Assembly: GCF_038025025.1 (NCBI RefSeq) | Contig: NW_027117341.1 | Span: 2,170,001-2,234,000 of the forward strand | DNA: 64,000 nucleotides | Direction of reading: 5' to 3' | DNA from: Phyllosticta citribraziliensis | Taxonomy: Eukaryota | Part shown: positions 1 through 64,000 of the stretch, one piece after another | Layout: each line of letters opens with the position of its first letter | Numbering within the stretch: the first letter of the stretch is position 1 | Notes under the pieces: model-generated | Told to the model about the DNA's origin: nothing | The model's database searches: none | Seen by the model: only the letters and a program-made list of their open reading frames with translations | Program-made: the position numbers and the translations under genes

Positions 1-1918
1 AGGATCTAGAAGTAGCGGATGGGCAAAGAGACGGGCTGTTTTTTTGTCGAGGGATGGAGTGTTTTGAAGTGGTGCGGTGTGTTTTTCCACTTCTGGCATA
101 CTCCAGGTGCGACGGCGCAGTGTAGGTTCCGGTCTTTGGAAAAGTGACCATCGTCGAAGATGGGCGACGAAGATGGGCGAAGTAAGATATCTACCTAGCG
201 AACGAGTCTAATGATTAGTACACGATGAGTCTGTGCTCGAATTGGCGATGATGTACTAGTGGTGGGACTGCGGCGTGAATCTCGCAATAGGTGATCCCAT
301 GCTCGTGAGCACTCTGGATGAAGGCTTCTGGACGGTCTTTGGCTCTTGGATTCTTGTCGTGACAGTTTCGACGATGGTGTTTGGCTTTGAGTGATGAAAA
401 CAATTGATGGACGGGATGTCGTGGGGAGGTCTGGTGTGCCCTGCGACCGGGCCGGATGGTGGTGCAGGTGTTGCAGCACCGGCATGACGTCATAGGACAG
501 GCCGCCGCTGAGGTGTGGCCGGGCACTCGGACCCTCCCGACCTGCCGACCTCAACACCAACGCCTTCTCCATCCTTGGAACCAGCAACACTATCGCCATT
601 GCAAATTCCGCGTGGAAAGCCTTGCCATCATGGTCTCGCCAGAGAAAGGGGATGCTCGCCGACTCCGCATTCACCTCGTGGCTCCGAGGATCGGACGGCG
701 TTTGATGGGACCGGGAATTCGACGATCAACACCTTCGCTCAACCCTCGCACGCATATCGCGTGTCTTTCTTGAGTAAACCTGTGCTCGGGATTTGCACAT
801 GACTGTAATCGCTCGATCTTCACTCGCTAGTCACTGAGTTTCCGTTTTCTAGTGGCCTGAACATCTCCGATTCGATTCGACGCCAGACGAGCCAGGAAGA
901 ACAGTCGACCCCACTGGACAGGCACGGGCACTTTGAGAATGCTAGCTCCATTTCAGCATTCCATTGTATCAGATGTCGCATACCCAGCGTGGCTCTCTCA
1001 AAATGACGTCGAATTACCGTCTCGCCGGTTCACCAAATACGTCCCCGGAGATCAATTGCACATTGTCTAGTCAGCTCATCGCCGCCCGTTGACCCCCGGA
1101 TTTGCGCGCAAGCGACCGGATTTCTGGGACCCAGCAGCCGTGTGGGAGCCGCAGGAAGCTTTCTCACACAAATTGCTTCCTTCTGGCCTCCCTGATGGTG
1201 ATCGTGAAGGCCAGAAAGATACTCCACGCAGGGTTTGTTGTCCAAGCGGCAAATCTGGAACCGATTACGCCAAGAGTTTGTTTTGATGTGAATCACGACA
1301 TGTTCGATCTGGGCCCGCCCGAAAGCACTCCCTAAGCGTACCAGCTGCCGTTTTGGCCGACTAAAGAGCATCTGAGACGACCGCCTAAGAATATTGCCGT
1401 TGTTTGCGCCGACCGACTGCCTGCAGACGTTCAAAGGGATACAGGGCCGTTGTGCCTCGGTCGGTTGACTTGCGGAACCCTATTCCACAAGCGGCAAAGC
1501 AACATCTGTCAGATTGTGGGGTCGTGTTTTGCATGCAGACAACAATTTGCCATTTTCACGACGACATTGTCATTTTTCGGTCGAGGCAGCCGTCGAGGCA
1601 GCCACCGAGCAGCACCTCTTCCACGGAACCTTGGTCGAGGTCAGCAACGGCAGTGTTGAAGCAGTGTAAGCTCGCTGAAACAGATGCACTACTCGCGGGC
1701 TAACCATTAGACGTGACCAGAAACGGCCTCTCCAATCCAGGGAGCAGTAGTCGAATCAGTCCCAGCGACGACGTCAACGCTCAGGCCGACATGTGCTGCC
1801 TTGCAACATATGTTAAAAGCATTCCCCACCTTCAATCTCATTCCAGTCAGCGAGCCATTGCCAAGTCCGCCAGGGGCGGTTGTGCTCCTCATCCATTGCT
1901 CCATTCTCCAACCCCGCC

Positions 1919-3545
1919 ATGGCCCTTCCAATTGGTCAGCCAATGACGCAGCAACAGACATTTCAACAGACGGGGACCTTTGTTCAACCGAACTTCATGT
2001 ATTCGAATTGCGCCTTTCCGGGATTTGGTCCGCAGCTTCAGCCGCAGTTCGGCCCGTCACCGCTTCAGCAGCAACTGTTTCAGAAACAGCAAGAGCTGCA
2101 ACAACTCCAGCAGCAACTCCAGCACGAGGTCCAGCAGGCAGAATTGCAGCAGCTGCAATGCCAGATACAGCAGACTCAGCAACAACTGCTGAAGCAACAG
2201 CAGCAGCGCCAGCAACTCCAGCAACGGCTTCCGCAAATTCAACAGCGGCAATCTTTGCAACCGATTCTCCCTGCTCTACCTCCCCATCTTCCCCCTCTTG
2301 CTCTTCCCCCCTGTCCCCCAGTCCCTGCTTGCCCGCCGAAACCCCCTCAGCCCCATCGGGCTCGGAAAATCCAGGGACCGCCGCCATTATCGAAAGGTGT
2401 CGCTCTCCTCAATGAGCAGAGGACAGCCCACTCCAACCGCAACCGACACACCATATGCTCGCCCTCAACTTCGCAATTGCACTCACTGCAGGTCAGTCCG
2501 AGAACGACGAGTGGGCTTTCGAGCAATGCTGCGCCTTCGAGCAGGGCAACTCCGAGTCGTGAGATGCAGAGGCTGAGCCTCGCATCCCGAACATCCTTCC
2601 ACTCCTTACAGCACAAACGTCTCCTGTCCTCGACGGCACCGAAATACCATCATTTAAACGCTGCAGCTGCCAGCACCACCGCCCTGTTGGACACCAAGAA
2701 CGACAAGACTCGCCCTCCTCCGGTTCCCACGATCCCGAAACACCACCATTCGAATGTTGGAGTTTCCAGAACCACCGCCCTGATGGACTCGAAGAATGTC
2801 AAGCCTTCGGCCGGTCCGATTTCGACGACCCCGAAACACAATTATTTGAAGCTTGCAGCATCCAGTATCCCCACCTTGGTGAGCTCCAAGAATGCCACCA
2901 CTCGCGCTGGTCCGGTTCCAACAATCCCGGACCATCATAATGCGATGTCTGCAGTACCTAGCTCTCCCGTCTTGGCGAAGCCTAAACGCGTGACCATCGT
3001 CACTGGTCCGGCTCCGTCTCGCTACCGTCGTCGAGAAGTTCAGCCGACCATTCCACAAAATGCCGGCATGGACCTTCCAGAACCAGGGCAATCTCCCCGG
3101 CCGAAGAGCGTGCTGAAGAAATGGAAGTCGATGGATCTGATGGGGTACGCAATCAAGCCTTCTCAAACGAATACGCGCTGACCTTGACAGAACTCGCAAG
3201 GACAAGCCAACGCCCTCCGTAGCCTCCAAAGACGGGCGCGCATGGCGTATCTCGGCTCGTCTCGACGGAGTCCGCTCCAGGCTGGGATCGAGTGGTCGGG
3301 AGACCCAACCACTCGAGAAGGAGGCGTTGCAGTCTTCTTTGATCAAGAAGCCGCATACGATGCGAGCTCAGGGGTTCCGCAGGCTCACCGGCTTTGTGAA
3401 GCCGAAGACCGAGGTCACCTCGGATAGCTCGTCCCTCGCCAGCATTGAGGCTACCACCGGTGGTAGCCTCACCACCGACAGCACGCCGCCCTCGTCGATT
3501 ATGACGTGCGAGGGCGAAAAGAAGATACCCAAGTTGATGTTTTAA
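1919..3545 (+). CDS. Hypothetical low-complexity protein: Gln-rich N-terminus, Pro-rich linker, four 32-aa repeats; two exons
   Basis: ATG at 1919 lies within ORF 1880..3181. A predicted intron at 3145..3190 (GTACGC...GCTGAC...ACAG) joins it in frame to ORF 3327..3545. No domain recognised. Confidence 0.6.
2630..3013 (+). repeat. Four coding tandem repeats with a 96-bp period
   Basis: Units start at 2630, 2726, 2822 and 2918: STAPKYHH..TTALLDTKN..PPPV / PTIPKHHH..TTALMDSKN..AGPI / STTPKHNY..PTLVSSKN..AGPV / PTIPDHHN..PVLAKPK..TGPA. Confidence 0.8.
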
Positions 3546-4637
3546 TAGCGTGTCCTTCGTTGACGTCTGTCGTTAATGTCGTTACGAAGTGTAACTGGGT
3601 TTCTTCTCCTGTCCGCGTGTTCTTGTCCCTGTTGGCTTGTCTCTGTTCTCTTGTGTATGTTCCCGGGTCCTCTTCTTTTGTGACTTTTTCATGAAAAGGT
3701 GAGTTGGCATTGTTCCACTGTTCATGTTCCCTTCTCAGTGCCCTCTGTTTTCTGTTTTACAGGACATCTTCTCTCATTCTTTTCATCCCGTCCCCATTCA
3801 CTTCCCCATACATTCGTTACGCCGTGGCACCTTTTGCTGGATGCCTTTCGTTTTTGTTTAATCTGTAAGTAGTCTTGAACAAATGGGTCATTTCTCATTA
3901 ATCCACTTCCATCGTGCATTGAGCGAGCACTCATGTCCATAAGAGAGCCCCGTGACTGGCCGCGCCTCGATCGCGTCGTAGACAGCTGACAGCACAGTTG
4001 GACATGTGGCACCTGGCCGCAAACCAAGGCTCGCAGAAATCGGCTCGAACTGAGTGCCAACGCAGGAACCCCGTCTTGTTGTTCTGAGGTGATGCCACCT
4101 GCCACCACGGCAGCCCCAGACAACTCCCTCGCCTTCCACTGTCCCGCTGATCGCTCACTGAAAATAGAGCGGAGAGTTACTGGCCGAGCTCGTCACCACA
4201 GCGCGTCTGCAACTTGTCCCACAGCTCAACGTCCTGCTCAACTTGTCCGACAGCTCAACGTCCTGCTGCGCGCGGAGCAGTGCGTCGTCAAGGACTACAA
4301 AGTGTCGCGGCAAAGCAAAGCGGATTCATCAACGGACGGATGCCCCAGGCAAGAACAAGACACTGTACGCAACGAGACGCTTTCATGCCATGTTCGCTGT
4401 GGCGACAGCTCCACGGCAGTAACCCGCTGGGTCTCTCTTTCTCCTTCAGACAGCGCGGTCGATAACCTCTTCACCTTGCGAGCGCTACTCCCTCTCGTTA
4501 CCCAACATCAAACACGGAACAGTATAGTACTCTCGAATCCGTCGCGCAATTCTTTCTTCTGCACATCTTTACCAAGTGCCAAATCATTCTAGCTTTTTCG
4601 GCGACACCCCGTTTATCACCCATCACCGTGGATTGAA

Positions 4638-5351
4638 ATGGAAGACGCCATGGCGATGCCAGAAATGTCCGAATCTCGCGCCAGTTTCGTCGCTGTCTGC
4701 GATGTGTGCGGTGGAGCCAAGGTACAACACCCTCAGAGCTGCGACTATGCAGCGCGACGCAGAAGAAATGCTGACGGACCGTCTTCTCCTGCTCAGTATC
4801 GCGCCCCAAATCCATCACAGCCGCTTTCCATCGAGATGCTGGAGGCGCAACCTCTCCAATCCACCCCGTCTTGCGACGAGCTCTCCACTTTCGACGAGAA
4901 AAAGGAAACCGCTCCAACCAACAGTGCGCCCTCAACGACCAGGCGAGTGCTCCGCAAGCTGTGTCTCAGCGAATCGCTGTTCGAAAGCCTCAATACCGCC
5001 CTCTTGGACTACAACTTGTGGTTCTACATCCCCAATTTCTTCCACTTCCTCGCATTGTGGTTCTTCATCGGCGGCTTCGACTACTGCATGTGGCGCTACG
5101 TCGGCAGATCGAGCCACAGTCAACCTCATCAGCGCTATTTCCCTGGTCAGACGAGCCGGACGAGGGACGTGGTGGTTCCTGCTTGCTTTGTGGGGGCCAT
5201 TGTTGCGGCTTTGTGCTTGTCACTCGTTTGGCCGAGCTGCGGCGCAGACGTTTGTCGCTGGATGGTGGCGCATGGTTGGCGGTGCGATTTGTTTTGGAAT
5301 CCTTGGTGCTTTTGTTGGGAAACTTGTCTTCAGGGCACTGGTCGTGTTTGA
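4638..5351 (+). CDS. Hypothetical Cys/Trp-rich membrane protein
   Basis: 237-aa ATG-initiated ORF with two hydrophobic segments (FFHFLALWFFIGGF; VVVPACFVGAIVAALCLSLVW), an N-terminal CDVC..H..C motif and a Cys-rich tail. Overlapping ORFs exist in other frames. Confidence 0.4.
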   Translation: MEDAMAMPEMSESRASFVAVCDVCGGAKVQHPQSCDYAARRRRNADGPSSPAQYRAPNPSQPLSIEMLEAQPLQSTPSCDELSTFDEKKETAPTNSAPSTTRRVLRKLCLSESLFESLNTALLDYNLWFYIPNFFHFLALWFFIGGFDYCMWRYVGRSSHSQPHQRYFPGQTSRTRDVVVPACFVGAIVAALCLSLVWPSCGADVCRWMVAHGWRCDLFWNPWCFCWETCLQGTGRV

Positions 5352-6089
5352 GCAAGTGTGATTAGTCCGCGAAGACAAGCAAGACATTCTTTGCCCGGGG
5401 CTTGGGGAACATGAGGTATCCATAGAACAGAAAATCCCAGAGCGTCTACTCCAAATTAGATGGTGCAACCATATGCGCATTGAGCACACGGCACAGGAAC
5501 AAGATTGGCTTACATTAAATGCCAGTCAAATTAAAAGAAAGTGTTCATGCCGCTTCGAGACGGCAGGTTTCGCTACAGAAGACGCTTGAAGGGAGGCAGG
5601 CGTACATCCAGAACGTTGTATGTGTGTGTGGTGTTGGACACGACATGTAGCTGGAAGGTCTCTCAGACGCCCCAAAGTCAACAATTCAGATTACCCCTTT
5701 TGGTAAGTCGGGAGTCTGCTCCAATTTCAAACGACTGAAGATTCCGGTAACGCCAGATGTCGGCGATCTGGCGTTGTCGTCTGGAGTCTCGGCGCTATCA
5801 TTCAGAGCAGTTCGGCGTTGTTTTCTGACAGTTTCGGCACTAAGGTATCAGTAGACCAGTACCCGGCCAAAAACGCCGCCAGCATAAGGCCAGTTCAGGG
5901 GGCCAGGTCAGGGCCGCTGGCCAACCGAAGCGACTTTGACGACGTCTGGTCCAGGCTTTCTGGCGGTATGGTAGCGAAGTGTCGTCGTCTTGACGGACGT
6001 GGTCGGTCCTGTATCTTTGCCTGGTCCGGTCGAGTGTGAGAGGTCCGCGGCGGACCAATTTCAGCATCGTAGCTGGACCAAAACCGTTC

Positions 6090-6679
6090 AGACGTTTGAA
6101 GTTGCTCGAGTTGCCCGATTCGGCCGTGCGGAGTTTTCAGAACTTCTGACGTCTAGGAAACGAGAATCAATGATAGATATCTAATAGTGAGGTTCATGTA
6201 GACGTTTAAAGTCGCTCGAGTTGCCCGATCAGGCTGCGGAGGTTTGCTCGAACAAATTTCTAGGTACGTGAAGAGAAGTGAGAATGATATGACAGAGTGA
6301 GGCTGTTGCAGACGTTCGAAGTTGCTCGGGTTTCCCGATTGGGCTGTACGGTGTCTGTAGAACCTCACCTGGCAGACGTCTAAGGCACCAAGGTCAGTGA
6401 CGGTGATTCAATAGTGAAGCTTTCGCAGACGTTTGAAGTTGCTTGATTTGCCCGATTAGGTCATGCGGACAATAGGGAGTCAGTGAAAGTGATGTGATAG
6501 TGAGGTTCATGTAGACGTTCGAAGTCATTTTGGTTGCCCGATTCGGTCATGCGGACTTGCAACTCTAAACGTCTAGATAGAGAGAATCAGTGAGAGATTC
6601 AATAGTGAAGCTTTCGTAGATGTTTGAAGTTGCGCGTGTTTCCCGATTGGGCCATGTGGACTTGCAACCTTGAACGTCT
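6090..6679. repeat. Degenerate tandem array of six units of ~86-117 bp, each with a conserved self-complementary core
   Basis: A core close to AGACGTTYGAAGTTGCTCGNGTTKCCCGATTNGG starts at 6090, 6200, 6310, 6427, 6513 and 6618. Most units close with an inverted arm (ACGTCT). Purine-rich linkers end in AGTGAGGTTCATG or AGTGAAGCTTTCG. Confidence 0.9.
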
Positions 6680-6987
6680 TAGCGAAAAGCCTCACTAGTA
6701 GTGATTTCATAGTAGTTGTATTCAATGGTTCACATTGCGCACGTGCTTGGGATTGACTGACTACAGGTACGGACTAGCTGCACACGACTCACCCTCAGTA
6801 GAGGCAGTCCATCAGCGATCAAAACAGAGAACAAAGAGAATGGGGCAATTAAAAACTGCTTCGTACTGTCTAGCAGCCTCAGAAATCGAAGAGAAGCAGA
6901 GAGACAAGACAAGCAAGGGAACTACTAGTGAACATGCTCACTCAGGTGCGTTCACCTCGAGAGAATCGACATGATGGTGACCAGCCT

Positions 6988-8493
6988 TCATTGTTGTTTC
7001 AATCTCCGGTTAGAGAGCGAGATTTTGAGGCCCAAGTACGCATTGACGGCTTCTTTGAACCCCTCACAAATTGGACAGGGTTCGTTGCTCACAAGAATAT
7101 TGGCTTGCGTCAATCTGACAGGCGGTGAGATCTCCGCCAACTGTTGGAGCTCAATCCTTTCTTTGATTGTTGCTGGTACAAACGCATGGTGAGCGGCCAT
7201 GAACGTGATCAGCTTCGCCTCAGCGTGACAGGCATGATAGCGCCCGGGTTGACCGTGATCCCTCTCGATGTTCTTTGGGAATTCAAAGCCAATAAGTCCA
7301 CCTAGATACATTGCCGATTCTGTCCAGTTGCTAGGGAGCTGGAAAATGTCGGTACGGAAGTCGTACCAACGCCCCCAACCGCTTGTTGCGGCGACATCTG
7401 GGGATCCGCCGGGGCGTTTGAGCACTGCGATGGTCTTTGACGTATTGTCGGGGAAGAAGTCGCTGACAGTTTTGGACAGCCTTATCTGCCATTCCCAATT
7501 CCCCTGACTCTGTTTCTCGAAAACATAGTCTTCTGGCGACTCTCTCGGGCTTGGCATTGGAATTGGGCCCTTGTCGTCAACAAGCAAGTGACTTTTGATC
7601 TTCCGGGCCATTTTGGAGTGTTCGCTATTGTCAAGGATTTCTGGGAACATACCGATCCTCGGATCCAAGCCATTCGCGTAATCCATGGCCGTATAGTGAA
7701 AAACGTTACGGAGGGCTTTATCCGCGCAATGGTTTACAAGATGCCAGGCATTATCGAAGTGTAGGTTCCGAACAGCAAAAATAAGAGGCGTGTCGTTCTT
7801 CGAAATAACCCGGATTTCAGGCGTACTCAGATCTTTTTCACATTGTGCGTTAACATCTGCTCCGTATTTGAGCAAAATCTGCACGATATTAGGATATGGC
7901 TGCTGCGCTGCGAGTCCCAGGGCCGTGTTTCCATCTGACATCTCAGTGTGAAGCAAAGCCTTGGAATTGCCGGAGGTTTCCAGGAAATGCTTCAAGTAGC
8001 GGCAATTCCCTCGACCCATTTCCTCCAGGACAAGTTCGAATTTTCGTTTGCGTTCTAACTCCGGGGTTCGAGTTTTGTCGCAGGTAGCATCGAATTCATG
8101 CTTCTCAGCAGCGTCAGAGGGTCTTTGATCACTGCTGTCGATATCCAATCTTTCAAGTCTTTTCGTAAGGTCGTCCGGTTGATAAGATATGCGGGATCGA
8201 AGACTGGCAACAATGCCATCCATACCAAGAGCGACAAATCGCGCCTTCTGCTTGTCGATTACATACCAAGCCGTGTTATTTTCTTCCGAGAAGGGAAATT
8301 CGAATCGAAATCGGAGCGGTGGGTTTCCAGCCACAGCCATCTCTTCAGGAGCCGGCTGCGGTGTCTTGTACGCAGAATCGTCGAAGGGAAAGCTGCGCGC
8401 GTGGCTTTCCTCGCAAAATGGACACAAGTAGTGCGCAAAAATAGTGGCCGCGTCCCACCAGATCACCTGGGCGGCCAGCGTGATAGGTTGCAT
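6988..8493 (-). CDS. Ankyrin-repeat protein with a C-terminal Zn-dependent deaminase domain (SsdA-like/DYW-like clade); intact copy 1
   Basis: Single 501-aa ORF. N-terminal VIWW..CPFC..H motif; ankyrin repeats (GNTALGLAA..IVQILLKYGADVN; DTPLIFAV); deaminase signature CHAEAKL...VSNEPCPIC (HxE...PCxxC). Confidence 0.85.
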   Translation of the reverse strand: MQPITLAAQVIWWDAATIFAHYLCPFCEESHARSFPFDDSAYKTPQPAPEEMAVAGNPPLRFRFEFPFSEENNTAWYVIDKQKARFVALGMDGIVASLRSRISYQPDDLTKRLERLDIDSSDQRPSDAAEKHEFDATCDKTRTPELERKRKFELVLEEMGRGNCRYLKHFLETSGNSKALLHTEMSDGNTALGLAAQQPYPNIVQILLKYGADVNAQCEKDLSTPEIRVISKNDTPLIFAVRNLHFDNAWHLVNHCADKALRNVFHYTAMDYANGLDPRIGMFPEILDNSEHSKMARKIKSHLLVDDKGPIPMPSPRESPEDYVFEKQSQGNWEWQIRLSKTVSDFFPDNTSKTIAVLKRPGGSPDVAATSGWGRWYDFRTDIFQLPSNWTESAMYLGGLIGFEFPKNIERDHGQPGRYHACHAEAKLITFMAAHHAFVPATIKERIELQQLAEISPPVRLTQANILVSNEPCPICEGFKEAVNAYLGLKISLSNRRLKQQ

Positions 8494-9067
8494 TGCTGCG
8501 GGTTACCTCTGCGCCAGAAGTGTGAACTGAAGCAGGGGCGAGAAGCAAGAGAGGGAGACAGAGCATCACCGGGAGGGCGAGAGAATTAAACAGCGAGTTT
8601 CTTCAAACCTAAATCGACGTGTCCAAGAGTGGGGACGCGATCCAGAAGGTTGTGCTGCCAGCTAAACTTTGCCAGAATCATCAACCCAGTTTAGCACAAC
8701 CAGTACAACTATCATACCACAAACAGTAGGTCGCTCATGTAACTACCTTTCCGCTCACAATACAAGCTACGAATTAGAAAATCCAGAAAACAAGCTCGCA
8801 AACAATTTAACAAACAAGGGAGCTTGACACAAGCCATATGTCTATCAGAAGCTCGAGAAGACGAGCAGCAGGTAGATCCAGATTCAGCCGCGGCCGGCAG
8901 ACCGCACAGTGGATCGACCAGGCACCAAGTTCGTGAACCCGTAAGAGGAAAAGCTGCCGATGTAGAGACGGAGGAGCTGTATATTCAGTTGCAAAGCAAA
9001 CAGCGGAGAGCTGCGTGGTGGGTTGATCCGCGGTCGTCACAGCGACATTGCCGCTGCATTCTGATTG

Positions 9068-10678
9068 CTAGGACTCGATTGAGCATGTCATCAAATCCAG
9101 CAGTGTCCTGACATCTGTTTCAAGATACTGCCAAGTGCCATCGGCAGAATAATCGTTGCGTAGAGGGACTTGAACGATTACTGGCCGACGCTCTCGGCTG
9201 TCACTGGCGGGTTCCGTCGGATTCGATACGGTTGCGTTGATCAAATTGATGTCCAGACCATAGGTCGCATTGACAGCGTCTTTGAAGCGTTCACATTTCT
9301 AGCAAGGGGGTTTGTTTACCAAGATGGTAGCTCGTGTTAACATGCCGTTCTGCGGCGTGGCCTGCTGGAGGTCGCGAAGACCCTTGTTTGCTTGCAGCTC
9401 CGACCGGAGGAAGACGTGCTTGCTGATAAAGAAGGCAATGAGTTTCGGCTCGACGTGACTCGCATGAAATTGCCCCGATCGTGTTTCGTCCCTCCGGTCG
9501 GAGAGAAATGAGAAATCAACGTCCTTGGCGATCCGCATGGCCTCGTTTCTCCAAAATCGACCTGTTGGCATGATTTCCTCTAGGTTGGCTTTGAGTGCGC
9601 CATCTCTCCAGCCACTCTTTGTCGCCATGGGAGGATAGTTGCCCCCACGACTAAGTATTCCAACCGCTTGATGGAAGTTATCTAGGTGAATCTGGGTTTC
9701 AGAGGTCTGGGAGAGCTTGAATTTGAGTGAAGAGATTCTCTCGAAAGACCAATTGGTGGTTTCCTTGATACAAGGGGGCAGTGCCTGTTGCAAGACTTTG
9801 GCGTCGGCGAGAAGATAGTTGACGATGATCTTTCGCGCTGTACTGGCTTCCTCGGTCCACCCTTTGTAGGCTGGCGTGTAGTTTCGCTCGATTTCATTTC
9901 GCTCCGAAGGGCTTGCAAGATCAATAGCGGTGAAGCCATCGATGTCCCGGAGACCCCGGTTCGCGCCACGATCCACAAGAAGCTGCGTAACAGAGTAGTG
10001 TCCCAACAGAGAAGCCCACATAAGCGGAGTCCTTTGTTTATAATCAAGAATGTTGATGGGAGCTCCAAAATCCAACAAGAGCTCCACGATGTCGTAGTGA
10101 CCTTCAATTGCCGCTAGTCCCAAGGCCGTGGAGCCACCTTGGTCGCATCCATTCAGGAAAACTTCGACTTCACTGGATTCCAGCAAGAACAGCGCCACAA
10201 GCCTCCGATTTCCAATGATTACCTCGGCTCTTGCTTCGTCGTCGATGTGCCGAGACCATATCGGATGCGTATCGAACACACTCAACCTCTCCAGCGATTG
10301 CGTCGTAGATGCAAGAGGGCTTGGCTCTGGAGGAGGCGGATCGGCGCCGAGGGCGACGAACCGAAAGTTTTCCTTGTCGATTTCGTAGTCTGACAGAGGT
10401 AGACGGTACTGAAATTGAAATCGTGGATCAAGAAGTAAATGGATTCTCGAGCGCCCGATCGATCCTCTCGAGCACTCGATCAATCCTCTTGGGGGCGTGG
10501 ACAAGCCATGTATCTCTGAGCAGAACGGGCATTTGACGTATGAATGTCTCTGATTCCACCAGAGTATCGGGACAATTGACGTCATTCTGGGTGCGTTAAT
10601 TCCGGTCGCTGAAGCATTTTGAAGAAGTGGATCAGTAGCGTAGACAACTTGAAGCAAGACGGAAGGAGGGGTTTGCAT
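9068..10678 (-). pseudogene. Ankyrin + Zn-deaminase copy 2, with one in-frame TAG (9299-9301) inside PCxxC; pseudogene or recoding/editing-dependent gene
   Basis: ORF 9299..10678 has ILWW..CPFC..H, ankyrins (GSTALGLAA; RTPLMWA; GFTAIDLA) and SHVEPKL. It reads NKPPC-TAG-KCERFKDAVNATYGLDINL, matching copy 1 NEPCPICEGFKEAVNAYLGLKISL. The frame stays open for 76 more codons to the TAG at 9068-9070. Confidence 0.85.
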
Positions 10679-11203
10679 CCAAGGGCCAAGGCGGAAGCGG
10701 GAGGGAGCCTGGAAGATAAAGCTCCAGGAGATGATAATTGACCAGGATAGCCATGCGATGATCGAAGCCAGCTTCTAGCAAGGAATCATCCGCAGGGAAT
10801 GAGCCATTGTAGATACAACGACAGGCCAAATTGGCGGGAAAGAGAGAAATTGGCAATAACCAAAACATGAGTTATAGACACGCGCCGAGGCTGTCAGAAG
10901 AGCGATAAGAGGAGCGTTGAATCTAAAAAGAAGCGGTGGCTAGCTGGTCAGATCGCGGATCAACCAGGCACCAAGCCCGTGCTGTAGCCTACGGGACAAG
11001 GAATCGAGCTAGAAAAAGACCGGGGAAGGTGGTAGTGTGCTGAGCTGGGGAGCAAGCAGCAGCGACTAGTCTGGTGCATTACTTCGCACCCGTCGCAGCG
11101 ACGCCGGGTCATGGGCTGCGGTCGCAGAGAGTGGAGCTTCGTCGAAAGTGCTGGAAGTGAAGAGCATGACGGCGTCGGCGACGGGGCAGTGAGGCTGGCT
11201 CAC

Positions 11204-11851
11204 TCAGGCCCAGCGAGACGCAGCTGTTTGACTCACGCGACCGAGCTCATGGCCCGAAGAAAGCGAAGAACTGTGGCGGTGGACTGTCTTGATGATGTCG
11301 CGCCGCCCGCTCGCGGGCTGTGGAGCACTGGCCTCGTCGTCTACATATTTCCCAGAAAAAGCCAAAATCGGACTGCCAAGCGCATCCGTGGAGCGAGAAA
11401 GTTGTCGAGTGATCGAGAGTTGAGAGTCATAATCACGTTCGAATACCCAGCTTGATTTGATGCCGAGAGAAGTGAGCGGCAAGTTGGCCTGGAGAGCAGT
11501 GCATTTTGAGGGCCCAGAAACTGTCTGGGTATGTGACTCAAGTTCATTGACCTCGGAAGGAGACCCCACAGGAGACAAGTTCTTGTCGAGGCCTTCGAAT
11601 TGTACAGCCGCCTTTTAGATCCTGTACTATATTCCATCGCTCTCCCCAGAGGAAGGCAACTGGAGCTCGAGTCGATGTGCAATTTGCGAGCCATCATAGG
11701 CTGTCAACTCGCTGGTGTAGGTCCGCGGCAGTTGGCCCTGTGACGGGAACCTCTGTCGGCGTCCCAATAGGCAGAATGGACATGTGTACGCGGCGCTCAA
11801 GGTGTCGTAATTCCACCAAATCACTTTGGCGGAAATCGGAACGAAGCCCAT
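11204..11851 (-). pseudogene. Degenerate third paralog of the ankyrin-deaminase family; ankyrin region absent
   Basis: From the ATG at 11851: ISAKVIWWNYDTLSAAYTCPFC. Then GI*YRI*KAAVQFEGLD (TAG 11627-29, TAA 11615-17), which aligns with TAWYVIDKQKARFVALG of copy 1. It continues in frame to SSWVFERDYDSQLSITRQLS (compare DYVFEK..IRLS and NWSFER..FKLS). No intact HxE or PCxxC seen. Confidence 0.7.
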
Positions 11852-13383
11852 GTCGGCCGCTTTGCTTGATGAGATGATCAACAAACAGTCGCGCTGGACA
11901 TTCGGTGGCTTGCGAGTCCGTGTACGACGATTGATCGCTGTGGTAGAGTCCATCTGCTCGCGAGGGAGCTCTAGCAATGTGCCAAAAGGGGCAGACAAGC
12001 GGCCATGGAACGGTCGATCCACCGAGAGCTGCTTTTCCGCACCCACGTTAACAATGGGGCGAGTGCGGTCGCCCCGGGACATACCTGGATATTCTTTCTA
12101 TTCCAGCCCTCGCCTTATATCACAGCGAAGGCAATGCGGCTTATTGTGTAGCTACCAGGTGTGCGGCATCACGGTCGAGCTCGAGGAAGGTGGAGCGACG
12201 GCGCAGCTCAGCGGCGGATGGTCATTGGACAGCAGGAGTGCTCCGATTGACAAGCCCCTGGTGAGGGAGGAGGGTTGTTTCATGGTTCGTTGCAGCAAGA
12301 CATTCCGACGTTGTCAAGGTTGATTGTTGAAAATATGCCACCCCGCCGAAAGACTGGTCCCGGGTGAAGCCGGCCGCTCGTGGTTGTAATCTGCACAGGA
12401 AAAGTCGTTTGGACCCGTTTTCAGACGCTCTCGATTGTGGCTAGTTTGCATGGCTTCGCTCGCGACGGTCGTGTGAAATCGGCACAGCATGGCCTTTGGG
12501 CGCATCGTTTGCGGATTTCCTCGTGGAGCGAAGCAAGGCTTCTTCCCTGTGCGCGCTCAGATCATCAGTACGTTTCTCGTGAATGGGAAGCTTCGGACCG
12601 TCCACCTCGAGATGGCCAAGCAGCTGTCCGGGCTGTCAGTAGAGTGCAGCCGTGAAAAAATAGTCCGCGCGGAAAAGAGCCCGCAACCGTCGCATCGTGA
12701 CGGTGGGAAATTGCAGACAGAGAACAGTGACGTGTGAAATTCACGCTCTGGGTCGCGACGGCGAGGGGTTTGAAGCAGCTGAAAAACGGTGCAAGTTTGG
12801 GTTCCTTGTTGCAGAGGGGGAGACGCGCCGGAATGGAAGACGCGTCGTCGGGTCCGTGTCGGCGAGACGCGCCCCGGCACTTACCCATGACGTCACTCCG
12901 CCCGCCGCGAAGACTCCCCTGGGTGGACTTCCGCGGCCGTCACCTCACACTGCACTGGCACGTCTACACCACCCACCAGGAACGATCCCGCACTTCTCGG
13001 CAACTGGAAAGAAATGTCAAGGCTTGAAATTTCTTGACCAGGAACACCTCATTTACCACTTCAAGGCGAGCAACGACGACGACCCGAGCAGCTCATTCAC
13101 CAACCACGCATCCAGCCACGTCAGAGGCACCCAGTAAAGTCAACAGAAATAGGGAAGAGATTGATGGGACATCAGACTGGATCAAAAGAGCTCAGATACC
13201 TGGCTCAGAGCGACGGGAGCAAGACTCATGTCTCATCATTCTAATCGTCTATCAATGTCTACTGTATCCCTTAGCATAAACGACGAACAAAACACAGGAG
13301 AAGCCGTCAAGCCACACACCCGTCTCAAGCCGACAGCATCAGACAGACAGCACTCACAGAATTTTCCTCTCCTCTTCAGACAT

Positions 13384-15295
13384 CTACAGCTTTTCCATTC
13401 CCCCATCCACCGAGACAGGTGTCTGCGCCACAACACTGCCCTCCTTCCCGTCAGCGCCAGAGCTCGGTGTCGAGCTCGCGCTCGTACTGTTCGTCCTCTC
13501 GCTTTGATCCTCGGGAGCCAAAGTAGGCGTAGTAGCTCCACTGTTGCCCTGCGTGCCGATGCGCAGGAAGAAAACGAGTGGGATGCCGCACGCGGCAACC
13601 GCAGCGCAGTACCACATGGTTGCAGCAAACGGCTCAAACGGGTCGTGGGCGTGGTAGCCTGACGCCGCAGGGTGCGTTTTCACGGCGTCGAATATGGCGG
13701 TGCTGACGCCCAGGCCGATGGTCAGGCAGAGCTTGGTGACGGTTTGGAAGATGCCGCCGGCCAGCGATTGCTGCGAGGGTGGCAGCGAAGACATGACGTA
13801 CATCTGCGACGGGTCAATCTAATCAGTCTACACAATTCAGGGAGAGATGGAGACGTACGTTGGCGACGCAGAATTCAAAGTCGGCGCCGACGACGCCGAG
13901 AAGCATGCCCGGAAAGATGAAGGCCCAGTAGGAGCTGTACGAGTGTTGGAGGCCCAGAAGTAGAAAGGAAAGCGTATAGCAAAAGGCGCCGATGCCCATG
14001 AGCAGCTTGTTGGAGACTTTGTGCATGATTAAGCCGGCGACCACCTGATGTGTTAGAGATGCAGGAGGAGAAATATGGATTTTAACTTACATTCATGGTG
14101 ATGCCACCAATGGCCATGGGTAGCAAGTGCACCGCAACCTTGAGCGGTCCATAGCCTTTGACTAGCTGCATGAAAAGCGAGACCCAAAAAGACATGGTCG
14201 GGAAGGCAAGAAATCCGAACAGAAGCACAGCAATGATGATGCTGAAGTCGCGGTTCTTCCAGATGTACATGGGTACGATGGGATGCGGATAATACATTTC
14301 CCAAAATACAAACGTGACCATGGTGAAGACGCCGAGAATCAGGAGCACAAGCACATAAGGCGTCTTCCAGCCCTGTGGTGCATCAGATCCGAGGCTGCAA
14401 CTCAACTGATTAGCAAGCTGTGCTTTTGCAGAATGAAAGAAGACCACAAACCTGAGCGCAGCTGAAAACATGCCAATGCCGGCAATAGTCAGTCCACTGC
14501 CAACGATGTCAAGCCTCTTACCGGATTCTCTGTTGAGCGGCAGTTTGACGCTTTGATCTGGCGGCAATATGAAGATGGCAACGCAAGTGATGACGGCAAA
14601 GATAATGGCGAGCAGCCAGAAACTCGCGCGCCAACTGAACAATTGCACGGCAATGCCCGAGAAGATGGAGCCTGTGACCATACCCAGCGGATTACCAGCG
14701 CTGAAGCAGGCAAAGGCGCGGTTTTTGCGTTTCGAAGGCCTGTGGTAAGTAGTGGCAAGCATGCCCTGTGCAGTCGGCACAGCAGCTGCAGCAGACAGAC
14801 CCATGAAACCATTGAGAATGTCGAGCTGTATGGGGCTCTGGGAGAATCCAGCCGCGAGAGAGAAGACCGAGTACATGGCCAGGCTTCCAATAAGCATAAA
14901 TCTGCGTCCAAACAAGTCGGCCAAGCGGCCGAAAAGGAGCAGGAATGACCCAGATGCGAGGCTGGTTGTATTAGTCTCAGCGAAGGCTTGGGTTGGAATT
15001 GCACGCACGAAGATGCCCCATTGATCCAGGTGACTTCGGCCGTAGTCATGTCCAGATCTTTCTTCACTATGGCGGTCATAACAACAACGGTTCCAGCAGC
15101 CAAGACACTCATACTGTTGCTCAGGGTTGCAATCAAGACGAAAAGTATTTCTTGAATAGTCGAGCTGAAGATGGCAGGCCTTGCATTGTCGTCGCTGGCT
15201 GCTGCATCGGGCTGGGATGATTCGAGGCCAATGGCAAGGGATTTTTCGGCACTCTCGACGCCATGTTGATTTTCAATATCGGTGGTCCGTTGCAT
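13384..15295 (-). CDS. MFS drug:H+ antiporter-like transporter (14-TM type), multi-exon
   Basis: MFS motif A (FGRLADLFGRR) and many hydrophobic helices across ORF pieces 14489..15295, 14082..15008, 13823..14044 and 13384..13803, separated by short GT-AG introns. Confidence 0.9.
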
Positions 15296-15804
15296 GGTTT
15301 GAAGTAAAAGACGAAGCCGCAGGAAAAGAAAGGCCTGGCTCTCACACCCTTGCCGGTTTTCTCTCCGTATATTTAAACAATGAAAAAGTCCGAACGGATA
15401 GATAGCGGTTGCATGAGTTCAATTCCAGGCACGCCAGGGCCGTGATGACTTGCGTAGGCGGCGCCATTTCTGCCGACGACGCAAAAGAATGGTCATCGCT
15501 GACTGACGTGCGTAACCACCAATGAGGCAGCCTCGACGTCTCGAGGCGCTTTGTCATGTCGCAGGGCTCTGTCTCTATCCGTGAGCGCTCTTTTCTTTTG
15601 TGGCGTTGATTCGTTATACGTACCGATTCGTGCAACTTGTTCAAATTGGTCCGCATATACGACGCTTACCTATCAAGCTGGACGACTTCGGTAAACCGGA
15701 TGGGGCCATTTGCGGGCAGGATGAATGAAGCTCGCAGTAGACAGACGTAGGAGGTTCGGGTAGAGTGTGTGATCGTCGACGCAGCGCGGGCCCCGCTGAT
15801 TGTC

Positions 15805-16935
15805 TCACAACTTCCACACCTTCCAGCCTTTGAGATCCATCTTCGATAATGCACCTCTGAGCGGACCTTGAACCTCGCCTTGTTCGGCCCAAACTTTTCG
15901 TCCGGACCAGTGGTCGAGGAACCCGTCGGGGCCAGATATCATGATGAGCTGCGTGCCTTGTTTTCCGTGCGGAGTTTCGGACAGGTGCTTGGAGACGTGC
16001 GCTGGCCTGATGAAGCTTCCCTCTTCATCGACGTAGTACTCGACCCGCAGGCGGCCATCTGCCCCCACATGCTTTTTGAGCGCCTCCAGCTCCTGCACGA
16101 TTGCGCCCTCCTTCCCCTCCTGTTCTTGCGCAGACATAAAGTCCTCGCTCTTTGGCTTTTGGCCCAGCCCAATCCAGCTCTTCCACCCTCCATTGCCGCT
16201 GTTTGAATGTCCCCTCGCGCCACTATCACTCTTTCCGCCCACGCACTCCTCCCTCAATCTGTTTGCCCAGAGGATGCGTATCCTGGCGTCGTTTGATTCC
16301 CGCGTCATCAGTGCATGAGCGACCTGCAGGGCTGGCGCGATGCCCGTCCCGCCCGCGATAAACAGAACGTCTGTCGTATCATGTGGGACTTCGAACTCGA
16401 CGTGGGGGCCGCGCAGCTCGACAGTGGAAGAGACGGGAAGACGGTGCAGGTAGTTGGACACCTCGCCAGAAGGCTCGCGACGGATGAGCAGGCGGATGGC
16501 GCGGGAAGAGTGCGCGTCGTCGTCGTCCTTGTTGGCGGCAGCAGGTGTAGCCTGAGAGGAGGTCGAAGACGGAGACGTAGTGACAGCCGGTTCTGGCACA
16601 GCTGACGGCGATGGTGGCAGCGGTGTGTACGCCCGGGCTATCTGCAGCTGTGGCTGCTTGACCTCGACGCTCCAAACGCCACGCTGCCAGACGTGTTTCA
16701 AGTCGTGGTGACCGGTGTGATCTTGCGCATGGAGGGTAAAGATGCTGCTGGTCCTGGAAACCGGCTCGCGCGCGGCAATGGTGTAGGCGGAGAAGTTTTG
16801 CGGGTGCAGTCCGTCGGCAGACTCGTTGCGCTTGGAGTCGTAGTGGCGCCACGCAAAGCCGCCTACGGCACCGCCGCTGACGACGAGCAGAGCACCTGCA
16901 TAGGGCCGGATCGAGCTGCGTAGAACGCGTGGCAT
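15805..16935 (-). CDS. CYC2: Cytochrome c mitochondrial import/maturation factor (FNR-like FAD/NAD(P)-binding oxidoreductase)
   Basis: Contains VKQPQLQIARAYTPLP, GEVSNYLHRL, VELRGP, LFIAGGTGIAPALQ, ILWANR, ISGPDGF and QGPLRGALS..GWKVWKL; basic N-terminus followed by a TM segment. Confidence 0.85.
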   Translation of the reverse strand: MPRVLRSSIRPYAGALLVVSGGAVGGFAWRHYDSKRNESADGLHPQNFSAYTIAAREPVSRTSSIFTLHAQDHTGHHDLKHVWQRGVWSVEVKQPQLQIARAYTPLPPSPSAVPEPAVTTSPSSTSSQATPAAANKDDDDAHSSRAIRLLIRREPSGEVSNYLHRLPVSSTVELRGPHVEFEVPHDTTDVLFIAGGTGIAPALQVAHALMTRESNDARIRILWANRLREECVGGKSDSGARGHSNSGNGGWKSWIGLGQKPKSEDFMSAQEQEGKEGAIVQELEALKKHVGADGRLRVEYYVDEEGSFIRPAHVSKHLSETPHGKQGTQLIMISGPDGFLDHWSGRKVWAEQGEVQGPLRGALSKMDLKGWKVWKL

Positions 16936-17117
16936 GGGACAGCGAGCTTGTGGTGTTGCGGGGAGTGGGCGGCTCGTTGTTGAAGACGGAAGAGTGTGAG
17001 ACGGGCTTAGCGGAGTTTAGAGATGCCCGCGTCATGATTTCGCCAAGGTCAGGTCTGTCCAACAATTATTCCTTCTATAGGTCTATATAGTCTGTCTGAT
17101 AGAGCAGGGTGGTATCC

Positions 17118-18324
17118 TCATAGTCTTATGACTGAACGCGCGTCATTGTCTTCAATCCCGCCTCTGAACATGTCCTTGATAACCTTGCCCTGGACGATAG
17201 TTGCATCGACAATGCCCTCGACGTGCTCCGGATCCACTCGTCCATACCAGATGCCTTTGCCGGCCAGAGGATGTCCAGCCTCGCGCAAGATCCGTGGAAT
17301 GTAGATTATGACGTTGCCAGCGTACTTGTGTCCACCAATGTGGCTTATCAGTCCGACGCTGGCCGACATGCCCTCATGATGCTCTTGCAAGTCGGGCTGA
17401 GGTCGAAGAGGAATGCCCTTGGCCTGGAGCTTTTCCTCGAACTCGTCCCGCAACAGGGGCCCGTATATTCCGCAACGCGCGTCTCTCCCGCCGTGTCCGC
17501 AGATGAGGACCATGATCTCGTCCACTTCTCTCACACCCTCAAATTGCTGCTGCAATGATTCATCTCTCACCATTATTTGCTGCTGGTCTTCGTCGAGAAT
17601 CTCTAGGTTGAGAGGGTGGAGCTTTTTTGGCTTGACGAATCCGCGCAGAAAATTCTTGACGCCGTCACCGGCGAGGGGTATCGATGGGATGTAGCGGAAA
17701 CTGGGAAAGAGGTACGCAGAGGCTGTGTCGGGAGAAGACGAAGCGGCGGGGAATGACACATTGGTGATGCTGGAATTATGGAAGGGCTACACGAAAGAGT
17801 TAGCATAGATCCCTACAAGGAGCATGCGCGAAAGCTCAAACGCTCAAACCCGAGGAGGAGCATATACAGGTACAGGCTCGAGCGCCGCGGCGAGCTGGCT
17901 TGCTACCGCGACGCCCCTCTCTCCCTCTCCTCCACGCGCGCAATGCTCATCTGTGTGTGAGTACTACTCGGGGAGTGTGACGAACGTCGCAGAGCTCCCC
18001 CTTTCTGCCCAGTAGCTCTTTTAGCTTGCGCTGGAAGTGGGCGTCCTCTTCGTCTTCGATTTTGCTCTTCCAGTCGTCCTTGCCCGTGGCAATCATGATT
18101 TGTTCCCCGTAGCTGGCCATGGTGCCATTCAGATTTTGCTTGCGATCTATGTCGAGGCCCTCGGGCATGGGAGGCACTGGGCGGCATGCGCATGTTGGTG
18201 ACGGACAAGATTCGACGACAGGGAACGGCGGAGGTTTCTGCGGGATGGGTATTCGTCGCGACCCGGTGAGGCGTGGAAAAGACGCGGTGAAGAGCGACCG
18301 TCTGGCGCCTCGTAGAATCAGCAT
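17118..18324 (-). CDS. Sucrase/ferredoxin-like (Aim32/Apd1 family) thioredoxin-like 2Fe-2S protein
   Basis: Exon 1 from the ATG at 18324 (CPSPTCAC, TGKDDWKSKIE). An intron at 17787..17985 joins CD|PFHN. Exon 2 has VLICGHGGRDARCG, ISHIGGHKYAGNVIIY and GIWYGRV. Confidence 0.9.
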
Positions 18325-18542
18325 GATTGCAAAAGAACGTGGTGGAGAGGAAAGGCTGGCGGCGCGGGGAGTTTTGTAGATTGCCAAAGGCCGAAGTCCG
18401 TCGGCGTCAAACGTCACAGCTCGGCCTCGGCTCGCTCTTCTCCACATCCGTGGATCCCATCGGTCTCGGTCTCCCGAAGCCCAACCACCTCCTCCGCATT
18501 TGCAACCGCAATGTCCGCGACAACTCCCATTGAACCGCCAGA

Positions 18543-19918
18543 ATGACCGATGCGGGCTCCACGCCGCCTCCAGACGACCCTCCCTCCGCCCCAGCTTCAA
18601 CCACGCCCTCGCGCGCAGCTCGTCCGCGGTCCCCGCGATTCCCTCCGCACAATGCTCCTCGCGTCTGGTTCTTGACGAATGGCACCTCGCCAATCAGCAT
18701 AGCCCTGGCTACAAAGGTCTTGGAACACGGCGACTATGTGGTCGCCGGCGTCTTGCCTGCAGAGTTTGAGCGCGAGAGTGGGCGGAGCGAAGAGTTTCGG
18801 GACTTTTTGGACATTGTGGGCAGGGCCGAAGGCGAGCGGGAGCGCTGGAAGGAAAGGCTGAGGATTGTGGGACTAGACGCTAGGTAAGGTGCGCATATGT
18901 CCTTTGCTTGTTGGTGGTGTGGGAATACTGACAAACGCGTCTCAGGGTCATAGGCCAGTGTCAAGCTGCCGTCGCGGAAGCAGTCGAGGCCTTTGGTAGA
19001 GTCGACGTGCTCCTGGGCTGCTCGAGCGAAACCGTCATGGGCACTGTCGAAGAACTGTCTCAAAATACTCGCACAATGAATCTCATCCGCAACCAGTTCG
19101 AGACCAATTTCTTTTCCAATGTCAACATCATCAAGGCCGTCCTCCCTGCTATGCGTGAGAAGAAGAATGGACACATTATCATGCTCACGGGCACAAGTAC
19201 GGGTCCTCAGAGCCATGCGCTGAAGAATATTAGCTAACTTCTATTGAGCTGGCCATTTGGGAACACCAGGACTGGGGGTTTACTGCGCCTCTCAATGGGC
19301 AATTGAAGGGTACTGCGATGTAGGTCATTCCACATACCTCGGCAATTGTCCGCTAACCAACCACAGAGTCTCGCCTTTGAAATTGCTCCGTTCAATATCA
19401 AAATGTCCATCGTCCAGCCTAACATTGAAGTCAACGTCCTCACCAATCGCATCACATCAGCTCCTCCGATGCCCGAGTACGCGCCCGACGTCAATCCTGC
19501 TCCACTAGCTCGCGACATGTTTAGCGGCTTGCTCGACAAGATTGATACTCGCTCGGCGGGCATAGCGCAGGCACCATCTCCGACAGGTGACATTGACGAC
19601 TTGTCTTTTGGGAACACTCCGCAAAGCGTGGGCGACATGCTTTCTTCTCCAAACATTGCGTCTCTGTATCCCATGCTTGACCCCGGCGTAAGGGCGGGAC
19701 TCATCGCGGAGACGGTGCACGCTTTGACGGCGATTGGCGGTCATGACAATCCGCCCGCGAGGCACATTGTCGGGTTTGAAGGGGTCGCGAGTGTAAAGGA
19801 AAAGCTCAAGACTGTGAGTGAAGAGTTGGAAGACTTTACCGAGGTCAGCAGCGCAGTGGATATTGTCAAGGGGGAGGACTGGCAGGCAATAGATGTACAG
19901 AACCAGGGGACTTCTTGA
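18543..19918 (+). CDS. Short-chain dehydrogenase/reductase family protein, multi-exon
   Basis: RVWFLTNGTS, FGRVDVL, FETNFF, GVYCASQWAIEG and SLAFEIAPFNIKMSIVQP, spread across exons split by three short introns. Confidence 0.85.
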
Positions 19919-21602
19919 TATTCGAGTAAGTCATTCAAGCCTCTTGTCTTTTGTCCGCTGACGCAACGTCAAAGAACAGCCCTTTGCTACTACAAGCTAT
20001 GTACAAATGCAGTTGGCGGAATGCTTCGCGTCTGCTGCCAAGACACATCAACAAACAAATGGTGAGGCTGCAACGAAACAGCCGCGAAGATTGTTTCAGG
20101 GCAAGATTGCGTGAAGAGCAGCAATACTTGCATATGACGGAGAACGAAAATGGCACTGCTCATGTCGTAGAGCTAATGCGAATCGAGAATGACGCGTTCC
20201 TCCTGAGTAGCTATCGGCGAGCTGCTTGAGGCGGCCGTGACTTCAGTCGAGTGCGCTACAAGGTTGATACCTTGGCAGCCCCGCGGCCGTACCATCAACC
20301 GAAACGATGCTTTCGTTTGACCAAGGGGTTTGATGTTTTGTCTGGCCCAGGACCGTTTCCACCCTGAAGGTTTTGTATTTTGAGTCTCGAGAATTTGGAG
20401 AACATCACAGCGGAACTGACTCGGCAGAGGAGAAAAGGCCGCACGATATTGAAGAGCGCTGCTCTAGCCTCATTGCACCATTGACCGTCCCAAAACAACC
20501 GGACTCTAGGTGTTATTCGCGTCCTCAAGCGACCCTCGCCAGCCGACCTAGCAACCACGTGCGCGAGGCTTCGGCCGCACCGACGACACCCTACGTCTCC
20601 CATAGAGACCGCAGTAATGAGACACTCGACCTCTTGGCCCTTTTGTTTCGTGGGCCAAACTACCACACCTGCCAGGAACAAGAAACGCCAGTCCGGGAAC
20701 CTCACTGTCAAAGAGTACAGGACCGCGAATTCAGTGTCCGTTTCCCTGGAAGCCGCGAAGACTAACGGCCACTTGCAAATACAGCACGGCTCGCAAGGAG
20801 AACAATCAGAGCGACAAACGGACCAAAAGTCTTGTCCCGCCCAAAAATGTCCTGCGTACTGTCGAGGTGGGATTTCATTGCTGGCCCACGGCACAGGCAA
20901 CGGCGTAGTTGCTGCGACCTCTCATTCAGGGTTCAGCCAACTAGCATGGGGAACCTTTCTTGCTGCCGTCGCAATCGACTCAACAACGCCAGATTCGGCG
21001 CCGTGAAACAACCGGAAATGGATACCTCTACCAAATCCGACTGGCATCACGGTATCTCCAAAGGAATCAACCTCTTTGCGAGAATCCTGAGATTTGCAGC
21101 ACATCGCCAGGAATCAAGGCGTACAATTTTCGGACATCTTTGCCGTCACGTACCTTTTACGTGTGGCCCGTGGATCCAAAAGTTCCAGACGCTGACGTAG
21201 ATGGTCGCCGGTACACAAACAGGGCTACAACACTAGCTGCCACCGCCGAACTCGCAAAATTTGCTACTTGTTTTGTTTACTCCTCAAATGTCCAGGGATT
21301 GGACAACGCTCTCGACCTCGAAACGACCATGTGTCTTCCCATACTACCAACTGATCGACAGACAGGGCAAGTACACTACAACGCACGGAACTAATAAACC
21401 TGCTGGATTGTTTACCGCTCGTAGTCGGACAAAACAGTGATCGACAACTCTATCCTTATTCTATAAAGATCTGCCTGCTTCAGCGGCTCCGTTCTCCATC
21501 GGTACAACAAACAAACCTCCGTGAGGTCGAACAACATTCGCTACTGATCTCTCCCCCCTCTCACCAAATCCTCACACTACACACAACCTCGATCGGCCCA
21601 TC

Positions 21603-23801
21603 ATGGCCAACAAGGTTGTCCGGCTGCTGGTCTTTTACCTCGCTCTGGCGAGCGCTGGTCCGATCCCAGATCGACATCACCACCCTCACGGCCACAACAT
21701 TGTCGACGTCGCTCCTCCACATGGTCATGGCCATGGCCATGGTCCAGGTCACGGACCACTCGTTCCTCGAGACGAACCTGCACCTGCGGAGCCTCCCCCA
21801 GCCGACCCTCCCGCCCCAGCTGATTCTCCTGCACCAGCTGATCCCGCTGTCCCGGCACCCTTGAATCCTGTATCCGCTGCTCCAAACGCCACCAATGATG
21901 CCACAAAGCAAGACATTGATGATGGTGTTGACGACGGCGGCGACGAATATATAGACGATGGCGAGGATGATGGGACTGACCTCGAGGCAAGTAATACCAA
22001 CACCAACGGTACCGACCTGGACGCGAGCACTGCCAACACCAACGGCACAAACGATATCAACGCCGTCTGGTTCAAAAAGGGCAAGTTTGGCAAAAAGATG
22101 TTCGGCAAGAAGAAGGGCTTTGGCAAGAAGATGTTTGGCAAGAAGATGTTTGGCAAGAAAAAAGGCTTCGGCATGGGTTATGGCGGCGGCGGCGGCGGCT
22201 ACGGCAAAGGCTACGGTAAAGGATACGGCGGCTTCAAAGGCGAGGCGGAGTACGACATCAGAGGACCGCAAATCGAATACGGCAAAGGCTACGGCGGCGG
22301 CGGATACCGCGACCGCATTGAGATGCCAAAGGGCGGCTATGGGCCCGGTGGTAACTATGGCGGCGGCGACATCAACCTGGACATTGAGCTTGGCGGCGAC
22401 CGCTACACGAGCCAAGGCGGCGGCTCCAAGTGCGAGTCGTGCGAGGCCAAGGGCGGCTACAATGCTGGCTACAACGCAGGCTACAGAGAGAATCGACGAA
22501 TTGGCGGCGGGGGCAGCATTGGAGGAGGAGGAGGAGGAGGGTACCGCGCAGACCGCCGCGAAGGGTACAACAACAATCGCGAAGGGAATAACAACAATCG
22601 CGAAGGGTACAACAACCGCGAGTACAACAACAATCGAGAGGGAGAGGGCGAATCCAACAGAGGTGAGGACTGGCGTCCTGCGATTGAGGACCGCACAGGT
22701 GCCCCTGGACAAAAAGTCCGTCGACGTTCCCCCTCGGCTGAAACGAGTCTACTAGATGTGCGCCAACCCGTCCAGGAACGGCCCGCCCCTGCCCCTCGAC
22801 CTGCCCCGGAAGTCCAACCTGCCCCACAGCCGCAGCGCCCTGCTGCCCCAGAAGTTCGCCCTGCGCCTGAGATTGTTCCTGTTCCGGTCATTGTCCGACC
22901 GGCCCCTGAGGTCCAGCCTGCTCCCCGACCTGAGCAGCCGGCTCCGAAACCCGCCCCTGAGCAACCCGCCCCTGAGCAACCCGCCCCCAGACCTGCTCCA
23001 GTTCCCGAACAGCCTGCTCCAGAGGTTCGTCCCGCTCCTGCTCCCGTCCAACCCGCTCCGGAAGTCCGCCCTGCTCCTGAACAAGGGGGTTATCGGGCGG
23101 ACCAAAAGGAAGGAGCTGGTGCTGGTGGAGAGGGCGCTGGCAGTGGAGGAGCATGGGCAGGTATCGGTTTAGGAGCAGGCGCAGGAATTGGAGGCTATGG
23201 CGAAGGGCAGGGACGGTCATGCAGCGGCTCATCATGTCGTCAGATCCAATATGCTCCGTCCGCGCCAGGTGGCTGCGGCGGCGAAGGCTGTCAAGCACAA
23301 AAGGCCCCCTCCGCCCCATCAGCTCCGAATGGTCCATCTGGGGGGTCCGGGGGATCCGGAGGAAATGCAGGCTCTGGGGGGAACGCGGGCTCTGGAGGAA
23401 ATGCTGGCTCTGGAGGAAATGCTGGGGCAGGAGGCTCCGCCGGGGCTGGAGGGTCTGGTGGGAACGCAGGGGCTGGAGGACATGCGGGGGCCGGAGGAAA
23501 TGCTGGGGCAGGAGGTTCTGCCGGGGCTGGAGGAAATGCTGGGGCTGGAGGCTCTGGTGGGAGCGGCGGCTCCGCTGGGGGTGGAGGCTCTGGTGGGAAC
23601 GCTGGCGCCGGAGGGAAAGGCGGATCGGGCGGTGCAGGAAATGGAGCACCAGGGGGACCAGGGGGGCCCGGAGGGCCATGCCAGCGCGGTCCGAATGGCG
23701 AGCCATGTACGCCGGGAAAGCCAGGGGAAAACGGAGCACCAGGGGGCGGCGGCGGGGGCGCAGGCGGGGCTGGTTCTGCTTGGAAGCCGCCGAAGTTGTA
23801 G
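21603..23801 (+). CDS. Secreted modular low-complexity repeat protein (His-, Lys/Phe/Gly-, Tyr/Gly-, Pro/Ala- and Gly/Ala-rich blocks; collagen-like tail)
   Basis: 732-aa ORF. Signal peptide MANKVVRLLVFYLALASA; HGHGHG; KKMFG/KKGFG repeats; GYGK; REG(Y/N)NNN; PAPEV/PAPEQ; GGNAG(S/A); Gly-X-Y tail. TATAAA at about 21462. Confidence 0.85.
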   Translation: MANKVVRLLVFYLALASAGPIPDRHHHPHGHNIVDVAPPHGHGHGHGPGHGPLVPRDEPAPAEPPPADPPAPADSPAPADPAVPAPLNPVSAAPNATNDATKQDIDDGVDDGGDEYIDDGEDDGTDLEASNTNTNGTDLDASTANTNGTNDINAVWFKKGKFGKKMFGKKKGFGKKMFGKKMFGKKKGFGMGYGGGGGGYGKGYGKGYGGFKGEAEYDIRGPQIEYGKGYGGGGYRDRIEMPKGGYGPGGNYGGGDINLDIELGGDRYTSQGGGSKCESCEAKGGYNAGYNAGYRENRRIGGGGSIGGGGGGGYRADRREGYNNNREGNNNNREGYNNREYNNNREGEGESNRGEDWRPAIEDRTGAPGQKVRRRSPSAETSLLDVRQPVQERPAPAPRPAPEVQPAPQPQRPAAPEVRPAPEIVPVPVIVRPAPEVQPAPRPEQPAPKPAPEQPAPEQPAPRPAPVPEQPAPEVRPAPAPVQPAPEVRPAPEQGGYRADQKEGAGAGGEGAGSGGAWAGIGLGAGAGIGGYGEGQGRSCSGSSCRQIQYAPSAPGGCGGEGCQAQKAPSAPSAPNGPSGGSGGSGGNAGSGGNAGSGGNAGSGGNAGAGGSAGAGGSGGNAGAGGHAGAGGNAGAGGSAGAGGNAGAGGSGGSGGSAGGGGSGGNAGAGGKGGSGGAGNGAPGGPGGPGGPCQRGPNGEPCTPGKPGENGAPGGGGGGAGGAGSAWKPPKL

Positions 23802-24218
23802 AAATGATCAGCATTATATAGCGTTAGGTACTTCTTGGTCTTGTCTTTAATATCCTTCAATCAAGGCTTTCTCTTCACTGGGTTGGATTCGAAGTGTGTT
23901 GGATGCTCCCTAGAACCAGTGGGTGAATTCGTCACTGATACTGAATAAAAGGTGGAGTTACAGCGACGTACTGATTCGTAGCACAGGTTGGTAAAGTCTT
24001 TTCGTCTGGCATTGGCAGACGAATTGAATATGCGCTGCTCGAAGATGTCCCTTCGTTGTCTCGAGGTTCTCTAAGTACACCCCTTGATCTTTGCTACCAT
24101 TCTGTGCCTCAACTCCTCGTCACAATCCAGCATTGCTTTAAATCTTTCGCAACTACCGCATCTACAGGATCAGCCAGCCATCGCGTCTCTCAGTAGCGCC
24201 AGACTGTTATTACTTGAC

Positions 24219-26126
24219 TCAACTCACGGAGTAGTAATTTTGAATCTTATGAGCCGCCGGAGGAACACTGTCATTGATGTGGTCGTCGTGATCCTGCTGG
24301 TCGTAGAATGTCAAGCCACAACTGCACACCCAGGCCTCCGCAACAACTGGAGGGAACTGAGCTTCATTGCAGTCGTCAAGATGGTCTTGGAACGCTTGGA
24401 ATCCGGCCTCAAGCGACTCTGAACAGTAGCCGCAAGCTGGAGCAACTGTCTTCTCCTTCTTCTTTCCCTTGTCTGCCCCTTTCATCGGAACATTCCAGTC
24501 GGGGCTCGTCCTGTCAAAGTAGCTGACCATGCGCAAAATGGCGTCGTGATTGTGGACTTTGTACTTCTTCGCGAGATGCATGAATCGGGCCAGTGGGACC
24601 CAGGACCATCCATATCCTGGATTCTCCAATAAGCGTTCCTGCTTTATGGCATACTGTGCCTTGGCAAGAAGCTCTTTGTTGCTTGCCAGCGGTTCCAGCT
24701 TTGTCAGAGCGTGCGCGTTGGCCCAATCGTCGCTTTTGCGGATCTTGAACAGCTTCCAATTCTCGTTCTTCTTCTCAATGTGGACGAATTCCTTGCACTC
24801 GCGCACATCGAGGCCATCACGGTATCGAGCATGCCAGTAGTTACGCTTGTGTTCATAGGATCCAGATTCTTTCGGCTGCAAATTCATTAGTATTTGTAAA
24901 GAAACCCGTGCATTCAAGTAGACTTACCTCGATACCCCACGAATCCGAAGAGTCTTCAGAGCCACTGCTCGATGTTGAAGGAGCGCGCATTCTCTTGGTT
25001 CCACGTGCTGGCTCTCGCCGAGAAGTTGCACTACTAGAAGTGCCGGGGCCCGCATTGCCCATGAAGGTACTCATGCTTCTAGTGACACGGCTGCTCGCTT
25101 GCGGCATGGTTTTTTTTTTCACGGGAGCGTCGAGCTGGAGGCTGCTTTATCGAGGCTGCTGGGCTTTCTGAGGCCGATACTCTGGCCCGATCTCTGGAGC
25201 TCAGAACTCTTTCCCCGTCATGGCGTGTGGAAGAATCTTTCTCAACTGATGACCGGCTGAACTCGCGATCTACTGTGCTCTGATGAGCTGCCTCGCCAAA
25301 CTTGGAAATCAGATCATCCTCCAGAGTGGGAATCGCAGAATCCTCGTCGTTGAAGGCATTGCGTAGAGAGGCTCGGAAAATTGGCTTCAAAGCACCGCTG
25401 GCTTTCAACGCGGTGTCTTGGGTACCCGACTTGGCTGATGTCTCACGCTCATCTTGCGTGGGCGAGACAGAGACTTCAAAACCGCCAATCCTGCGAAGCA
25501 ACTTGCGAGGGCGCGAGGAGGATGGCGAGTCTTCAGCAGCTGGCATTCCAATGCCCATGGCATCCGGGTTGCTTGTGTCGTTGGAAGCAGAAGGCACTCG
25601 CTGCGCAATGCTCTTATGTTTGGCCCGTGATGCTGCGCCTAGACTCGGTTTGGAGCTCCTCAAAGCTTCCAACGCCTTTGAAGTTTCTATCACTTTTGCC
25701 ATTGCATCTTCGAAGCCCTTTTCGTAACCGTTCTCATACCCCATCTTGTATTGTCTTGCTATGAGGCAGGCAAGTTCTTCATTCGAGCGAGCCATCGTGG
25801 CTTGCTCGCGCTCAGGCGTGGATGGCCAAGTGACGTGATTCAGCTCCTTCAGGCGGCGCGCTGCCTCGTGAGAAATCTGGCGCGAGGTCCTCGTTGAATC
25901 GATGTCTTTGAAGCTCGGAATGCGAAACCCACGATCGCGCGACTGTTCCAAGAGCCATTCGGCAGCCTGATCGCGACTTTTGAAGATTTTCGGACGATCG
26001 CTGGGAGAGACGATGGCGAAGGCCGCGGCCCTGCGCGCCCAATCAACCACCTCGTCTGCAATCACGATCAGTGAGAAGAGCTTGCAAAAAGAGTGAGCTT
26101 GAAGTTTTACCAGGGTTCAAGCTCAT
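24219..26126 (-). CDS. Gene A: N-terminal helical domain + GYxxGYxxG + KilA-N/APSES-like domain + two Zn-finger-like motifs; apparent frameshift at an A10 run
   Basis: ATG at 26126; introns 26056..26110 and 24876..24927. Motifs KMGYENGYEKGFEDA, KIRKSDDWANAHAL...WSWVPLARFMHLAKKYKV, CGYC..H..C and CSC..H..H. Removing one base from T10 (25110-25119) fuses ORFs 25079..26065 and 24853..25122. Confidence 0.65.
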
Positions 26127-26455
26127 CGTGGTCGATCGCCGTGGCGGAAATTCGTGCTAGAGACAAAACAAGAGAGCAGAGCCAGGCTCGAGGAGCGACA
26201 GGCTGCACGGGAGACTGCAAGCAAAGCGAAAGGTCTTGTTCGCTATGTGAAAGCGCACGAAGTGAGGTGAGGTAGAAGAGGAGGCCGTCGTTGGTGGTAT
26301 GAAGGTCTGAAGGTTGGAAGATCATCACTGGTGATTTTGCGACAACTGAGCCGACATCAAAAACACGCAAGACAGGCCCCCCCATCGAAAATCGGACACA
26401 GCGAGCGCACCGGAAGTACCTGCTCCGCCCAGAACCAGCGGGAGAAGTCGAGGGG

Positions 26456-26940
26456 TCGATTGAGGAATCGAGACGTCGAATTGCGACTTGAAGGCATTTT
26501 TTCCTCGCCTCATTCGCACTGCCTAGCGGCTTTTCGTCTGCCATTGCCAGACGTAATCCGTCCTTCTGAGAGGAACACCGAGAAAGCGGCCAATGCGACG
26601 GCTGTCCCGCCTCGTAAAACTCCCCATCATTCAAGGACAAGTCGCGAGAGCAACGCGCCACGACTGGAAGGCATTTTTTGTCTCGCCTTTTGCGCCAGCC
26701 GACTCGATCGAGGGAATCACTCGTCACGCTCAAACGTCCCTCTCCCCCCGATTGAAGACCATTCCCGTCGCGTCTAAAGGCTCCTCGATTGAAGACGTTT
26801 CCCATCACCTCCAAAGTCGCGCCCATTGAAGGCATTGCTCGTCACCCCTCCAGGGTGCTCCGCTTGAAGGGTTTTCCTCAGCAAATGGAACGCCTCGATT
26901 GAAGGTATTCCTCGGTCCCGCACTTGAAGCCATTTTTGAA
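26456..26940 (+). promoter_or_regulatory. Cluster of about 9 copies of a (C)GA(T/C)TGAAGGCATT-like motif in the divergent A/B promoter
   Basis: Copies near 26456, 26484, 26661, 26749, 26786, 26823, 26861, 26896 and 26921, all in the same orientation. Confidence 0.55.
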
Positions 26941-27106
26941 AAGCCAGTCTTTTCGTCTGGCACTGCCAGACGTATTCAACCCTGTACTCGGGCCGCGCGG
27001 TTCGCATTCTTTGAATCGATCTGCCTCCAGCACATTACCACCAGGCTTTCTTCGTCCGCAGACCTGGTCCCAGCTTCTCTTGAGCGGATCATCGTGCACA
27101 ACAGCC

Positions 27107-28053
27107 ATGTCTGCCCTCGTCAGGCTTATGGACGATGAGGACGTTGCCAGTAAGCTTGAACCACCTCCATTTCCGTTCAAATGGCTGATTTCTCAAGGAC
27201 TCGACCCAGACCTCTACGAAAAGCTTCAGAGAGGTTTCCAGGAAATCTACACAGAAGGATATGAGTACGGCAAGCGGGTTGGGCTCGAAGAGCGCGTTGA
27301 GATCCACGAGGGCCAAGAGATTGAAGCGAGCAGTGCCGACATCATGGTCCCCATACGTCCAACACACACCGCGTCGGGCTCTCGCATGGAACTGGGATTG
27401 GAGAACACCTCTCTGTTCGTGCCTCGACAGGAATCAAAGGCGCCGTCGGCGCGAAACCAGACCTCCAGAGAAGTAGAGGACGATCCACCCGACGATGACC
27501 AAATCGGATTCGGAGGCGGTTCTGAAGACGACTTTGATCTCGTTGGCCAATCCACTAGCGGGGATGCCATGTTGGGCGAGGACGATATGGACCTCGTACG
27601 TTGGTCGATCTTTTGACCCAAGGTTTACTTACAAGAAACTAGCCCCAAAAAGAGCCGTTCCGCAAGCACAAGAAGCTGTATTACATCAGCAAATTTCCCG
27701 GAGACATCGAGATTAAAGACGCCGATGACTTCATCACGTTGTTCGGCCCTCACTTGGCGAAGAAAGACAAGTTCTTCAAAGTCAGAAGGAGTGATTTCTG
27801 GGGAAACGGACAGGCGTTGACGCATCTGACACCTTTCAGAGGCAACCAAGAGCGAAAGAACAGCCTTTATACGTTTTTAAGACAGGGAGAGCACCAGGAA
27901 GTCAATCAAGGGTGGTTCTACGTGCCGTTGGACCACTTCAAGAAGGCAGCTCAGAAGTTTGGAGTGTTCGACCAGGTCAAGGTGCTGATCGAATATGCAG
28001 AGAGAGAAAAGGGAGACACAGACGACCAGATGATGGAAGATCCGGGATACTAG
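27107..28053 (+). CDS. Gene B: GYxxG motif + acidic linker + KilA-N/APSES-like domain
   Basis: ATG at 27107 (MSALVRL); introns 27150..27197 and 27596..27642. Motifs IYTEGYEYG and FKVRRSDFWGNGQAL...HQEVNQGWFYVPLDHFKKAAQKFGVFDQVKVL, resembling the APSES pattern RRxDxWxNAT..WVPL..LAxxYGV. Confidence 0.7.
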
Positions 28054-28615
28054 GAGATGGTCGCGGAGCGTTGTCTTATTACCTCAATCGAAGTTTCCTT
28101 GTGCGCGAAACGCGCTACCCTTAAAGCGTTAGCTTCACACGTGACCGCGCGTCGGTCGGATCGGGATCGGATCTGATGACGACATTCTCCCTCTGAGCAG
28201 ACCTAGGAAATCCCAAAACTCACCCTCGACGTCCCTCCTCTTGCGCTCATATGTCCCAGCGCTTTCGCCGATTGGAGTGCTTGTGGTGCTCTGCTCACAT
28301 ACATCACCAGCTGGCGGTGGCCTGCCATGTCTGCGTACGTCTTCAAATTCCTTCACTCCGCTTCTTTTCAACTGGCCTGAATCCTCTCGTCCCCAAAATC
28401 CCTTCAATGGAGCGCATCCTCGAATTCCTTTCATTGAGTGCATCCTCGAGTCCCTCCAATTTAGCGCATCCTTCGATCCCTTCGATTGAGCTCGTCATGA
28501 ATTGCCTTCGATCGAAATCTTGAGCTGACCTTTCCGCAGGCGATTTCAGCAGGATAACGCAGATGCAGCAGATGCAGCACATCATAGCCTCCCCTTCAGA
28601 TCCCAGCTCTGCCAA

Positions 28616-30552
28616 ATGTCCGTGGAAGAAATCGTGAAGAGGCATGGCGCAAGCTTCACAGAATGGGTTCGTTCCTTCGAGAAATGAAGCACAGCAGCTT
28701 GGATTGACAACTCGCGCAGTGGAGGCACGTTACTTTTGAGCACCCCGTCCCTTTCGTCGGCATTCCGCCAACAACACAACTTTCTTCCGGCTGGCAGGAG
28801 CTGTATGAGAGTTTTTCGCAGCGTCGGAAGCACAAAGGGCATCCAAAGGAGGGACAAATCGAAACGCCGAAACCTCTGGCATTCGATCCCTGTCAGAAGC
28901 GCTCGTACAGACCCACACATCTTTCGTCCATCAATCATGGCCAAGCAGTCCAACAAGTCGCCGCTCAAATCTACAGTCTGGGCATAGGCACAGCAATAGA
29001 ATCCGGTCCATCATACAAAGAGATGTTAAATTGTTTGGCTATAGCCTGCCTGTCCATTTCGAATGCATCGACAGAGATCAAAAGCGTCGTTCCTGTGCGC
29101 ATAGGATTTGATTACCACGAGCCGTATTTCAAAGCGCCAATACATCCTGCTGTACTCATCAAAACTGCAACTTCTGAGCTGTTATTACCTGTAACAATGT
29201 ACATGTACGGATCTGCGGAGCCTGGACTTGATGCCGAAAAGAGAAAAGGCTGGTCCATCGAAAGCAAGAAATTCAGCACCACACACACGAACACGGCGAT
29301 GTCAGTGGCGAGAAAGTTTTACTCGGTCCCGAACTTACGAATACAAGATGTCATGATGCTATCAAATGCCGAAAACGAGCAGCAAGGCTGGAAGCCCCGT
29401 AGATATGCTGACATTTGGGGCATCAACATGAATTCAGATGCCTATTTATTCAAAAAATCGAAGACAGCAATACACGAAGACATGAATGACATGACAGCAA
29501 TTTTTTCCAGCATTCCAGAACTTACCAAAGAGCTTCTGAGGGTTTCTCCCACATTTACAAGTCGTTTATCGGGCGAAATCCAGCCATTCCAATTGCTCCG
29601 CGTGTTCGAATTCTCTCTGACGGCCAGACATGGTGCCCGGCTCAGGAAATCGAAAAGCTCCCAGAAATGCAATGGCAGAAAGACCTGTGCTCTTTTTGCG
29701 GATTGTCACCTACTGCGTGTTGACGGTGCCAGATACTGTGTACACCACATTAAAACGATCATGATTGTTGGTGACAAGTTCCACTACGGTGCTGGAGAGG
29801 ACAATGGACGCCTGGAATGGCGCATAGCGCAGTACCTGAAGACCGAAAGCGCAAGGAAAGCCGCCCGTTGGCTGTGTGATCGGATTTCAAACCGCACCAA
29901 GGAAGTCTGGATCGTTGATATTGAGTTCCATCGACCACCACATGCCTTCAACTGCGCCGCTCTACCGTGGGAGATGGCCATCTGCTGTCTCCATTCTGGG
30001 AGAACACTTCTGTCGACGAACATAGATTACGGAGGGATGAGCGCACAAGAAGTGTGGACAAGTCTCTACGGCGCAAGAAGCGACAACGGCTGGATTACCT
30101 TTCAGTCTTTCCGCAGCACCTTCACGCGCAGATATGGCGAGACGAAGACGAATGGCCTGGCTCCAAGCACAATCCGGCAGAGGTTGCTCGGTCTGGGCTT
30201 TTCATACGCAACTCACGAATTGATCTCCTACTGCTCCATCGAAGACATGCATGCCATGAAGAGAGTTCTCGACGGGCGAGACGACGTTCACGCTCCATTA
30301 TTATTTCGAAATGCATTACCACCTCGAATTTTCCAGCCAGTTTCGATTTTTGAGCTCGCCAAATGCATGTGCCCGAGAATGTCGCTCACTTTGAAAGAAC
30401 TTTACACGAGACTTTTTCCTGATTCTACGCCTTTACAATTCCATTCTGCCGCAATAGACGCATGGGCACTTCGAGAGATAAGTATGAAATTCAACGATGT
30501 ATTACTTTCAGGGGGAACTTGGTGGTTGGGTGGGCTGAATATAGGTCTCTAG
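28616..30552 (+). CDS. Protein with a C-terminal DEDDh (DnaQ-like) 3'-5' exonuclease domain and a Cys/His cluster; 5' end uncertain
   Basis: Exo I WIVDIEF, Exo II SIEDMHAM, Exo III FHSAAIDAWAL; C..C..C..CVHH upstream. The frame of ORF 29023 is open back to 28720, preceded by an intron-like 28667..28719 and an in-frame ATG at 28616. Confidence 0.75.
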
Positions 30553-30576
30553 CATGTTTTCAATCCAGGTTCATTC

Positions 30577-31297
30577 TCACCTAGCCTCCTTCTTGAAAGC
30601 AGGAGCAAGGTTGGGTTCCCCGCTCTTCTGATCAATCCTTTCGTGAGTAACTACCTCGAGTCAGCGACGAAACTGGGTAATATCGCTGGGTCTCCGGAAT
30701 CAAGAGGTACTGCACATACATACCACGGCCGGAGCGGCTGGATGCCTGCAGAGCTTGGATATTTTCCACCGCTCGAGCGTATCCATCCTCGAAGCCTTTG
30801 TTATATCCGCTCTTGAATTGACCTGCCATGTGGCGGAGTAGATTGCCGTCCACGCTAGCTGAGGCCTGATTTGACGGGCCAGCCACCTGGACCGCCTGGC
30901 TTTGAAGCCTAGGAGCATCCACGGACTGCTGGGGCTCTGTCGTGTTCTGCAATGTGATGAGTCCGGACTTCTTGAGGTCGCTGGCAGCCCAGCGCAAGAT
31001 TGACTGCTGGCATCTGTTCGAATCCCAGCTCTCAAAGGTCGGGAGGTGGAATTCCAACTTGATCAGACTATCCATGAGCCATGTGACAGCGTGGTCGAGG
31101 TCGTCAAACTTCTTGGGGAGTTCTGCGTTTGGCACCTTGATGACATCCTGGATTCTGCGGCTCCATGTCGTCACTGTCTCTGTAGTTGCAGGTGTCAGTC
31201 ATCGGCGGTTTCAATCGACTGTGCTCAAAGTATTACCAAGGTTAAAGTTCTGGAATTCCTGAACGCTGGGCATCTTCTGCTCCATGTTCGAACTCAT
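30577..31297 (-). CDS. Gene A': short paralog of gene A (N-terminal domain + GYxxGFxxGY only; no KilA-N-like domain)
   Basis: ATG at 31297. Intron 31180..31236 has the same position and phase as intron 1 of gene A (NL|E vs NP|D); second intron 30651..30723. WSRR..PKKF..AVTWL..F.LPTF..D.NR matches WARR..PKIF..AAEWL..F.IPSF..D.TR. Contains FKSGYNKGFEDGY. Confidence 0.7.
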
Positions 31298-31902
31298 GAT
31301 AATCTCAAGAGACTTTCCGCAGTGGTGAGAGGGTGTTTGCAAAGACAGCTATCCACAAGGTTAACTCATTACTCGGCCTGGAAGCTTAGTCTTAAACCTA
31401 CCGCTTGAGGTGACTGAGGCCGGTCGACAAGACAGGAACCTTCAGGGACAACACTGGAAGCTTCCCTTTCCGCGAAGGGAAGAGAAGCTTGAAGTTTCGA
31501 GGCCTCGACCGAAGCAGACGCGCGTGTTTGCACCAGGCCGAAGCGCGAACGGATTGCGTTGTTGCAGGCCTGCACTGAGTGGCCACAGAGGACTTTGTTT
31601 GTGAAAAGTCGGCCGAGCCACAAAGTAAGAACCCTCATCGCCTGAAGGTTGAATCAAAAAGACGGTGTTTTATCAATAGGCGCAATGTGCGCCCAAACAT
31701 CGATCACACACGTGACGAAGCACCGCTGCCGGCGTGCGCGTGGCGGACCTTCCGCTCTCAGCGGATCTCATGTTGTCCTTCGTCGTCCCCCCAACGCCCA
31801 TGGCTCAGTACGTCCAACCTCCCGCAGACATTATTAGTCGGGCTGCCTTTCCTCGTCTCTTGAACTGTCCTGGACCATTCTGCCCATTTCAACATCGTGG
31901 CC

Positions 31903-32699
31903 ATGTCTGCTCTACTGGATCTCACGCACTGGATTGAAAACACTGATGGTACGTTCAAAGCAGCCCCAAGCCTGCCAGAAAGAACTGACTGTGACAGGGA
32001 TACCCGAATGCGTGCGCAGCGAACTGCATGCCCGAATCCTAGCCGTGTACAAAGAGGGATATGCCGACGGCCACGAAGTAGCCATCGGCGAAGGGTCCAC
32101 CCAGAGCAACAAATCATATTCTGAGTGCAGCAAAGCCAATAAGGATGCTCGAGGTTCTGGAGATAAGCGCCAGCGACTTGAAGTGGAGTCTTCAGGTCGA
32201 GAAGGGGACATGGAAGATAACACTGTGAAAGGCGCTGAGTACATGGACACCTGGATTGTGGTATGCCAGTGGATATGTTTTCCTTTCAAACAAGCTGACA
32301 TCATTGTGACTTGAGGCAACGGATTCCTGCATCAAATTGAGATGTCGACGTGGCCACAGCCAAGGACAAATTGGCCAGGAATTCGACCTCGGCGAAGTCA
32401 GGACGTGCGACTTCTATGCCGACGGAATGTTGCTCATCCAGCTCATCCATTTATGGCACATCGACTCTGACAAAAAGCTTGAAAACCAGCTCAGGGCTCG
32501 GTTGATGAGTTCCGATCACAAATACACGGACGACGGCCGCATTTGGGTGCCGCTTTTCAGCTACAAGAGAGTTGCGCAAAGTTTTGGCGTCTATGATCCA
32601 GTCGAACGTCTTGTTGAATGCGCAGAGGGGAAAAAGAATTTGGTTGAAGCCTTGGCGGAGGTAGATCGAGCCATCGCTCTCCGTGGTCTGCGTCCATGA
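31903..32699 (+). CDS. Gene B': paralog of gene B (GYxxG + KilA-N/APSES-like domain)
   Basis: ATG at 31903 (MSALLDL); introns 31949..31997 and 32261..32315 have the same phases as in gene B. Motifs VYKEGYADG and EVRTCDFYADG...IWVPLFSYKRVAQSFGVYDPVERLVECAE. Confidence 0.7.
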
Positions 32700-33024
32700 A
32701 TAATGTCAGTGGCGAATAGGCTTTTGCGACGTGGGACAGGAAGTGGACGTACACTGGGCTTTCCATCATTAAGGACGAGGCGAATTAGTCTTCCTCAGCC
32801 CAAGACATCTTGACAGAATTCCTCTCTTTTCTCGCGTTGCTGCTGTGTGATGCGATGTCATTGACGCCCAAGGACTGCAGCGACAGAGGGAGACAGCAGA
32901 GCAGCAAAGAAACAGCACCGAGCAACAGCGAGAGCAATCAACAGGAAAACCACAAATCATTAGACGATTCAAGCCGCTCGAACAAACCACCGACAAAAGG
33001 ACTTTTCAAACACAGCCACCACGC

Positions 33025-34911
33025 CTACCACGACACCTCAATACCCTCCAAATCCCCCTTGGCATCATACTCCTCGACAATCCGCTGCCAGCTGAAAATA
33101 CCATCTCCCCACAGCGCCCTCTTAGCATCCAGCATCTTCTGCTCCAAGCTTTTCTTCCCCGCCGTCCCCTCGTGGTTGAAATACCCCGGCGTACAGCTCG
33201 CGAAAATGGCCAAGCGGATCGCGCGCTTCTGGACCTCCGTCGTCCACTCATTTTCCGCCTGCTTCGACGGCTCGACGACGAGGCTTTTCGGATCGCTGGC
33301 CCGCTGTGCTGCTGTCTTGAGAATGTTGGCCGCGTGCTGCGCTATCATGTCGTACGTAGACGTCAGGTTCGCGGAGCCAACGGCGCCGGAGAGGCCGGGG
33401 ATGATCATGTTGGGAAAGTCGTGCGTCAGGACGCCGTGGAAGGTGCCAAAGTCGGCGGCACCCCATTTTTCCTGGATGTGGCGGCCGCCGCGGCCGACGA
33501 CGGTGATGCCGTTGCGGAAACCCGGCGCCGCTTCGTTGCCCGTGGCGAGGCCGTAGCCCGTCGACAGGATCATAAGGTCCAGCTCGTGCTCGACGCCATC
33601 GACGACGACGCCGCGCGCCGTGAAGCGCTCCAGCCCCTGCCCTTGCGTGTCGACCAGCGTCACGTTGGCCCGGTTAAACGTTGGCAGGTACTCGCTGTGG
33701 AAGGTCGGCCGCTTGCACCACCCGGGATACCACGCCTTGAGCTTTTCGGCCGTCGTTGGATCCTGTACCTGCTGCTCGACGTGCGCGCGCACCTTTTCGG
33801 CGCGCTCAACGTCCAGCTCAAACAGATACTTGGCGTACTCGTCGAAATTCTGCGGCGTGATAGCTTTGGGGCCGCCGACGAGCCCGGCAAACGAGCGATG
33901 CTCGGTCCAGCCGTCGTTGATCAGGTCGACCGGCTCCGGGTCGTTGGACGTGAACTTGTCAAAGTTGTGCCGCCGAGCCTTCTGCCACCCTTTTCCGCTC
34001 GCGACACTGGACCAAGCTTCGGGATTCGTGGGCGCTTGTGGCCGAGGCGTGCAGTAGGAAGGTGTCCGCTGAAACACGTAGAGGTGCTTCGCCCATTTTG
34101 CAACTTCGGGTACGATTTGGACGGATGTTGCTCCGGTTCCCACAATGCCGACTACCTTGTCTTTCAGCTTGACCAGAGATGGATCCACAGGCGAGCCTCC
34201 GGTGTACTCGTAATCCCAGCGCGAGGGATGGAATACATGGCGACTGCGTCTGAAGTCTTCGAATCCTGGAACTTTTGGGGCCTTTGGTGACGTAAACAGG
34301 CCGCTGCCTGTGTAGACGAACTGAGCCGTCACCTCGAAGTCAAGCTTCTCGCGGCCCGGCCCCCGATTCTGCTGCATCTTGACGACCCATCTCTTCTTGG
34401 ATTCATCCCACACCTGGCTGAGGACAGTGGTCGAAAACAGGCCGCGGAGGTTGAAGTGAGCGGCGACGCGCTCGCAGTGCTGGCGAATCTCTTCTCCTGA
34501 CGAGTACTTTTGCTTCGGGACGTATCCCGTCTCCTCGAGGAACGGCAGATAGATGTAGCCCTCGACGTCGCACGTCAGGCCCGGGAAGCGGTTCCAGTAC
34601 CACGTCCCGCCAAACCCGCCGGCCGTGTCGACGAGGCAGATGCCTTTCGGGTCGAATCCGGCCTCGACCAAGCGCCCGGCGAAAAGAAGACTGATGTGGC
34701 CGGCGCCGGTGATCAAAAATTGGACGTCGTCCCCGTCCTTGAGCGCCGGCTCTTGCGATGCCAGGGCCTCATAGTCAATCCATGGATCTGCAGCAAGCCC
34801 GGGAGCGTCTTGGCGGAGGTCGACGTATTGGGCGAAGCCATCGGGCCGGAGGCGCTTGTCGCGCTCTTCGGCGTACTTTTCCTCTAATGCTGATGCGACT
34901 TGAGATGCCAT
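33025..34911 (-). CDS. FAD/NADPH-dependent Baeyer-Villiger-type monooxygenase
   Basis: GGFGGTWYWNRFPGLTCD, VFHPSRWDY fingerprint, VGIVGTGATSVQ, VFQRTPS, WCKRPTFH and LSTGY. Likely ATG at 34911. Confidence 0.92.
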   Translation of the reverse strand: MASQVASALEEKYAEERDKRLRPDGFAQYVDLRQDAPGLAADPWIDYEALASQEPALKDGDDVQFLITGAGHISLLFAGRLVEAGFDPKGICLVDTAGGFGGTWYWNRFPGLTCDVEGYIYLPFLEETGYVPKQKYSSGEEIRQHCERVAAHFNLRGLFSTTVLSQVWDESKKRWVVKMQQNRGPGREKLDFEVTAQFVYTGSGLFTSPKAPKVPGFEDFRRSRHVFHPSRWDYEYTGGSPVDPSLVKLKDKVVGIVGTGATSVQIVPEVAKWAKHLYVFQRTPSYCTPRPQAPTNPEAWSSVASGKGWQKARRHNFDKFTSNDPEPVDLINDGWTEHRSFAGLVGGPKAITPQNFDEYAKYLFELDVERAEKVRAHVEQQVQDPTTAEKLKAWYPGWCKRPTFHSEYLPTFNRANVTLVDTQGQGLERFTARGVVVDGVEHELDLMILSTGYGLATGNEAAPGFRNGITVVGRGGRHIQEKWGAADFGTFHGVLTHDFPNMIIPGLSGAVGSANLTSTYDMIAQHAANILKTAAQRASDPKSLVVEPSKQAENEWTTEVQKRAIRLAIFASCTPGYFNHEGTAGKKSLEQKMLDAKRALWGDGIFSWQRIVEEYDAKGDLEGIEVSW

Positions 34912-35926
34912 TGCCCTGGAGAAATCGTAAACAAGGGAAATATAAACGAGATGTTGTTGCTGTTGTACTGAAGACAGCGATTCACATTTATTCCTCACTG
35001 AGTGGAGAGGTCGTCGGTTGCCGGGCAAGGTTAGATCAGCTCATGGTCGGTCCGTTCGCCGCCACCGTGCCCAAACGGCTACATCCATATCCGCATCCGA
35101 CTGCCGTGGCCCGGAGCTTCGAATGTGAGTGACAATGATGGTCCTCATTTTGGGCTGACGCGTTGAAGGAAAGAGCAATTCAAAAGTGTCAAACTGTCCT
35201 GTGGTTCAGTTCTTCCCTCACTGCTAAACCCAGTATCTTCAACTTTTGCCCGGGAAAAGTAGTTTCTCGCCAAAAGAGAGTGAGGACTTCTTGAGAAGAG
35301 GGCATGCTCGCACTTCGTGTTTGTGATTGGTCGTAGTTGAGAAGCAGTCAAAAGAATTGGCAACAGTTGCAGCTCTTACATCCAACGACAGGTCAAGCAA
35401 GCACATGGCAAGTCACTGACCAAGATTGACTTGGAACGTGTAACAAAGAAAATGTGTGGAGGCGCGGGGGACGATTTGTGGAGAGTGCGAACAACGAGCT
35501 GACATCACATTGAAAAGTGCTACACGAGCGGTTCGCATGATTCAACCCTTGCGATCCATCGTGAGCCACGACGGAGCCCCAACGTCGCACACTCTTGGAC
35601 CACGTCCCCTCTTGGTTGGTAGCGTTCGATTGAGGCCTCGATGGGCAGCTTTTCCCTTGGCCCGCCAGCTGCCCAAAAATCACCGATCGGAATTCTCCTC
35701 CTCGTGTATCGCAAGTGGGCGGGTGGGCGGCCGAAAGCTGGAGGCGAGGCGAGCGCTTCATCCGCCAATTGAACGAGCCAGATTAATACCCGAGCAGGCA
35801 AAGACCGGCTTTGGCAAGAATTTAAAGAAGTCGTGCAATGGCGTTCTGCTGCTGCGGAGCATCAGAATCGTTCAATACGCCATTTTCTGCCCATCTCTTT
35901 TGCATCCTTCAAAGACGCCGTCGACC

Positions 35927-36922
35927 ATGTTGAAGACAAAGGTGGAGTCCAAGCCCCTCGTGGTGACGGTCAAGCCGATCAAGACGACTCCCAAATCCGA
36001 CTTTCTCTCAAAGCTCCCCGAGTCCTGGCGCCCGTACGTCGAGTTGACGCGCTTCCAAAAGCCGGCTGGCCTGTTCGGCTTCTACTTTCCCTACCTCATT
36101 GGAATCTTCTTCGCAGCGAGCATTGCGGACCCGGCGCCGTCGTGGGCATGGGTCGGTAGCCTCATGGCCATTTACCTCATGGACTGCGTCCTGCTGCGCT
36201 CATTCGGATGCGCGTGGAACGATACCGTCGACCAAGACCTGGACCGTCAAGTCGCCAGGTGCAAGAACCGTCCGCTTGCTCGAGGAGCCGTGTCGACCAC
36301 TGGTGCCGTCACCCTGACCGCTGTGCTTACGGCCATGAGGATGGGCATGATTTACGCGCTGCTTCCGCTCCCGGCGACGTACCACGCCCTCCTCACGACA
36401 ACGCTGGGATACATATACCCCTTCATGAAGCGCGTGTCAAACTACCCCCAAGTGTGTCTGGGCATCGCAGTTGGGTGGGCCATTTTCCAGGCTTGCGCTT
36501 CCGTCGATGGAATTGGTGATTTGATAGAGGGACCAAACACCAAGGCAATCGCTGCCATGTTCGCGTCAACGACCCTTTGGAACGTCACGTACGACACGGT
36601 CTACGCCTTCCAAGACCTCAAGGACGATCTGCAGGCCGGCGTCATGTCTCTCGCAGTCAGGATCCGTCACCACGCCAAGGCCGTCCTTTCGCTTTTTACG
36701 ACGGCCATGATTGGACTCTTGTTCGCTGCCGGCGCTTTGGCAGAGTTCTCCACGATTTTCTTCATCGGTGCCACCCTGGCGTCTCTTGCGGCGTACACGA
36801 TGCTCTTCAAGCTGGACATCAACGACCCCAAGAGTTGCTGCTGGTTCTTTGTGATGGGACAGTGGTATGTCAGCGGCTTTGTGTTGATGGGATTGGTGGG
36901 AGAATTTGCACTGGCGGTTTGA
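35927..36922 (+). CDS. UbiA-family aromatic (4-hydroxybenzoate-type) polyprenyltransferase
   Basis: PYVELTRFQKPAG, GCAWNDTVDQDLDRQVARCKNRPLARG, YPFMKR and YDTVYAFQDLKDD; multiple TM helices. ATG at 35927. Confidence 0.92.
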   Translation: MLKTKVESKPLVVTVKPIKTTPKSDFLSKLPESWRPYVELTRFQKPAGLFGFYFPYLIGIFFAASIADPAPSWAWVGSLMAIYLMDCVLLRSFGCAWNDTVDQDLDRQVARCKNRPLARGAVSTTGAVTLTAVLTAMRMGMIYALLPLPATYHALLTTTLGYIYPFMKRVSNYPQVCLGIAVGWAIFQACASVDGIGDLIEGPNTKAIAAMFASTTLWNVTYDTVYAFQDLKDDLQAGVMSLAVRIRHHAKAVLSLFTTAMIGLLFAAGALAEFSTIFFIGATLASLAAYTMLFKLDINDPKSCCWFFVMGQWYVSGFVLMGLVGEFALAV

Positions 36923-38276
36923 GGAAACCTGGAACGTTTCTCTCGAATTTCACGGCGTTGTAGTTTGAACGGATTTCAGTTGGACAGTTTGCATTTCCTG
37001 GGACTCGCTTGGTGCTGAAAAGAGCAACACTGGTTAGCCTTTTGCTGGATCTTGAATTCTTCTTAGAGCGAAACGACGACTGATCTTGAACACTCAGTAT
37101 TGCTGCCGTGCATCCACGGAATGAGCATCGTCTACAGACGCGATGTGATTCAAGTCGACTGTGATTGGCCGAATACAATAGCCGTCGTCGGCAACTAGAA
37201 TGCTTGTTGTTGGCTCGAGTGCCAGGCCCACGGTCATGGGTTGTGTGGGGAACCAGGGGTAGTCGTCGGTGACCGACGGCGACTGGTTTCAGCGTCTTGA
37301 AATTGGCCGCCAGCAATTCAATCACCTCCCGAAAATATCGCCGAAGCGCAATGATAACGCGCGGGGAAAAGGCCCTCAAATGGCGATGGGCTGGTTGCAA
37401 TTGCTGGATGTAGATTGGCTCAAAAACAGTACCAGTGGCTGGAAGACTCAAGAAGGGAGACCATGCCAGTTCCCATCGGATATGCCTATTGCGTGGACGG
37501 CTTTTGCCGAGAGGCTGCTGGCGAGATGAATTGCTTTGTATCGAAGCATTTGACAGACAAATGGCGACCATTGGCGTCTAGAAAGCCAAAGACCAGCAAG
37601 GGATGGCGGAGGAAGATCATGAGCATCAACTTCTTGCCGGTGCCATCAATCAATTAGGCAAAAACTTCAAGCGATGATATTCGGACAAATGCGATTGATT
37701 TTACGCTCCTTGGTGGTCTAGACACGCGGATGGCGGCTCAATGTTGCGGTGCAGCGTTCCACGTCGGACAAGGCGTGATTGGGAGGACTCACAGTAGCGC
37801 GGCATTGTCTGCAGTAATCGGCAATCCGGATGGAGAGCACGTGGTGTGTTCCGGCGACCAGGGAGTGGAAAGCGGCCCGCAACCAGCCGCTGCACGTGAT
37901 ATTTGTACCCCTGACTCTAGGTTGAGGAACACCAGTTTCCGGGCCCGAGAGCTTTGCAGACGCACAAGTCACTCATGCCGCTCGAGGATTTTGTTGCACA
38001 CATGCTACCCAGACCCAAAGCCCGATGCTTTCCGCCCTTTCCGCCGTAGACGTGAGTTTGACATCGGACGTGGCTGAATATGCGAAACATCTTATCCTCC
38101 GCTGTAACTTCTTCAAAGAAGCAGTCCATTAACCGAACTCTCAGCCAGCAATGTGAGTCTGAGACGGCAATCGTATGTCGCAATGCCGGTCGACGCTGTA
38201 GAGGCAGGCATAGCATTTTGAAAGAAGCATTGAATGCACCGTGACCAAGTACATGAACCCAGGGGCTCAAGGAACC

Positions 38277-38863
38277 TCATTCGCTGTGAAGGAAGAGCCA
38301 AAAGTGCCGAACAGTCGGCCGTTGAGGCTTTTGAATTGGACTGATAGCTTCGATGACAACACCGTGCACCGAGAGACTGGAAGGAACGTATCCCGTGTCG
38401 TCAAGCCCATCATAGTTTGAAGGGGGATAACATGGTGTTTTTTTCCCGACGCTGGCTTTTAATGGAGTGGTTCGCTCCCTTGAGCCGTTGGTGTTGATGG
38501 ACGCAATCGCCTCATTCCTCGAGATGCTGAGGATATTGAGCTTTTGCTGCCTCACTTCGGTCTTTCTCACCACCCTTGCAGGCAGGTTGGTGAATCACTT
38601 CTTGTCTTCGACCGGACTCTTGTCCGGAAGCCCTGAGCTGGTTGCAAAGAAGATGACTCAATGCCGTCGCTGAGGCACCCCGACAGATATGCGTATAGGA
38701 GCCCTGGATAGAGATGTCCGCAAATGACCTCGTGCGCGATACGACTCGGCTTGCGACGCATTCTTCTCGATTCCAGCGATTTCGAGGCCAACGATGAGAG
38801 GATGAATTTGTCAGTGTTGGAGAGGGTGAGTCGCCGGGTCAGTTCATCCCACGTGCGGCGCAA
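38277..38863 (-). pseudogene. Possible remnant of a HET-domain-associated protein
   Basis: Broken ORFs with W..LTRRLT..DKFILSSLA....LYPGLL and LSVHGVVIEAI, reminiscent of the region downstream of HET domains (W..Y..R.LT...DKL.A.SGLA...YLAGLW). Weak match by eye. Confidence 0.25.
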
Positions 38864-39744
38864 TCGCCCAGTAACTTGTTTCCTCTTTGAGCAGATAAGG
38901 CATGAAATTGGTCAAAATGTCAGGTGTTTTTGAGTAGCCGCTGAAATGGTACGTATCTGCGGATAATGCAGCGCGCGAATAATGGGAACTCTGCGACGGG
39001 CCAGGAATTGAAGCAACGAGAAAGTGCTGACGTCAAGCTACAGGAATTGAATGGGGCATTCAATGTGTTGCTTATTTGGATCTTCGACGTTTGAAGCAGC
39101 TACTGCAATGCGAAGACTGAGTGAGAATGCGAGTACGAGGCGGGTCAAGTCTTCCCACATGTTAGAGTTTCGGCAGCGCGATGAGCGCAAGACGGTGAAC
39201 AACAGCGATGGCGACATGGGGTCGATGAGACGTGACCGTGGCGAGGTTGCGATATCAAGACGTCCCTCTGAGCCGAACGGCTGGCATGATTCAGGTCGTG
39301 GTCGGCAACAGCACCGCAGTATCAGACAGCCTCACGAACATGCCGTTTGACGATTTGGCGATTTGGCGAGGAGGCAGGCGAGCCGCACGGTCGTGGAACG
39401 GCAGAGGCTGGCACCAGCACAGGCTGGGGGAGGGCGAAATACGGCGGCGATTCATGGTGTTGTGGTCCCTGGACGAGGCTGCCAAACGACGGTCGACAAA
39501 GGGGGTCGTTGCGGGAACAGTGGCACCTGGCGGGAAGCGCCGAGCAAAAATGAAAAATTGTGGACGGCGTAGCCATGACGAAGAGGAAACGGTCCGCCAT
39601 GCCCAAGGTATTAAAGACGGGCCATGGCGAGAGCGGACGACAAGGGCTGAATCGTGTCAACAAGAGTACAGCACTCGTCCCGTTCCGTAACGCAGCATAC
39701 GTACCGCACCGCACCGACCACGCCACCCGACCCGACTGGACACG

Positions 39745-40452
39745 ATGAGCTCGCACGCTGGAGGACGAAGCTGCAACTGCACGCCGGCAGCTCTGCGGAC
39801 GCTGGTCCAGGTCGAACGGCTGCAGCAACAGGAACACCACCTGGACACGTCGTTGGAGTTGGCCGAGCAGTGCGAGAGTGCGTGCCTGAGGGTCTTGGCC
39901 TGTTGTCACTGCCGCCGCCAGCGCTTCGCTCTGATTGGCTGCACCGCCCTGGGCACGTGCATCCTCGACGTCCTCTGCAAGGCCACGGCAAACGCAACCT
40001 CAACACCACCAACTAACACCACCACCACCACCACCACCACCACCACCACAACAACCGCGCCAACACCATGTCCTCCTCCCGGCCCGCCTCTCCCTTCGTC
40101 CGCATGCGCCGGCCCCCTTCCCACCCCGGCCTGGTCCGTGTCTGTGTCCGCCTCGCTACCCGACTCGGACGCCGCCATGGCTCTTGACTCTCCACCCCCC
40201 TCCGCCGTCTCAACTCCCGCAATCGCCATGTCGATCGGCTCCTACCATCTCGACTGGGCTGACGCTGCCACCCTGCTGCGCGAGCTCGTGTCCCTGCGCC
40301 TTGGCAATCTCGACGAAGTCATGGTCTCGCTCGAGTCAGCCATTGTTGGCCTGGGCTCCGCCGCGGACCCTGCCTGTCTGGACGCCGTACGAGTCAACCT
40401 TCACCAGCTCCGCCTCCTCAGACAACGTCTCTCAGAGCCGCCTTCGCCATGA
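39745..40452 (+). CDS. AflR-like C-terminal-domain protein lacking a Zn2Cys6 DNA-binding domain
   Basis: SCNC..AL..L...CLRVLACCHC...IGSYHLD....LLRELVSLRL parallels the C-terminal half of the next gene (SCTC...KVLCCSTC...CGSYSV...[10 protein letters not shown]). Includes an (ACC)n poly-Thr tract at about 40017-40056. Confidence 0.65.
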   Translation: MSSHAGGRSCNCTPAALRTLVQVERLQQQEHHLDTSLELAEQCESACLRVLACCHCRRQRFALIGCTALGTCILDVLCKATANATSTPPTNTTTTTTTTTTTTTAPTPCPPPGPPLPSSACAGPLPTPAWSVSVSASLPDSDAAMALDSPPPSAVSTPAIAMSIGSYHLDWADAATLLRELVSLRLGNLDEVMVSLESAIVGLGSAADPACLDAVRVNLHQLRLLRQRLSEPPSP

Positions 40453-40581
40453 CTCGCTGCACACCACCTCGAATCGTTGCTACCGCCTCTCCTCCAGGCC
40501 TTAAGACCATTTGTCCTCCAACAGCATCAACACCAACAGTCTACCCTTCGCTCAACCATCACACCTCTTGTCTCGTCGACC

Positions 40582-41781
40582 ATGCTCTCTCGCAACAACT
40601 CTCCTCCTCCCTCAAAGCCTCCTCGCATCCGTCTGTCCTGTGACAGCTGCCAACGCTCCAAAGTCAGATGTAGCCAGGACAGGCCCGTCTGCACACGCTG
40701 CCAAAAGCACGGCTACAATTGCGTCTACAGTCCCTCGCGCCGCGCTGGAAGACCTCGCTTGCGGAGACCTGGGGAATGTCCTCTGCCCAAGACTTCAGAC
40801 ACCGTCGACGCTGGCAAGTCACAGCCCGCTGCGAGCCCGGTCCCGCAAATCACGCCCAACGTCTCTCGGGCAAACACACCCCCACAACCGCTCACACCAC
40901 CATCGACCTCCTCTTCCGCCAGCCCAGACCACATGACGATGAACCTGGCGGAACTCGATCTCCCCCCTTCTCTGGACAGCCTGTCACCCCCGCTCGAACC
41001 ATTTGTTTACGACAACGGCACTCACAATGTCCTCCACAACTTTTTCGATGGCTTTCATCATGACCTCGTCTTTCCGAATCACTCTTCACACTCCGACGTT
41101 TCCAAGTTTGAGTTTGGCTCATGCCTACCTGATGAAGACATCAACGGCCACAACATGGTGTATGACTGCTACGCGATGCCAGACCCCGAGCCGTCAAGTC
41201 ACCACTCCAATCTCAATCCATGTACCGAGTCGGGCTCGTGTACCTGCTCGCTGGAGCTCGTCGATAGCCTTCTCCAAGATCCGCTTTCTCGGACCTCAAC
41301 CGACGGGACTACTGGACGCGTGGCTGCCGCCATCCAAAAGACCAAAGAACTTTCGAATCGCTGCCGCAAGGTGCTTTGCTGCAGTACATGCTCCTCTCGA
41401 ACTTCCACTGTTCTCATGGTGTGCGAGGCCGTAGACCAGGTCTCGGTCGCGCTGGGCCTGGGATCAATATGGTCTGATTCAGCTGGAGAACACGGTGATT
41501 CGCACCACGACTTGCTAAACGAAGGCCTGAGCCGGGAAGAAGCACCATTACAGTGCGGGAGTTACTCGGTCCGGGGCCTTGATCGACGCTTCGTCCTGCG
41601 GGCACTGCTTCTGAAACGCTTGGGAGAGCTCAAGGAAACGCTGGAAAAGCTACAGTCAATGGTCTCCTCGCCTGTGTCCACGACCTTCGCCTCGCCGTGC
41701 CACAAGACCTGTGCAGACATCATCGGTGAGGTCTCATCGACGCTCAACACAAAGACCGATTTCCTCAAGCTTGCTTTATGA
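40582..41781 (+). CDS. Zn2Cys6 transcription factor, AflR-like cluster regulator
   Basis: [48 protein letters not shown] at 40582. Confidence 0.92.
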
Positions 41782-43745
41782 TACCACCTGCTGCACCGTG
41801 TTTCTGTTGGATAGAAATACGAACATTTCACCACAATTTCGCCTTTTGTTTTCCAAAGTGTTGTTTTGAAGTTGCCGATTTCTGCAAGTGCCATTCACCT
41901 TGGCCTTGGTCGTGATGAAAGCACTGGCTTCTGTCTGCATTCCATGAGAAGACTCGGAAAAGCCAGCCAAATGATGTGGTTATCACAATTCTCGCGCGAC
42001 TGGACCCTCAATCTCAATCGGCCTGGCTCCCACCGCCATTCCCCCACAGATTTGCGAATGGGTTTCGCTACTTCCCGACGTTGAGCCTGTCGTCCGAAGC
42101 GATGATTCAGCTCATCGAACACGTCCCTTGGAGCATTGGCGTTGGCCCGCGCAATCTAGCCGGGGCACGGTGGCAGACCACGGCATTGGAAGTGGCGCAA
42201 TCTTTTACGTAGCAGCCGTATCACGCCCTGGAATGCTCGCAGTTCCACGTTGACGAACATCTTTGATGTGGTTGGCCTTTCCCCTGAGCATCATGAAGCG
42301 AGCATGAGGCACTACCCCGCCCAATCAGAAGCAAACTCACGCTACCGACTGAGCACGAGGGGCCTTGTCGGCCCGTTCCTCCACAGATCGCCTGCACGGT
42401 CTTCGACCGCTATCTGGTGCTGGGATACGCCAATACCTCGGCAGCACGAATCGGCGTGGGACGACGAATGGCTAGGACCTGTTGCACTGACGCGCGGAGG
42501 CTGTGTTGTAATTGATTCTTGATGGATTTGGACACCCCAGATGCTCGCACGTTTTTCCCAACTTCATTCCTCGTCGACTACTGACAATCCGCTTCCCGGG
42601 CGTCCAGCTCAGAGTCCTGGATTCTTGGCCCTATAAACGGATCATTCCGGCAAGAATCCTTGCTGACACTGCCCCTTGACCTCTCGTGTCTGATCCAGAG
42701 ACTTGAGATCTCGGCCAAATGCCATCTTCAATGAGTCCGTTCAAGCCATCGCTAGCTCGGCGCGGCATACCATCCCTGACTCTGGTGAGACCTTCCCGGG
42801 AACTGCGTACGAAGGAAGGCTCGCGCCGGCACGGCGCAAAACCGTAAAACACCAAGCAAAAGACAGGATATCCTAACGGTAAAAAGGCATTTTTCTGCGC
42901 ATCGAAAATGCTTGTTTCAGTACACTACGCCTCTTGCAGATGTGAAAGGGTTTGGCAGTATTGGCCCTCCCGAGCACCAAAATAAGGTGAAGAAACGGCG
43001 ATTCTCTCACATGGGAAGAAATCCATCAACTCGCTCCATCACGCCTTCAGTTTCGCCTAAGAGCACCCCTCGTGGCTCAGCCCAAACTGTCTTCGCTGAC
43101 TTGGATGCGTCCTGCTGAACGCCTTGACCTTTGATTTGTTCAGGCGTCCACCTGGTCTCGAAATAAGCTTCGAACGGCGCGAGCAAGTGGCAACAAGCGA
43201 CCTCTGTCTCATGGGCGCGCAGCAGGCCTGATGGAGAGCTTCTACGGCTCCAACTTCCCGATATCTCTAGGGAATAGATGCGGCGAGTACTTATCGAAAG
43301 CTACTCATCCAACCACGTGGCCATGATCCAAATGAAACACTTCTCGTCAACAGTCCAACCACGGCAGATCGATAACCCGCAGCTCTACTTTTCTACGGTG
43401 GTTCGATCGAAAGAATTCAGTGCTACCTTATCGCCACCTATCGCCACGTTTGGCCGAATTTGTCCCATGTACGCTCAAGAGATCTGTCGGCGAATAAAAC
43501 GTCGGCGAATTAAGACGCGGCAGTTGAGCTCCAAAGTCAGTCGCCCTTTACGAATGAAGAGCACGTCTCAACCGGGCTAGAGTAGACCCGTATAAAGCGA
43601 CATAGAGAGGAGTTGAAACTGTTTCCTCTGTACCGCCCGTAAAAGCGAGCGTCTCGCTATAACATTCCACATCTCCTCTACCTATCTCTCCCTTTATCTT
43701 AACAAACCCCGAGTCAACTACCTTGTGGACGAACACGTAGCCATC

Positions 43746-44825
43746 ATGGTTGCCGACGAAAAGTTTGAGGGCTGGTGTGGCCTGGATCGAGACTCGGTGC
43801 ACGGCAAGATGGTGTGGCAACAGTTCCAGCCCAAGCCCTTTGCGGACGACGATGTCGAAATCGCCATCTCCCACTGCGGCGTGTGCGCATCCGACTTGCA
43901 CACCTTGAGGTCTGGCTGGCGCGAAACACCTTACCCCTGCGTCGTCGGTCACGAAATCATCGGCAAGGCCGTGCGAGTGGGCAGGAATGTCACGCACGTC
44001 CGCGAAGGCGACCGCGTGGGTGTGGGTGGTCAGGCAGGATCTTGCCTGCAGGCCGACTGCGAGCACTGCGCGGACCGCGACGAAAACCACTGCCCCAAGG
44101 CTCTTGCAACCTATGGCTCCATCTACCCGGACGGAAGCAAGACTTTTGGTGGATTCGCCCGGTACAACCGTACGCCGGGCCACTTTGTCTTCAAGATTCC
44201 AGACGCCATCTCGTCGGCCGACGCAGCTCCCATGCTCTGCGCCGGCATCACCGTCTTCAGCCCGCTCAAGTACGAAGGCTGCAAGGGAAAGAAGGTCGGC
44301 ATCATCGGTCTGGGAGGCCTCGGACATTTCGGAGTACTGTTCGCCAAAGCCCTCGGAGCTGAGAAGGTGGTGGTGATTTCGCACACCAGCACGAAGAAGG
44401 AAGATGCCGTCAAGATGGGCGCTGACGACTTTATCGCTACGTCCGAGTCGCCGCAATGGGCCATCGCCAACCAGAAAACGCTCGACCTGATTGTCTCGAC
44501 CGTGTCGACGCCAGACATGCCGCTCGCCCAGTACCTACTTCTCCTCAAGGTCAGGGGCACTTACATCCAAGTCGGCGCACCCGAGGAGGCGCTCAAAGGC
44601 TTCAACATGTTCAGCATCATCGCCAAGAACCTCAAAATTGGTGGCTCCATCATTGGCAACACCGAGGAAATCAAGGAGATGCTTCAAATCGCCGCCGACG
44701 CTAAGGTCAAGCCTTGGGTTCAGGAGCGTCCGCTCAAGGAGGCAAACGATGCGCTTTTGGATATGGAGGCTGGAAAAGCAAGGTACCGCTACGTCATGGT
44801 AAATGAAGACTACACCGGACAGTGA
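43746..44825 (+). CDS. Zn-dependent NADP(H) alcohol dehydrogenase (CAD/Adh6-like)
   Basis: CGVCASDLH, GHEIIG, structural-Zn Cys cluster, APMLCAGITVFSPL, GLGGLGH and KARYRYV. Confidence 0.95.
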   Translation: MVADEKFEGWCGLDRDSVHGKMVWQQFQPKPFADDDVEIAISHCGVCASDLHTLRSGWRETPYPCVVGHEIIGKAVRVGRNVTHVREGDRVGVGGQAGSCLQADCEHCADRDENHCPKALATYGSIYPDGSKTFGGFARYNRTPGHFVFKIPDAISSADAAPMLCAGITVFSPLKYEGCKGKKVGIIGLGGLGHFGVLFAKALGAEKVVVISHTSTKKEDAVKMGADDFIATSESPQWAIANQKTLDLIVSTVSTPDMPLAQYLLLLKVRGTYIQVGAPEEALKGFNMFSIIAKNLKIGGSIIGNTEEIKEMLQIAADAKVKPWVQERPLKEANDALLDMEAGKARYRYVMVNEDYTGQ

Positions 44826-45166
44826 TCCGAGAAGTCTGGGATCCGACAATTTGGCACTTCAAATATTTGCACGCAAATTTCACTTGCTGTTTTCACAATG
44901 CTTTTGTCAAAATTTGATATGCCTCGCACCAAATCACGGTGACCCGCGGACCGGATCTACTGAGTCGATCCTGACACTTGATGCAGTCGCTGTCAAGTCA
45001 AAGTGTGATACCAGCTACTCAAGATTTGCGTATTCAAAGTCCCCGACCTTCCAGGCAGTTCAGCTTGCCTAATTGGTTCGGCTGCCGTCGGCTCACTGTT
45101 CAAAATGCACTGAGTCGTCATGAATTCCACATCAAGTTATTGCGAAGTTTTGGCATTGAAGCAAGG

Positions 45167-46243
45167 TCAACCCAGATGCTCTTTCAAAGCCTCCAAGCTC
45201 CCCCTGAAATCGGCAATCTCAGCGACAGTAATGCCGAGCTCTTCCTTGGACACAAACTGGTCCTTGACATGCTCATACCAATCTGGAACCGCCTCTCCAA
45301 ACTTGAGCTGCAGCGCCGCCTCTTGGCCGGCCACTCCGAGAAGCGCCGCAAACGACTCGACGGAAATCTCCATGAAGACGCCGGTCTTGCCCGTGACTTC
45401 CGACCACGTCTTGAGCAGGTAGTCGAGCGTGCAGACCTCGGCGCAGACGGCGGCGTACTTGCCGTGCGTCTTGCTTGGGTTGGCGAGGATTTGGCGCACG
45501 AAAACACCGGGCGCCACGGTCATGTCGCCAGAAATAGGGACTTTGGCTTCTTTCTTGGACGGTACGAGCCACACGTATCTTCCTGGCGCGAAAGGCTGAT
45601 TTTCGGTTAGCTGCAAGCCATGGAATGTTCAGCAGGGCGGGAACTCACCACAGGCATCGGCTTGAGCATGGGGAAGTACGCAAAGTTGGACGGGTAGAAG
45701 CCAAAGAACAGCGACGTCGTCTTCGCCGCCAAAGCCGGCAACTCGTCACGAATGCGACGATCAACTACGGCCTTGTAGTCGAAGTGCGGCACGGGGTGCT
45801 TGCCGCCAGTAATTTCTTTTGCCGCTGGCAACGTGCTCCAGATGTAGTGCTCCAACGTTGGAATCTCGGCTGCCGCCCGCGCAAGCGTCATACCCTGGCG
45901 CTCTTCGATCTCGCCGCACGCTTCTTGGTTGTGCCCGCGGCGGAGGTACTCCCACCAGTTTGTCAGGGCAAAGATGGCGTGCGCGCCCTGTGAGGTGTGA
46001 GAATGTTCTTTTTACTGCGGTCACGCGTTGCAAACTGACCTCAAAGGCTTTCTTGACCGACTTCTCATCATCATAGTCTGCGACAACGATCTCTGCTCCT
46101 TTGGCCGCAATTGCTTTCGCCGCGTCACTCTCTGGGTTTCTCGTGACAGCGCGAACCTTCCACTCGCCCGTCTCCAGCATGACGCGGACGATGGAGGAAC
46201 CCTGCGTGCCAGTGGCACCAGTGACGACAATTGTCTTTGCCAT
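45167..46243 (-). CDS. NmrA-like family protein, three exons
   Basis: MAKTIVVTGATGTQGSSI, VRAVTRNPES, LEHYIWSTL and VPHFDYKA; introns near 45990-46038 and 45610-45647. Confidence 0.9.
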
Positions 46244-47207
46244 AATTCTTTCGACGCGTTTGCCTGTCGTTGAGCCGAGATTGAAGACTGAAGCGGCAGG
46301 AAAATGTTCCAAAGGTGCGTTCTTCTAGGTGTGTAGACTCTGATCTTGCCCAGAAACTCTGTTGCCAACAGCCGTTCCGCGGACGCCCCGCGGACGGACC
46401 TCGATGACTTGATGTAAAGAATACCACCTTTTCGATGTTTCGGATCATTGATTTTGTGCGAGTGCTTGCATAACTCGAAGCGCCCCGCCCCCGGCCGCGA
46501 TGTTTTTACCGCAACAGGAAGTTCTCGGGGGTTTTCGGAGGGTTTTGCGGCAACGATCTGCCAACACCACAACAGTCAGCCACCGTCCACGCACCTTTCT
46601 GGCTTCTATTCCACACGTTTTGCCTCCGGATCAGGACGTTTGGAGTCTTACTTGTGTAATCCGACCGAAAAGGGTTCATTTGGATTTCATAATCGTCTCG
46701 CAGCGTCGACGCCCCGTGAGCCCCGGTCCCTTGGCCGAAAGGAGCGCCTCCAGAACAAAACCCCCGTCGATGACCGACGCGCCACCCCGTGTGCTCCGCC
46801 CGTTCCCCATGGGTCGTCCCGTCGGTCACCGGCCATTTATTCCCCGCATGCCCGTCACGGTCCGGTCCGAAAGCTTGGATGGACCTCAGGGCCTCCGGAT
46901 GCTCTTCATCAGGACCCTTGGATTCTCAGGCTTCAGGCCATGTGGCTTTTCAGGTCTCCAGATCCACGGGTGAAGCTATGTCGGGACGGACTCGGCAGTT
47001 GGATGCTGGCAATCCTCCATGTCAAAAGTTCCAGAACATGGCTGACCGTGGGGTGATGATCACGCTCCTTCGGGGGGTTTGGTGTTGACGTCCATTCCAT
47101 TTATCTCGCCTTTGCCGCCGCCCCGCTAGTGATTGGACGACTTTTCTGCGCTCTTTGCTCTTTGGACCTCGTCGTTGTTTGCTGTCTTCTGGAATCACAC
47201 AATCAAT

Positions 47208-48640
47208 ATGCGTCCTTCATTTGGTTCCGTCTGCGCGAGGCGGATGCCTGTCCGCCGCGTCGCTGCTCCGCAATTTTTCGCACAAATCAGAGGATATGCT
47301 CAGGTCAAGGAGCGCGGCGCAATGATCAAGGAGCCTATGAAGCTCTCTGGCGTGCTCAAGGGCTACAACCAGTTCCTGGTCACGCCCACCGCCGGGACTG
47401 AATTCACTGATGCCAACCTGACCGAATGGGTCAACGCACCGAACTCGGATGAGCTGCTGAGAGATTTGGCAATTACCAGTAAGTTTGAACTGACAGCTCG
47501 ATTGCGCCGGCGTTTCTCTAACTTTGAAAGTTGCTCGTCGCGGCGTCGTCTTCTTCCGCAACCAGAATGACATGGATACCACGGTCCAGAAGAAGCTCAT
47601 CCAGCGCATGGGTGAGCTCACTGGCAAGCCCTCAACCTCCAAACTCCACATTCACCCCATTCTCAACCCGCAACGTGAGAACGGCGGCAACGATCTGGAA
47701 ATCAGCACAATCAGCTCGCGGCAACGGAAGAGCTACTTTGGCAAGCACGACGGAAAGGTCATTGGTGGCAAGCGCCAGCAGATCGAGGCATGGCACAGCG
47801 ACATTCAGTCGGAGCCTGTGCCGTCGGACTTCACTTGCTTGCGCTTGTCTGAGCTTCCGAGCTGCGGAGGAGGTATGGCTGACTATGAATTCGAGTCGTT
47901 TGAGCGAGGCTGACATGGTACGCAAGATACGCTCTGGGCCTCTGGCTACGAAGTCTACGACCGCCTCAGCCCTCCGATGCAGAAATTTCTGGAGCATTTC
48001 ACCGCCAACTACGACGCGCCCTGTAAGTTCCTTTGCTATCGCGCTTTTTCTTGCAGTCACTGATCATGGACAGTCTTCACCGACATGGCAAAGAAGGCCG
48101 GCCTCAAGCTCTACGACAAGCCCCGCGGCTCTCCCGAGAACGTTGGCGCAATCCTCAGTGCCGTGCACCCCGTCGTTCGCACAAACCCAGTGACTGGCTG
48201 GAAGAGCATCTTTGCGCTCGGTGCCTACGTATGTTGTTCGCACATCACCTCGAAATGACACTGCTGACGCGGATTCGCAGCCCAAATCCATCAACGGACT
48301 CACACAGGAAGAGAGCGAGACGCTGCTCAACTTCCTCATGGAATTCGTATACCGCAACCACGACCTGCAGGTCCGTTTCAGGTGGCAGAGCCCCAACGAC
48401 ATGGGTAAGAGACGCCCCACCCCTCTCTGCGCTTGGGAACCCAAAACTGACTTTTGCTCCACAGCCATCTGGGACAACCGCAGCATGATGCACAACGCGA
48501 CGCTGGACTACGACGACTACGGCGAGAGATTCGGATACCGGGTCTGTGGAATCGGTGAGAAGCCGTACTTTGACCCCAACAGCTTGTCGAGGCGCGAGGC
48601 TCTGGAGTTGGAGGCGAAGGAGGCGGAGGCTTCTGCATAG
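47208..48640 (+). CDS. TauD/TfdA-family Fe(II)/2-oxoglutarate (sulfonate) dioxygenase, multi-exon
   Basis: VTPTAGTEF, RGVVFFRNQ, WHSDIQSE (HxD), DTLWASGY, HPVVRTNPVTGWK and AIWDNRSMMH across exons. Confidence 0.92.
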
Positions 48641-49251
48641 ATGTTCCTTGGAGTTGGTGTGTCTGTACGATAAAAGAGGCTGCGTCTGTTTGTTTTGCAT
48701 TTGATTGCTAGATCATCATGAGAAAATTCGAGGATCAAGTCGTTCAACTGTCTCTGCTGAACAACCATTACGAAGAAGTGAGGACGCACTTTGTCGTTCA
48801 CGTTACGGCTTCCTGTGATCAAATTGCCTGCTGCTTCTCTTCCCTTTGCTTCTCGTTGGCCACCGAGAACTTGAATAATCTCGCGTTTGCGCGTGCTTTC
48901 AATTGCATTCAGGACTCGCACGACGCGGGCAGCATTCGCCTCCGCTTACGAAATGTCTTGGAACGAGCCGTTCTCCATGACAAATCTAATGCATCCGCAA
49001 GAACAAATGAAACGAAGCACAGGGAAGGGCGCCTACAACGGTCGGAGAACTGCTAGCGCATACAACTACTGGGACAGAAATGGTGCGACGAGGCTTTGGC
49101 AGCCAAATTGGAGGATCTGGTTTCGAAACAAGCATCACAAACCCCGCCACACAACAATGCGCAACAAACATTAAAGTCAAAACTCCACATTGTGATGCGA
49201 TTTACATGCTCAACACCATGGTCTCAACCTTCTCCGCCTTCTCCACCATGT

Positions 49252-50595
49252 TCAAGCTTCTGGAATCGGCACCGGACCCACCGGCTTCACCACGCCCGGC
49301 AGCCACACCTGATGCGCCGTCCTGCTACCCCACGACAGCGGGTAGTCGATCTTGGAGTGGTTGAGACCCCAGTTCTGGAACAGCATGATGTCACCCTCCT
49401 CCGGCGGCCCGACCCAGATGTACTCCGGCTTAAGAATGCGCTGCTGGATGTCCGTCAGGAACTGTCGAACCTCGTCCAGGTCGTCGATGACCTTGGGCTT
49501 CTCGGTGGGGCTTGAGCGGAGGAACAAACGGCGCGCGCAATTGTGCTGCACCTGGAAAGACTTCTCGCCTGTGACGGGGTTGACCCACACCAGTGGGTGC
49601 TGCGCAATATTGTCAGCAACGCTCGCTCGATTTGAATGTGCAAACTCACCGTCTTCTGCCACTCGGGCTTCACGTTTGGAATCTTCTCCATCTCCTCCAA
49701 CGGTGTCTCCCTGCCCTCCGAAGCCACACCAATGCCGTTCGGGTTGCCACGACCGCCCTTGACATACTCGTACGGGTACCACATGTACTCGACCCAGCTG
49801 TGATCGGCCAGCTTCTTCTCTTCCTCGCTCAGCATGTTGTACAGCTGTGCAGTGTCCAAAAACGCCGTGCGGCCAGGTTTAACCTTCATGCTTTGTCCAG
49901 TACCGTCGGCCCACTCAACTTCCTGCTCGCGCGCCTCGTTGGGAAGCTTCAGAGAGCGGAAAGACGTAAAGGTCGGCGGCTCGAACTGGTAGAATGTGCC
50001 GTCAAGGTGCCACCAGTGCCAGCGTGTCTTGCCATTCTCAAAGTCCTCCTCGCTCAGCGGTTTCGCGTAGTAGTGAAGGAAATCGGCCTTTCCCATGTCA
50101 AAGTTCTTCTTGCCGTAGTGGTCGTCGCCCTGGTAGCCTTTGCCAATGGTGAGGACTTCGCCGTCGTCCAACACCGAAATGTAGTTTAGCACACCCTATT
50201 GTCATGGTCAGGACTGAGTGTTGCCTCCAGGATGGTGCACTCACAAAGAGGCCATCGCCAGTTGGCCCAGGTGGGTAGAAGGAGTACGCCGTTTCCGCGC
50301 GAGTCAAAGCAGGAGCCTTTGGATCGAGGCGCTTCATGAGTTCCCACTGCTTCCTTGGTTCCAGCGCCTTCTGGTTCTTGACAACGACCAATTTGTTCTT
50401 CCAGATCTCGTCGCGCAGCTGCGTAAGAGCAGCATCGTCAATGTTGTTCAGGTCGAGGTCAACAATGACGGCACCAAACTGGGGGACGTCAGCTCAGGTT
50501 TACGCGCACGCAATGCAAAAACGTACGTTGGCTTTCTTGCCAGGCCCATGGTCCAAGGGCTGAATCTTGAAAGATGATGGCGCAATCGAACCCAT
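49252..50595 (-). CDS. TauD-superfamily dioxygenase, XanA (xanthine dioxygenase)-like, multi-exon
   Basis: ATG at 50595. FGAVIVDLDLN, WHWWHLDGTFY (HxD), WADGTG..MKVKPGRTAF, HPLVWVNPVTGEKSFQV and FQNWGLNHS. Confidence 0.8.
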
Positions 50596-51524
50596 TTTTG
50601 CTGTCTTTGATTGCTACTGGTTCTGAGCAAGAGATTGAAGTTTTGGAACTGATGGAAAAGACAAGATGATGGCCTCTGTCAAAGATGGCGAACAAAGGGT
50701 CGATTGATCAACGTCGAGCCGCGGAGCTCTGACTACAGATTCTGGGGAAAGCTCAAGACTCAAAGCCGAGGCCACGAGAGCTCGAGGATCACCATCGGCA
50801 AGATATCAAGCTGGCGGAAGCCCCCAAGCTCCGCCTCCGTGGGGCTTACCGTCGGAGTGCCCTCGAGCACCGAGATGTGGTACTTGCAGCGGTGGCAGAC
50901 ATCTTCCACAAGGCGAACTTTGGCCAAGGTCGTTCGACGCCTCGTTCGACGCCTCAGCGTGCTCGTAATTCACCGTCGAGACAAGGCGCGGGATCGAGTT
51001 GCACTGTCGGGTCGATTTGCCGTGCTGTGGCGAAAGGGGCCTCTGCGACAGCTTGTAGAACAGGAAATGCCATGGCGGCAGTTGCGAGGTTGCTCAAATT
51101 TGCCGAGCTGAGCGTTGTGAAGCATCGGGGGGTTTCTTCGAGTCATTGGTCGCCGCTCCGGCGGGGCCGACCATCTCGCATCAGTACGACGTGTTCGAGT
51201 TCGAGTTCGCCAGCCTGTCTCTTTGAGTGGCCTCTCGTTCCCGCCTCATGATCCTGTGAATCTCCTCTTGCAACTCGCCTAGGGAAATACTAGAAGCGAG
51301 CGCCGCTTTCGTCGCCTCTAGCACCCGAACCAAATTTGCACTTGCATTGCGTTAATCGCGGGGCTTCTTCTCGCGGCCGCGAGCGATTCAGCCGGGAGAA
51401 CGTGGCGCAATAATTGAGCGCAATTGAAGTAAATGTTTATAGTCATGACAATTGTTGAATACAAAATCTGGCAGCCCCCAGGGATGCAAAATGAAGTTGA
51501 ATCGCCGCTGACAAAGTCTGCCAT

Positions 51525-53030
51525 CTACACGGGAATACTCTGATCATTCGACGTGAACAGGCCATCCGGATCGACCTTCCTCTTAATCTCTTGCAAGCGC
51601 TCAAAATTCGCGCCGTATAACCGCCCGCGCCATTCCGCAAAAGTTAGTTGCGTGTCGGGATAGTTTATGTACCCACGAAGAGAGGAGTCGGCATCCCGGA
51701 GCGCCTTTTCGAAAGGCAACATTTGTTTCTTCAAGTAATCCACCCCATCAGCAGGCCAGTCTTTGACGGCGTCGGCTTGCCATCGGATCAGCCACAGATT
51801 GTTGCCGTATGCGGCGGCTTGCTCTGTGTCTTTGATCTTTTGACTGAAGCCACCCCACAGGTCGAGGTATCCAGATTTCTTCATGTCGTCGCGCTTGAAT
51901 GCATAGGTCGTGTATTTGTACAGAGTGGTTGCGAGATCCTGCGTGAAGGGTTGCGCCGCCGTTAAAGTGAGGGATTGAACGTAGAATGCTCGTCCAGGGG
52001 AATCGCCGCCATTGGGTTGGTCGAGGCCGGGCGCAACGTATGAATCGAGGGTGAAGAAGTCGTACTCGTCCTTTTTCAGCTTCGATCCACCCGGGAGCTT
52101 TTGCATCAAAGGCTGCATGATTTGGTCGAACTTGGCCGGATCTTCGTAGAAATAACCAGTCCCTTGGTACGGAGGAGAAGTCAGCTTCCAACGCAAAGCC
52201 CATTCCTCGGGTGCGTCTTTCAACGCGAAGTCCTGGATAGCCAAAAGAGCCTTCGTTCCAGTTTCAAGGTCGACATCGCCCACATCCAGCGTAAAGTTGA
52301 CTGCGCGCTGGTATTTTGGCTTCCAAGTTCTAATGGTCATCGTCAAGATTACTCCCATTGAAGGACCGGCTCCCTTAGTGGCCCACAAGAGATCGGAGTT
52401 GGTGTATTGCGTTGCTTTGATGATGGTACCATTGTAGGCCATGTATTCAACCGCCTCAATGGTGTCGAGAGTGGTGCCGAGGAATCTCGTGGTCGATCCA
52501 AAGCCTCCTCCGCATGCCGACCCAGTGAGACCGACATGACCAGCTCTCACGTGAGGAAAATGTCGTTGGTGGTTATCCCACAGCCATTTCGCAGCCGGCC
52601 CCACACGGATGCCGCCCTCGAACGTGAAAAGACCCTTCTCGCCTTCCTGAAACGAAACAATCCGAGTAAAGGCACCGAGGTTGATGACGAGATTCCCAGG
52701 TTTTCCAAAGCCAAAGGCGCCGAACGAATGATCCCCTCCTAGGCAGGAGACTTTGGCATTGTTTTCAACTGCACAGCGAAGAGCAGCGGCGATCTGATCG
52801 CGGGTGTTGGGAAATGAAACCACCGCCGGGTCCGGCTTGAGACGCAGCTGGAATGGAAGAGTCTCTTGCGCCCAGGTCTTGTCGCCATCGAGGATGTTGC
52901 GGACTCCAGCTTTGGAAAGGCAAGAAGAAAGCGCGGTTTCCAGTGGGGAGACACACTCAGCGTGGACGGTCAGTAATGCTGCACACAAAAAGTGATTAAG
53001 AATGAAGAGCTTCATGATGAGACACAGCAT
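51525..53030 (-). CDS. Secreted FAD-linked oxidase (berberine-bridge-enzyme-like)
   Basis: Signal peptide; GGDHSF (covalent-His region), GGGFG, NSDLLWATKGAG and GYINYPD...YGANFERLQEIKRKVDP. Confidence 0.92.
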   Translation of the reverse strand: MLCLIMKLFILNHFLCAALLTVHAECVSPLETALSSCLSKAGVRNILDGDKTWAQETLPFQLRLKPDPAVVSFPNTRDQIAAALRCAVENNAKVSCLGGDHSFGAFGFGKPGNLVINLGAFTRIVSFQEGEKGLFTFEGGIRVGPAAKWLWDNHQRHFPHVRAGHVGLTGSACGGGFGSTTRFLGTTLDTIEAVEYMAYNGTIIKATQYTNSDLLWATKGAGPSMGVILTMTIRTWKPKYQRAVNFTLDVGDVDLETGTKALLAIQDFALKDAPEEWALRWKLTSPPYQGTGYFYEDPAKFDQIMQPLMQKLPGGSKLKKDEYDFFTLDSYVAPGLDQPNGGDSPGRAFYVQSLTLTAAQPFTQDLATTLYKYTTYAFKRDDMKKSGYLDLWGGFSQKIKDTEQAAAYGNNLWLIRWQADAVKDWPADGVDYLKKQMLPFEKALRDADSSLRGYINYPDTQLTFAEWRGRLYGANFERLQEIKRKVDPDGLFTSNDQSIPV

Positions 53031-54067
53031 TGAGGCGCTATTTGGGATGGCGAAAGAAGTAGCTCTTCTAAGGCCTCACGTTCGAGGATGCGGCTCTCAT
53101 TTCCCAGTCTGTCCGTGCCGCAAACTCAGGATTGAATCTCCAAGAAGAAGGTGGTTCCGTTTTAGTGTTGAAGCTTAGCTTGTCAGTAAAGCTTGACCCA
53201 GGATTTCCGCCCTCGGCCGTTGATTTGCGTGTCGCAGCGGAAGCTTGAGCGCTTAGGATCTATGCGATGCGCTTGACTAAGGAGCGACTTGTGCTAGCTG
53301 GCAGCATCTTCGTGAGTCGTTCCACACCGTCTGTTTACCGAAAAGGAAGCTGCAATCTGTTTCCTGCATGGCGGACCAGTGAAACGGCCCTTGACTTCCA
53401 TAGTGTATGACGCGGTTGGGTCTTGTCCCGGCTCGACCATGCAGCTGAACATGTCACATCCTTGCGACAAGGCGTTCGACGGAGATTCTTCAGTAGATAT
53501 TTGGTCCCCTGTTTCCGGGTTAAGGAATGACATGGGATGACAGAGATTGAGAGGCGCGCTATAGTCTTTCGCGTCGCAACTCCCGCGCAGCGACGCTCAG
53601 CAGAAAGCCTTCATGGCTTCAACATTCACGCGTGTCTCCGCATACTTTTCGCGCCTGAAAAAGAAGCTGTCAGTAATCGGGAAGGGAATGCAACAGGTGT
53701 GAAAACGCAGCGATCCTGGGCGGTAAACGTCCAGAATCTATCAAGCTGTGACGTACACCCCAACGCTAGCGAGCTCTAACCCTGTGTGTCTCTTCCAGCC
53801 CAGCGGCGTCGCGACGACCATCTTCCTTGGAGCTTCGGTCAGGCACCGCGTTGAAGGAAATGTTTTCCGAATGTGGCCTACAAGGCCTGTCGATGACAAC
53901 GCTGAACTCCTCTGCAAAGCCGCGGGCAGGTGCTAACGCTGAGGGATATAGTGGCAACGACGCAAGTGGCGAGCTGAGCGATGAGTAGAGGAACGAATCG
54001 AAAATAGAATTAGGCGATGAAGCGGGCATGAGTTGCGGGATCGACTTAGTAACGAGCGGAGTGAGAG

Positions 54068-54180
54068 GTTACGCGACTAGGTTACGCCACGAGGTTATGC
54101 GACGAGGTTAGCGACGAGGTGAGCGACGAGATTACGTGATAAGGTAGAAGAGGAGGAGGAGGAGGAGGAGGAAGAGAAAG
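54068..54180 (+). repeat. About six 12-13-bp tandem repeats (GTTA.GCGACGAG) followed by (GAG)n, at the GC/AT boundary
   Basis: gttacgcgactag gttacgccacgag gttatgcgacgag gttagcgacgag gtgagcgacgag attacgtgataag, then gaggaggag. Confidence 0.75.
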
Positions 54181-57100
54181 AGGAATCTATTTTTTATCTA
54201 GTACCTAGCTAAGGCTAAGGTATACTTTCCCTTTTTAAAATATAGAGTACTATATTTTAGTTATCTATAGTATAGTATAAAATATCTAGCTAATACTAAT
54301 ACTATAGTAATTAGTAGTCTAGACTATAAGTTAGACTTAGCTACTTTATATAGAGCTAGTATTATAAAAATAAGGTCTTTATCTAAGATTAGATACTAAA
54401 GTTTAAAGATATTAAGTAGATTATTTATATTTTAATATTATATATAAGTACTATAGACTAAGCTCTATTAAATAGTTTAGCTCTTAAGTCTATAATACTA
54501 GTACTATTATAAGCTAATAGGTTATCTAATTAGTAGGCTATTTTTAAATAACTAATTATCTAGTACTAGAATATATAAGTATTATATAATATAGTATATA
54601 TAGTTTATATTTTATAGTACCTAGTACTTAGTATTTACTACTTATATATATACTAGCTATTTCTAGTTAGCTAGAGAGTAGATAGTTATTCTATATAAGT
54701 TATATAATAACTACTCTTACTCTTTATTTATTAATTATTAGTAGTCTATATTAATTTACTCTACTAGGTACTATTATTATATATCTATATATCTTTACTT
54801 AGTATTTAGTATATTTAGAATAGTAGCTCTAGTATAAATAGAAGCTCTAGTCTATATAGTTAGCCTCTAGCCCTAGCTAGAATAGTTAGTCTAATTAATA
54901 TATATTTAGCTTATATACCTATCTATAAGATAAGTTATAAAGTAGTAGCTAAAAGTACTATAATCTTATTAATTAATACTATAGTATAAGGTATATATAT
55001 AAGAGTACCTATTTAGAATATTATAGTATACTAGTATTATAAAGTTACTTCTACTATCTTACCTAAAGGCTCTAGTTAATAATAGTAATATAGATATATA
55101 AGGCCCCTTATTAAGACCTTCTCCTTACTAATTAAAAGACTAGTAGCCTACTATAGGATTAAAATAATATATTACTCTAAATTATAAAATACTCTTCTAA
55201 TCTTTTACTTAAGGTATTAATTATAAACTACCTATATAACTACTATAAATCCTACTATATCTAACTATTCTTATAAGAATAATATAATTAGTAACTAGAA
55301 TATACTACTAGCCTAGGAGCTTAAAGCCTTTATAGACTATAAGAAGAACTAAGCCTATAAGGATAAGCTATTTACTTTAGAGATTCTATAATAAGTAGAA
55401 TAGATTACTAAGCTCTTTAACCCTCTAACTACTTAGAGCCTATTAATATAATAGAATATTACTAAATAGTATCGCCTAGATTATCTATTTTAATAGGATA
55501 ATAGTAGTAATTATAAGAAAGATATAGTTATTTATACTATTAAATAGATAAGTAAGGTATATAATAGGCTATATAAGCTATTACTAGTATTTTATATATA
55601 AATTAGTATAAGTACCCTAGTTACTCTAGATATAAATACCCTAATAATATTAAGAACTAGTCTATATTTTTAAACTCTAGTAGCCCTCTTAATAGCTAGA
55701 TATAGCTCTTATTTTAGTTAAGATTTAGTATATTTACTATTTAGCTAAGCTATAAAGAGCTAGCTAAATTAGACTTCTATACCTATATAAGTCCTAGAAT
55801 TACTAGATTTATAAGTACTCTAGTTAGAATAAAAATCTTTATATAACTAGCTTAGTCTATATAAATAATAGTCCTTAGCTATTATAGATAACCTAGTAAG
55901 TACTACTATACTAAAAACTAAAAGCTTTAGTTTCTTTATATAAGTACTTTTAGACTATCTAATAACCCCTAGATTAGGCCTATAATAAATAAATAAGGCC
56001 CTAAGAATAGTAGGTATCTTTAAAGTAAAAAAGAGAAGTACTTTAGTAATATCTTAAAGATTACTATTTATAAGACCTTTAATAACTAATCTAGTAACCC
56101 TAGGCTAGTTATTAGGCTAGTTAGATAATTATTTTTTAAATAGTATTTATCTAATTAGTTAAGCTACTCTAACTATATACTTAGTAAATCTACTATCTTT
56201 ATTAGCTTATATACCTATTATTACTCTTTAAGAATATTTTTTAACTCTTATACTTAACTCTCCTACTTATAAACCTTATATAGAGTATATCTTATAACTT
56301 AATATTCTAGCTTAATCTAATAATTTAACTAAGACCTCTCTATTCTAAATACTATAAGGATATAGTTATAGTTCTTTTAGTTTTATAAAACTACTACTAT
56401 ACTTCTAAATATAATTAAGAGTATAGCTCTTAAGTTAACTTAGCTAAACCTTAGTTAGTACTTATAAATAGGAAAGTATATATTTATATACTAGTTTAAT
56501 TATAGCCTTATAGGCCTCTATTAATAAAGGTAAAGGATATTATATCTCTCTAATAGAAATAATTAAATAAAACCCCTAGTATAGTAGTAATAAGAATATA
56601 AAGGAGATATTACTCTATAGTAAAAAGAACCTATATATTAATTATAATATTAAGTAGTATAAAAACCCTTATAAAAATAGTCTTAATAATTATTAAGGAG
56701 ATAAAGGTAATAAGATCTAATAAAGGGGCTATTTAGATCTTTTAAGTATTTAAAGAGCTAGAATAATAGTACCCCTATTAAAATTATATATCTAAGCTTT
56801 TAATACCTATAGTACTAGTATAGAGTAAATATAGGCCCCTTTTTCTATTAGGGCTACTATATTAATAGCCTTTATAGTAGAAATCTTTCTATTTCTACTA
56901 GTTTAGACTATAAGAATCTTTATTCTACCTATATAGATATAAGGTATACCTACTATAGATTTTAATATAAATAATATAATTAGCCTTAATTTACTAGGTT
57001 TTAGAACTAGTACTACTAGTAGCCCTAGTACTTAAAGATTTATAGCTAGGCTAGGCCCTACTAGTTAAAAAATAGATACTTAAAGTAAGGAAAGATAGTA

Positions 57101-57199
57101 CTATAATACTATAAATAAAATAGAAGAGATTATATAAGGCCTAGTAGAATATACTATATTAATAAGCTAGATTACTAGGCTCTAGGGGCTTATCCTTAA

Positions 57200-60100
57200 C
57201 TAGTAATATATATAAATAAAAAGCTTTAAGAGTATAAATAATAGTATTAATACTCTTTATAGCTTATTAAATAAGTACCTAGCTAGTTTTAAATCTACTA
57301 GTAATACTATAAATAATACCTACTACCTCTAAAATAATATAGGTTACTTTTATCTAGATATAAAGAAATAGTACTATTAGAAATACTATATCTATTCTAG
57401 TTTTCCTCCTTCTAAAATCTATAATTATAGAGGACTACTAAACCCTATATAACTACTACTACTTTTATACTTCTAGTTCTATTTTTTTAATAGTATAATA
57501 TATAAATAATCTCTACTACTAGTAGTAGACTAATAAATTACTTAGTATATAGATAATAACTATAACTACTCTTATACTTTTCTATACTTCTACTCTAATA
57601 ATATTAGCTACTTTAACCCTAATCTAGGTAAAGATAAGATTAGCTAGAGTAGTAGTACTATAATATATAAAAAAGTAGTTTACTATACTATAGAATAATT
57701 TATTAATAGTACTTAAATAGCTTATATAATATTTAGTACTAGAATAGTATAACTTAACCTATAGAAGTATCTTAAAGGAACTACTAATATATAGTTTACT
57801 TTATAAATTATAAAGGAGGACTATATCTATATATATACTAAGGCTAGTATTAAATACTAGGTTACCTTATTTTAAAAGGATTTTAGTATAATCTAGTATA
57901 AGATAATTAATACTTTAAATACTATTAGCTTTAGTCTTAAAGACTTTATAATTACTTATATCTACTTAAGATATATAGCTAGTTTCTAGACTATTTATAA
58001 CTAGCTTACTAATACTTTTACTAAGATTAATTCTTTCTACTAGTAGTAGCTAGAGGAGCTTATACCCTAAATAACTATATAATTCTTTATTAAAATAATT
58101 AAGAGTTATTACTAAATCTAAAAGTATCTAGTATAATACTATAAAGTAGATAAGGGAACCTTCCCCTAGTAAGGCTAGAAATAGATAACTAATTAAAATT
58201 ACCCCTATAGCTAAATAAACTATAAAAGGACTAATAGAGGATATATAGCCCTTTAGTATAATATAAGTACTAAGAGACTAAGTAATAATAAATAGATTAT
58301 ATACTTAAAATAACTTATATTACCTACCCTAGGAAATATAGGAATAGGATTAAAAAAAGAGTTAGATTTAAAATTCTAATTATAATAGTCTAAGAGTAAT
58401 AATATAAGGAATACTAGTAAGAAATAAACTACTTATAGATAATACCTTATATAAGGTAAGGAAGCTAAAGATAAGTCTAATAAGAAAGAAAAACTAGCCT
58501 TTAAAAAGCTAAATTCCTCTAATTTTAAGATAATAAAAAAAGAAAAGATAGAATCTACTAACTAGCCTCTTAATATATTAGTCTATAACTATAGCTAATA
58601 CTATTATTTAATAGCTTCTAACTAATTCCTAGACTAGCTTAATATAGGACCTAAACTAGCCCCTATATATATAATAGTATATAATAGTTATTAGAAGAGG
58701 TTCTAGTTAAAATAATAGCTATATTACTATTTATAGGGTATAGATTACTAATATAGTTCTTTAAGAGCTATTTATAATATATAGAGTAAGGATATATTTA
58801 TAGCTACTATTAATAATAAGTAAGAGTCTCTAAAAAGACTTAAGACTATATAATAGGATAATATATAGCCCCTTTTTAACTATAACTTATTCTAGTAATT
58901 TATATATTAGTATAAAGCCTACTCTTTCTATTTAGCTTAGCTATATATACTATACTATATTAGGACTAAAGGAGTAAAGCTAAAGGCTATACTCTATTAA
59001 TAGATAGTTTATTTATAATAATAAGTATAATAGATTCTAATACTAAAGAGACTAATAAAAAGGCTTTATTTAATAAGAATCCCCTTATTTTAATATCTAA
59101 ATAAGTACTACTAGGGTTATTAATAGATAATAGCTTATTAAAGTTCCCTTATTACTAGTCCCTTAAGTATAGCTTTTAGCTCTATATATTAGGACTTATA
59201 GATATTATATATCTTAATACTAGAGTATTATCCTTACTAATTACTTAAAGCTTCTTATAAGAGTAGCTACTAGATATAAAAGTCCTTATACTTTTAAAGT
59301 CTATATAAATTAATAGTATTAGTACTATAATATTATATATAGACTATATACTCCTACCTTTTTATCTACTAGAGTATATAAAAGATAGTAAAGCTATAGC
59401 CTATATTCCTTACTATATATATATTATTAATTAAGATATATTAGTCTTACTATTAATAGGGAATAATATTCTATATCTTAAAGTAATAATTATAGACCTT
59501 AAAAAGAATTAAGTAATTTAGCCCTATCTTAATAAGGGAGGCTTTAGAATCTTAGTAATAATAAAGATATATATAATACTAGTATATTAATATATTATAA
59601 TAAGTAAATATACTAAAGTACTATTTTATAGTACTATAAAAGTACCTATCTATATATCTAGACTAATATTACTAATCTAATACTATAAATTCTACTTTAA
59701 TTATAGTATAAGACCTATCTCCTTCCTATAAAAAGGAGGATCCCTATATTCTATTATAGTAAATACTAATATAACCTAGATTATTATATAAAATAACTCT
59801 AACTAGACCCTAACTATCTTAAAGAATATATAATTAGGTAGTCTAATAGTAGTAGAGTTTAATATAAGCTACTAGCTTATTAATAAGGACTATAGTCTAG
59901 TAGCCCTAAATCTATTACTCTTAATAATAAAAGAAGAAAGACTAGATAATAGTATCTTAATCCTTAGCCCCTTTAAGACTAAGGAATATTACTAGGCCCT
60001 TATAGACTAATTTAAGAATCTATTTACTAATTAAAAGGGGTTTATTAAGATTTCTAAAGAGAAATAGATATATATTCTACTAGTTTTAAATTAGAGAGAT

Positions 60101-60800
60101 AAATTCTAATAGATATAACTATATATAGCCTTATAATAAGATAAAGAATTTTAAGATAATACTCTTAACTCTATATATAAGTAGGGTAAAGCTAAATAGG
60201 TATAAGATAATATAAGTCTAGAGTTTCTAGTCTTTATAGTATAGAGATAGGTCCTTAATAAAAATAAAGAGCTTAAATAGAAAGATTATATTATTATTAA
60301 TATCTATATACTAAATACTATTATAGAGAAGGATAGCTACCCTCTACTACTAGTATTTAATATTATTTTAAAAATCTAAGGGTATCTCTTTATTTTAGTA
60401 GTTAATATAATTATATTCTTCTACTAATAGAGAGTATATATAGAGAACTAATATAAGCTAGTAATACTTACCTATTATAGAGTAAAATAAAGTAATATTA
60501 CTCTTATAGGCTACTATAATAGTATTTAATATATATAGTAATAATATAATATATTACTCTAAAATTACTAGGCCTTTATATACCTCTATATTAATAATAT
60601 TATTATCTTCTTATAATTACTAGATAAGTATATCTAGTACTTAAAGACTATCTTTATTAAGACTAAGTTAATATAAGCCTATCTATTAAAAAAACCTATC
60701 TAGGGTACCTATTAATTATACTTTTAGACTAATAGGTATTAGGGCTAGAAATTACTACTTTTAATACTAAGATCTAGGCCCTAACTATTAGCTCTAATTA
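57200..60800 (+). mobile_element. RIP-mutated Ty3/Gypsy retrotransposon relic (gag-protease-RT); boundaries approximate
   Basis: Motifs recoverable by reversing G>A and C>T: NISYFNP (DIGYFDP, about 57600), YLNTR (LDTG protease, about 59210), LLIGNNIL (about 59450), KDSYPL (about 60330) and LYINNIIIF (YIDD, about 60585). Order is gag, PR, RT. Confidence 0.75.
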
Positions 60801-60847
60801 ATTACTACTTTATAAGTAATTTATATTTAAACCCTATACTATATAAC

Positions 60848-60943
60848 TTTTCTTTTTTTTTTTTTTTCTTTTTTTCTTTCTTCTTTTAAAATATTTTCCC
60901 TAGAAAGAAAGAAAGAAAGAAAGAAAGAAAAAAAGAAAAAAAA

Positions 60944-60974
<31 letters not shown>

Positions 60975-61110
60975 GAAAAAAAAAAAGAAAACCTCTCTTC
61001 TTTTAAATTATTATTATTATTATTATTATAAAGGGAGACTACTATAAATCTTACTCTTATAGCCTTTTATTATTATAGTAGGTAGTAGTAGTAGTAGTAG
61101 TAGTAGTTAG
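60848..61110. repeat. Poly-T / (GAAA)n-poly-A inverted low-complexity tract with (TTA)n and (GTA)n microsatellites
   Basis: T-rich 60848-60888, A-rich 60902-60990, TTA repeats about 61008-61029, GTA repeats about 61077-61106. Confidence 0.9.
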
Positions 61111-64000
61111 TATATATAGCCTATTAAGTATATACCTTACTATAGAAGATGCCTTTTATAAGGTAGTTAGTATATATACTATTAAAATAGAATTCTAATT
61201 AGTCTAGTAGTATTTATATATACTAGTAGAATAGGCTACTAGGGCCTTAATATTATTTATATAAGTTATTATTTTTAGTAATAAGAGTAAATAAGTAGTA
61301 TAGTAGAATAGTAGTATTATATAATAAGTATAGCTTAAATAGATAGTAGTAGTAGTATAGCTACTACTATTATAAGTAGGACTAGCTACTTACTAATATA
61401 CTTATTTAGCTAGCTAAGATACTAGTATTAAAAGAGGTATAAGAAATAGTAACTAGTAGTAAATAAGTAGACTCTATAGGATAGGAATAAAATAACTACT
61501 AAACTAACTAAAATAAGCTACTATCTAGCTATTACTTTACTATTTAAGTAGTATAAGATTTAGGTATAAACTATAAGTATAAATAAATAAATAACTAAGT
61601 ATTTAGTAGATAATAGTTTAACTAAGTATAAAAGACTTTATTTATATAAGTAGTACCTCTTAATAAGTAGCTATAAAAGGGGGTATATAACTAGCTAATC
61701 TACTACTAAAAATACTAATAGTATAAAACCTCCTATTACTACTAAAGATACTAAATTTACTTATACTTTTATTAGCTATTATTATTACTACTAAACTATA
61801 TAGAACTATACCTTTCTAGTATTTTAGAGCTACTTATAGTCTTATTTTCTTACTAGCCTAATCTTCTACTTATATCTAAGCTAAAACTATAGCTAAGAAT
61901 AAGAACTATAATTACTAAAAGTAACTATTAAAAGCTATAAAAACCGTACTAGCTAGTAGTACTATACTATATATTAAGTACTTAGAGGTTATTAGGGCTA
62001 ATAGTATTATAAAGTTCTATAGCTATTAAGGTAAGGAGATAGTATCTATCCTATATAATATAGATACTAGTAAGTAGAATAATAAGCTAAAGATTATAAA
62101 AATAATAGGTACCTTACTAAATATATAGTTATATAAGATTAAACTATAAGAGAGTAGTTACTAATAGGGGTAGATAGTATAGCTATTATTATTAGTAGTA
62201 GTAGTAGTAGTAGTCTAGTAGTACCTTTCTTCTTAATAAATAAGGACTATAGTAGTAGTAGTAGTAGTAGTAGTAAATTAATAGATAGATATTATAATTA
62301 TTATTATATCTAGTAATAGAGTAAAGACTTTAAAATAGATATAAATAGTATTATAGGTTAGCTAAAAACCTATAATTATATTAAATACTACTTAGTATTA
62401 AGTACTAGGCGTACCTATACTATAACTACTAGCTATAACTATAAGCTATATATACTAAAGTTACCTAACTCTTTAAGAGCTATAGCTACCTAGATAATTT
62501 AATTCTAATACCTATATATATATTATTAATATAATAATAGAAATAAGAATAGAACCTCTTATATCTATAATAAAGACTTAGCTAAGTAGTTAATTTTAAG
62601 AAGTATATTACTACTAATAAGCTAGTAAACTACTATATAATTTAAGATTAAGATAAGGTCTCTTCTCTTATAATATCTATTTTTTTTTAGTTATAATTTC
62701 TAAGATAAATTAGATAATAGAATATAAAAAGATCTTATTATATAAATACTATAAATAGCTATCTTTATTTTTTTATAATTAATACTCCTAAGTAGACTCC
62801 TTATTAATTTAACTTATATCTTATTATATACTCTTCTTACTTAGCTTTATCTCTTATACTTATATACCTTATTATTAAATAGATAGTTACTTAAAACTAG
62901 CCTACTAATTAGATAACCTATTAGCTTATAATAGAAAAATAAAGATTATTAAATTATTATATCTTTTCTTATACTAACTCTCTTAATATCTAGGAAGGTC
63001 TAAAATATCCCCTACTAAAAATACTAGGTATATATTTTAAAAATAATATCTATACTAGTTAGCTAAGCCTTACTTTAAGTCTTATAGTATAAATACTAGT
63101 AGATACCCCTATAAGCCTAGAGGACCCCTAGGTATATAGCTAGAGCTACTTTATATAAGAAGTAGAGATTAATATATAAAGAAAATATAAATAGTCTCTT
63201 ACTCTAAAACCCCTATAAATAATAAGGTTATACTATATAGATTAGATTAAGTTAAGAACTAGTTAGTTATAGCTAATTTAAGATCTAGTTAAAAGAGTAA
63301 AATAATAAGATTAATTTTTATAGCTCTTCTAATTCCTTCTATATAAATAGAAGGAAACCCTAATAACTCTTTTTTAAAACTAAAAGAAAATTCTATTCCT
63401 TTATAAATTTATAAAGTTAATTTAAATAATCTAAAGCTACTTAAAATAGTAATAGAATAGGGGCTTTATATAGAAGTTATTCTTAAGCTCTTTAGTAAAC
63501 TCTTAAGATCTAAGGAGATACCTAGTAAGAGTTAGTATAATAAGACTTATAAAGTAGAGATTATTAAGTTACTCCTTAATAAGAAGTACTAAGTAGCTAC
63601 TATAAAAGAAGTAATCTCTTACTATAAATAGTTTATAAACTACTATAGAAATAAGATTTTAGTAATCTTACTAGTCTATATAATAGATAAAGTTATTAAA
63701 GAATAAATCTACTATAAATACTTATTTTATAAAGGAACTATATTCTCCTATAATTTAGCTTATACTACTACTAGATAGCCTATTTAGAAGTACTATATTA
63801 AGATCTTAAACCTATCTCTCCTTATAAATAGAAAAGTACCTAAGTACTAAGTCTAGCTCTACTAGATTAAGAATAAAATTTAAACTAATTATAATTAATT
63901 TATCTTAAATAACCCTATAAATACTAAAATAATAATTATAGTATATATTATATCTAAAATAAGTAGTAAAGTAGCTAATTACCTTCTTCTATTCCTTAAT

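Follow-up and report, generated by a model that had tools for sequence, protein, structure and literature searches.

The window analysed here is a 64-kb stretch of DNA. Between positions 6988 and 11851 it contains three paralogs (copies A, B and C), all co-oriented on the minus strand, which belong to the family of ankyrin proteins with an SsdA-like deaminase. A family HMM made from 63 full-length relatives was run against the six-frame translation of the whole window, and only these three loci were found: copy A at 8484-6985 (E 8e-115), copy B at 10582-9218 (E 3e-94) and copy C at 11833-11528 (E 2e-5, HMM positions 9-106 only). The remaining sequence gave nothing better than E 0.5, and the signal at the three loci is far beyond chance. 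The ORFs and the HMM search thus confirmed the three co-oriented paralogs of the preliminary description. Seven further ORFs, inside the cluster or close to it, all lacked a Pfam family at E<=0.01, and the flanking ORFs 1817-3181 and 4593-5351 had none at E<=0.001.

Copy A (6988..8493, minus strand, stop included) is an intact gene of 501 amino acids, as indicated by an uninterrupted ORF, Pfam, the family HMM and an AlphaFold2 model (mean pLDDT 80.6 over the full length). Pfam SsdA_C was matched with E 1.6e-17 (64.3 bits, cut-off 27), together with Ank families. Since copy A aligns with the family from end to end, there was no sign of an intron, in agreement with the earlier claim of intronless genes. 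The motifs WW (residues 12-13), CPFC (24-27), YVIDK (77-81), SGW (371-373), HAE (423-425) and PCPIC (472-476) are present. The encoded protein is complete and falls into three parts: a beta-rich Cys/His module at the N-terminus, three to four ankyrin repeats in the middle and, C-terminally, a zinc deaminase of SsdA (BaDTF2) type.

The N-terminal WW...CPxC...H domain (residues 1-96; 8206..8493, minus strand) was delimited by the family alignment, column counts and the model, in which strands lie at residues 5-13, 17-23, 30-36, 61-65, 77-80 and 85-88. It carries no Pfam name. According to the alignment columns C24, C27 and H31 are kept, and H33 (replaced by R) and C47 (replaced by P) are missing in copy A alone among the 63 members. 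As the latter two are near-invariant putative metal ligands in the family, even the intact copy A may be drifting. The ankyrin region (residues ~144-306; 7576..8064, minus strand) was recognised by Pfam Ank, Ank_2 and Ank_5 and by fold searches, where residues 144-312 of the whole model aligned to ankyrin proteins with Z up to 17.6. The deaminase domain (residues 320-501; 6991..7536, minus strand) was modelled with a pLDDT of 87.2 over the last 182 residues, and SsdA was its top match in Foldseek and VIA-align. On the same strand a motif scan placed SGW at 7375-7383, HAE at 7219-7227 and PCPIC at 7066-7080.

Copy B (9299..10585, minus strand) extends from a start aligned with the family, M32 of the longest ORF (9299-10678), to an in-frame TAG, and was supported by Pfam and the family HMM. 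Pfam SsdA_C was matched with E 2.3e-11 (44.5 bits, cut-off 27) along with Ank families, and the score was 44.2 bits when the frame was read through with X for the stop. The TAG (9299-9301) lies within the PCxxC zinc motif, giving PPC-TAG-KC, and was covered with no differences by contigs of two runs (X1 and X4) from different studies. None of the runs recorded for the stretch was of RNA. Past this one TAG the same frame is open again to 9071, and the tail up to the second stop (9071..9298, minus strand; KCERFKDAVNATYGLDINL...) is family-like by translation and alignment, the HMM alignment continuing past the stop to 9218. Copy B also contains WW, CPFC, YEIDK, SGW (355-357) and HVE. These data point to a recent inactivation through a single nonsense codon in the zinc motif.

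Only a remnant of the N-terminal domain is left of copy C (11528..11851, minus strand), detected by tblastn with copy A (E 3e-7) and by the family HMM (E 2e-5). It starts with an ATG at 11851, covers about 100 codons and contains two stops four codons apart (TAG 11627-11629 and TAA 11615-11617). The ankyrin and deaminase parts are absent, with no family HMM match downstream in the six-frame translation of the 64 kb, and copy C is probably an old fragment. Of the N-terminal motifs described previously as common to all copies, both are present in A and B, and the "Y.ID" of copy C reads Y-R-I-stop-K. Likewise, the claim that two copies have ankyrins with HxE and PCxxC is correct for the ankyrins and HxE of both A and B and for the PCxxC of A, the PCxxC of B being split by its stop. 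Judged from these reading frames, only one of the three copies, A, is predicted to be able to encode an active enzyme.

An exhaustive search for relatives gave 586 clusters (50% identity) at E<=0.001, 326 of them at <=1e-10, and ascomycetes accounted for 18 of the 19 rows with an organism name. The architecture of ankyrin repeats with a DYW-like/SsdA-like deaminase is not new, because it was listed by Iyer et al. 2011 (PMC3239186) and relatives in NCBI and UniRef are already named by this make-up. In the available text of that article, ascomycete DYW-like deaminases fused to ankyrins are ascribed to an independent transfer from bacteria, and copies A and B share both family and architecture with them. 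The same text describes a large insert from strand 3 to helix 3, which is also found in copy A. In the model of A, helices 440-445 and 447-454 sit between helix 424-436 and strand 463-468, and this segment is far longer in many relatives. The N-terminal Cys/His module and tandem clusters with pseudogenes are not mentioned in the part of the article available (PMC3239186). In the literature no experimental study of fungal ankyrin and SsdA-like deaminases was found, consistent with the earlier statement that they are functionally uncharacterised.

The proteins of copies A and B are only ~28-36% identical. In the tree they form one clade with a protein of Phyllosticta citrichinensis (SH-aLRT 99), and A and B are lineage-specific sisters. 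The end branches of this clade are long, 0.80 and 0.74 where the median is 0.51, so that compared with the family of Iyer et al. the copies in the window represent a long-branched sub-lineage, in which A lacks two conserved N-terminal ligands. The family HMM, the stop codons and the tree all support the earlier view that the tandem genes form a family in which copies diverge and die. The whole cluster might be dying, with copy A, too, left without a function or without catalysis, as a remnant of a family that this lineage can do without. Two of the three copies are broken, A is the only member of 63 without H33 and C47, its branch is long, and a ~87% identical relative on a low-depth metagenome contig has a change at the invariant Cys27. 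Against this, the 501-codon frame of A is open with all catalytic and SGW residues kept, its deaminase domain is modelled with a pLDDT of 87, and a 19-nt element upstream of A and B has been kept despite the low identity of their proteins. We consider loss of function in copy A quite unlikely.

The identity of the deaminase was examined by profile and structure searches. When a profile of the domain (four sequences) was compared with the PDB, both distinct sequences found at E<=10 were SsdA (7jtu, E 0.0052; 9c63, E 0.071). A PDB search with the domain of copy A as a single sequence did not find SsdA, its sole match being an unrelated protein (E 0.41). Foldseek with the domain of A gave three matches at E<=0.001, all SsdA chains (E 2.2e-4 to 4.1e-4), so that a deaminase fold is predicted with SsdA as the best match. 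By VIA-align, SsdA scored Z 13.0 (rmsd 2.3 over 116 residues), followed by PPR-DYW (Z 9.6), DddB (8.4) and DddA (7.5); a Z of at least 8 was reached by 3 of 48,161 chains. A structure search of the Atlas returned, in this order, an ascomycete SsdA_C+Ank cluster (TM 0.83), a bacterial SsdA_C cluster and plant DYW clusters. The CDA-fold zinc deaminase of SsdA type proposed at the outset was thus borne out by PF24120, by PDB profile matches to SsdA only and by the top fold.

The best match, SsdA (PDB 7JTU, 9C63/9C64), is a Pseudomonas syringae toxin of the BaDTF2 type that deaminates cytosine in ssDNA. It shares with the family of copy A the SGW, the D-x-G...G-x-Y/F, the HAE(K) and the C-x-x-C zinc site, at an identity of about 17-20% to A. 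Copy A differs in a longer hairpin before SGW, an insert before C-x-x-C and the loss of H332 and Y334. Among the 63 full-length members H423 and E425 are kept in 63 and C473 and C476 in 61; zinc would be held by His423, Cys473 and Cys476, with Glu425 as the predicted proton shuttle. The SGW loop is also well conserved (S371 and G372 in 62/63, W373 in 59/63), with all three residues kept in A. In the columns equivalent by sequence alignment to SsdA H332 and Y334, copy A has Ile409 and Arg411, and the family has His in 25/63 and Tyr in 16/63.

According to the available text of PMC7901873, SGW is unique to BaDTF2, in contrast to the PG box of DYW proteins. In SsdA, S300A and W302A abolished the activity on ssDNA, and the ssDNA-shaping residues H332 and Y334 were essential, as given in the available part of PMC12494967. 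Since only a minority of the fungal members retain these last two residues, the substrate of the family may differ from that of SsdA.

Another candidate function for copy A is C-to-U editing of RNA, in the nucleus or an organelle, with the ankyrins and the N-terminal module instead of PPR repeats finding the transcripts. The family lies within the DYW-like clade, and plant PPR-DYW organellar RNA editors (PDB 9KFX, 7O4E, 7W86), in which a repeat array also precedes the deaminase, were the second-best structures (Z 9.6 and 7.0). The absence of the ssDNA-shaping H332 and Y334 from most fungal members also points in this direction, and RNA editing was already put forward for the fungal DYW-like proteins in the available text of Iyer et al. 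2011 (PMC3239186). On the other hand, the SGW loop of the ssDNA branch is kept in 59-62 of the 63 members in place of the PG box, copies A and B have no PPR repeats and no match to Pfam DYW_deaminase (PF14432) at E<=1, and neither ends in a DYW tripeptide or CxC (A, ...NRRLKQQ; B, ...MTCSIES). A classical plant-type DYW domain, marked by the PG box, a second zinc site (H, H, CxC) and a terminal DYW, was ruled out for both copies by these three traits, namely the missing PF14432 match, SGW instead of the PG box and the C-terminal ends. Ankyrin repeats are protein binders, and to our knowledge they do not read RNA in a sequence-specific manner. No obvious organelle presequence was seen in A, as the conserved domain begins no more than ~10 residues after the first Met. 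SsdA itself has just residual activity on RNA, as stated in the available text of PMC7901873. RNA editing by copy A is regarded as unlikely.

The preliminary description had also drawn a link to the fungal OTT_1508-like deaminases ("OLD"). These are likewise fungal, derived from bacterial toxins, lineage-specifically expanding and diverging, with proposed defence roles, and in the available text of PMC3239186 OTT_1508 is assigned to the helix-4 division of the superfamily, as opposed to the C-terminal hairpin division of DYW and SsdA. In the current study no OTT_1508 family was found by Pfam at E<=1, and the best structures were SsdA and DYW of the hairpin division. An OTT_1508-like identity is not supported by these Pfam and structure searches, and the link does not extend beyond the common superfamily.

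We consider it very improbable that copy A deaminates free bases or nucleotides in metabolism, or that it is exported as a toxin against competitors in the manner of the bacterial relatives. The CDA fold does span many nucleotide deaminases, but in VIA-align these scored Z 4-6.5, and the polynucleotide-acting SsdA and DYW matches were well above such metabolic enzymes. SsdA, the nearest relative with a solved structure, is secreted as an interbacterial toxin; it forms the C-terminal, toxic part of a type VI effector that is paired with an immunity protein. In copy A the domain lies behind ankyrins, and ankyrin fusions are typical of intracellular eukaryotic proteins. Moreover, neither a signal-like N-terminus nor a recognisable immunity gene was seen (0/7 ORFs with a Pfam family, E<=0.01), and Pfam revealed no secretion-associated domain in A, B or the surrounding ORFs.

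Taken as tandem lineage-specific paralogs of the ascomycete ankyrin and DYW-like/SsdA-like family, the copies suggest, with a probability of roughly 0.6, that A is a cytosine deaminase acting on a single-stranded polynucleotide in a conflict role. The protein is probably cytosolic or nuclear. Deamination of cytosine would be expected in single-stranded polynucleotide. We favour ssDNA over RNA, given that SGW, the loop specific to the ssDNA-acting bacterial branch, is retained in the family, whose members are without the PG box and the C-terminal DYW/CxC of the RNA editors. The ankyrins and the N-terminal module could serve for targeting or restraint of the deaminase, and the sensor-effector module for defence, allorecognition or mutagenesis proposed at the outset is a hypothesis. 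Fast divergence and decay fit defence of the genome or against non-self rather than housekeeping, and we infer the conflict role from this evolutionary pattern only.

SsdA-type deaminases are of importance as bacterial weapons, mutators and base-editing tools, and in the literature no assay of their eukaryotic offshoots was found, plant RNA editors apart. With one intact gene beside two dead copies, the locus offers a compact construct for asking whether a cytosine deaminase of ssDNA (or RNA) is at work inside fungal cells, which, if true, would be relevant to genome defence and mutagenesis in fungi. By itself, the locus is no more than one additional member, with a local history of birth and death, of a family described computationally in 2011 and already named in databases.

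In vertebrates, the APOBEC3 proteins are intracellular ssDNA cytosine deaminases with a defence function, encoded in tandem, fast-evolving birth-and-death clusters. Their likeness to the present cluster is a functional analogy only, as their fold is only distantly related (Z about 4.5-5.7) and they have neither ankyrins nor the N-terminal module. By this analogy, ankyrin-SsdA-like proteins might be the APOBEC3 counterpart of filamentous fungi, i.e. intracellular C-to-U mutators of ssDNA directed against invading or repeated DNA, an idea that is speculative and on balance unlikely. Retroelement cDNA, plasmids or ssDNA mycoviruses would be among the targets, or the proteins would supply an as yet unassigned deamination activity in repeat-directed mutagenesis. 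The Cys/His module and the ankyrins would keep the deaminase off until a trigger, an arms race would have left its trace in the tandem gain and loss, and the 19-nt upstream element would co-regulate the paralogs.

This element and the N-terminal Cys/His domain are less described features. One copy (8911..8929, minus strand) lies ~420-440 nt upstream of the ATG of A, and a second (10957..10975, minus strand) ~370-400 nt upstream of the family-aligned start of B. The pattern had just these two matches in the 64 kb at <=3 mismatches, and at least two matches occurred in none of 100 shuffles. Local alignment of the upstream spacers of A and B gave z 5.7, a value equalled in 0 of 200 shuffles.

Three co-oriented paralogs of a single gene family, designated copies A, B and C, lie head to tail on the minus strand at 6988-11851, as the preliminary description had proposed. 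A family HMM, built on 63 full-length relatives and scanned against the entire 64-kb window translated in six frames, matched copy A at 8484-6985 (E = 8e-115), copy B at 10582-9218 (E = 3e-94) and copy C at 11833-11528 (E = 2e-5, HMM positions 9-106 only), all on the minus strand, and no further locus in these frames scored better than E = 0.5. The ORF of copy A (6988-8493) comprises 501 uninterrupted codons and is alignable to the family over its entire length, so that this copy needs no intron, in agreement with the earlier proposal.

Copy B contains one in-frame TAG (9299-9301) in the codon context TGC TAG AAA TGT, and the stop therefore sits between both cysteines of the zinc motif. Past the TAG the frame continues for a further 76 codons without a stop, and the positions conserved across the family (C, F, VN and GLxI) are still found there, for which reason the break looks recent. 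A truncated B product would lack one zinc ligand as well as the final helix and strands of the deaminase fold. The TAG is covered with no differences by contigs from two sequencing runs, X1 (8579-12100), which is possibly the source sample of the window itself, and X4 (9207-9397), which carries the same organism code and belongs to a different study and year. Since both contigs agree, an error confined to this assembly does not explain the stop. Translation of copy B likely starts at Met32 of its longest ORF (10585), which aligns with Met1 of copy A.

Copy C retains about 100 codons of the N-terminal domain and is interrupted by a TAG (11627-11629) and a TAA (11615-11617), one of which replaces the Asp of the Y-x-I-D-K motif; in the alignment His31 is also lost. 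Neither tblastn with copy A nor the family HMM detected an ankyrin or deaminase remnant downstream of 11528. All motifs noted in the preliminary description were found, except that the C-x-x-C of copy B is split by its TAG and the Asp of copy C is a stop. Neither copy B nor copy C can give rise to a complete deaminase domain of the SsdA type; two of the three copies are dead.

The run contigs cover copy A in patches only. A contig from run X2, a surface metagenome, spans 8321-8495 at a depth of 2.5 and differs from the 5' end of copy A at 22 positions (about 87% identity). Taken singly, 7 of the 13 listed differences change a residue, and one replaces the invariant Cys27. This contig may represent a diverged or decaying relative, and, being a single contig of low depth, may contain errors.

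The C-terminal domain was compared with known deaminases by sequence and by fold. Pfam SsdA_C (PF24120) matched copies A and B with 64.3 and 44.5 bits (cut-off 27), alongside ankyrin families. A search of the PDB with the domain of copy A as a single sequence found no deaminase (sole match 6hhn, E = 0.41). With a four-sequence domain profile, both of the distinct sequences at E ≤ 10 were SsdA, the single-stranded DNA (ssDNA) cytosine deaminase toxin of Pseudomonas syringae (best 7jtu, E = 0.0052), and the 7jtu alignment paired SGW, D-x-G...G-x-Y and HAE. Residues 320-501 of copy A were folded with an 80-row alignment (pLDDT 87.2, pTM 0.82), and the only three Foldseek matches of this model at E ≤ 0.001 were SsdA chains. 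A second, Foldseek-independent scan of 48,161 chains also had SsdA at the top (Z 13.0, rmsd 2.3, 116 residues), followed by a plant PPR-DYW protein (Z 9.6), DddB/BaDTF3 (8.4), TOD6 (7.8) and DddA (7.5), with metabolic and tRNA deaminases at Z 4-6.5. The Atlas structure search agreed, ranking an ascomycete SsdA_C plus ankyrin cluster first, a bacterial SsdA_C cluster second and plant DYW clusters after these. In whole-protein fold searches with copy A, ankyrin proteins filled the matches, which were uninformative for the other two domains. The deaminase assignment had been open to refutation if no deaminase fold were predicted; such a fold is predicted, and Foldseek and the second scan both put SsdA first, so this refutation fails. 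In copy A a full deaminase domain of the SsdA type, with no catalytic residue missing, follows the Cys/His module and the ankyrins, and the family identity of the locus is close to certain.

Among the 63 full-length members, H423 and E425 (copy A numbering) are found in every sequence, C473 and C476 in 61, S371 and G372 in 62 each, and W373 in 59; copy A has all of these residues. Copy A would act as an intracellular zinc-dependent cytosine deaminase on single-stranded polynucleotide, and polynucleotide cytosine deamination is predicted with a probability of roughly 70%. According to one report (PMC7901873), SGW is unique to the ssDNA-acting bacterial branch, and plant DYW proteins have a PG box instead. 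Another (PMC12494967) states that SsdA activity was abolished by S300A and by W302A. The retention of SGW, together with the absence of DYW features, favors ssDNA over RNA. However, the columns aligned with the essential H332 and Y334 of SsdA contain His in only 25/63 and Tyr in only 16/63 fungal members, and copy A has Ile and Arg. As these residues are mostly not kept, a simple transfer of the SsdA substrate to the fungal family is doubtful. We regard ssDNA as somewhat more likely than RNA, with real doubt, and predict it as the main substrate at a little under even odds.

An extra H-x-C...C-x-x-C cluster, absent in copies A and B, follows the deaminase domain at the end of 13/63 full-length relatives, where it could form a second metal site.

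The N-terminal module, which is beta-rich in the model of copy A, had no Pfam match at E ≤ 1 (residues 1-143 of copy A, 1-170 of copy B). Nor was a Pfam family assigned to it in the precomputed lists of 58 relatives, which held only ankyrin, SsdA_C and, in three rows, kinase families. Its pattern is W13, C24-P-x-C27, H31-x-H33, (H)C47, Y62, P67 and Y77-x-I-D-K. C24, C27 and H31 are present in 63/63 members, and H33 and C47 in 62/63, the sole exception at both positions being copy A itself, with Arg and Pro; in the alignment copy B also has no H33 and keeps the Cys. A module profile gave only weak zinc-knuckle matches in the PDB (best ribosomal L44e, E = 0.37), and an Atlas feature search with the module gave no usable match. 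Judged by its Cys/His pattern, the N-terminal part is probably a small zinc-binding module. The ankyrins and the N-terminal module may target or restrain the deaminase, since an ssDNA deaminase left unchecked would mutate the cell's own genome.

When 1.84 billion representatives were searched exhaustively with the domain profile (HMMER), 586 clusters passed E ≤ 0.001, of which 326 reached ≤ 1e-10 and 43 reached ≤ 1e-30. SGW was present in 134 of the 151 relatives examined (150 among the matches listed, plus one further relative, P0003). The strict N-terminal WW...CxxC pattern occurred in 46 of the 77 examined relatives of at least 430 aa, and a looser pattern in 62 examined relatives of at least 440 aa. 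In a profile search with the full-length alignment, ankyrin-only proteins swamped the results. Limiting a further search to long proteins yielded 58 matches at E ≤ 1e-5, with PF24120 in 57 and ankyrin families in all 58. Nineteen of these carry organism names, 18 from ascomycetes of several classes (including Xylaria, Fusarium, Aspergillus, Penicillium, Venturia, Diaporthe, Pseudogymnoascus and lichen fungi) and one from an oomycete. Three of the 58 (P0311, P0312 and P0314) have a protein kinase domain before the ankyrins; SsdA_C is listed in two of them and PF24120 is missing from P0314, and the one that is named is the oomycete Nothophytophthora.

Four relatives are named 'DYW family of nucleic acid deaminases-domain-containing protein' at NCBI. 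Iyer et al. 2011 (PMC3239186) describe ascomycete DYW-like deaminases that were independently transferred from bacteria, are fused to ankyrins and have strand 3 separated from helix 3 by a large insert; the authors suggest RNA editing for these proteins. The ankyrin plus deaminase architecture is thus already known from that description, and the locus adds another member to a family computationally described in 2011 and already named in databases. No experimental work on the fungal proteins was found in the literature searched, which left out most subscription journals.

A quick LG+G4 tree search over 79 family members (495 columns) placed copies A and B in one clade with P0002, a partial Phyllosticta citrichinensis protein of 300 aa (SH-aLRT 99), nested in a 12-row clade with Venturia and Pyrenula members (SH-aLRT 95). 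The end branches of A (0.80) and B (0.74) are long compared with a median of 0.51. A and B share 28% identity when aligned over their full length by tblastn, and 35-36% in the best local alignment obtained for each domain. The single clade and long end branches mark A and B as duplicates that arose locally and diverged rapidly. P0002 is a hybrid, in which residues 1-135 match B 154-287 at 80% identity and residues 136-300 match A 293-455 at 61%; it may reflect either a deletion between tandem copies in that species or a gene model joining two genes. RIP was rejected as the cause of decay in the cluster, where dinucleotide indices are normal (TpA/ApT 0.45-0.61).

The family may have a conflict role, as suggested by its many divergent clusters and, at this locus, by duplication, long branches and decay; a defence or non-self role is possible but on the doubtful side. 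The interest lies in what eukaryotic SsdA-like enzymes do, a question that is family-wide and not special to this locus.

A 19-nt element, CTTGGTGCCTGGTYGATCC, lies about 370-440 nt upstream of both copy A (8911-8929) and copy B (10957-10975) and nowhere else in the window; two matches occurred in none of 100 shuffles. Local alignment of the two upstream spacers gave z 5.7, and no similarity of the upstream region of copy C to those of A or B was found. The element is a candidate shared regulatory site.

The Pfam-assigned neighbours of the cluster are ordinary fungal genes, namely an MFS transporter, a FAD/NAD oxidoreductase, a sucrase/ferredoxin-like protein, a UbiA prenyltransferase, a Zn2Cys6 factor (regulator), a zinc alcohol dehydrogenase and a BBE-type FAD oxidase. 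None of the seven antisense and flanking ORFs around the cluster had a Pfam family at E ≤ 0.01, and no candidate inhibitor or immunity gene could be named near it. The gene run at 13400-53100 (MFS, FAD/NAD, UbiA, Zn2Cys6, alcohol dehydrogenase, BBE) is typical of fungal secondary or accessory metabolism, and no link between it and the deaminase cluster was seen. The window has a fungal appearance, its named gene relatives being ascomycete. Most of it has a GC content of about 0.55, against 0.22-0.26 in a 10-kb block at the 3' end (54000-64000), where TpA/ApT is 1.75 and (CpA+TpG)/(ApC+GpT) is 0.01, compared with 0.48 and 1.29 in the rest; this block probably represents repeats degraded by RIP. 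At 6089-6674, 300-900 nt past the 3' end of copy A, lies a tandem array of about six units (period 86-117 nt, 64-81% identity).

What the first reader, a model, noticed from the sequence alone, without database searches (positions are those of the whole stretch)
24219..32699. Duplicated head-to-head gene pair with KilA-N/APSES-like domains flanking a DEDDh exonuclease
Seen: the layout is A(-) B(+) Exo(+) A'(-) B'(+). A and A' share an N-terminal domain and first intron. B and B' both start MSAL and share two intron phases. All four carry a GYxxG-type motif. A, B and B' carry a domain with (K/E)(V/I)R..D.(W/Y)...(W/Y)VPL...A..(F/Y).V, each preceded by a phase-0 intron. Established: KilA-N/APSES is a DNA-binding fold of viral origin, normally present in fungi as a few conserved regulators (Mbp1/Swi4, StuA, Xbp1, Bqt4); DEDDh enzymes are 3'-5' exonucleases. 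Inference: an undescribed module of partner DNA-binding proteins plus a nuclease, possibly a selfish, virus-derived, genome-defence or toxin-antidote unit. A' lacks the DNA-binding domain and could act as an inhibitor. The ORF track alone does not show this because of the introns.
Basis: partly seen in the sequence, partly recalled or inferred. Interest (0 to 1): 0.8.

Follow-up and report, generated by a model that had tools for sequence, protein, structure and literature searches.

The report
Genus-restricted paired APSES-like genes in Phyllosticta
A citrus-leaf fungus carries two old head-to-head pairs of genes for a very divergent form of the fungal APSES DNA-binding domain, with an orphan nuclease-like gene between them; it looks like a new lineage-specific branch of a known regulator family, not a proven gene module.

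Summary
The window is from Phyllosticta citribraziliensis. Layout A(-) B(+) Exo(+) A'(-) B'(+), the shared introns and the motifs are all in the sequence. A and A' N-termini are homologous (BLASTP 7e-17).

The domain in A, B and B' is a true but divergent APSES/KilA-N domain. It is missed by Pfam. Its profile hits Mbp1 (E 1.9e-7), and the AlphaFold model (pLDDT 83.7) superposes on PCG2 and Mbp1 at Z 11.2-10.2, against 3.8 for the best unrelated chain.

The family is tiny. Of 1.84 billion representatives, 7 match, and only Phyllosticta capitalensis holds further A-like and B-like proteins.

Exo is expressed and spliced. It is only probably a DEDDh enzyme, and no relative was found anywhere.

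Caveats: A is split by a frameshift at an A10 run; B is unannotated; B and B' introns have no RNA support.

No viral relatives, foreign composition or RIP signature were found. Most likely these are lineage-specific paired DNA-binding regulators, with the nuclease a neighbour rather than a partner.

The parts
25079..26126 (-). A-N: first ORF of gene A (330 aa). Exon 1 is 26126-26111, the phase-1 intron is 26056-26110, exon 2 is 26055-25079 including the stop. It holds the A-type N-terminal domain and the motif GYENGYEKGFED.
   Evidence: Intron joined in an X1 contig. Homologous to A' (7e-17) and to P. capitalensis P0006 (3e-13).
25110..25119 (-). A10 homopolymer where the A-N frame and the A-C frame overlap (both open over 25079-25146). 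One base fewer would give a single A protein.
   Evidence: Direct reading. Two X1 contigs end and begin exactly in this run, so its length in RNA is unknown. P0006 has all three A regions in one 655-aa protein.
24219..25107 (-). A-C: second ORF of gene A, identical to annotated P0002 (278 aa). Exon 25107-24928, phase-0 intron 24876-24927, exon 24875-24219.
   Evidence: identical to P0002. Intron joined in contigs of both runs.
24486..24875 (-). APSES-like domain of A
   Evidence: Alignments A1 and A2. A1 profile against Mbp1, E 1.9e-7.
24267..24437 (-). Cys/His-rich C2H2-like tail of A (CxxC...H...C, then CxC...H..H)
   Evidence: Conserved in P0006 (4e-09). Pfam gives only weak hits (DUF7501 0.016, zf-C2H2_STOP2_C 0.046). 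UniRef's name for it begins 'C2H2-type dom...' (cut off in the listing).
27107..28053 (+). B (283 aa if spliced, unannotated). Exon 27107-27149, putative phase-1 intron 27150-27197 (48 nt, in frame), exon 27198-27595, putative phase-0 intron 27596-27642 (GTACGT..TAG), exon 27643-28053. Motif GYEYGKRVG.
   Evidence: Not found among annotated proteins. Contigs of both runs carry both introns unspliced.
27643..28050 (+). APSES-like domain of B
   Evidence: Mbp1 at E 0.0041 with the single sequence. AlphaFold pLDDT 83.7, pTM 0.79. Z 11.2 to PCG2 (4ux5), 10.8 and 10.2 to Mbp1.
28324..28334 (+). End of the Exo 5' leader exon. It holds the 11-mer GCCATGTCTGC that also surrounds the B and B' start codons. 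Its ATG opens an 8-codon uORF once the leader intron is removed.
   Evidence: 3 matches in 64 kb, at 27104, 28324 and 31900; 0 of 100 shuffles reach 3. Sequence; joint 28334->28540.
28616..30552 (+). Exo, identical to P0001 (627 aa, J3D65DRAFT_602019). Leader intron 28335-28539, exon 28616-28666, intron 28667-28719, exon 28720-30552.
   Evidence: Both introns joined in contigs of both runs.
29899..30549 (+). Putative DEDDh exonuclease region of Exo. VDIE (Exo I) at 29899ff, SIEDMHAM (Exo II) at 30235ff, HSAAIDAW (Exo III) at 30442ff.
   Evidence: Motif places. hhalign to an E. coli DnaQ/RNase T/ExoX/Orn profile covers only the Exo III part (prob 15%, E 0.0017). Local score 29.1 against shuffles 12.75 +/- 2.2, 0 of 150 reach it. 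Atlas leads to RNase_T.
30632..31297 (-). A' (179 aa). Exon 31297-31237, phase-1 intron 31180-31236, exon 31179-30720, intron 30651-30719, exon 30650-30632. A-type N-terminal domain plus GYNKGFEDGY, and no DNA-binding domain. The leader intron 31349-31401 lies upstream of these coordinates.
   Evidence: All three introns joined in X1 contigs.
31903..32699 (+). B' (230 aa with two introns; annotated as P0003, 240 aa, with a third). Exon 31903-31948, intron 31949-31997, exon 31998-32260, intron 32261-32315, exon 32316-32699. Motif GYADGHEVA.
   Evidence: No joined form listed; an X1 contig 31789..32210 carries intron 1 unspliced.
32316..32696 (+). APSES-like domain of B'. It matches only profile positions 32-126 of 129, so the N-terminal strands are not recognisable.
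24000..24021 (.). Copy 1 of the 22-bp palindrome TTTCGTCTGSCAYTGSCAGACG, about 200 bp beyond A's stop
   Evidence: three sites, each matching on both strands; 0 of 100 shuffles give any match.
26532..26553 (.). Copy 2 of the palindrome, in the A-B intergenic region
26951..26972 (.). Copy 3 of the palindrome, about 135 bp before B's ATG
26746..26856 (.). Three tandem 37-nt units with a CGATTGAAG core, in the A-B intergenic region
   Evidence: family D3.
28398..28515 (.). Four overlapping 40-nt copies spaced 26 nt apart, holding the reverse complement of the TTGAAGG core, inside the Exo leader intron
   Evidence: family D1; intron.

Best explanation
The locus encodes a family so far found only in Phyllosticta. 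Its members carry a strongly diverged APSES (fungal KilA-N) winged-helix DNA-binding domain. They sit as two ancient, divergently transcribed pairs, A-B and A'-B'.

Architectures:
- A-type: a novel N-terminal domain, a short G-x3-G helix motif, a long disordered linker, the APSES-like domain and a C2H2-like tail.
- B-type: MSAL, the G-x3-G motif, an acidic linker and the APSES-like domain.
- A': a short paralogue with only the N-terminal domain and the G-x3-G motif.

Shown: homology, fold, gene structures, family range, and expression with splicing of A, A' and Exo.

Inferred: A-type and B-type proteins are sequence-specific DNA-binding regulators that descend from the fungal APSES/MBF lineage rather than from a fresh viral capture. 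They are made from a shared bidirectional promoter, which carries a locus-specific 22-bp palindrome and tandem repeats that could be their own operators. They may pair through the G-x3-G stretch. A' may act as a partner without a DNA-binding domain and so titrate them.

Exo is a separate, expressed orphan gene. Its C-terminal third is probably a very divergent DEDDh 3'-5' exonuclease. I read it as a neighbour that may share some 5' sequence with B-type genes, not as a conserved partner.
For: ORGANISM AND GENE MODELS
-.

PARALOGY
- A-N against A': 7e-17.
- Intron positions and phases are shared.

APSES IDENTITY
- B exon 2 against Mbp1: E 0.0041.
- Three-sequence profile against Mbp1 structures: 1.9e-7, 2.2e-7 and 3.8e-7.
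- The same profile hits three proteins that carry Pfam KilA-N: P0004, P0007, P0008.
- AlphaFold from a five-sequence in-family alignment: pLDDT 83.7.
- Foldseek's top 9 PDB hits are all Mbp1, PCG2 or Bqt4.
- VIA-align Z: 11.2, 10.8 and 10.2; 8.0-7.5 for Bqt4; 5.8 for the Mbp1 NMR model; 3.8 for the next entry, the Swi6 N-terminal domain, and 3.7 for the best unrelated chain.

FUNGAL RATHER THAN VIRAL DESCENT
- Best viral model E 0.046, prob 0.28, against prob 1.00 for Mbp1.
- No hit in viral contigs.
- GC and RIP indices match the flanks.
- Spliceosomal introns are present.

FAMILY RANGE
- 7 of 1.84e9 representatives match at E <= 0.001: 2 from this locus, 2 from P. capitalensis and 3 multi-KilA-N proteins.
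- P0006 of P. capitalensis has the A N-domain (3e-13), the APSES-like domain (2e-9) and the Cys/His tail (4e-9) in one 655-aa protein.

EXPRESSION
- Spliced contigs in two runs.

CIS-ELEMENTS
-.

G-x3-G AS A PAIRING MOTIF ELSEWHERE
- Yae1-Lto1 and FliH (PMC4523923, abstract and passages).
- Weak FliH hit on A-N, E 0.0099.

EXO
- All ten best Atlas feature hits with a family share a family or clan with the best; the five rows shown all carry RNase_T. Score 0.80, a lead only.
- Atlas structure row: TM 0.72 by the target over residues 392-618.
- Exo III region aligned in register to E. coli DEDDh enzymes; 0 of 150 shuffles reach its score.
Against: - Pfam's KilA-N model does not reach any of A, B, B', P0005 or P0006.
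- DNA binding, pairing and regulation are all inferred.
- A is interrupted by a frameshift in this assembly.
- B is in no annotated proteome. Contigs of two runs carry its introns unspliced, which would truncate B before the domain.
- B' has no RNA-supported intron, and its domain lacks the recognisable N-terminal strands.
- P0006 lacks the G-x3-G motif, so the motif is not universal in the family.
- The palindrome is absent from the A'-B' intergenic region.
- For Exo: no Pfam, NCBIfam, PADLOC, PHROGs or PDB sequence hit. hhalign probability is only 15% and covers one motif. The global alignment did not put Exo I and II in register. The AlphaFold model failed (pLDDT 38.5).
Confidence: 0.55

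Rival explanations
1. Decaying remnant. The family is real, but in this species it is being lost. A is frameshifted, B is no longer spliced or translated into a domain-bearing protein, and A' and B' are truncated derivatives. The locus has no present function.
For: - Frameshift at the A10 run.
- B is unannotated.
- Unspliced B and B' in contigs of the two runs.
- B' matches only profile positions 32-126.
- A' lacks the domain.
- The intact one-piece A-like protein is in P. capitalensis.
Against: - All five reading frames are otherwise open with canonical splice sites.
- B's exon 2 is a 136-codon open frame that folds with high confidence.
- A, A' and Exo are spliced correctly.
- The frameshift sits in a homopolymer, where assembly errors are common (general knowledge).
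- Contigs drop rare forms, so a spliced B may exist.
Confidence: 0.2
2. Functional module with the nuclease. A/B proteins target or control Exo as a selfish, defence or toxin-antidote unit.
For: - Tight clustering, with Exo between the pairs.
- Exo's leader exon carries the same 11-mer around an ATG as the B and B' starts.
- Weak similarity of the Exo N-terminus to B: BLASTP E 0.081; 28 of 1000 shuffles reach the score.
- Transcript contigs cover B through to Exo at many places.
Against: - No Exo relative was found in any genome, while A-like and B-like proteins exist in P. capitalensis. The Exo search was word-based, so this is weak.
- No PADLOC or PHROGs family.
- The Exo N-terminus shows no similarity to B' or P0005.
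- No second copy or polymorphism data.
Confidence: 0.08
3. Recent capture from a virus or mobile element. KilA-N plus an exonuclease would be cargo of an integrated giant-virus-like or transposon-like element.
For: - KilA-N is a viral hallmark domain (PMC4862756, passages).
- Atlas feature hits for Exo include animal proteins with Mutator plus RNase_T domains, score 0.80, a lead only.
- A RIP-degraded AT-rich block lies 21 kb away.
Against: - The domain is closer to fungal Mbp1/PCG2 than to viral KilA-N.
- No viral-contig relatives.
- Host-like GC and dinucleotide indices.
- Several spliceosomal introns, conserved between paralogues.
- Self-comparison found no flanking long repeats; the only shared DNA is the short palindrome.
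- No transposase or recombinase among the 23 larger ORFs scanned.
Confidence: 0.05
4. Recognition system. The divergently transcribed, fast-diverging pairs of DNA-binding proteins would work like basidiomycete HD1/HD2 mating-type pairs, or like ascomycete two-gene allorecognition loci. Heterodimers would form only between certain versions.
For: - Head-to-head pairs duplicated in tandem.
- Only about 30% identity between paralogues and between species.
- A shared short motif that could mediate pairing.
- The HD1/HD2 comparison is recalled and comes from no call.
Against: - P. capitalensis clusters at 90% identity hold 6 member sequences each for the A-like and a B-like protein. That argues against hyper-polymorphism within a species.
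- No allele data for this species.
- No binding evidence.
Confidence: 0.05

Closest known systems
Mbp1/Swi4 (MBF/SBF) DNA-binding domain, with Magnaporthe PCG2
   Same: Best sequence match (1mb1 E 1.9e-7) and best structural match (4ux5 Z 11.2 over 98 residues at 2.5 A; 1bm8 Z 10.8). Shared signature: SD.W.N..(I/L).K and G.W(V/I)PL...A...(F/Y)(G/S)V.
   Different: - No ankyrin repeats and no Swi6-binding C-terminus (Pfam finds none in the A/B exons).
- Below Pfam's KilA-N threshold.
- Extra N-terminal strands in the model.
- Found only in Phyllosticta, whereas MBF/SBF is present across fungi (PMC4862756, passages).
- Arranged as head-to-head pairs.
Bqt4 (S. pombe inner nuclear membrane APSES protein)
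   Same: Same fold, Z 7.5-8.0. It shows that an APSES domain can serve as a protein or DNA tether rather than a classical transcription factor.
   Different: No sequence-level hit in the PDB search. I did not test for a C-terminal membrane helix.
StuA/Efg1/Phd1/Sok2 APSES regulators and Xbp1
   Same: Same domain superfamily. PMC4862756 (passages) treats the fungal SBF+APSES proteins as one monophyletic family. The subfamily names used here are partly recalled.
   Different: Those are conserved single-copy regulators. This family is restricted to one genus, very divergent, and has other flanking domains.
Viral and phage KilA-N domains (Pfam PF04383)
   Same: Same superfamily. Weak structural hits to mimivirus and poxvirus KilA-N or N1R/p28 proteins.
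   Different: Best viral hit E 0.046, prob 0.28. No PHROGs hit. No viral-contig relative.
DEDDh 3'-5' exonucleases (RNase T / DnaQ-like, Pfam PF00929)
   Same: Exo has D-x-E, a second acidic motif and H-x4-D in the right order, with spacing of about 110 and 66 residues. The Exo III region aligns in register. Atlas neighbours carry RNase_T.
   Different: No HMM library reaches it. There is a 390-residue N-terminal part of unknown fold. No relatives were found.
Yae1-Lto1 deca-GX3 proteins and FliH
   Same: Repeated G-x3-G spacing in a short helix-like stretch. In Yae1-Lto1 the motif is needed for complex formation (PMC4523923).
   Different: Three repeats here, not ten. No Pfam Yae1_N hit. The motif is absent from the P. 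capitalensis A-like protein.

Membership tests
KilA-N / APSES superfamily | Reaches the Pfam PF04383 gathering score | tested here: not met
   No KilA-N hit at E <= 1 for the 8 exon translations, nor at E <= 0.1 for P0002, P0003, P0005, P0006. In that second scan 3 of 7 proteins hit, all of them outside the A/B family.
KilA-N / APSES superfamily | Significant sequence homology to a solved APSES domain | tested here: met
   Profile A1 against the PDB: 1mb1 1.9e-7, 1l3g 2.2e-7, 1bm8 3.8e-7, 4ux5 0.1. Single sequence: 0.0041.
KilA-N / APSES superfamily | APSES fold (beta sheet packed on a helix-turn-helix with a wing) | tested here: met
   Model pLDDT 83.7. Foldseek's top 9 are all APSES proteins. 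Z 11.2, 10.8 and 10.2, against 3.7 for the best unrelated chain. Only B's domain was modelled.
KilA-N / APSES superfamily | Binds DNA | not testable with these tools
   Needs EMSA, PBM or DAP-seq.
MBF/SBF (Mbp1/Swi4) subfamily | Ankyrin repeats and a C-terminal Swi6-binding region after the DNA-binding domain | tested here: not met
   No Ank family in any A, B or B' exon. A ends in a Cys/His tail. B and B' end just after the domain.
DEDDh exonuclease (RNase_T, PF00929) | Reaches the family HMM | tested here: not met
   No hit at E <= 10 for the C-terminal 248 residues or the whole ORF. None in NCBIfam or PADLOC.
DEDDh exonuclease (RNase_T, PF00929) | Exo I (DxE), Exo II (D) and Exo III (Hx4D) motifs in order | tested here: inconclusive
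   Exo III aligned by hhalign (prob 15%, E 0.0017; 0 of 150 shuffles reach the score). Exo I (VDIE) and Exo II (IEDM) were read by eye only. The global alignment did not place them.
DEDDh exonuclease (RNase_T, PF00929) | RNase H-like alpha/beta fold | tested here: inconclusive
   My AlphaFold model failed (pLDDT 38.5). The Atlas's own low-confidence model (pLDDT 0.45) aligns residues 392-618 to an RNase_T cluster at TM 0.72 by the target.
Yae1/Lto1 deca-GX3 | Ten consecutive G-x3 repeats; Pfam Yae1_N | tested here: not met
   Three repeats at most. No Yae1_N hit.
Conserved A/B + nuclease module (selfish, defence or toxin-antidote) | Components co-occur in other genomes | tested here: inconclusive
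   A-like and B-like proteins are both present in P. capitalensis, on contigs of similar size (2.86-2.88 Mb). Adjacency could not be seen. Exo: only itself among 5782 candidates. No fungal genome DNA was searchable here.
Integrated virus or mobile element | Foreign composition, terminal repeats, viral or transposase relatives | tested here: not met
   GC 0.50-0.54, as in the flanks. RIP indices are normal. Self-comparison shows only the 22-34-bp palindrome. No viral-contig relatives. No transposase among the 23 ORFs scanned.

The most novel reading that the evidence does not exclude
The head-to-head A/B pairs are a two-component recognition or control system built on the APSES fold. A-type and B-type proteins would heterodimerise through their G-x3-G helices and bind the locus-specific palindrome. 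Together they would gate the neighbouring nuclease-like gene, whose leader shares the B-type start sequence. That would make it a genus-specific selfish, incompatibility or genome-defence unit, with A' as the built-in inhibitor.
Probability: 0.08. Interest if true: 0.8.

Novelty: new variant of a known kind. Interest (0 to 1): 0.42.

Why it matters
Fungal KilA-N/APSES proteins are usually described as a few conserved regulators: SBF/MBF, StuA/Efg1-type, Xbp1 and Bqt4 (the names are partly recalled; PMC4862756 passages treat SBF+APSES as one monophyletic fungal family). This locus adds several points:
- The fold has also spawned a genus-restricted, fast-diverging branch that standard domain models miss.
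- That branch has new partner domains and a paired, duplicated gene layout.
- One member (B) is absent from the published annotation.

The locus offers a small, tractable case for asking how a core transcription-factor fold is recruited to lineage-specific functions. It also offers a candidate operator (the 22-bp palindrome) for testing what such divergent APSES domains recognise. If the nuclease link were real, the locus would be far more interesting, but the present evidence does not show that.

Tried and rejected
COMPLEX PREDICTION
- A-N residues 1-140 with B exon-1b residues 1-70: 'no answer' (score 0.20, mark 0.34). No evidence either way.

SEQUENCING RUNS AND CONTIGS
- Sequencing-run search: no RNA holder listed. 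The two holders are 'RNA?' by guess.
- Contig depth was not used to rank genes.
- No joined form for the B and B' introns was listed. Contigs cannot show absence.
- Odd joint 27675->27926 (CT..GC, side 29): not interpretable.

- Whole-genome search of the window's own genome: none held.
- Earlier findings: closed.
- Cluster members: switched off, so no names for P0004, P0007 or P0008.

EXO: SEARCHES THAT FOUND NOTHING USEFUL
- B exon 2 against longer proteins: none of 69 candidates.
- AlphaFold of the Exo C-terminus alone: pLDDT 38.5, unusable, so no fold search was made on it.
- Pfam, PHROGs, NCBIfam and PADLOC on the Exo halves, the A-N domain and the APSES-like exons. Nothing was significant. 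The weak rows (terminase small subunit 0.011, FliH 0.0099, BfmA 0.078) are taken as noise, except that FliH shares the G-x3 repeat.
- PDB sequence search with Exo: nothing. A chitinase row at 0.28 is ignored.

A-N DOMAIN
- Atlas on the A-N domain: no usable hit.

VIRAL COLLECTIONS
- Viral-contig scans with A2 and with the Exo C-terminus: none confirmed.

EXO N-TERMINUS AGAINST B-TYPE N-TERMINI
- BLASTP 0.081 to B. Nothing to P0003 or P0005.
- Shuffle tests: 28 of 1000 for B, 631 of 1000 for B', 171 of 1000 for P0005.
- Too weak to call homology.

FAILED OR INVALID STEPS
- Global alignment A3 of B-type proteins mis-aligned B exon 1 to the domain and was dropped.
- In one search the second half (A-N profile scan) used wrong reading frames and is invalid. 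Only the APSES-profile scan of that call is used.
- Searches failed on frame or coordinate slips and were corrected.

LITERATURE
- Searches: 'KilA-N, APSES, fungi' gave 17 papers. 'KilA-N, exonuclease, fungal' gave 4, all unrelated. 'KilA-N, lineage-specific expansion, fungi' gave 0.
- No listing described such pairs. Only listings were seen, apart from the three papers read in passages.
- No supplements were opened. Supplementary ortholog tables of PMC9073689 might list these genes.

Full report
WHAT THE WINDOW IS

The long ORF in the middle of the finding is identical to an annotated protein of Phyllosticta citribraziliensis (J3D65DRAFT_602019, P0001, 627 aa). This fungus is a Dothideomycete endophyte of citrus.

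The locus has ordinary composition: GC 0.50-0.54, TpA/ApT 0.43 and (CpA+TpG)/(ApC+GpT) 1.4. The last 10 kb of the window, by contrast, is a RIP-degraded AT-rich block (GC 0.23, indices 1.75 and 0.01).

Neighbouring ORFs are ordinary fungal genes: MFS transporter, oxidoreductases, UbiA prenyltransferase, Zn2Cys6 factor, ADH, BBE oxidase. Two ankyrin + SsdA_C ORFs also lie there.

CHECK OF THE OBSERVATION

I read both strands and rebuilt the gene models.
- Exo: 28616-28666 + 28720-30552. Its translation equals P0001.
- A-C: 25107-24928 + 24875-24219. Its translation equals annotated P0002.
- A-N: 26126-26111 + 26055-25079, 330 aa.
- A': 31297-31237 + 31179-30720 + 30650-30632, 179 aa.
- B: 27107-27149 + 27198-27595 + 27643-28053, 283 aa.
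- B': 31903-31948 + 31998-32260 + 32316-32699, 230 aa. Annotated P0003 agrees for 218 of its 240 residues, then uses a third intron.

All eleven introns begin with GT and end with AG.

- A and A' share an N-terminal domain: BLASTP 7e-17, 30% over 141 residues. In both, a phase-1 intron lies just before it.
- B and B' both start MSAL and have a phase-1 then a phase-0 intron. The rest of their N-termini is barely similar: E 0.033; 49 of 1000 shuffles reach the score.
- All four carry a G-x3-G-x3-G stretch.
- A, B and B' carry the (K/E)(V/I)R..D.(W/Y)...WVPL...A..(F/Y).V domain behind a phase-0 intron.
- A six-frame scan with the family profile finds exactly these three copies in 64 kb (first half).

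RNA EVIDENCE

Two public runs of one organism, from two studies, hold the stretch. Their kind is only guessed as RNA. Their contigs carry joined forms that lack short GT..AG stretches, which is what spliced mRNA gives.

Joined forms were seen for:
- both A introns (24876-24927 in both runs; 26056-26110 in X1);
- a 205-nt intron in the Exo leader (28335-28539) and the Exo coding intron, both in both runs. The coding joint is listed as 28665->28719 'cut +1'; I take it as 28667-28719;
- three A' introns (31349-31401, 31180-31236 and 30651-30719, all X1).

No joined form was listed for the two B or two B' introns. Contigs instead carry them unspliced (X1 26111..27676, X2 26514..27731, X1 31789..32210). 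Contigs cannot give strand and they drop rare forms, so this leaves B and B' splicing open rather than refuted.

First, gene A is broken. The A-N frame stops at 25079, and the A-C frame is open from 25146. The two overlap around an A10 run (25110-25119), where one base fewer would fuse them. The annotation calls A-C a separate gene (P0002). Two X1 contigs end and begin exactly inside the run, so its length in RNA is unknown. The P. capitalensis homologue P0006 carries all three parts in one 655-aa protein: the A N-domain (3e-13), the APSES-like domain (2e-9) and the Cys/His tail (4e-9). The one-piece form is therefore the likely ancestral one. An assembly error in the homopolymer is at least as likely as a real split; that is my inference.

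Second, B is in no annotated proteome. A word-based search among longer proteins found nothing (0 of 69 candidates). The exhaustive profile search returned A-C and B' but not B.

WHAT THE DOMAIN IS

Pfam does not see it. PHROGs, NCBIfam and PADLOC do not either.

Sequence evidence:
- B's exon 2 alone finds the Mbp1 DNA-binding domain in the PDB at E 0.0041.
- A profile of the three window copies finds it at 1.9e-7, 2.2e-7 and 3.8e-7, and PCG2 at 0.1.
- The same profile, run against 1.84 billion representatives, gives 7 proteins at E <= 0.001. These are A-C, B', two P. capitalensis proteins, and three proteins with two to seven repeats that Pfam calls KilA-N (P0004 3.2e-32, P0007 1.8e-11, P0008 9.6e-12).

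Structure evidence:
- I built an AlphaFold model of B's domain from a five-sequence alignment. It contained only family members and no canonical APSES protein, to avoid circularity.
- The model is confident: pLDDT 83.7, pTM 0.79.
- Foldseek's nine best PDB matches are all Mbp1, PCG2 or Bqt4. The best has E 1e-3 and prob 1.00.
- VIA-align gives Z 11.2 to the PCG2-DNA complex (98 residues, 2.5 A), 10.8 and 10.2 to Mbp1, and 8.0-7.5 to Bqt4. It then drops to 5.8 (the Mbp1 NMR model), 3.8 (the Swi6 N-terminal domain) and 3.7 for the best unrelated chain.

The KilA-N/APSES reading is therefore correct.

The branch looks fungal rather than newly viral:
- Viral KilA-N models fit much worse (best E 0.046, prob 0.28).
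- No relatives exist in viral contigs.
- The best sequence matches are Mbp1-type. The signature around the recognition helix (SD.W.N..L.K) and the wing (G.WVPL) is the fungal one (the reading of the motif as 'fungal' is from my own knowledge).

HOW WIDE THE FAMILY IS

A search with the five-sequence profile among longer proteins returned four proteins:
- P0002 (this locus);
- P0006 (A-like, 655 aa, P. capitalensis, 6 member sequences);
- P0005 and P0009 (B-like, 330 and 340 aa, P. capitalensis).

According to PMC9073689 (passages), P. capitalensis is the least related of the sequenced citrus Phyllosticta, and P. citrichinaensis is the closest relative of P. citribraziliensis. The family is therefore at least as old as that group, yet identities are only about 25-34%.

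I could not see whether the P. capitalensis A-like and B-like genes are adjacent. Their contigs are of similar size (2.86-2.88 Mb), but no fungal DNA could be searched. Absence from the other species' proteomes is weak evidence, because B itself shows that annotation misses these genes.

EXO

Exo is a real, spliced gene. Its C-terminal third reads as DEDDh: VDIE, then SIEDMHAM about 110 residues on, then HSAAIDAW about 66 residues further.

Support is modest.
- No HMM library or PDB sequence search reaches it.
- My single-sequence AlphaFold model failed (pLDDT 38.5).
- The Atlas feature search gives only RNase_T-bearing clusters, at a lead-level score of 0.80.
- The Atlas's own low-confidence model aligns residues 392-618 to an RNase_T cluster at TM 0.72 by the target.
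- Against a profile of E. coli DnaQ, RNase T, ExoX and Orn, hhalign aligns the Exo III region in register. The probability is only 15%, E 0.0017.
- In my shuffle control the local score was 29.1 against 12.75 +/- 2.2, maximum 20.9; 0 of 150 shuffles reached it. The global alignment did not place Exo I and II.

I call it a probable, very divergent DEDDh domain. The N-terminal 390 residues match nothing.

The only database relative of Exo is itself, 1 of 5782 candidates. This was a word-based search, so distant relatives could be missed.

IS EXO TIED TO THE PAIRS?

One unexpected link exists. The 11-mer GCCATGTCTGC occurs three times in the window: around the B start, around the B' start, and at the end of Exo's leader exon. 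None of 100 shuffles reaches three matches. In the Exo leader its ATG opens an 8-codon uORF after splicing.

The Exo N-terminus also aligns weakly to B: E 0.081; 28 of 1000 shuffles reach the score. It does not align to B' or P0005.

This hints that Exo's 5' end derives from a B-type gene, but it is not enough to claim it.

Against a conserved module:
- no Exo relative was found in P. capitalensis, which has the A-like and B-like proteins;
- no defence or phage family hit any part.

CIS-ELEMENTS

A 22-bp palindrome, TTTCGTCTGSCAYTGSCAGACG, occurs three times and only here. Two copies lie in the A-B intergenic region and one lies 200 bp beyond A's stop. None of 100 shuffles gives any match.

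The A-B intergenic region also has three 37-nt tandem units. The Exo leader intron has four repeat copies spaced 26 nt apart that share a TTGAAGG-like core in the opposite orientation.

Apart from the palindrome, the locus has no DNA-level self-similarity. The A/A' and B/B' duplications are therefore old.

MECHANISM I COMMIT TO

A-type and B-type proteins are DNA-binding regulators of a lineage-specific programme.
- They are co-expressed from a bidirectional promoter.
- They possibly bind the palindrome.
- They possibly pair through the G-x3-G stretch. That motif mediates Yae1-Lto1 complex formation and occurs in FliH (PMC4523923).
- A' would be a competitor that lacks the DNA-binding domain.

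All of these steps are inferred. The fold, homology, gene structures and expression are shown. Confidence in the identity of the parts is about 0.85. Confidence in the mechanism is about 0.4.

Rivals are decay of the locus, a true nuclease module, a mobile or viral origin, and a recognition system. They are listed with their tests in the rival explanations.

NOVELTY

Pfam misses the family. It was absent from the listings of my three literature searches. It has a domain architecture and gene layout not described for the known fungal KilA-N groups (PMC4862756, passages).

It is a new variant of a known kind. Interest is moderate.

Noticed in passing
window 6988-8502 (-) and 9299-10774 (-): Two tandem ORFs combine ankyrin repeats with a C-terminal SsdA_C domain (single-strand DNA deaminase toxin A, C-terminal; E 1.6e-17 and 2.6e-11). 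A bacterial-toxin-type deaminase domain in duplicated fungal genes may deserve its own look.
   Followed up: no
window 54000-64000: AT-rich block (GC 0.22-0.26) with extreme RIP indices (TpA/ApT 1.75; (CpA+TpG)/(ApC+GpT) 0.01). The finding's locus shows none of this.
   Followed up: partly
window 24000-24021, 26532-26553, 26951-26972: A locus-specific 22-bp palindrome, TTTCGTCTGSCAYTGSCAGACG, flanks gene A and precedes B. It could be an operator or a relic of terminal repeats.
   Followed up: partly
window 27104, 28324, 31900: The identical 11-mer GCCATGTCTGC lies at the B start, the B' start and the end of the Exo leader exon. In the Exo leader it gives an 8-codon uORF after the leader intron is removed.
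   Followed up: partly
window 32687-32753: A contig joint with CT..AC ends marks a minus-strand intron overlapping the 3' end of B'. It is probably the 3' UTR of the minus-strand gene at 33025-35040 running antisense into B'.
   Followed up: no
window 25110-27676: One X1 contig runs without a break from A exon 2 (with A's intron removed) across the whole A-B intergenic region and into B exon 2. Either the divergent transcripts overlap, or a long antisense RNA covers B.
   Followed up: no
window 21525-23801 (+): A 758-codon open frame of very low complexity (Gly/Pro/Ala/Asn repeats, GC 0.62), with long open frames on the other strand too. No Pfam family.
   Followed up: no
protein P0004 (not in the window): An unnamed 1873-aa protein in the representative library carries seven APSES/KilA-N domains in a row. 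P0007 and P0008 carry two each. Multi-APSES proteins are unusual.
   Followed up: no
window 26107-26841 (-): A 244-codon open frame with no recognisable features lies in the A-B intergenic region, in a different frame from A's start. It is probably a by-product of the repeats.
   Followed up: no
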